From assembly GCA_947627395.1 (NCBI GenBank), contig CANQVW010000001.1, positions 16,807 through 40,806 on the forward strand: 24,000 nucleotides of DNA. The letters run 5' to 3'. Positions 1 through 24,000 of the stretch are shown piece after piece. The notes below the pieces were generated by a model. That model was not told the origin of the DNA, searched no databases, and was given only the letters and a program-made list of their open reading frames with translations. Positions within the stretch are counted from its first letter, which is position 1, and every line of letters starts with the position of its first letter. The position numbers and the translations under genes were made by a program. This stretch comes from an uncultured Bacilli bacterium. GTDB taxonomy: Bacteria; Bacillota_I; Bacilli_A; ML615J-28; CAG-698.

Positions 1-1
1 A

Positions 2-403
2 GAAAATTCACATGCTTATTTTGTTGTGGATGACTTAAGCTTTTTAGTTAAAAATGGTCGTTTAAGTAAAACAGCGGGTAATATTGGTGGACTATTTAAA
101 ATAAAACCCGTTTTAGAAATGACAAAGGACGGCAAAATTGTAGCATGTAAAAAAATTAGAACTCATAAAAAAGCTGTTGAAAAATGTATACAACTGATTA
201 TTGATGAAACAGCCCAAAGCAAGAGAGTAAAAATTTTTGTTTTCCATACTTGTAGAGAAAAAGATGCTTATGATATTAAAGCTTATTTGGAAGAAAAAAT
301 TAAATCAGCTGAAGAAATTGAAGTGCATATGGTTACTCCAGCAGTTGGTGCTCATATCGGTTGTGGAATTTTAGGAATTGGATATTATATTTTAGAAAAA
401 TAA
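2..403 (+). CDS. DegV family (EDD-fold, fatty-acid binding) protein, C-terminal part; the 5' end lies outside the window
   Basis: The frame is open from base 2 with no upstream stop (ENSHAYFVVDDLSFLVKNGRLSK...). The tail HMVTPAVGAHIGCGILGIGY is typical of DegV proteins. The GTG at 26 in the ORF track is probably internal. Confidence 0.8.
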   Translation, partial: ENSHAYFVVDDLSFLVKNGRLSKTAGNIGGLFKIKPVLEMTKDGKIVACKKIRTHKKAVEKCIQLIIDETAQSKRVKIFVFHTCREKDAYDIKAYLEEKIKSAEEIEVHMVTPAVGAHIGCGILGIGYYILEK

Positions 404-471
404 ATTTGAAATGTGACTAGATACTGGGATAACAATTTAAACTAGTCAGATACGATGATTTAGGAGGAATT

Positions 472-765
472 ATGAGAAAAGAAAGAAATGTAATCAAAGC
501 AATGTTCATTGCTGCTGCTATTTTTGCGGCAGTGGGTCTAATCTGTTTTATTATCAAAGGTGTTGAATACATGATGAGAGATGTATCACCAAAATGGATC
601 AATACCGTAACGATTGTTGGTATTGTAGCGTTTGTTGTTGCGGTAGTTATATTAGTTGGAATCATCATTTTTGCGTCTATTGTTGATAAAGAGAATGTCA
701 ATCATCCGAAAAAGAGCGATGAAGAATTGCTAGCTCAGTACAAATCAAATAAAAATAGAAAATAA
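472..765 (+). CDS. Small hypothetical membrane protein (two predicted TM helices, charged C-terminal tail)
   Basis: RBS TAGGAGG at 461-467 precedes ATG 472. Two hydrophobic stretches are present ([19 protein letters not shown] and [25 protein letters not shown]). It ends 10 nt before fba, so it is probably co-transcribed with it. Confidence 0.6.
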
Positions 766-775
766 GGAGGAGTTT

Positions 776-1636
776 TTGAAAATGTTAGTAAACATGGTTG
801 AAATGCTTAACAAAGCAAAAGAAGGAAAGTATGCTGTTGGTCAATTTAACATCAACAACTTAGAGTGGACAAAAACAATTTTATCCACAGCTGAAGAAAT
901 GAAATCACCAGTCATTTTAGGTGTTAGTGAAGGTGCTGCTAAATACATGGGTGGCTTTAAAACAGTTTGCGGAATGGTTAAAGGAATGCTTGAGGATTTA
1001 AATATTACTGTTCCAGTAGCAATTCATTTAGATCATGGATCTACTTTTGAAAATTGCAAGAAAGCTATTGATGCGGGTTTTACTTCTGTAATGATTGATG
1101 GCTCTCATCATCCAATTGATGAAAATATTAAAATGACAAAAGAAGTTGTTGATTATGCTCATGCAAGAGGCGTCAGCGTAGAAGCTGAAGTTGGTACTGT
1201 TGGTGGTCAAGAAGATGGTGTCATTGGTGGAATTAAATATGCTGATAAAAATGAATGCGTTAAATTAGTTCAAATGGCAGCAGTGGATTGCTTAGCTCCA
1301 GCTCTTGGTTCTGTTCATGGACCTTATAAAGGAGAGCCTAAATTAGGATTTGTTGAAATGGAAGACATTAAACAAGCAACAAATAAGCCACTTGTTTTAC
1401 ATGGTGGAACAGGTATTCCTGATGATATGATTAAAAAAGCTATTTCTTGTGGAACTTGTAAAATCAATGTAAATACAGAATGTCAAATTGCATTCCATAA
1501 AGAAATTCAAAAAGTTCTTGCTGAAAATCCTACCGTTTATGATCCACGTAAATTCATTGGACCTGCTTCAAAAGCGATTGCTGCAGCAGTAAAAGAAAAA
1601 ATGAATGTATTTGGATCTGTTGGTAAAGCTGAATAA
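776..1636 (+). CDS. fba: Fructose-bisphosphate aldolase, class II
   Basis: Full-length colinear resemblance to class II FBA: [57 protein letters not shown] lies at 766-770. The start could be TTG 776 or ATG 782. Confidence 0.95.
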
Positions 1637-1649
1637 AATGAAGCAAATT

Positions 1650-1678
1650 GCAGTGATATAAACATCACTGCTTTTTTT
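1650..1678 (+). terminator. Rho-independent terminator after fba
   Basis: 8-bp perfect stem GCAGTGAT (1650-1657) / ATCACTGC (1664-1671), a 6-nt loop, then T7 (1672-1678). Confidence 0.8.
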
Positions 1679-1685
1679 ATCTCAT

Positions 1686-1714
1686 TTGACAACCAATTTA
1701 AAATATACTATAAT
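1686..1714 (+). promoter_or_regulatory. Sigma-A-type promoter for the first zinc-ribbon/TM operon
   Basis: Consensus TTGACA (1686-1691), 17-nt spacer, consensus TATAAT (1709-1714). It lies inside the ORF-track N-terminus, which argues for the ATG at 1749 as the true start. Confidence 0.7.
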
Positions 1715-1748
1715 GTATATAGATTTGAACCTAAAAAGGAGGAAAAAG

Positions 1749-2660
1749 ATGGATTTATATTGTATATGTCCTGTTTGTGGACAAGAAATCATAGCCAAAG
1801 AAGAAATCATTGCATGCCCAAATTGTAAACAATCCTTTGATATTCATAGTGCTAAGCAAAAAAATCACTTCAATAACCATATTGAAAAGAAAAAAAGAGA
1901 TTGTAGAAATTTCTTTTTGAATCAACAATTTCAAGATGTTATCTATTTTGCTGAAGATATCTTGAAAGAAGAGCCAAATAACATGCTTTATCGTTACTAT
2001 TTGTGTATTGCATCTTCAAAAAATAAGTCCTCTGTACAAAAAGATTTTCTTCGATTTCAAAATTATACAGGAACAGATGAAGAAATAAATGAAGTATTTT
2101 GGTACTTAATTGAACAAAAAGATCGTTTTCCATTAGAGTATTTAAAAGAGTTTCTTACCTTTTATCATGCAGATTCAAAATATCTAGATATTTTATCTAA
2201 AGATGAACCTGAAAAAGAAAAAAAAATCGAAAAAGAATTAAAAGAAACTTTATTTTCTATGATTCCTATTATCAATACGTCTACAAAATTATCTTCCAAT
2301 AAACAAGATGGAATATTTTTTATTGGAATAGCTGTTGTTTTAGGATTGATATTTTGGCTTATCGGCCATTTCTTTGTTCCAAAATATATTATTTATCCTT
2401 CTTTTATCTTTTTAATGATTTTTCCTTGTGTTTTTTTAGCTTGTGGGATCACAAGAATTGTTTTTAAGCGAAAAAATAAATTATATCAACTTCTCTTTTT
2501 CATTCTCCTTTTTTATATTGTGACATTTATTGTTACAATTCCTTATCACTCTTCAGGTTTTTTTTCATCATTGGGGAAGCATTTTATATCCATTTTTACA
2601 TCCCCTTATGATTTTGTGAAAAATTTAATTAAACATATAGAGGAGATTCCAATCGAATGA
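1749..2660 (+). CDS. Hypothetical protein: N-terminal zinc ribbon, helical cytoplasmic region, three C-terminal TM helices
   Basis: RBS AAAGGAGG at 1735-1742 precedes ATG 1749. The N-terminus has CPVC-x13-CPNC (nt about 1767-1829). TM stretches are GIFFIGIAVVLGLIFWLIGHFFV, FIFLMIFPCVFLACGI and LLFFILLFYIVTFIVTI. I recognise no enzymatic motif. Confidence 0.75.
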   Translation: MDLYCICPVCGQEIIAKEEIIACPNCKQSFDIHSAKQKNHFNNHIEKKKRDCRNFFLNQQFQDVIYFAEDILKEEPNNMLYRYYLCIASSKNKSSVQKDFLRFQNYTGTDEEINEVFWYLIEQKDRFPLEYLKEFLTFYHADSKYLDILSKDEPEKEKKIEKELKETLFSMIPIINTSTKLSSNKQDGIFFIGIAVVLGLIFWLIGHFFVPKYIIYPSFIFLMIFPCVFLACGITRIVFKRKNKLYQLLFFILLFYIVTFIVTIPYHSSGFFSSLGKHFISIFTSPYDFVKNLIKHIEEIPIE

Positions 2661-3256
2661 GTATTAGATATATCAATGAATATAGAGCATTATTATCCAA
2701 AATAAATATAGAAAAAGAGAAGTATAGTCAAAAATTATTGAATAAAAATTTGGAAAATGAAAAAGAAATTCGTTTGTTAGAAGAAGAAAAGCAGCGTCTA
2801 AACGTTCGTTTTGTTATTTATTGTGGTGCGTTTTTTGTTTTGTTTGGTGCCTTTTATCAATTACTAGGGTACTTTGATGTGCAAAAATATGCTTGGATAG
2901 GATTTGTAGTTGGTGTATGCGGTGCATTATACTTTATTATTAAACTGATTTTAGACACAAAAAAAATTAAAAAACTTGAAGAATCTGATCAAAATCAACT
3001 TCAAGCTGAAGACAATATACGCCAAGAAATTCAAAAATTAAATGTGGAAAAGATGAAATTAATTCTTTTTATTATTTGTTTGAATGAACATTTCTATGAA
3101 TTATCCTCCATTCAAGACACAGAAGAAAGAAAAGCATGTTGGCTTAAGAAAAATTATCTATGGATTGAAGCAATACAAAGAAAGTATGGATATCACGCAA
3201 CCATTGAAGAATATGAAGAATATTTTGAAGAATGGAAAAGTAAAAAAGATTCATAA
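2657..3256 (+). CDS. Hypothetical coiled-coil / TM-hairpin / coiled-coil protein
   Basis: ATGA start/stop overlap with the upstream gene, with AGGAG at 2641-2645. Heptad-like charged N- and C-terminal segments (EKEKYSQKLLNKNLENEKEIRLLEEEKQRL and ESDQNQLQAEDNIRQEIQKLNVEK) flank two hydrophobic helices. Confidence 0.65.
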   Translation: MSIRYINEYRALLSKINIEKEKYSQKLLNKNLENEKEIRLLEEEKQRLNVRFVIYCGAFFVLFGAFYQLLGYFDVQKYAWIGFVVGVCGALYFIIKLILDTKKIKKLEESDQNQLQAEDNIRQEIQKLNVEKMKLILFIICLNEHFYELSSIQDTEERKACWLKKNYLWIEAIQRKYGYHATIEEYEEYFEEWKSKKDS

Positions 3257-3292
3257 TGATTACATAAAATCATAAAATAAAGCATATTCTTT

Positions 3293-3598
3293 ATGGGTGA
3301 ATATCATAAAATGTTACTTATTTGGTTAATTTCAATGTTACTCTCTTTTATTTTGTATTGGATATTTGGGGATATTGTCCTTTTCATTACAATTTTAGGA
3401 GTTGCCATCACAGTTTATATCTTAAAAGGAATTAAAAAGCAAAGCTTCATTTATTTAGAAGTGATTTTACTTGTAATTTATGGCCTTTTATCATTATTAT
3501 GTTTAATTTTTCCCTCTGCAATTACCCTAAAAGTTCTTGTCATTATCTTAGGGGTTTGGTTTATGATTTATATTTATGCTTACAAACGACTTTCATAG
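3293..3598 (+). CDS. Small hypothetical polytopic membrane protein (about three TM helices)
   Basis: Almost entirely hydrophobic. There is no clear RBS at ATG 3293, and an alternative ATG at 3311 has GGGTGA upstream, so the start is uncertain. Confidence 0.5.
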   Translation: MGEYHKMLLIWLISMLLSFILYWIFGDIVLFITILGVAITVYILKGIKKQSFIYLEVILLVIYGLLSLLCLIFPSAITLKVLVIILGVWFMIYIYAYKRLS

Positions 3599-3639
3599 GA
3601 ATATTAAAAGTAAGTAATAGCAAAAATAGGTAGGTTAAT

Positions 3640-4752
3640 ATGAAGAGATATTGTTTGAATTGTTCTACATCATTTCGTACTCATCAAGCATGTTGTCCAA
3701 ACTGTAATAAAAATGATTATTTTGAAGAGCATTTTTTCTATATTATTTTTCATGAAAAAAAGTATTTAAAAAAAGAATGGTATGAAATGACTACTTCTTT
3801 TAGAAAATTTAATGAAAAAGAAATAGAGTTAAAAAATCAGGGGCTTTCCCTTACCTTGACTCAAATTGAGCACATCATTTTTTGGAACGTAAAAAAGCAC
3901 ACGTTTTTGGGCAAAAATTTGGTAGCTGCTTTATTTTTGTTAATTTCATTAATAAGTTTTAGTCTCGGCGTATTTTTTCAATACAACGCAAATTTCGGGC
4001 TCGACCTAAAAAATCCACAACTTTTCATTTACTCTCTTTTTATAGGAATTTTATTTCTCATTTTGAGTTTTATTTTGTTCTATTTTTCATTTGTGAAAAA
4101 AGAGAAATTAATTTATACAAAAATAAGAGGTCAATTTGGATATAAAAGAATATCTAAAAAAGAGTATTTTAGAATGATAGAAATCTTTCAAAAAAAGATT
4201 CAAGAGAACTATGATTTATACCCCAACATCTATACAAAAAGATTACTTCTTAGACGGTTTGATTTAGATGATGTAAAGGACGTTTATTTATTTGGTAAAA
4301 ACCCGCATGTAACTCAGTATTTAATGTGGGAAAACTTTCAAAATGAAGAAGATGCTAGGCAAATGATTCAAAATGCTATAAAACAATATGAAGAAGGAAA
4401 AGAATATAAGCTAGCTATTGAAGAAAAGACCACAAAAAAGGTCATTGGATACATTGGTTTATCTAGATATGATTACTCATTATACACATGTCAAGTGGTT
4501 TATGCATTGAATGAATCTTATTGGAATCAAGGGTATATGACAGAGGCTTTGCAAGAATTTGTTTCTTATTTAGTAAAAACAGGAAAAAAGACAATTTATG
4601 CAGGACATGTGAAAGAAAATGCTCCTTCAGGAAAAGTTTTATTAAAATGTGGATTTATTCGTGATCAGAATCGTGATACAAGTTTAGTTATTCATGGAGA
4701 AGTGAAAGAAATATATCAATATATCTATCAGATTCAAAAAGAAAAAGTGTAG
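3640..4752 (+). CDS. Zinc ribbon - TM hairpin - GNAT (RimJ/RimL-like, Acetyltransf_3-type) N-acetyltransferase fusion
   Basis: The N-terminus has CLNC-x9-CCPNC (nt 3652-3705). Two TM helices fall at about aa 93-113 and 127-152. The C-terminal 170 aa (nt about 4228-4720) look like a RimJ/L-type GNAT: RLLLRRFDLDDVKDVYLFGKNPHVTQYLMWE, VIGYIGL, WNQGYMTEALQEFVSYL, NAPSGKVLLKCGF. Confidence 0.85.
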   Translation: MKRYCLNCSTSFRTHQACCPNCNKNDYFEEHFFYIIFHEKKYLKKEWYEMTTSFRKFNEKEIELKNQGLSLTLTQIEHIIFWNVKKHTFLGKNLVAALFLLISLISFSLGVFFQYNANFGLDLKNPQLFIYSLFIGILFLILSFILFYFSFVKKEKLIYTKIRGQFGYKRISKKEYFRMIEIFQKKIQENYDLYPNIYTKRLLLRRFDLDDVKDVYLFGKNPHVTQYLMWENFQNEEDARQMIQNAIKQYEEGKEYKLAIEEKTTKKVIGYIGLSRYDYSLYTCQVVYALNESYWNQGYMTEALQEFVSYLVKTGKKTIYAGHVKENAPSGKVLLKCGFIRDQNRDTSLVIHGEVKEIYQYIYQIQKEKV

Positions 4753-4778
4753 TTTTTTTCTACTCTTTTTCTTTTTTT
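4741..4778 (+). terminator. Rho-independent terminator closing the first zinc-ribbon/TM operon
   Basis: GAAAAAGTGTAG (4741-4752) pairs with CTACTCTTTTTC (4760-4771) over 12 positions with one T-T mismatch. The loop is T7 and a T7 tail follows (4772-4778). The 5' arm includes the stop codon. Confidence 0.65.
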
Positions 4779-4781
4779 AAA

Positions 4782-4810
4782 TTGAAAATTCCCATAAAAA
4801 CAGGTATAAT
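4782..4810 (+). promoter_or_regulatory. Sigma-A-type promoter for the second zinc-ribbon/TM operon
   Basis: TTGAAA (4782-4787), 17-nt spacer, TATAAT (4805-4810). The ORF-track ATG at 4811 abuts the -10 element, so the start is more likely ATG 4829. Confidence 0.7.
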
Positions 4811-4828
4811 ATGGATGGAAGTGAAAAT

Positions 4829-5617
4829 ATGAAACAAAAAAAGATTTATATATGTTCGTCTTGTGGATTTGAAACCAAAGAAAAAAATAAGACATGTCCA
4901 ATTTGCGGAAAAGAAATGAAATATGAAGAAAAAGATTTTACTGAATGTAATCCTACTCTTCCTAAATCTTTTTCAAACTCGGAAGAAAAAGATGTAAAAC
5001 TAAGTTATTATTGTCCTACTTGTCGAAAAGAAAGTCATCAAAGTATATGTATTTGTTGTAATACTGTTTGTTATTTATCTATCGAGTACCATAAGAAAAA
5101 AGCAATTGTTCCTAAAATAGATCATTTAAGCGATGTATATAATGAAGATGAACTTAAAGATATGGGTTATTTTTTAACACAAGAAGAAAAGAATTGGATA
5201 TATCATTATTATCGAGGTGCACACAGATTCTTTTATAAAAGAGATAAAGTAAAATTTGGAGTTTTCCTTTTTACAGCTTTATTAATGTATTTTACCTGTT
5301 TAGAAATTTTCTTTTATATGCAGGAAAAGGAATATTTATTTGTTGGTTATTTTGTGAATGGATTAGGAAATGGATTGTTTTTATTATTTTTAATATTGGG
5401 AATATGGTATTTGTTTGATGCAAGTATTGTTGAATTCAAAAAGATCCCCACGCAAGTTGCCTTGTTTGTGATGGTTCCAATGGTGATGCAAATCTTTTTA
5501 TGTATTTTTTTGAATGTTACAAGTCGATTTATGTTTATATCGGGATATATTTTTATGCTATTAACAGCATTTATTTATTTCATCTATGTATGTTGGTGGA
5601 AAAAACATGAAAAATAA
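4829..5617 (+). CDS. Hypothetical protein: two N-terminal zinc ribbons and four C-terminal TM helices
   Basis: CSSC-x10-CPIC (nt 4853-4906) and CPTC-x8-CICC-x3-C (nt 5012-5071), followed by four hydrophobic helices (FGVFLFTALLMYFTCLEIFFY ... FMFISGYIFMLLTAFIYFIYVCWW). Confidence 0.75.
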   Translation: MKQKKIYICSSCGFETKEKNKTCPICGKEMKYEEKDFTECNPTLPKSFSNSEEKDVKLSYYCPTCRKESHQSICICCNTVCYLSIEYHKKKAIVPKIDHLSDVYNEDELKDMGYFLTQEEKNWIYHYYRGAHRFFYKRDKVKFGVFLFTALLMYFTCLEIFFYMQEKEYLFVGYFVNGLGNGLFLLFLILGIWYLFDASIVEFKKIPTQVALFVMVPMVMQIFLCIFLNVTSRFMFISGYIFMLLTAFIYFIYVCWWKKHEK

Positions 5618-6041
5618 ATTAGTTTCTTTTATACTCGTGATTTATGTGATTTTAATTCTTGGATTAAGTATAGCGACTGCGTTTCGATTAAATTTAGTTC
5701 ATGGTTTTACCATTATAATGCAATCTATTTTTAAAAATGTTGATGTGAATCATCTTCATCGCTGGATTCATTTTTTATGTTTAATCTTGGTTTATATAGG
5801 ATTATCACTTCTTTTACTTTTATTTATTTTAAATTATACAGAACAAAAGCGAATACTGATATTTTATACTTTATTATCTTCATTGGCTATTGCAGCTACT
5901 TCTGAAGGAATCATCTCATTTCAAGTTCGGATTTCATGGATAGATTATATTGTTATAGTTTCATCCATTCTTTTCGGAATCTTTACTGGATTTTTTGGAA
6001 TGTCTATTTTAGTACATCATAAAACAAAATTAAAGAAATAA
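5607..6041 (+). CDS. Small hypothetical polytopic membrane protein (about four TM helices)
   Basis: ATG 5607 has GGTGGA 7 nt upstream and overlaps the end of the preceding gene by 11 nt. The ORF-track start at 5586 has no RBS. The sequence is hydrophobic throughout. Confidence 0.55.
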   Translation: MKNKLVSFILVIYVILILGLSIATAFRLNLVHGFTIIMQSIFKNVDVNHLHRWIHFLCLILVYIGLSLLLLLFILNYTEQKRILIFYTLLSSLAIAATSEGIISFQVRISWIDYIVIVSSILFGIFTGFFGMSILVHHKTKLKK

Positions 6042-6051
6042 AAAAAATAAA

Positions 6052-6080
6052 TTGTAAGTTTAAGAAAAGCATGGTATAAT
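6052..6080 (+). promoter_or_regulatory. Sigma-A-type promoter (extended -10) upstream of the lipoprotein gene
   Basis: TTGTAA (6052-6057), 17-nt spacer, TGgTATAAT (6072-6080). Confidence 0.55.
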
Positions 6081-6115
6081 TAATTCATTAAAGAGAAGGG
6101 AAAAAGGAGGAAAAA

Positions 6116-8542
6116 ATGAAAAAAATAGTTTATGGATGTTTTTTTATCCTTACCATTCTTTTATTATTTGGTTGCCAAAATGGAAAATCAGATAGTTATA
6201 TTAAGATTGTTGGTGTGGATGAAATTGAAGTTCAAATGTCAACACAATTTGAACTTGAAACAAGTGATGATGTAGATTCATCTGAAGTTTTGTGGATTTT
6301 GAGCAATCCTAAAATTGCTACTTTAGAAGATGGTCTTTTTACAGCAAATGATTTTGGGATAGCAACTATTACGGCTGTATCAAAAAAGAATGCTTCTATC
6401 TATGATTCAAAACAAATTACTGTTGTTCATCCACATGTTCGTGATATTATTATTGAGGGAGAATCACAAATTGTGATTGGAAAAGCTGCGTATTTAACGG
6501 CAACTATTGTTCCAGATATGGCAGCTAGTGAAATTACTTGGACGAGTAGCGATGAATCGATTGCAACCATTTCTAATGGAGTTGTTATAGGATTAGAAGA
6601 AGGAGAAGTCACAATTTATGTAACTTGTGATGGTTTTACAAAAGCTTTTTTAATTGAAGTGATTTCTAAGCCATTAGAAGTAGTGATTACAGGGGAACAT
6701 CAAATGGTGTTAGGGACTGTTCAAGAATTAAAGTTCAATGTTGATGAGGTTATTCTTTCTTCAAATAATGAAGAGGTTGTTCAAGTTTCTGGGGATAATG
6801 TTATTGCGACCAAACAAGGAAGTGCGATTATTACAGCGGTGAATGCTGAAGATGAAAATGTTACAGGAACATTTGAAATTATTGTAAATGGATATTTAAA
6901 TCGTCCAAAATCAGCAACATCAGAAGAATTGAACCGAATCAATGAAATCATGGAGCAAATGACATTAGAACAAAAAATTGGACAAATGTTTATGATTGAA
7001 GCTTCATCTGAAAGAACTAATGCAGCAAATGGTTTACCAATTATTATTGATCGTGATCAAGGTAGTACAGAACAAAGTAAGCAATATACAATTCAAGAAT
7101 ATTTAGAAGGATACCCTATTGGAAACTTCATTATCAATGAAGATAATATGATTGAAGGTAGTGAAGTCATGGTTAGAGGTATTAAAGAATTATATAAAAT
7201 GGCAAAAGATACGACGAATATTTCTCCTTTAATGGCTTTTAATGAAGGAGATATGGGATATCATATACCTAAAGGATTTATTAATTTTCCTTCACATGCA
7301 GGTCTTGCGGCAATTCAAGACAAAGATTATACAGCTCAAGTAAGTCAATTGTATGCAAATATTTTGCAACAATATGGAATTAATTTAGTTATTTCTCCTT
7401 ATATTACCAATGATGATAGTCGATATTCTATGGATCCAGCTAAAAATGCTTTGTATGCTGGAATTACTAGAAATGAATATCAAAAGAATGATATCATTTA
7501 TAGTGCAGTTCTAGGATATAGCGATGGAAGTGGATATCAAAATTCTAGAAATCTTGAAGATTTAGAAGTAGATGAATTCTTTAATCTTCGCTCGGCAATT
7601 ATTTCAGGAATGCCAATGTTAACGATTGGAAATACCTATTATAATTATTTTGCTTCAACTCCAATTTTTCGAGAAAATCCATTTATTCAAGATTATATTC
7701 GAGATGAACTAGGATTTGATGGTGTTGTTTTTGTTGATCCAACAACAATGACAAATACAGCTCAATTTTATTTTGACACTTACACAGATATAGTCATAGA
7801 AGCGATTAATGCAGGTGTTGATATGATTGGATTCTATTTTAATTTCAATTCATGGAATAATTATAGAAATCGACGAATTTTAGAATCATTTGATGAAATT
7901 GTTGCTGCCGTAAGAGCTGGAACAATTTCCACAGAGCGTATTGATGAATCTGTATCTAGAATTTTACTTATGAAATTAAGATATGGTATTTTAGATAATC
8001 AAGAACCAACAGGTGGATTTAACTATCAAGAATATCAACCACTGTGTGAAGAATTAGAAAAGAAATGTTTTACGGCCATTGGAGATCACACAACCATTAA
8101 TAAAAGGCAATCTACTATGGTCATTTCTATACCTAGTAGTGTTATATATTCACCAACAGTGTTAAAAAATTTTGGTGACCAGTTTGCTTATTATTTCTCC
8201 GCTCATGGTTATGCAGATTATAAAGTATACTATTCAAATTTAAGTAATTATAATCAGATTTTAACTGATCTTGAAAATTATGATCAAATTATTATAGCAA
8301 CAAGTAATTTAAGAGTAGAGTACTATGGAAGATATTGTTTGTTAGTGCAAAGCATTTTTAGTACTCGTCCTGATGCGCTTATGATTGCCTTTAATTCCCC
8401 AGCAGATTATATGTATATAGATGGAGTCAAAAATTATATTTGCTTATATGGGGCGTATACTAATGATTTTGCTTTTTTAATGGATTATTTAAATGGTCAA
8501 GAAGAGGCTCAGGGAAAATTCCCATTAGATTGGAATAATTAA
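6116..8542 (+). CDS. Lipoprotein with three Big_2 (bacterial Ig-like) repeats and a divergent glycoside hydrolase family 3 (NagZ/YbbD-like) domain
   Basis: RBS AGGAGG precedes the ATG. The signal peptide has the lipobox LLFGC (Cys at aa 20). Three repeats of about 75 aa (aa 29-257, nt about 6200-6886) have Big_2-like patterns (ITWTSSDESIATIS..G.V.GLEEGEVTIYV). The GH3 N-terminal domain spans aa about 268-626 (nt about 6917-7993): MTLEQKIGQMFMIE, GINLVISPYI, ELGFDGVVFVDPTTM, RILLMKLRYGI. Confidence 0.85.
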   Translation: MKKIVYGCFFILTILLLFGCQNGKSDSYIKIVGVDEIEVQMSTQFELETSDDVDSSEVLWILSNPKIATLEDGLFTANDFGIATITAVSKKNASIYDSKQITVVHPHVRDIIIEGESQIVIGKAAYLTATIVPDMAASEITWTSSDESIATISNGVVIGLEEGEVTIYVTCDGFTKAFLIEVISKPLEVVITGEHQMVLGTVQELKFNVDEVILSSNNEEVVQVSGDNVIATKQGSAIITAVNAEDENVTGTFEIIVNGYLNRPKSATSEELNRINEIMEQMTLEQKIGQMFMIEASSERTNAANGLPIIIDRDQGSTEQSKQYTIQEYLEGYPIGNFIINEDNMIEGSEVMVRGIKELYKMAKDTTNISPLMAFNEGDMGYHIPKGFINFPSHAGLAAIQDKDYTAQVSQLYANILQQYGINLVISPYITNDDSRYSMDPAKNALYAGITRNEYQKNDIIYSAVLGYSDGSGYQNSRNLEDLEVDEFFNLRSAIISGMPMLTIGNTYYNYFASTPIFRENPFIQDYIRDELGFDGVVFVDPTTMTNTAQFYFDTYTDIVIEAINAGVDMIGFYFNFNSWNNYRNRRILESFDEIVAAVRAGTISTERIDESVSRILLMKLRYGILDNQEPTGGFNYQEYQPLCEELEKKCFTAIGDHTTINKRQSTMVISIPSSVIYSPTVLKNFGDQFAYYFSAHGYADYKVYYSNLSNYNQILTDLENYDQIIIATSNLRVEYYGRYCLLVQSIFSTRPDALMIAFNSPADYMYIDGVKNYICLYGAYTNDFAFLMDYLNGQEEAQGKFPLDWNN

Positions 8543-8548
8543 AAGATA

Positions 8549-8587
8549 AAGCGGTTTAACATAAGTTAGACCGCTTATTATTTTTTT
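8549..8587 (+). terminator. Rho-independent terminator after the lipoprotein gene
   Basis: 12-bp stem AAGCGGTTTAAC (8549-8560) / GTTAGACCGCTT (8565-8576) with one G-U pair and an ATAA loop, followed by ATTA and a T-run. Confidence 0.85.
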
Positions 8588-8614
8588 ATATCTATTTATT
8601 TTTTCATTCAATAC

Positions 8615-8644
8615 TTGACTTAAAGGATAGAATTATGATAATAT
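8615..8644 (+). promoter_or_regulatory. Candidate sigma-A promoter for tRNA-Thr
   Basis: TTGACT (8615-8620), 18-nt spacer, TGaTAATAT with the -10 hexamer at 8639-8644. It sits about 14 nt upstream of the tRNA 5' end. Confidence 0.55.
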
Positions 8645-8657
8645 ATAGAAGCAGTTT

Positions 8658-8733
<76 letters not shown>

Positions 8734-8746
8734 TTTTAATTGAATG

Positions 8747-8775
8747 AGCTCTAATTTCATTTAGGGCTTTTTTAT
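8747..8775 (+). terminator. Rho-independent terminator after tRNA-Thr
   Basis: AGCTCTAA (8747-8754) / TTAGGGCT (8761-8768) forms 8 bp including one G-U pair, with loop TTTCAT, followed by a T-run. Confidence 0.6.
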
Positions 8776-8847
8776 TTTGTATAAAGAAGATTTTGATTCA
8801 TTCTTTTTTTTGATTTGTACTTTTTGTTAATTGAATGAATTTTAACT

Positions 8848-8875
8848 TTGCATTTTTTCTAATTTATGATAAAAT
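8848..8875 (+). promoter_or_regulatory. Candidate promoter (extended -10) for mnmG-rsmG-parA
   Basis: TTGCAT (8848-8853), 16-nt spacer, TGaTAAAAT (8867-8875). Confidence 0.5.
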
Positions 8876-8914
8876 ATACCATGTAGATTATAGAAACAAT
8901 AGAAGGTGAATAAA

Positions 8915-10771
8915 ATGTATGACGTTGTTGTCATTGGTGGAGGTCACGCTGGAGTAGAAGCCGCTTTAGCAACAGCAAGATTAGGATGTAAAACACTTAT
9001 GGTGTTAGGGAGCATAAAACGAATTGCCAATATGCCTTGCAATCCCTCTATAGGAGGGCCTGCAAAAGGAATTATTGTTCGTGAAATTGATGCCCTTGGT
9101 GGTGAAATGGCAAAAGCCATTGATGCAACTTTATTGCAACTAAAAATGTTGAATAGCTCAAAAGGACCTGCCGTTAGAGCTTTACGTGCCCAAGCAGATA
9201 AAATTACATATCCTGAATATATGAGAAATGTTATTTTTTCAACAAACAATCTAGAAGTACTTGAAGGATATGTTACCTCCCTAAAAACGAAAGAAAAACA
9301 AGTTTGTGGAGTTGTTGTAAATGATCAAGAAATTCCAACCAAAGCCGTGATTATTGCTAGTGGAACTTATTTATCTTCTTGTGTGTTGTGTGGAAAGAGT
9401 TCCATTCCATCAGGACCTGATCAAGAACCCACCACTACAAAATTAAGTGAAAGTTTACGTGAATTAGGATTTCGTTTAATTCGCCTAAAAACAGGAACAC
9501 CACCAAGAATTAAAAAAGATACTATTGATTATGATAAAATGACCATTCAATATGGAGATCAAAAAATTTATCGTTTTAGTTCAACAACAACTCACCCCAT
9601 TCCATTTGAAAAACAAGTTGTATGTTATTTAACTTATACAACACCAAAAACACATGAAATCATTCGTGAGCATTTATTAGAATCAAGTATGTATTCAGGA
9701 TTAGTCACAGGAGTAGGTCCTAGATATTGTCCATCCATTGAAGATAAAGTTGTCCGCTTTAAAGATAAAGAAAGACATCAATTATTTATAGAACCAGAAG
9801 GAACAAGTATTCCTGAAATGTATTTACAAGGTTTTTCCACAAGTATGCCTCATGAAGTTCAAGAAGAAATGGTTCATTCTCTTCCTGGATTAGAACAATG
9901 TGTGATTACAAAATATGCTTATGCGATTGAATATGATGCGATTGACCCATTAGAATTAAAAAGTAATTTAGAAACAAAAAAGATTTCTAACTTATTCTTT
10001 GCAGGTCAAGTGAATGGAACCAGTGGATATGAAGAAGCAGCTTGCCAAGGGCTTATGGCTGGAATCAATGCCCATTTAAAACTGGTTGGAAAAGATCCTC
10101 TTGTATTAAAAAGAAATGAAGCCTATACAGGTGTTTTAATTGATGATTTAATTACAAAAGGAGTGAAAGACCCCTATCGAATGCTTACTTCTCGTGCTGA
10201 GTTTCGCTTATTGTTAAGACATGACAATAGTGAACAAAGATTATTAAAATATGGATATCAAGTTGGATTGATTAGTGAAGAAAGATATCAATCATTTCTT
10301 GAAAAAGAAGAAAGAAAGAATCATGTATTACATCAATTAAAAGAAATCTTTTTAACCCCTAAAATGGAAGTCAATCAATATTTAGAAGAACATAAGTTAT
10401 CAGCATTAAATGAAAAAATCAGTGCATGTGACTTTTTAAAAAGACCTGAAGTAAATTGGGAAGATATTGAAGCGTTAACTTCTAAAACTTTTTCCTTAAC
10501 AGATGAAGAAAAAGAAGAACTACTCATTGCAATTCGATATGAAGGATATATTTTAAAAGAATATAAAGTTGCCCAAAAAATGTTACAAATGGAAAATAGA
10601 AGAATTCCTCAAGATATTGATTATGATCAAATTCAAAACATTGCATCAGAAGCAAAAGATAAATTAAAAAAAGTACGCCCAGAAACCATTTCTCAAGCTT
10701 CAAGAATTAGTGGAGTCAATCCAAGTGATATTTCAATTCTTTTGGTGTACTTAGAAAGTAAGAAACAATGA
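8915..10771 (+). CDS. mnmG: tRNA uridine-5-carboxymethylaminomethyl(34) synthesis enzyme MnmG (GidA)
   Basis: YDVVVIGGGHAGVEAALA FAD-binding motif, GPRYCPSIEDK, FFAGQVNGTSGYEEAA and the C-terminal SGVNPSDISILLVYL are all typical of MnmG. GAAGGTG lies 6 nt upstream of ATG 8915, which I prefer over the GTG at 8906. Confidence 0.95.
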   Translation: MYDVVVIGGGHAGVEAALATARLGCKTLMVLGSIKRIANMPCNPSIGGPAKGIIVREIDALGGEMAKAIDATLLQLKMLNSSKGPAVRALRAQADKITYPEYMRNVIFSTNNLEVLEGYVTSLKTKEKQVCGVVVNDQEIPTKAVIIASGTYLSSCVLCGKSSIPSGPDQEPTTTKLSESLRELGFRLIRLKTGTPPRIKKDTIDYDKMTIQYGDQKIYRFSSTTTHPIPFEKQVVCYLTYTTPKTHEIIREHLLESSMYSGLVTGVGPRYCPSIEDKVVRFKDKERHQLFIEPEGTSIPEMYLQGFSTSMPHEVQEEMVHSLPGLEQCVITKYAYAIEYDAIDPLELKSNLETKKISNLFFAGQVNGTSGYEEAACQGLMAGINAHLKLVGKDPLVLKRNEAYTGVLIDDLITKGVKDPYRMLTSRAEFRLLLRHDNSEQRLLKYGYQVGLISEERYQSFLEKEERKNHVLHQLKEIFLTPKMEVNQYLEEHKLSALNEKISACDFLKRPEVNWEDIEALTSKTFSLTDEEKEELLIAIRYEGYILKEYKVAQKMLQMENRRIPQDIDYDQIQNIASEAKDKLKKVRPETISQASRISGVNPSDISILLVYLESKKQ

Positions 10772-11430
10772 ACAAAATTGAATCTCATTCCCATTCTTTT
10801 TTAACATATTATCAATTTTTAAAGGAAGAAAATGAAAAATATAATTTAACCGCTATTACTTCTTTTGAAGAGGTTTATGAAAAACATTTCAAAGATTCTT
10901 TAATGGTTTGTAATGTTATACCAATGGAAGACATTAAAACCATTTGTGATGTAGGTAGTGGGGCAGGATTTCCTGGAATTCCATTAAAAATAGTTTTTCC
11001 TCATTTATCTTTAACCATTATTGAACCAACACAAAAGAGATGCCAATTTTTAAAAAAACTCATTGAAAAGTTAGAATTAAAGGATGTTACTATTATCAAC
11101 GATCGAGCAGAAAATCAAAACAATTTAAGAGAGCATTTTGATCTTGTTTGTGCAAGAGCTGTTGCTTCTTTACCTATTTTATTAGAACTTTGTATACCAT
11201 TAGTTAAAAAAGATAAATATTTCATTGCGATGAAAGGATCGAATTATCAAGAAGAAATCCATCAAGCAAGTCATGCTTGTAAAGTATTGGATTGTGTTTT
11301 AGAAATGGTTCAAACGTATGAACTATCTCAAGGATTTGGAACACATAGTCTATTAAGATATAAAAAAAATAAAATTACAAAATCAAGTTATCCACGTCAT
11401 TATGCAACAATAAAGAAAAAACCATTATAA
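10768..11430 (+). CDS. rsmG: 16S rRNA (guanine527-N7)-methyltransferase RsmG (GidB)
   Basis: ATGA overlap with mnmG. Motifs seen: YNLTAITSFEEVYEKHFKDSL, the SAM-binding motif DVGSGAGFPGIPLKI, and ARAVA. Confidence 0.9.
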   Translation: MNKIESHSHSFLTYYQFLKEENEKYNLTAITSFEEVYEKHFKDSLMVCNVIPMEDIKTICDVGSGAGFPGIPLKIVFPHLSLTIIEPTQKRCQFLKKLIEKLELKDVTIINDRAENQNNLREHFDLVCARAVASLPILLELCIPLVKKDKYFIAMKGSNYQEEIHQASHACKVLDCVLEMVQTYELSQGFGTHSLLRYKKNKITKSSYPRHYATIKKKPL

Positions 11431-11444
11431 GAAAGGAAACATCT

Positions 11445-12227
11445 ATGGGAAAGATTATTGCAATAGCTAATCAAAAGGGTGGAGTAGGAAAAACAACAAC
11501 GACCATTAATTTAGGGGCTGCATTAGCTTTAGAAAATAAAAAAGTATTAATTATTGATTTAGATCCACAAGCAAATGCAACCATTGGCTTGGGATTACAA
11601 AGGGAAATGATTCATTTAACATCCTATGATGTATTAACAAAAAGTATTTGTTTAAAAGATGCAATTTATCAACAAACTATGAATCATTTAGATTTAATAC
11701 CTGCCAACATTGCACTAGAAAATATTGGTGAGCAATTGTATGCTTACAATGAAAAAGAAAAAATACTTTCTCGTAAATTAGAAAATATTCAAAATGAATA
11801 TGATTATATTTTATTAGATTGTCCACCATCAGTTGGAGTGTTAATTGATAATGCTTTATTCGCAAGTCATTCTGTATTAATCCCTGTGGAATGTGAATAT
11901 TTTGCTTATGATGCTCTAACACAAATGGTACGTAAGATTCAACAAATTCAAAACAAGAAAAAAGAATATGGTTCTTCTTTAACAATCGAAGGTGTTTTAT
12001 TAACCAAATTGGATAATCGAAATGTATTTGGGTACCGAATTGTTGATAAAGTAAAAGAACTTTTTCCAGATAAAACATTTAAAACAATTATTAGTCATTC
12101 TAGTCATTTACAAGAAGCTCCTATGCATGGTAAAAGTGTTTTGGAGTTTGCATATAATTCAAGAGGAAGTAAGCAATATCGGGAACTTGCTCAGGAATTA
12201 TTACAAAATCATCAAAAGGAGGATTAA
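11445..12227 (+). CDS. parA: ParA/Soj family chromosome-partitioning ATPase
   Basis: Deviant Walker A in IIAIANQKGGVGKTTTTINLGAALA, plus DLDPQANAT and the Walker B ILLDCPPS. Length (260 aa) and position after rsmG match Soj. Confidence 0.9.
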   Translation: MGKIIAIANQKGGVGKTTTTINLGAALALENKKVLIIDLDPQANATIGLGLQREMIHLTSYDVLTKSICLKDAIYQQTMNHLDLIPANIALENIGEQLYAYNEKEKILSRKLENIQNEYDYILLDCPPSVGVLIDNALFASHSVLIPVECEYFAYDALTQMVRKIQQIQNKKKEYGSSLTIEGVLLTKLDNRNVFGYRIVDKVKELFPDKTFKTIISHSSHLQEAPMHGKSVLEFAYNSRGSKQYRELAQELLQNHQKED

Positions 12228-12229
12228 AT

Positions 12230-13063
12230 ATGCAATTTGTTCAATTAACCATTTCTGAAAAGATAAGTGAATGGTTTAATTTTCATACACGTCAATTAAT
12301 TGTATCAGGAATTATTTTCTTTATTGCATTGATATGTATTTTATTTATTCATTTTTTTTCCTTCCGTTTTCGTAAAAAAGTGAGTAAAAAAGCAGAATCA
12401 TTAGCGAACTTCTTACGTGGGATTATTGAAACAGCTGTGATTATTATTACAATATTTATTTTACTAGCTGTATGGAGATTTAATGTTGTGATTGCTTTAA
12501 TTACTATGGGAATTCTTTTATTTGTCCTTGGTTTGGGTGCAAAAAATGTTTTGGGAGATGTTATTGCTGGAATTACCATTGTGTTTGGAAATTATTATGA
12601 TGTAGATGAAATTATTTCCATTCAAGGGTTTAAAGGGAAAGTCATTGATATTGGTATAAGAAGTACTAAAATTATGAATTGGCAAGGAGAAGTTCGTATT
12701 TTCATGAATGGTTCTATTTTAGAAGTTAGCAATTATTCACGTAACTTTTCTGTTGCTAGTGTGCTTGTTGAAATAGCAAGAAAAGAAGATATCAATCATG
12801 TAATAACATTATTGGATGAAGAATTACCATCAATGAAAGAACTTTTTCCACAAATCATTGAAGGACCTAATGTTGTGGGAATTGAGGAAATGAATAGTGA
12901 AAAAATCATCCTTAGAATTAATGCAAAAACCAATCCAGAAGAACATTATGTTGTTGAAAGAGGATTGAAAAAATATATTAAAGAACTATTTGAAAATCAT
13001 CATATAAAACTTCCTCATGAAAATGTCATTCTTCAATCTAAGGAGGAAGATCAACATGAATAA
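12230..13063 (+). CDS. MscS-family small-conductance mechanosensitive channel
   Basis: Three N-terminal TM helices followed by the MscS core GDVIAGITIVFGNYYDVDEIISIQGFKGKVIDIGIRSTKIMNWQGEVRIFMNGSI. Confidence 0.8.
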   Translation: MQFVQLTISEKISEWFNFHTRQLIVSGIIFFIALICILFIHFFSFRFRKKVSKKAESLANFLRGIIETAVIIITIFILLAVWRFNVVIALITMGILLFVLGLGAKNVLGDVIAGITIVFGNYYDVDEIISIQGFKGKVIDIGIRSTKIMNWQGEVRIFMNGSILEVSNYSRNFSVASVLVEIARKEDINHVITLLDEELPSMKELFPQIIEGPNVVGIEEMNSEKIILRINAKTNPEEHYVVERGLKKYIKELFENHHIKLPHENVILQSKEEDQHE

Positions 13064-13244
13064 TGCAAATATTTATCAACCTGGTGACATCTTGCAATTT
13101 AAAAAAGTTCATCCATGCGGATCTTCTACATGGAAAGTTCTTAAAATTGGTGTCGATTATAAATTAGAATGTTGTGGATGTCAAAGACAAATCATTATTC
13201 CTAGAGTAGAACTTGCAAAAAAAGTAAAAAAGAAAATTGAATAA
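13056..13244 (+). CDS. DUF951 (YyzM-like) small protein
   Basis: AGGAGG at 13041-13046 lies 9 nt before ATG 13056. The sequence GDILQFKKVHPCGSSTWKVLKIGVDYKLECCGCQRQIIIPR matches the DUF951 pattern. It overlaps the end of mscS by 8 nt. The ORF-track start at 13017 has no RBS. Confidence 0.75.
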   Translation: MNNANIYQPGDILQFKKVHPCGSSTWKVLKIGVDYKLECCGCQRQIIIPRVELAKKVKKKIE

Positions 13245-13245
13245 T

Positions 13246-13283
13246 AAAAGCTCTTTATTTTATATCTAGAGCTTTTTGTTTTT
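13246..13283 (+). terminator. Rho-independent terminator after DUF951
   Basis: 9-bp perfect stem AAAAGCTCT (13246-13254) / AGAGCTTTT (13268-13276), followed by a TGTTTTT tail. Confidence 0.8.
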
Positions 13284-13331
13284 ATATTGATATATTTAAT
13301 TTATAATTTTATGTTATTTTTGATAAAAAAA

Positions 13332-13340
13332 TGATATAAT
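13332..13340 (+). promoter_or_regulatory. Candidate extended -10 promoter for the ABC pair
   Basis: TGaTATAAT at 13332-13340. There is no good -35 at 17-nt spacing, and the TTGATA at 13320-13325 is too close. Confidence 0.4.
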
Positions 13341-13367
13341 AAACAGAATGTAAAAGAGGAGGTTATT

Positions 13368-15131
13368 ATGAAGTATAGTTTTAAATCATGCAAAATGTTA
13401 ATTCAATTTTATCCACTATATTTAGTTGAACAAATTATTAAAACACTTATCTCCATTTTAACCCCATTAATTCCAATCTATGTCAGTGGGCAAATTGTTA
13501 CATTATTTATGAAGGATGAAAAATTAACTTCCATTGTTATGATGACACTCATTGCTTTTGGAATTTATTTTTTATGTGAATTTATTATTTATTTATTTTC
13601 TTTCTATGAGGGATACGTGCAAAGAATGTTTTGTGCACGTTTGTCTACTGTATTCTACAGAAAACTTTCCTGTATTGATTATGATTTTCATGAAAGTCCA
13701 GTTTTTTTAAATGATTATACTCGCTCGTTAGAAGAAGGAGTCAATCATATATATTCTACTGCTAACTATACATTTACATTAATCATTAGTTTTTTTCAAA
13801 GTTTAAGTATATTTACTATTCTATTTCAAATGCATTATTTAACAGTTCTCTTTGCTTTTGTTTTAGGATTCATTTATTTATTGATACGTATTCAAATGGG
13901 AAGAATTAATCATAAAAGTCGCTCACTACAAAGACCCTACAGAAGACATACATGGTATAGTAATCGTGCTTTTACTTTAAAAGATGGAATGGCAGATTTA
14001 AAAACTTCAGAAATTGATGAGATATTATTAGAAAATAATGACATTGCACATGATAAAATCATTGAAGCATTAGATAAATATACATCCAAAGTCGCTTTAT
14101 TAAATTTTATTGGTGAAATTTTAATGATGCTTATTTACCCTGGCGTTTTAGCAATTCTAGCTTACTTAACCATTGAAGGAGTTGATTTACCTGAATTCAC
14201 TGTTCTAGCAACTGCTGCAACAACTCTTTCTAGTTTGATTGTAAGAATATCCACCAACTACGGACAATTACAAGATGTCATTGTGGAATGTCGTGTTCCG
14301 TTTGATTTAATGAACACGCAAGGTAAAATAGAAGGGGTCACATTAAAAAATGTCTCTGGAAATTTTGAATCTTTAGAAGTAAAAGATATGACCTTTTCTT
14401 ATGATGGAAAAAAGAATTGTTTAGAACACATCAATATGGAAATCAAAAAAGGACAAAAGATTGCCATTGTAGGTTCAAATGGAGCAGGAAAAACAACACT
14501 TGTGAAATTGCTCTTACGTCTGTATGATCCAAATAGTGGATCTATATCCATTAATCATCAAAATTATCAAGAAACAACAGCTAAAGATATTCGCATTTTT
14601 GTCGGCGCAGTATTTCAAAATGTGGAAACATATGCCATGAGTATTGCGGAAAATGTATTATTAAGAGCACCCAAAACACAAGAAGATATTGACTTAGTTA
14701 TTGAAGCTTTAAAATTTGCTGGATTGTATGAATCTGTTGAAATGTTACCTCAAGGAATCCATACGCAAATAACAAGAGAATTTGATCAAAAGGGAATTAT
14801 TTTTTCTGGAGGTCAAAATCAAAAATTAGCTATTGCTAGAGGATATGCACAGCATTATGAACTATTTATTTTAGATGAACCATCTTCCGCATTAGATCCA
14901 ATTGCGGAGGCAAAAGTATATCAAAATATGTTAGAACTTGGAAAAGATAGAACCATTATTTTTATATCTCATCGTTTAACCACAACGGTCAATGCAGATA
15001 AAATATATTTATTTGAAAAAGGAAAGATTATTGAAGAAGGGACACACCAAGAAATGATGGATAAAAATGGTATTTATAAAAAAATGTTTTTGTCACAATC
15101 CAGTAAATATTTAGGTAAATCATATGAATAA
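13368..15131 (+). CDS. ABC exporter half-transporter (fused TMD-NBD), first of an overlapping pair
   Basis: RBS GAGGAGG precedes the ATG. An N-terminal six-TM-type region is followed by Walker A GSNGAGKTT, signature FSGGQNQK, Walker B FILDEPSSALD and H-loop ISHRL. Confidence 0.9.
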   Translation: MKYSFKSCKMLIQFYPLYLVEQIIKTLISILTPLIPIYVSGQIVTLFMKDEKLTSIVMMTLIAFGIYFLCEFIIYLFSFYEGYVQRMFCARLSTVFYRKLSCIDYDFHESPVFLNDYTRSLEEGVNHIYSTANYTFTLIISFFQSLSIFTILFQMHYLTVLFAFVLGFIYLLIRIQMGRINHKSRSLQRPYRRHTWYSNRAFTLKDGMADLKTSEIDEILLENNDIAHDKIIEALDKYTSKVALLNFIGEILMMLIYPGVLAILAYLTIEGVDLPEFTVLATAATTLSSLIVRISTNYGQLQDVIVECRVPFDLMNTQGKIEGVTLKNVSGNFESLEVKDMTFSYDGKKNCLEHINMEIKKGQKIAIVGSNGAGKTTLVKLLLRLYDPNSGSISINHQNYQETTAKDIRIFVGAVFQNVETYAMSIAENVLLRAPKTQEDIDLVIEALKFAGLYESVEMLPQGIHTQITREFDQKGIIFSGGQNQKLAIARGYAQHYELFILDEPSSALDPIAEAKVYQNMLELGKDRTIIFISHRLTTTVNADKIYLFEKGKIIEEGTHQEMMDKNGIYKKMFLSQSSKYLGKSYE

Positions 15132-16920
15132 AAAAAGATCACTTCTTCGAAAAAATTGGATAGCATTTTGTTATGCTTTTAAGTTTTGTCCATCTTTACT
15201 TGTGTTTGCTATATTTTATGCCATTGCTAGTGTTGTTCGCTCCCTAAGTAGTGTTCATATTATTTCTGAAACTCTTGCTTTAATTTCAACAGGTGCAGAT
15301 ATTAAAATATTGTTTCGCTCTTTACTCATTTATATCATTATTATGATTGTTTGTCTATTTTTTATTACTTTTTATACTGGATATATTACTCCTCGTTATC
15401 GTGCTATTTATGAAAAGAAGATGCAACATTTCCTCTTTTCAAAAGTAAAAAATATAGATATGGCTTCCTATGATGATCCTGCTTTTTATGATCGCTTTTC
15501 AAGAGCATTAACAGAAAGTATTTGGACAGGATTTCGTATATACAATATCTTTTTAAATTTTATCATTAGTATCGCTAGTGCTATTGCTGTTGGGACCTAT
15601 ATTGTTATTTTAGATCCTTGGTTAATTTTATTGGTCATTGCATCTTCTATTATTAATACATTTATGATTGTTCATAACAATAATTTATGGTATGAATTAT
15701 TTAAAAAGACTGAAGAAGAAAGAAGATATGAAAGATATGTTAATCGTACTTTTTACCAACAAAAATATGCAGGAGAAATTAAAACCACTTCAGTTAGTGA
15801 CTTATTAATTGATAAATACAATGGTGCTGTAAATCATTTAGAAGGTAAATATAATCAAGTTTATAAAAAATTGGTTTTTCCTGAAAGTATTTATTTACTA
15901 TCTAGAAATATTTTAAATCAAGCTGGAAGTTATATTTATTTAGGATATCAATTATTAAAGAAGCATATTTTAATTGATACATTTGGAGCAATGGTATCAG
16001 CAACCATTCGTTTTACAGGACACTTTTCTTCCATGGTAGAAAATTTTACAGGACTGCAACAACAATCGAGATATGTTGATGATTTTCTTTGGATTATCGA
16101 TTATAAACCACAAATTGAAAAAAATGTTGGAAAAATATTTGAAGAAGAATTTCAAGAATTAAAAATAGAAGATATTTTATTTCGCTATCCTGAAAGTGAT
16201 CAATACCAATTAAATCATGTTTCTATGACCATTCATAGAGGAGAAAAGATTGCAATTGTTGGACATAATGGAAGTGGAAAAACAACATTAATGAAGTTGT
16301 TATTACGATTTTATCAATTGCAAAGTGGAGACATTTTGATGAATCAGGTATCTTATCAAGAATATAACGAAAGAAGTTTAAGAAAACAATTTTCGATTGT
16401 TTTTCAAGATTTTCAAATTTATGCATTGACAATTGCGGAAAATGTATTGATGAGAAAAGTTCTAAATAAAGAAGATGAAGCAAGAGTTTTAGATGCTTTA
16501 GATAAAGTAGGTTTGAAAGAAAAAATCTTATCTATGCCACACGGCATCTATACACAAGTAACGAGAGAGTTTGACCGTGACGGGGCTTCTTTTAGTGGGG
16601 GAGAAAGGCAAAGATTGGTCATTGCAAGAGTATTTGCAAGTGATGCTTCCATTTATATTTTAGATGAGCCAACTGCCTCTTTAGATCCAATTGCGGAAGA
16701 AAGAATTAATCGCCTTGTAATGCAAAGTACAAAAGATAAAACCATTATTATTATTGCCCATCGTCTTTCAACAGTCGTCGATGCGGATAAGATTTATTTA
16801 ATGAAGGAAGGTAAAATTAAAGAAGAAGGAACACATCAGGAATTAATGAAGCAAAATCAAGATTATGCTGAAATGTTCTTAACACAAAAAAGATTGTATG
16901 AAAAACAAGAATCTATATAA
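15124..16920 (+). CDS. ABC exporter half-transporter (fused TMD-NBD), second of the pair
   Basis: 8-nt overlap with the upstream gene. Motifs: Walker A GHNGSGKTT, signature FSGGERQR, Walker B YILDEPTASLD, H-loop IAHRL. Confidence 0.9.
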   Translation: MNKKRSLLRKNWIAFCYAFKFCPSLLVFAIFYAIASVVRSLSSVHIISETLALISTGADIKILFRSLLIYIIIMIVCLFFITFYTGYITPRYRAIYEKKMQHFLFSKVKNIDMASYDDPAFYDRFSRALTESIWTGFRIYNIFLNFIISIASAIAVGTYIVILDPWLILLVIASSIINTFMIVHNNNLWYELFKKTEEERRYERYVNRTFYQQKYAGEIKTTSVSDLLIDKYNGAVNHLEGKYNQVYKKLVFPESIYLLSRNILNQAGSYIYLGYQLLKKHILIDTFGAMVSATIRFTGHFSSMVENFTGLQQQSRYVDDFLWIIDYKPQIEKNVGKIFEEEFQELKIEDILFRYPESDQYQLNHVSMTIHRGEKIAIVGHNGSGKTTLMKLLLRFYQLQSGDILMNQVSYQEYNERSLRKQFSIVFQDFQIYALTIAENVLMRKVLNKEDEARVLDALDKVGLKEKILSMPHGIYTQVTREFDRDGASFSGGERQRLVIARVFASDASIYILDEPTASLDPIAEERINRLVMQSTKDKTIIIIAHRLSTVVDADKIYLMKEGKIKEEGTHQELMKQNQDYAEMFLTQKRLYEKQESI

Positions 16921-16940
16921 AGAATAGATTCATATTAAAA

Positions 16941-16972
16941 GATTTCCTAGATTTTTAAGGAAGTCTTTTTTT
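16941..16972 (+). terminator. Rho-independent terminator after the ABC pair
   Basis: GATTTCCT (16941-16948) / AGGAAGTC (16958-16965) forms 8 bp with one G-U pair, followed by T7. Confidence 0.7.
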
Positions 16973-16990
16973 AAAACAAATATGTTTTTC

Positions 16991-17019
16991 TTGTTCTTTT
17001 TTGGATAGTTTAGTATAAT
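16991..17019 (+). promoter_or_regulatory. Sigma-A-type promoter for the ANT(6)-ABC-DUF697 unit
   Basis: TTGTTC (16991-16996), 17-nt spacer, TATAAT (17014-17019). RBS AGGAG lies at 17031-17035. Confidence 0.6.
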
Positions 17020-17043
17020 ATATAAATAGAAGGAGAAGAAAAT

Positions 17044-17886
17044 ATGAGAACAGAGCAAGAAATGTTTGAATTAATTCATCGTGTTGCATATTGCGATGAA
17101 AGAGTACAAATGGTGTTTTTAAATGGGTCAAGAGCAAATCCAAATATTCAAAGAGATGAATATCAAGATTTTGATATTGTTTATTTTGTAACATCTCTTA
17201 TAGATTATATCAATCATCCCCAATGGATTGATGTATTTGGATCAAGAGTGATTTTGCAAATTCCCGAAAACAATGAAAATCATATTACATATTTAATGCA
17301 ATTTACTGATGGAAATCGTATTGATTTAACATTAATGACTTTAACATCTCTTTCTTCTTACTTATTAAAAGATACGCAAACGATTCTTTTATGGAATAAA
17401 ACAGATATAGATATTTTTTTACCTAAACCAACAGATCAATCTCATTGGGTTAAAAAACCTTCTTACGATGAATTCATCTCATGCATAAATGAATTTCATT
17501 GGGTATCTTTATATGTTGCAAAAGGAATTAATAGAAATGAACTTACTTATGCAATGGAACATTTAAATCAGATTTTACGACCTGAATATATGAAAATGAT
17601 CTCTTGGGCAATTGCCTCAAGGTATAAATTTCAAATCAATCTTGGGAAAAATTTAAAATTTATTAAAAACTATATTCAAGAAAAAGAAATGAAAACTTTG
17701 TTAGATACGTATTGTATCGCGAAAGCATCGTCCATTTGGAAATCATTACTATTAATGTTTGATTCATTTTCATCTTATTGTGATGAAGTTTCAAAATATT
17801 TTCATTATCAAATTCATTTAGAAGAACAAAAGAAAACAAAAGATTATTTGATTTATTTAAAAAATAGGAGAACAAAGCATGATTAA
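17044..17886 (+). CDS. ant(6): Aminoglycoside 6-nucleotidyltransferase family protein (ANT(6)/AadE/AadK-like streptomycin adenylyltransferase fold)
   Basis: Colinear with what I recall of ANT(6)-Ia/AadK: MRTEQEMFELI...DERVQMVFLNGSRANPNIQRDEYQDFDIVYFV (the nucleotidyltransferase GS...DxD motif), YLMQFTDGNRIDLTL, EFHWVSLYVAKGINRNEL, MISWAI, GKNLKFIKNYI. Confidence 0.85.
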   Translation: MRTEQEMFELIHRVAYCDERVQMVFLNGSRANPNIQRDEYQDFDIVYFVTSLIDYINHPQWIDVFGSRVILQIPENNENHITYLMQFTDGNRIDLTLMTLTSLSSYLLKDTQTILLWNKTDIDIFLPKPTDQSHWVKKPSYDEFISCINEFHWVSLYVAKGINRNELTYAMEHLNQILRPEYMKMISWAIASRYKFQINLGKNLKFIKNYIQEKEMKTLLDTYCIAKASSIWKSLLLMFDSFSSYCDEVSKYFHYQIHLEEQKKTKDYLIYLKNRRTKHD

Positions 17887-19594
17887 AAAATTTATTCAAT
17901 ATTACAAGCCACATCGAAAACTCTTTTTTATGGACATGATTTTTGCATTTATTGTATCAGCAATTGATCTTGTTTTTCCTATTGTTACCAATCGAGCTTT
18001 AAAAGTTTATTATAATGATATGAAAATGATTCTAATCATTGGAGCTGTTTTACTTGTTTTATTTTCAATTAAATTTTTACTAAATTATTTCATTGGGTAT
18101 TATGGTCATGTTATGGGAATCCGTTTAGAAAGTGATATGAGAAGTGATTTATATAAAAAGTTACAAAGTATGGATTATCCATATTTTGATGACAAAAAAA
18201 CAGGCGAACTCATGACCAATTTAACAACGCACTTACATGACATTTCAGAAATGAGTCATCACGCGCCGGAAGATATTTTCATCTCATCATTAATGTTTAT
18301 TGGAAGTTTTGTTATTTTGATGATATTAAATTGGAAACTTACTTGTATTGCCTTTGTATGTTTAGCTGTTTTAGTTTGGTATTCTTTAACTAGACGTATA
18401 TCAATGCGTAGAGGATTTCGCCATGCAAGACAAGCTCAGGGTGAATTAAATGCGAAAGTAGAAAGTAGTTTAAGTGGAATTCGTTTAACAAAAGCATTTC
18501 AGAATGAAGAATTAGAAGTTGAAAAATTTGAGGAATACAATGAAAAGTTTAAAAGTGCACGCTCAGAAACATTTAAAGCCATTGGATTATTTTCTTCAGG
18601 AAATGATTTCTTTTTAAATTTAACCAATTTAGCACTGCTCATTTTTGGATGTTATTTTTTATCTAAAAACGATATTGATTTAATTGACTTGACAACTTAC
18701 TTTTTATATATCAATTTTTTAATTAAACCATTGACTCGTTTAACAAACTCAGTGGAACAAATTGAACAAGGTTTTTCAGGAATTGAAAAGTTTTATCAAA
18801 TCATGCAAGAAAATCCTCAAATTGTTAGTCATCCTAATGCTGTTCATAAAACGGAATTTGAAGGACAAATTGAATTTAAAGATGTGTGTTTTCAATATGA
18901 ACAAAAAGAAGGAATCCACATTTTAAATCATTTTAACTTATGTATTCCAAAAGGTAAAAAAATAGCTTTAGTTGGGGAAACAGGGGTAGGAAAATCCACC
19001 ATTTCTAAATTGGTTCCTAGGTTTTATGATGTAACCTCAGGAGGAGTTTATGTAGATGATGTCAATGTAAAGGATTATGATTTAAAAGATTTAAGAAAAG
19101 CAATTGGACATGTTGAACAAGATGTATTTATTTTTTATGGAACAATACGTGAAAATATTTTATATGGAAATCCTAAAGCATCGGAAGATGAAATGATTGA
19201 AGCAGCAAAAAAAGCAAGAATTCATGAGTTTATTATGACACAACCTGAAAAATATGATACAATAGTAGGAGAAAGAGGAATTAAACTTTCAGGCGGACAA
19301 AAACAAAGAATTGCAATTGCAAGATTATTTTTAAAGAATCCTAAGATTTTGATTTTAGATGAAGCAACATCCTCTTTAGATAATATTACAGAAACATATA
19401 TTCAAGAATCCTTAGATGAACTTTCCAAGAATAAGACCACCATCACCATTGCTCATCGTCTTTCCACAGTACGAAATGCGGATGAAATTATTGTTTTAGG
19501 AAAAGAAGGAATTATTGAAAGAGGAACACATCAAGAATTATTAAGCCACAATGGATATTATGCACATATGTATTCAGCAACACTTATGGTTTAG
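17879..19594 (+). CDS. ABC exporter half-transporter (MsbA/multidrug-type, fused TMD-NBD)
   Basis: AGGAG lies 8 nt upstream, and the gene overlaps the ant(6) stop by 8 nt. Motifs: Walker A GETGVGKST, LSGGQKQRIAIARLFLKNPKILILDEATSSLD, and IAHRLST. Confidence 0.9.
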   Translation: MIKKFIQYYKPHRKLFFMDMIFAFIVSAIDLVFPIVTNRALKVYYNDMKMILIIGAVLLVLFSIKFLLNYFIGYYGHVMGIRLESDMRSDLYKKLQSMDYPYFDDKKTGELMTNLTTHLHDISEMSHHAPEDIFISSLMFIGSFVILMILNWKLTCIAFVCLAVLVWYSLTRRISMRRGFRHARQAQGELNAKVESSLSGIRLTKAFQNEELEVEKFEEYNEKFKSARSETFKAIGLFSSGNDFFLNLTNLALLIFGCYFLSKNDIDLIDLTTYFLYINFLIKPLTRLTNSVEQIEQGFSGIEKFYQIMQENPQIVSHPNAVHKTEFEGQIEFKDVCFQYEQKEGIHILNHFNLCIPKGKKIALVGETGVGKSTISKLVPRFYDVTSGGVYVDDVNVKDYDLKDLRKAIGHVEQDVFIFYGTIRENILYGNPKASEDEMIEAAKKARIHEFIMTQPEKYDTIVGERGIKLSGGQKQRIAIARLFLKNPKILILDEATSSLDNITETYIQESLDELSKNKTTITIAHRLSTVRNADEIIVLGKEGIIERGTHQELLSHNGYYAHMYSATLMV

Positions 19595-19606
19595 AAAGGA
19601 ACACCC

Positions 19607-20629
19607 ATGGCAAAAAAGAAAAAAGAACAAAATCAAACACAAGTCAATTGTAAGAAACAAATCAAAGAACAAAGAAATCAAAAAAGAAACATTTTCTGGA
19701 TTTGTATTGGCATTGGATGTTTAATCATTATTTTATTGATTATCGTTAGTAATGTTTTAGATGTTGGGGAAAAACTAAGAAGAATTAATCCATATTTAGA
19801 ATGGGGTTTTTACGCTTTATCTGTCATTTTGTTTTACGTATTAATTTTAAATCCATTACGTATTATTCTTTTTTCTCCTACTTTTTCTGTTGTCACTGTT
19901 GTGGATGAACAAAATAGAAAAAGTTATCGAGTTTATAAAAAAGTTGCTAGAAACATTATTAAAAATAATGATTTAAAAGATGAAGATTTAGCTTTATTAG
20001 AAGAGGGAATGGAACATAAAGAAGATTTACGTTTAGCTTTAAGCAAAGTATTTGATTCTTCTATTAAAAAAGCAATTAATAAAATTATTTTAGCCAATGC
20101 GAAAACAGTGTTTATTTCTACAGCCATTTCACAAAATGGAAAATTAGATATGATGACTGTTTTAAGTGTGAATTTAAAAATGATTAAAGAAATTGTTATA
20201 AAAGCTGGATTTAGACCTTCTTATGCAAAACTTGGAAAACTGAGTGTTCAAGTACTAGGAACTGCATTAATTGCGGAAACATTGGATGGACTTAATTTTA
20301 CAGATTTATTTCCAACGTCTACTGCGAATTATATTGCGGAAATTCCTTTAGTAAAACCGATCGCCAATAGTGTATTAAATGGATTGGGTAATGGATTATT
20401 AACACTTCGTATAGGTATTGTTGCTAGAAGATATTTATTTTCAGAAACTAAGCCATCTAAAGATGAAATTAGAAGAAAATCCATTAAGGAATCTGTAAAA
20501 ATGTTACCTTTATTGTTTAAAGAAGTATTAGCTTTTTTTCCACAAAAAATTATTAGATTATTCCGTAAGTCTAGAGAACAAGCAGAAAAAGCAGAAAAAG
20601 ATTTTTTAACAGAAGATGGTGCAGAATAA
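19607..20629 (+). CDS. YcjF/UPF0283 (DUF697)-like membrane protein
   Basis: Lys/Gln-rich N-terminus, two TM helices, then a C-terminal region that aligns by eye with E. coli YcjF. For example, GLGNGLLTLRIGIVARRY compares with GIGAGLLTARLGIKAMEL, and VFISTAISQNGKLDMMTVLSVNLKMIKEI with [27 protein letters not shown]. Confidence 0.55.
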   Translation: MAKKKKEQNQTQVNCKKQIKEQRNQKRNIFWICIGIGCLIIILLIIVSNVLDVGEKLRRINPYLEWGFYALSVILFYVLILNPLRIILFSPTFSVVTVVDEQNRKSYRVYKKVARNIIKNNDLKDEDLALLEEGMEHKEDLRLALSKVFDSSIKKAINKIILANAKTVFISTAISQNGKLDMMTVLSVNLKMIKEIVIKAGFRPSYAKLGKLSVQVLGTALIAETLDGLNFTDLFPTSTANYIAEIPLVKPIANSVLNGLGNGLLTLRIGIVARRYLFSETKPSKDEIRRKSIKESVKMLPLLFKEVLAFFPQKIIRLFRKSREQAEKAEKDFLTEDGAE

Positions 20630-20639
20630 AATAAAAAAG

Positions 20640-20663
20640 AGGAATCATCGTGATTCCTTTTTT
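20640..20663 (+). terminator. Rho-independent terminator after the DUF697 gene
   Basis: AGGAATCA (20640-20647) / TGATTCCT (20651-20658) with a 3-nt loop, followed by a T-run. It overlaps the ORF-track GTG start at 20650. Confidence 0.8.
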
Positions 20664-20718
20664 GCTATTTTTCTTTTTTTTATTTTGTTATACTCTTTTT
20701 ACTTTATGGAGGAGTATT

Positions 20719-22812
20719 ATGAATCGATATTTATATATTATAATGATATCATTGTTTGGCCTATTTAGTGTAAATCATATATTTACTTTTTCTTTTTATA
20801 TTCCTATTGTTACTTATTTATCTTTAAAAAATAGAAAATATTTATACTTAATGTTTCCTTTATCTTTTCTTGGAATGTATTTGTTTCACTTTACATTTTA
20901 TCTCCCATATGCTTTATTTTATGGAAGTTTGTTTTTATTCACTTTACTTCTTCGTAAAAATCATTTAATAGCTATTTTATTATATGATGTAGCAATGCAT
21001 ATCATGACTACTTTTTTATTAGAAAATATAAACTTTTTTTATTTCTTTTTATCTACTTTTATTTGTATTTTATGGTCTTTATTTATTTTAATATGTGATG
21101 ATAAGAGATCTATATATAGTATGGCTATGCTAGAAATGTTGATTTCCCTCGTATTAACACTTTCTACTATACAAATCAAAATTGAACAAATTCCGCTTGG
21201 ATTTTATCTTGGATTATATTTTTCTATGTACTTATCTAGTAAAAAACAAACCTTAATGAGCTTATTATTTAGTTTTATCCTCTTTTTTATTTTTACTTAT
21301 TTTCATATCACGTCCTATGGTTTCTTTTTTCCAATGGTTTGTTTTATTTATTTACTACCAAAATTATATAGTCGTTTTATTCCGTTATTTATGATTGCCA
21401 TTGGTTATTTCTTTTATCCCACTTTATTTCCGATATCCTTTTTTATAAGTTTATTAATTTTATTAGTTATTTTTGAAATCACTAGACCCATTATGATACA
21501 AACAGTGGAAGAAAAAAAAGAGATGAACCAAATTTATTTACAAGCTTACCACCAAGTAGAACAAGAGTTAAATTCATTTGCTCTGTTTTTAGATAAAATA
21601 TCGAACCAATTCAATAAAAAAGAAGATCATCAACTTCACAATCATATTGAAGAATTAATGAATTCATTTTGTTTTCGTTGTCCATCTAAAATGGATTGTT
21701 TTAAAAGAAATAAAAGTAAATTATATTTTTATTTTAAAAGTTTATTTGGGGAACATATTCATGAAGAAATTCATTGTCTCTATTTTGAAGAAATGAAAGC
21801 AAAAGCAGAATATCTTTTATCTAGAACAACTGCGGAAAAAAATACTTCCGATATTCCAAAATTTACGCAAAGCATATCTTACATTTTAAGACAATATAAT
21901 GTGGATCATTATCAAAGGGAAGAGATAGAATATCATCAATGTATTGAATTAAAGAAAAGATTCGTGCAGTATGGATATTCCATATCCTATTTTCAAGTTG
22001 AAAAAATATTTTTAACAGACTTCCAAATTGATGTTGGTCTGTATGGAATTGATTTTGAAAAAGAAAAAGAAAATTTATATGAGTTATGTCGTATTTTTCC
22101 ATTTCCTATTTCCTTAGTATATAAAGAACAAAAAAAGAATAAAACTTATTTTTCTATTCTTCCTAAAGTTTCTTATGATGTTCGTTATGGATATGGATCT
22201 ATTGCTTTACCTGGAAATCAAATCTGTGGGGACAATTATTTGGTTAAATTACAAGAAAATTCAAAAGTTCTTGCCATGATTTCTGATGGAATGGGAAAGG
22301 GTGCACAAGCAGGAATTGAAAGTGCTAGAACACTTCATCTATTAGATGAAATTACAAAATCACAAATGAGTCCCGAAACTTCTTTACAAATCTTAAATAC
22401 TTTTTATTATTTACAAGATGAAAATGAGCGTTATTCAACATTAGATTTTTTAGAAATTAATCGTTTTAATGGTGAAGCTTTTTTATATAAAGCTGGTGCA
22501 ACAACAACTTTTATTATGCATGAAGATGGAAGTTGTGACCGATTCGAAAATGAACAATTACCTTTTGGTTTTAATGAATTCATTGTTTCAAAAAAACTTC
22601 AACTCAAAGAAAATGATTTAATTATTATGGCATCTGATGGTGTTTTCGAGAATATGGAAAATGAAGATGAGTTAGAAGAATATATTCGGGGAATTCGCAT
22701 GATGGAACCACAAAAAATTACCTATGAAATTTTAAATTATGTTCGATATCATAAATCCATTCATTCCGATGATATGAGTGTGATTACTTTAAAAATGATT
22801 TTAGCGATGTAA
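20719..22812 (+). CDS. spoIIE: Stage II sporulation protein E (polytopic membrane PP2C phosphatase)
   Basis: GGAGGAG at 20708-20714 precedes ATG 20719. About 260 aa of repeated TM helices are followed by a central domain and a C-terminal PP2C/SpoIIE domain: CGDNYLV, MISDGMGKGAQAGIES, MASDGVFE, DDMSVITL. Confidence 0.85.
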   Translation: MNRYLYIIMISLFGLFSVNHIFTFSFYIPIVTYLSLKNRKYLYLMFPLSFLGMYLFHFTFYLPYALFYGSLFLFTLLLRKNHLIAILLYDVAMHIMTTFLLENINFFYFFLSTFICILWSLFILICDDKRSIYSMAMLEMLISLVLTLSTIQIKIEQIPLGFYLGLYFSMYLSSKKQTLMSLLFSFILFFIFTYFHITSYGFFFPMVCFIYLLPKLYSRFIPLFMIAIGYFFYPTLFPISFFISLLILLVIFEITRPIMIQTVEEKKEMNQIYLQAYHQVEQELNSFALFLDKISNQFNKKEDHQLHNHIEELMNSFCFRCPSKMDCFKRNKSKLYFYFKSLFGEHIHEEIHCLYFEEMKAKAEYLLSRTTAEKNTSDIPKFTQSISYILRQYNVDHYQREEIEYHQCIELKKRFVQYGYSISYFQVEKIFLTDFQIDVGLYGIDFEKEKENLYELCRIFPFPISLVYKEQKKNKTYFSILPKVSYDVRYGYGSIALPGNQICGDNYLVKLQENSKVLAMISDGMGKGAQAGIESARTLHLLDEITKSQMSPETSLQILNTFYYLQDENERYSTLDFLEINRFNGEAFLYKAGATTTFIMHEDGSCDRFENEQLPFGFNEFIVSKKLQLKENDLIIMASDGVFENMENEDELEEYIRGIRMMEPQKITYEILNYVRYHKSIHSDDMSVITLKMILAM

Positions 22813-23082
22813 AAAGGATTGATACCCTTTTTTAACTGCATAGACACGATATCCTTTTTTTCTTAGTTTTTTAGTTACTTCAACGCTTGTAATACCTCTT
22901 TCACATAAAAGATAGTAGTTTTGATGGACTATTAAAAAGAGGTTTGGTGAAGCAAGTAATTCATGTTCATCAATATGTATGGCACCAGGTAAATGAAATT
23001 GATCATATTCTTCTATATTTCTAATGTCAATGAGATTTGGATTTTTTATTTGTTCTAATTTTTTTATAGAAATTCTCTTCAT
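22801..23082 (-). CDS. Single-domain rhodanese-like sulfurtransferase
   Basis: LIDIRNIEEYDQFHLPGAIHI, and an active-site loop LCERGITS followed by KLRKKGYRVYAVKKGYQSF. AAGGG lies 8 nt upstream of ATG 23082. The ORF-track start at 23112 lacks an RBS. Confidence 0.75.
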   Translation of the reverse strand: MKRISIKKLEQIKNPNLIDIRNIEEYDQFHLPGAIHIDEHELLASPNLFLIVHQNYYLLCERGITSVEVTKKLRKKGYRVYAVKKGYQSFLHR

Positions 23083-23117
23083 TTTTTCATCCCTTACTAT
23101 TTTATTTTTCATTTCTA

Positions 23118-23126
23118 TGATATAAT
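23118..23126 (+). promoter_or_regulatory. Candidate extended -10 promoter for the regulator/lipoprotein genes
   Basis: TGaTATAAT at 23118-23126 in the divergent intergenic region. No convincing -35 element. Confidence 0.4.
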
Positions 23127-23155
23127 ATGTATTAGAAAGGATAAAGGTGAAAGAA

Positions 23156-23773
23156 ATGTCTATTGAAAAATTTCTAAGTCGTCATAAATTTTTTTCCTTC
23201 TATGCTTTAGATTTATCTATGGCTACAAAAGATCAATATCAAAAAATTATTGAAGTTTTTGAAGAATGTTTTATGGAGATATTTGTGAATGAAATGGAAG
23301 GATTGACGATTATATATTATACAAATTTCAATGATGTTTCTATTGAAAATATGTTGCCAACGATGACAGAAGATTTTGGGTTTGTAATGAAAGTATTTCA
23401 AAGCCACCATATTTCTACTTCAAAATTTTCTTATGTTCAACGTTTGGTATCTATCTATAAGAAATATAGTTTAGATAAAGCTAGACAATTTACGAATATT
23501 CGCTTTTTAACATTCGACTCTTTAGAGAATGAAGAAGCTTTTCACCAATTAAAAGAAATCATACTTTCTAAAGTGTTAGAAGATTCTAAGTTAGAAGATA
23601 TTATTATGAATATGTTTGATTCAAATTTAAATGTTTGTAAGACAGCAAATGCTGTTTACATGCATAGAAATACCATTCACAATAAACTCGATGTCATTGA
23701 GCAAGAAACAGGATTAGATATGCAAAATTTTTATGATGCTGTTGTCATGTACATACTATTAAAGAGGGAATAA
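23156..23773 (+). CDS. PucR/CdaR-type C-terminal HTH transcriptional regulator (short form)
   Basis: The C-terminus NLNVCKTANAVYMHRNTIHNKLDVIEQETGLDMQNFYDAVVMYILL fits the PucR C-terminal HTH pattern (tA..l.vHrNTv.yRl.kie..tGld). AAAGGTGA lies upstream of ATG 23156. GTG 23147 is an alternative start. Confidence 0.65.
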   Translation: MSIEKFLSRHKFFSFYALDLSMATKDQYQKIIEVFEECFMEIFVNEMEGLTIIYYTNFNDVSIENMLPTMTEDFGFVMKVFQSHHISTSKFSYVQRLVSIYKKYSLDKARQFTNIRFLTFDSLENEEAFHQLKEIILSKVLEDSKLEDIIMNMFDSNLNVCKTANAVYMHRNTIHNKLDVIEQETGLDMQNFYDAVVMYILLKRE

Positions 23774-23774
23774 A

Positions 23775-24000
23775 ATGAAAAGAATGATTTTGCTTATTCT
23801 GTTTCTATTATTTTTTATATCGGGATGCGATAAAAAACTAAAAATAGATGAAGTTGAGGTAAATGATCTTTTTCATTTGGAAGAGACAACTTATATTTAT
23901 TTTTATCGTGATTCTTGTAGTGCTTGTGAAAGAGTTAAACCTAACATTATGGATTACTTAAATAAAAAAGAGGAAGAAAAGATTCCCTTAGTTGGATGTA
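23775..24000 (+). CDS. Thioredoxin-like lipoprotein, N-terminal part (runs off the window; absent from the ORF track)
   Basis: My own translation is MKRMILLILFLLFFISGCDKKLKIDEVEVNDLFHLEETTYIYFYRDSCSACERVKPNIMDYL... It has the lipobox ISGC and the Trx-type YFYRDSCSAC (CxxC). AGAGGGA lies 5 nt upstream, and the ATG sits 1 nt after the regulator's stop codon. Confidence 0.65.
   Translation, partial: MKRMILLILFLLFFISGCDKKLKIDEVEVNDLFHLEETTYIYFYRDSCSACERVKPNIMDYLNKKEEEKIPLVGC

Follow-up and report, generated by a model that had tools for sequence, protein, structure and literature searches.

Do six adjacent genes for membrane proteins, lying between fba and a surface lipoprotein gene in an uncultured low-GC Bacilli lineage, encode one complex, and what might their products do? 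The window, that is, the whole stretch of 24,000 nucleotides that was analysed, carries all six ORFs side by side on the + strand in the order O1, O2, O3, O4, O5, O6. A sequence-only reading could not place them in any described system, and curated family models match none of the proteins except O4: O1 has no Pfam or NCBIfam family, O2 no Pfam family and O5 no family match, while the window O6 has no Pfam match, VanZ included. We conclude that O1-O6 are real, vertically inherited genes for uncharacterised membrane proteins. With only a little more confidence than doubt, we favour an arrangement of three separable modules, O1+O2, O3+O4 and O5+O6, around a membrane-anchored acetyltransferase, O4, which probably N-acetylates at the membrane. 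The features on which the argument draws are as follows.

472..765, +: TM97, a 97-aa two-TM protein, conserved upstream neighbour (context, outside the six)
1650..1671, +: terminator-like hairpin with T-run, 3' of fba (scanner: 8 pairs plus TTTTTTT)
1686..1714, +: promoter P1, TTGACA-17-TATAAT (12/12 match)
1749..2660, +: O1, 303 aa; Cys4 zinc ribbon, TPR-like helical cytoplasmic domain, 3-4 TM helices
2657..3256, +: O2, 199 aa; N-terminal coiled coil, 2 TM helices, C-terminal helical cytoplasmic domain
3293..3598, +: O3, 101 aa; small polytopic membrane protein with about 4 TM helices
3640..4224, +: O4, N-terminal half (the anchor); zinc ribbon, small beta domain, two-helix membrane hairpin, linker
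4225..4752, +: O4, C-terminal half; GNAT (Acetyltransf_3, PF13302), predicted cytoplasmic
4736..4776, +: A/U-rich hairpin, putative terminator, overlapping the O4 stop codon (17-nt arms; inverted repeat I20)
4782..4810, +: promoter P2, TTGAAA-17-TATAAT (11/12 match)
4829..5617, +: O5, 262 aa; two Cys4 zinc ribbons, linker, 4 TM helices
5607..6041, +: O6, 144 aa; 4-TM protein, probably degenerate VanZ-like (Lipocone), by profile match
6052..6080, +: promoter-like P3, TTGTAA-17-TATAAT, 5' of the lipoprotein gene (10/12 plus extended TG)
6116..8542, +: Big_2 plus GH3 surface lipoprotein (PF00933 8e-21, PF02368 5e-14; lipobox LLFGC; context)

Inheritance of the block with its neighbourhood

The gene order mfd, DegV, the 97-aa TM protein, fba, O1-O6, Big_2 lipoprotein, mnmG is shared with five related MAG or metagenome loci, and the wider conserved neighbourhood 3' of the six genes takes in the Big_2/GH3 lipoprotein, tRNA-Thr, mnmG, rsmG and parA. 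O1-O6 are complete and collinear in L004/L005, L007, L009 and L046, parts of the order recur in about 12 further loci, and the block is partly present in L002, L003, L008, L010 and L012-L021; the relatives' deposits are labelled Bacilli, Acholeplasmataceae or 'Tenericutes' MAGs. The conserved co-localisation of a lineage-specific membrane set, as proposed earlier, is thus recovered by neighbourhood comparison. Homologues of TM97 lie between DegV and fba in six loci (L004, L007, L009, L013, L014, L046), and in L043 the homologue stands immediately 5' of O1. Synteny with the housekeeping flanks extends to relatives at 76-95% fba identity, and the cluster proteins are 23-69% identical where fba is 86-95% identical.

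It had been suggested that the block is an accessory insertion between fba and the lipoprotein gene. A horizontally acquired island, for example a defence or a phage-derived cassette, would agree with the unannotated proteins and with a total GC below that of the flanks (26.7% in the cluster versus 29.2% in the remainder of the window). However, the difference is confined to codon positions 1 and 2, where it reflects the amino-acid composition of membrane proteins; GC3 in the cluster (0.17-0.27) is equal to or slightly higher than in the flanks (0.14-0.19, leaving out two small flanking genes), so that the greater AT-richness noticed by the sequence-only reading holds for total GC but not for GC3. 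Furthermore, the block is collinear in relatives down to an fba identity of 76%, no flanking repeats were found around it, and no plasmid or phage DNA matched it. The PADLOC defence search returned only a weak match of the GNAT region to Cas11a (E 0.0026), and the sole strong match in the PHROG search was the GNAT domain, the others being weak zinc-ribbon or TM matches. We therefore regard acquisition as an island as effectively refuted.

Two transcription units

Judged by its promoter sequences, the block is predicted to be transcribed from two conserved sigma-70-type promoters, 5' of O1 and 5' of O5, both here and in L046, the species' nearest relative. The near-consensus promoters reported earlier at 1686 and 4782 match at 12/12 and 11/12 positions, and both are kept in L046 at the same positions with identical -35/-10 hexamers and diverged spacers; over the whole window, four matches with at most one mismatch were observed versus 0.74 expected by chance. 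The division into two units, also claimed before, is a layout common to this species and L046, and P2 is not present in L004, L007 and L009, which have O4 directly adjoining O5. The hairpin 3' of fba (dG -12.2, z -3.2) is replaced by a different one at the same position in L046. A hairpin does lie at 4736-4776 between the units (dG -15.2 kcal/mol, z -5.1), with a distinct T-run hairpin at the equivalent position in L046, but to call it a strong terminator is an overstatement, since it is A/U-rich and was not flagged by the consensus terminator scanner.

Three modules

O1 is preceded by an AGGAGG Shine-Dalgarno sequence and overlaps O2 by 4 nt (ATGA). An O2 homologue lies immediately 3' of O1 in 11/11 testable loci, including L043, which is without fba; L045 stands outside this count, its downstream ORF being a fragment at the contig end. 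O1 has 33 homologues among 1.84 billion representatives, and all four cysteines of its ribbon (C7, C10, C23, C26) are invariant in 24 sequences; its AF2 model (pLDDT 85) gave weak, TPR-like fold matches only. In O2, E144, L149 and Y189 are invariant (alignment A5). Proteins of the LapB/YciM type unite a rubredoxin-like Cys4 domain with TPR repeats and a membrane anchor. O1 resembles them in that elements of these three kinds occur in it, all cytoplasm-facing, but in reversed order (ribbon first, TM helices last) and with 3-4 TM helices versus one. No sequence similarity was found for O1, the sole LapB match being a sub-threshold one of the O5 ribbon (16 bits vs a cutoff of 363), and the lineage is Gram-positive-type, without LPS.

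The O4 ORF (3640-4752, + strand, 370 aa) begins with a Cys4 ribbon (C5, C8, C19, C22), and Lys/Arg-rich segments flank its two TM helices. In the AF2 model of the anchor (alignment A1, mean pLDDT 87), strands occupy residues 2-64, helices 73-119, 126-152 and 173-191, and the hairpin 156-171. The fusion of a GNAT to this middle protein, already recognised by the sequence-only reading, is upheld by PF13302 (E 9e-29, 101 bits, cutoff 25.4). In L015-L020 separate ORFs, each of about 185 aa, encode anchor and GNAT; they overlap in five loci and abut in L017, whereas in the window clade they are fused. O4 is thus the product of a fusion of two adjacent genes that are still separate in deeper relatives. 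O3 immediately precedes O4 or, where the anchor is a gene of its own, that gene, and in L014 it precedes the GNAT; its homologues occur in L002, L004, L007, L009, L012, L014, L015 and L046, among which L002, L012 and L015 are without O1-O2. L014 keeps O1-O2-O3 and the GNAT with the anchor missing, and membrane tethering of the GNAT is therefore not obligatory.

In Foldseek the O4 GNAT found 3fbu first (2.4e-12, TM 0.88), then RimL, MccE, PA3944 and RimJ, and PDB profile matches agree; it superposes on 3fbu, 1s7n (RimL), 3r95 (MccE), PA3944 and 3igr (RimJ) with TM 0.75-0.89. The known RimJ/RimL/MccE-type enzymes are soluble and about 170-195 aa long, whereas O4 has an extra 195-aa N-terminal anchor and falls far under the NCBIfam equivalog cutoffs (RimJ 36 vs 190 bits, RimL 29 vs 184 bits). 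A literature search found no membrane-anchored RimJ/RimL. Sequence does not single out one class of substrate for O4: among the enzymes nearest to it in structure, the targets of acetylation are ribosomal proteins, polyamines, microcin C or polymyxin.

O5 and O6 overlap by 11 nt, and their starts at 4829 and 5607 are backed by homologue alignments. O5 was found in six loci only (window, L002, L004, L007, L009, L046), always immediately 5' of O6, and the eight cysteines of its ribbons (C9, C12, C23, C26 and C62, C65, C74, C77) are invariant in seven sequences. The second O5 ribbon had been overlooked in the sequence-only reading. Six of the 12 members of the O6 family match PF04892 (best E 3.8e-18), and the profile of the close clade matches that of the VanZ clade over its full length (91%, E 1e-6). 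O6 shares its size and its four TM helices with the VanZ-2 family of Lipocone proteins (PF04892; Burroughs et al. 2025, PMC12419801), and by position its orthologues in relatives are bona fide VanZ genes 5' of the Big_2 lipoprotein; unlike that family, the window O6 has no direct Pfam match and does not retain the RKxxH, ExxQ and DxxxD motifs (as defined in PMC12419801), and is therefore probably non-catalytic. The 91% profile match together with position suggests that O6 is probably a degenerate VanZ-like protein. The Skillet-2 Lipocone has as its partner a zinc-ribbon TM protein encoded upstream (PMC12419801), a pair that resembles O5-O6, except that the partner there carries a single TM helix and a single ribbon versus four TM helices and two ribbons in O5. 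The Big_2 lipoprotein follows O6 or VanZ in L002, L004, L007, L009, L010, L015, L016 and L018-L020; in L002, O5-O6-lipoprotein is intact about 5.8 kb from O4, with an inverted dap operon between.

The architecture of a zinc ribbon followed by TM helices that had been described for three of the products is borne out by Cys4 ribbons located in O1, O4 and O5. Their conservation differs by family: invariant in O1 and O5, the ribbon is retained in 6/22 fused O4 homologues and in 5/6 separate forms. Because it has been lost from 16/22 fused homologues, it cannot serve universally as the interaction face that had been proposed.

Proposed function and alternative explanations

The most likely function that we infer is acetyl-CoA-dependent N-acetylation at the inner membrane face. 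With acetyl-CoA as donor, O4 would acetylate an amino group located on the inner side of the membrane. The target could be the cytosolic N-terminus of a protein that is nascent or resides in the membrane, or else an amine carried by a small molecule or a lipid head group, and the anchor half of O4 would position the enzyme at the membrane. The other five proteins would be non-enzymatic, exposing nearly only cytoplasmic domains, and are most plausibly scaffolds or intramembrane sensors. The working model for O4 is taken from the eukaryotic NAA60/NatF, a functional analogue only. NAA60 attaches to membranes by amphipathic helices at its C-terminus and not by a TM hairpin. In PMC4993997, NAA60/NatF is described as a GNAT at the cytosolic membrane face that acetylates cytosol-facing N-termini of transmembrane proteins.

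The earlier proposal of a lineage-specific membrane-embedded complex stands as far as the lineage-specific membrane set is concerned, but one six-part complex is not borne out, as modules are lost or moved independently. That all six proteins form a single complex or sensor, with ribbons as the interaction or nucleic-acid-binding face and acetylation by O4 as the output, is in our view unlikely: the genes are contiguous and collinear in five loci (window, L004, L007, L009, L046), overlapping or closely spaced, and the O1 and O5 ribbons do not vary, yet parts have been lost or separated in L002, L003, L008, L010 and L012-L021 (O1-O2 are missing while O4 persists in L002, L012 and L015-L021), most fused O4 homologues are without a ribbon, a terminator and promoter split the block in this species, and O1, O4 and O5 have no detected similarity to one another outside the ribbon. 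At the other extreme, the genes may form no functional unit, being fast-evolving lineage-specific membrane genes that happen to lie close to mnmG and parA in a part of the genome that is stable. Co-localisation may partly be inheritance only, as gene order can persist uncoupled in small, slowly rearranging genomes; the flanks are syntenic to the same degree, the cluster proteins diverge far more than fba, and a shared known pathway is not evident. We nevertheless hold this to be quite improbable, given the overlapping start and stop codons in O1/O2 and O5/O6, the fusion/split relationship of anchor and GNAT, and the O3-O4 and O5-O6 adjacency that outlasts rearrangements (L002, L012).

Two further explanations assign a substrate. 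An envelope pathway acting on lipid or lipid-linked glycan head groups, in which a VanZ-type Lipocone enzyme, the tethered N-acetyltransferase and the GH3 (hexosaminidase-like) lipoprotein share an amino-sugar or lipid substrate and are regulated by the ribbon proteins, is rather unlikely. Anchor, GNAT, a CxxC lipoprotein, intact VanZ and the Big_2 lipoprotein adjoin in deeper relatives, the GH3 domain is weakly similar to the NagZ type, and lipid head groups are the predicted targets of Lipocone families, which are sometimes operonic with GNATs, with the one zinc-ribbon TM pairing noted above (PMC12419801). Against this, the window O6 is without the VanZ active-site motifs, the block holds no glycosyltransferase, flippase or lipid-synthesis gene, and VanZ chemistry is itself a prediction in PMC12419801. 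We consider detoxification or self-immunity very unlikely; here O4 would acetylate a toxic amine crossing the membrane, such as an aminoacyl-nucleotide, peptide or aminoglycoside-like antibiotic, and the membrane partners would add resistance. The GNAT fold is equally near MccE, PA3944, bleomycin acetyltransferase and RimL or RimJ, VanZ relatives are linked to glycopeptide resistance, and genes for ABC exporters and an ANT(6)-like protein are located downstream at a distance of 11-14 kb; however, resistance GNATs are no closer than ribosomal-protein acetyltransferases, the block is without biosynthetic, bacteriocin or regulator genes, and its conserved chromosomal synteny is unlike that of typical resistance cassettes.

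Organization and transcription of the six-gene block

The anatomy of this six-gene block is clear; its function is inferential. All six plus-strand ORFs proposed in the sequence-only reading are present in the sequence, and they are listed here as O1 to O6.

1749-2660, plus strand: O1, 303 aa; Cys4 zinc ribbon, helical domain, 3-4 transmembrane (TM) helices
2657-3256, plus strand: O2, 199 aa; coiled coil, 2 TM, helical domain
3293-3598, plus strand: O3, 101 aa; small polytopic protein
3640-4752, plus strand: O4, 370 aa; ribbon, 2 TM, GNAT
4829-5617, plus strand: O5, 262 aa; two ribbons, 4 TM
5607-6041, plus strand: O6, 144 aa; 4 TM

An AGGAGG Shine-Dalgarno sequence precedes O1, and alignments of homologues back the starts of O5 (4829) and O6 (5607). 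O1 and O2 overlap by 4 nt and O5 and O6 by 11 nt, with remaining gaps of 36, 41 and 76 nt. Hydropathy predicts approximately 3-4 TM helices in O1, two in O2, two in O4, four in O5 and 3-4 in O6. Since each sizeable soluble segment of these proteins either adjoins Lys/Arg-rich membrane borders or has a Cys4 motif, we infer that nearly all of the non-membrane mass is cytoplasmic. The block is flanked upstream by the genes for DegV and a 97-aa TM protein (TM97) and by fba, and downstream by the genes for a Big_2+GH3 lipoprotein and tRNA-Thr, mnmG, rsmG, and the genes for a ParA-type ATPase and an MscS-like channel. The mnmG-rsmG-parA content and a GC skew that is uniformly positive throughout the window suggest that the region probably lies near the replication origin, which is placed here from gene content and skew rather than mapped. 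Rfam and tRNA scans found no RNA gene inside the cluster.

Both promoters proposed from the sequence are near-consensus, with TTGACA-17-TATAAT at 1686 matching at 12/12 positions and TTGAAA-17-TATAAT at 4782 at 11/12; four matches with at most one mismatch occur in the window, while 0.74 are expected. The terminator proposed between them is partly borne out, as a hairpin is present at 4736-4776 (-15.2 kcal/mol, z -5.1), but it is A/U-rich and is not called by a consensus terminator scan. The best support for these putative regulatory signals comes from L046 (GCA_947627195.1), the closest diverged relative, whose fba is 95% and whose O5 is 57% identical to those of the window. In L046, a hairpin and T-run followed by a perfect TTGACA-17-TATAAT precede O1, and another hairpin and T-run followed by TTGAAA-17-TATAAT lie between O4 and O5; the promoter hexamers are identical to those of the window, and divergence is seen in the spacers, stems and leaders. 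O4 and O5 abut or overlap in L004, L007 and L009, which are deeper relatives, and no promoter sites of the window type were found where the two genes meet; in L004 and L009, a near-consensus site was found at neither the fba-O1 nor the O4-O5 junction. Therefore, on sequence comparison, we consider the two-unit layout to be real and limited to the subclade of the window and L046.

Composition and origin

The impression that the cluster is more AT-rich than its flanks holds for total GC (26.7% in the cluster, 29.2% in the rest of the window) but not for synonymous positions, which are not lower. GC3 ranges over 0.17-0.27 for the six genes, compared with 0.14-0.19 for the flanking genes apart from two small ones. 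The deficit is confined to codon positions 1 and 2, where it reflects the difference between membrane proteins rich in Phe, Ile, Leu, Lys and Asn and soluble ones.

It had been suggested that the block could be an accessory insertion between fba and the lipoprotein gene. This does not hold: the relatives are co-linear, GC3 is not deviant and a repeat search found no flanking repeats marking an insertion. Searches for a defence or phage origin gave little. The best match to the PADLOC-DB defence models was a weak one of the GNAT region to Cas11a (E 0.0026), together with one match of O5 (E 0.81); PHROGs returned, beyond the GNAT, just weak zinc-ribbon or TM matches, and no DNA similarity to plasmids or phages was found. 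Taken with GC3 and the lack of repeats, these results lead us to reject an accessory island, a defence locus and a phage origin. A mobile island would be marked by mobility genes or flanking repeats, by a deviant synonymous composition and by its absence from syntenic relatives, and these marks are not seen here. Flanks and cluster are co-linear in L004/L005, L007, L009 and L046, and we therefore conclude that the block was inherited vertically rather than inserted.

Conservation of gene order

We compared ~20 informative loci, obtained from O4-homologue look-ups and a scan with the O4 alignment (one genome per GTDB species) and annotated with profile HMMs. Nearly all are MAGs labelled 'Bacilli bacterium', Acholeplasmataceae or 'Tenericutes', with a few Bacteroidales or Chitinophagaceae. 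Three loci (L007, L016 and L022) were deposited as 'uncultured Bacteroidales' or 'Chitinophagaceae' despite Bacilli-type mfd-DegV-fba synteny or a related GNAT, and these labels are probably due to mis-binning or mislabelling.

The full order of DegV, TM97, fba, O1-O6 and the Big_2 lipoprotein gene recurs in L004/L005, L007, L009 and L046, followed by mnmG wherever the contig continues. This neighbourhood comparison confirms the proposed co-occurrence and, with the promoters of L046, upholds the view that these membrane proteins are a conserved set, specific to the lineage and read from two promoters. The proposal of one six-part complex fares differently, as an obligatory unit is unsupported: O1-O2 are absent while O4 is kept in L002, L012 and L015-L021, and in L002 the O5-O6-lipoprotein unit lies ~5.8 kb from O4, past an inverted dap operon. 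In all 11 testable loci, among them L043, where the pair is preceded by TM97 instead of fba, and L008, where csoR-copA lies between O1-O2 and O4, the gene immediately after O1 encodes an O2 homologue; L045 was left out of this count as its downstream ORF is just a fragment at the contig end. The insert in L008 (7170-9880) encodes a csoR-like repressor and a copper P-type ATPase with HMA and E1-E2 ATPase domains, and it shows that the O1-O2 and O4 modules are separable. Where present, O3 is always directly upstream of the O4 N-terminal half (the anchor) or the GNAT, also in the otherwise different context of L012. O5 was found in the window, L046, L004, L007, L009 and L002 only, always directly upstream of O6 in the loci examined. 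Where relatives lack O5, the gene that comes after the GNAT instead encodes a conserved lipoprotein (~160-175 aa; L015:7502-8020, L008:11005-11532, L013:8985-9473 and homologues) that has both a lipobox and a CxxC motif. This protein has no Pfam match, is possibly thioredoxin-like to judge from its motif, and is mutually exclusive with O5 in the loci examined. Overall, gene order supports likely pairwise functional links within O1-O2, O3-O4 (with anchor-GNAT) and O5-O6-lipoprotein.

O4 is a predicted membrane-tethered acetyltransferase

In the curated libraries searched, only the C-terminus of O4 fits a curated family among the six proteins. The GNAT recognized there earlier stands, as residues 201-339 match PF13302 (Acetyltransf_3) with 101.4 bits against a gathering cutoff of 25.4 (E 9e-29). 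In the AF2 model (pLDDT 87), a ribbon with a small beta domain is followed by a long TM hairpin, then by a beta hairpin and a linker helix that leads to the GNAT, whose alpha/beta fold superposes on 3fbu (Foldseek E 2.4e-12, TM 0.88, rmsd 1.9). The closest structures are 3fbu, RimL, MccE, PA3944 and RimJ; the NCBIfam equivalog cutoffs for RimJ/RimL are not reached (NF008072, 36.1 vs 190 bits; NF007539, 29.1 vs 184 bits). About 28 full-length homologues share 29-46% identity, and W295, G298, N327, S330 and G331 are invariant across 22 homologues. On its predicted structure, we regard O4 as a putative membrane-tethered RimJ/RimL-type GNAT.

Zinc ribbons joined to TM helices had been seen in three of the proteins. 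They are indeed present in O1, O4 and O5, but the ribbon is not kept throughout the O4 family: the window has it, as do 6/22 fused and 5/6 separate homologues, so the GNAT family can do without it. Anchor (ribbon and 2 TM, ~185 aa) and GNAT (~185 aa) are encoded separately in L015-L020, by genes that overlap in five loci and abut in L017, while the two are fused in the window clade and L014 has a GNAT without an anchor. The occurrence of both split and fused forms serves as a natural 'Rosetta stone' tying anchor to enzyme, and it suggests that the enzyme is brought to the membrane by its anchor.

Ribbon families, O6 and rates of divergence

A word-indexed search with O1 found its own species cluster only, and an exhaustive HMMER search of 1.84 billion representatives was needed to find 33 full-length relatives (24-33% identity). 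All four O1 cysteines are invariant in 24 sequences and all eight of O5 in seven; both families have the two conserved CxxC knuckles of a Cys4 ribbon, and the zinc ribbon is predicted from these motifs. In its AF2 model (pLDDT 85), O1 consists of a ribbon, a TM bundle and, on the cytoplasmic side, about eight helices. The likeness of its central domain to TPR is weak (best Foldseek E 0.069 in PDB, local TM ~0.5 to 3-repeat TPR designs), and there is no Pfam TPR match. O1 and O5 were considered as paralogues, but their hhalign match (96.8%, E 2.6e-10) falls to 6.6% without the ribbons (reversed-sequence controls, ~1%), so the ribbon alone is common to both. A resemblance between the second O5 ribbon and the O4 N-terminus (BLAST E 0.003) was not upheld by profile comparison (5.9%). 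As judged by these alignments, the three ribbon families (O1, O4 and O5) share the ribbon only. No Pfam or NCBIfam model covers O1, O2, O3 or O5, which therefore define new families, limited to a poorly known lineage of uncultured Bacilli from gut and environmental metagenomes.

A 22-nt motif (TGTCCnnnTTGnGGAnAAGAAA, 82% identity) occurs in three copies (1767-1788, 4895-4916 and 5012-5033), each coding the 'CPxCGxE' knuckle of an O1 or O5 ribbon; it may reflect common ancestry of the knuckles or codon convergence. A second, metagenomic contig of the same species (ERZ27249268, coverage ~2.3; L001 around 1230) is identical in the region save for a 49-bp deletion (window 4832-4880), flanked by short A-rich repeats, that takes out the first O5 CxxC knuckle and shifts the frame from the 4829 start. 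The deletion may be genuine or may stem from faulty assembly.

O6 of the window has no match to PF04892 (VanZ) at E <= 0.01 and no Pfam match at all, while 6/12 aligned relatives match PF04892 (best E 3.8e-18). The window clade aligns with the VanZ clade over 135/144 columns (hhalign 91%, E 1e-6), and O6 and its VanZ relatives occupy a common slot directly upstream of the Big_2 lipoprotein gene. Active VanZ-2 (Lipocone) proteins are defined by the motifs RKxxH (H2), ExxQ and DxxxD (H4) (PMC12419801). RKxxH and DxxxD are kept in L008 and L015-L020 and replaced in the window, L002, L004, L007, L009 and L010; unlike in active VanZ-2, the residues of all three motifs are lost from O6 in the window clade. 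Based on the VanZ relatives, the full-length profile alignment, the common slot and the lost motif residues, O6 is probably a degenerate VanZ-like protein, and O5-O6 would be a further case in which a VanZ/Lipocone domain, here apparently inactive, is coupled to a membrane protein with zinc ribbons.

The genes diverge at very different rates. Identity between the window and L046 is 95% for fba, 69% for O3, 68% for DegV, 64% for TM97, 57% for O5, 51% for O4, 38% for O6, 36% for O2 and 33% for O1 (L046 O1-O2, 3844-5306). Other genome pairs at equal fba distance are more alike (O1, 49-63%; O2, 66-79%), so the O1-O2 pair is, by these identities, unusually diverged in the window species. The pair looks hypervariable or allele-swapped; accelerated evolution or allele replacement could account for this.

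Possible function

The O4 GNAT is the sole predicted catalyst of the block. Two TM helices and a Cys4 N-terminus imply that both ends of O4 should be cytoplasmic, which fits with the need for acetyl-CoA. The most economical reading would be that O4 N-acetylates amino groups on the inner side of the membrane, with the cytosolic N-termini of membrane or nascent proteins, or the amines of small molecules or lipid head groups, as candidate substrates. Action on N-termini would parallel that of NAA60, which acetylates cytosolic N-termini on Golgi membranes (PMC4993997). If O4 truly acts there, it would be a bacterial membrane-tethered RimJ/RimL-type GNAT, and our literature search found none described.

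Other readings compete with acetylation of N-termini or amines by O4. Leads from PMC12419801 point to an envelope head-group pathway combining Lipocone, GNAT and GH3 proteins, and the fold neighbours of the O4 GNAT are consistent with detoxification of an antibiotic or microcin; a third alternative is that the six genes form no functional unit. Going beyond O4 acetylation itself, a much bolder proposal, which we consider improbable, is an undescribed system in which intramembrane or cytoplasm-facing zinc-ribbon sensors (O1/O2 and O5/O6) control a membrane-tethered N-terminal acetyltransferase (O3/O4) acting on membrane or envelope proteins or lipid head groups, with the fast-diverging O1-O2 as specificity module. 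If true, this sensor-controlled system would give bacteria, and specifically Acholeplasmatales-related Bacilli, a counterpart of the NatF-type acetylation of organelles. It should be noted that the block bears on no long-standing question and that no phenotype is predictable from it; its value is mainly as a lead for annotation and structure-function work.

Other features of the window

The GH3 lipoprotein gene and mnmG are 363 nt apart, with a tRNA-Thr (GGT) gene at 8658-8733 between them. A perfect TTGACA-17-TATAAT on the minus strand (13156-13184) falls within the 304 nt that separate the MscS-like gene from the ABC transporter genes; it is antisense and directed into the end of the MscS-like gene, with no obvious ORF after it. 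Farther downstream, an ABC exporter gene (17879-19594) starts just before the end of a gene of the ANT(6)/streptomycin adenylyltransferase family, which is of aminoglycoside-resistance type (17044-17886; PF04439, E 1.7e-90), so that the two overlap. Genes for a DUF697 protein, a 720-aa polytopic SpoIIE-type PP2C phosphatase and a PucR-type HTH protein are grouped downstream at 19607-23773.
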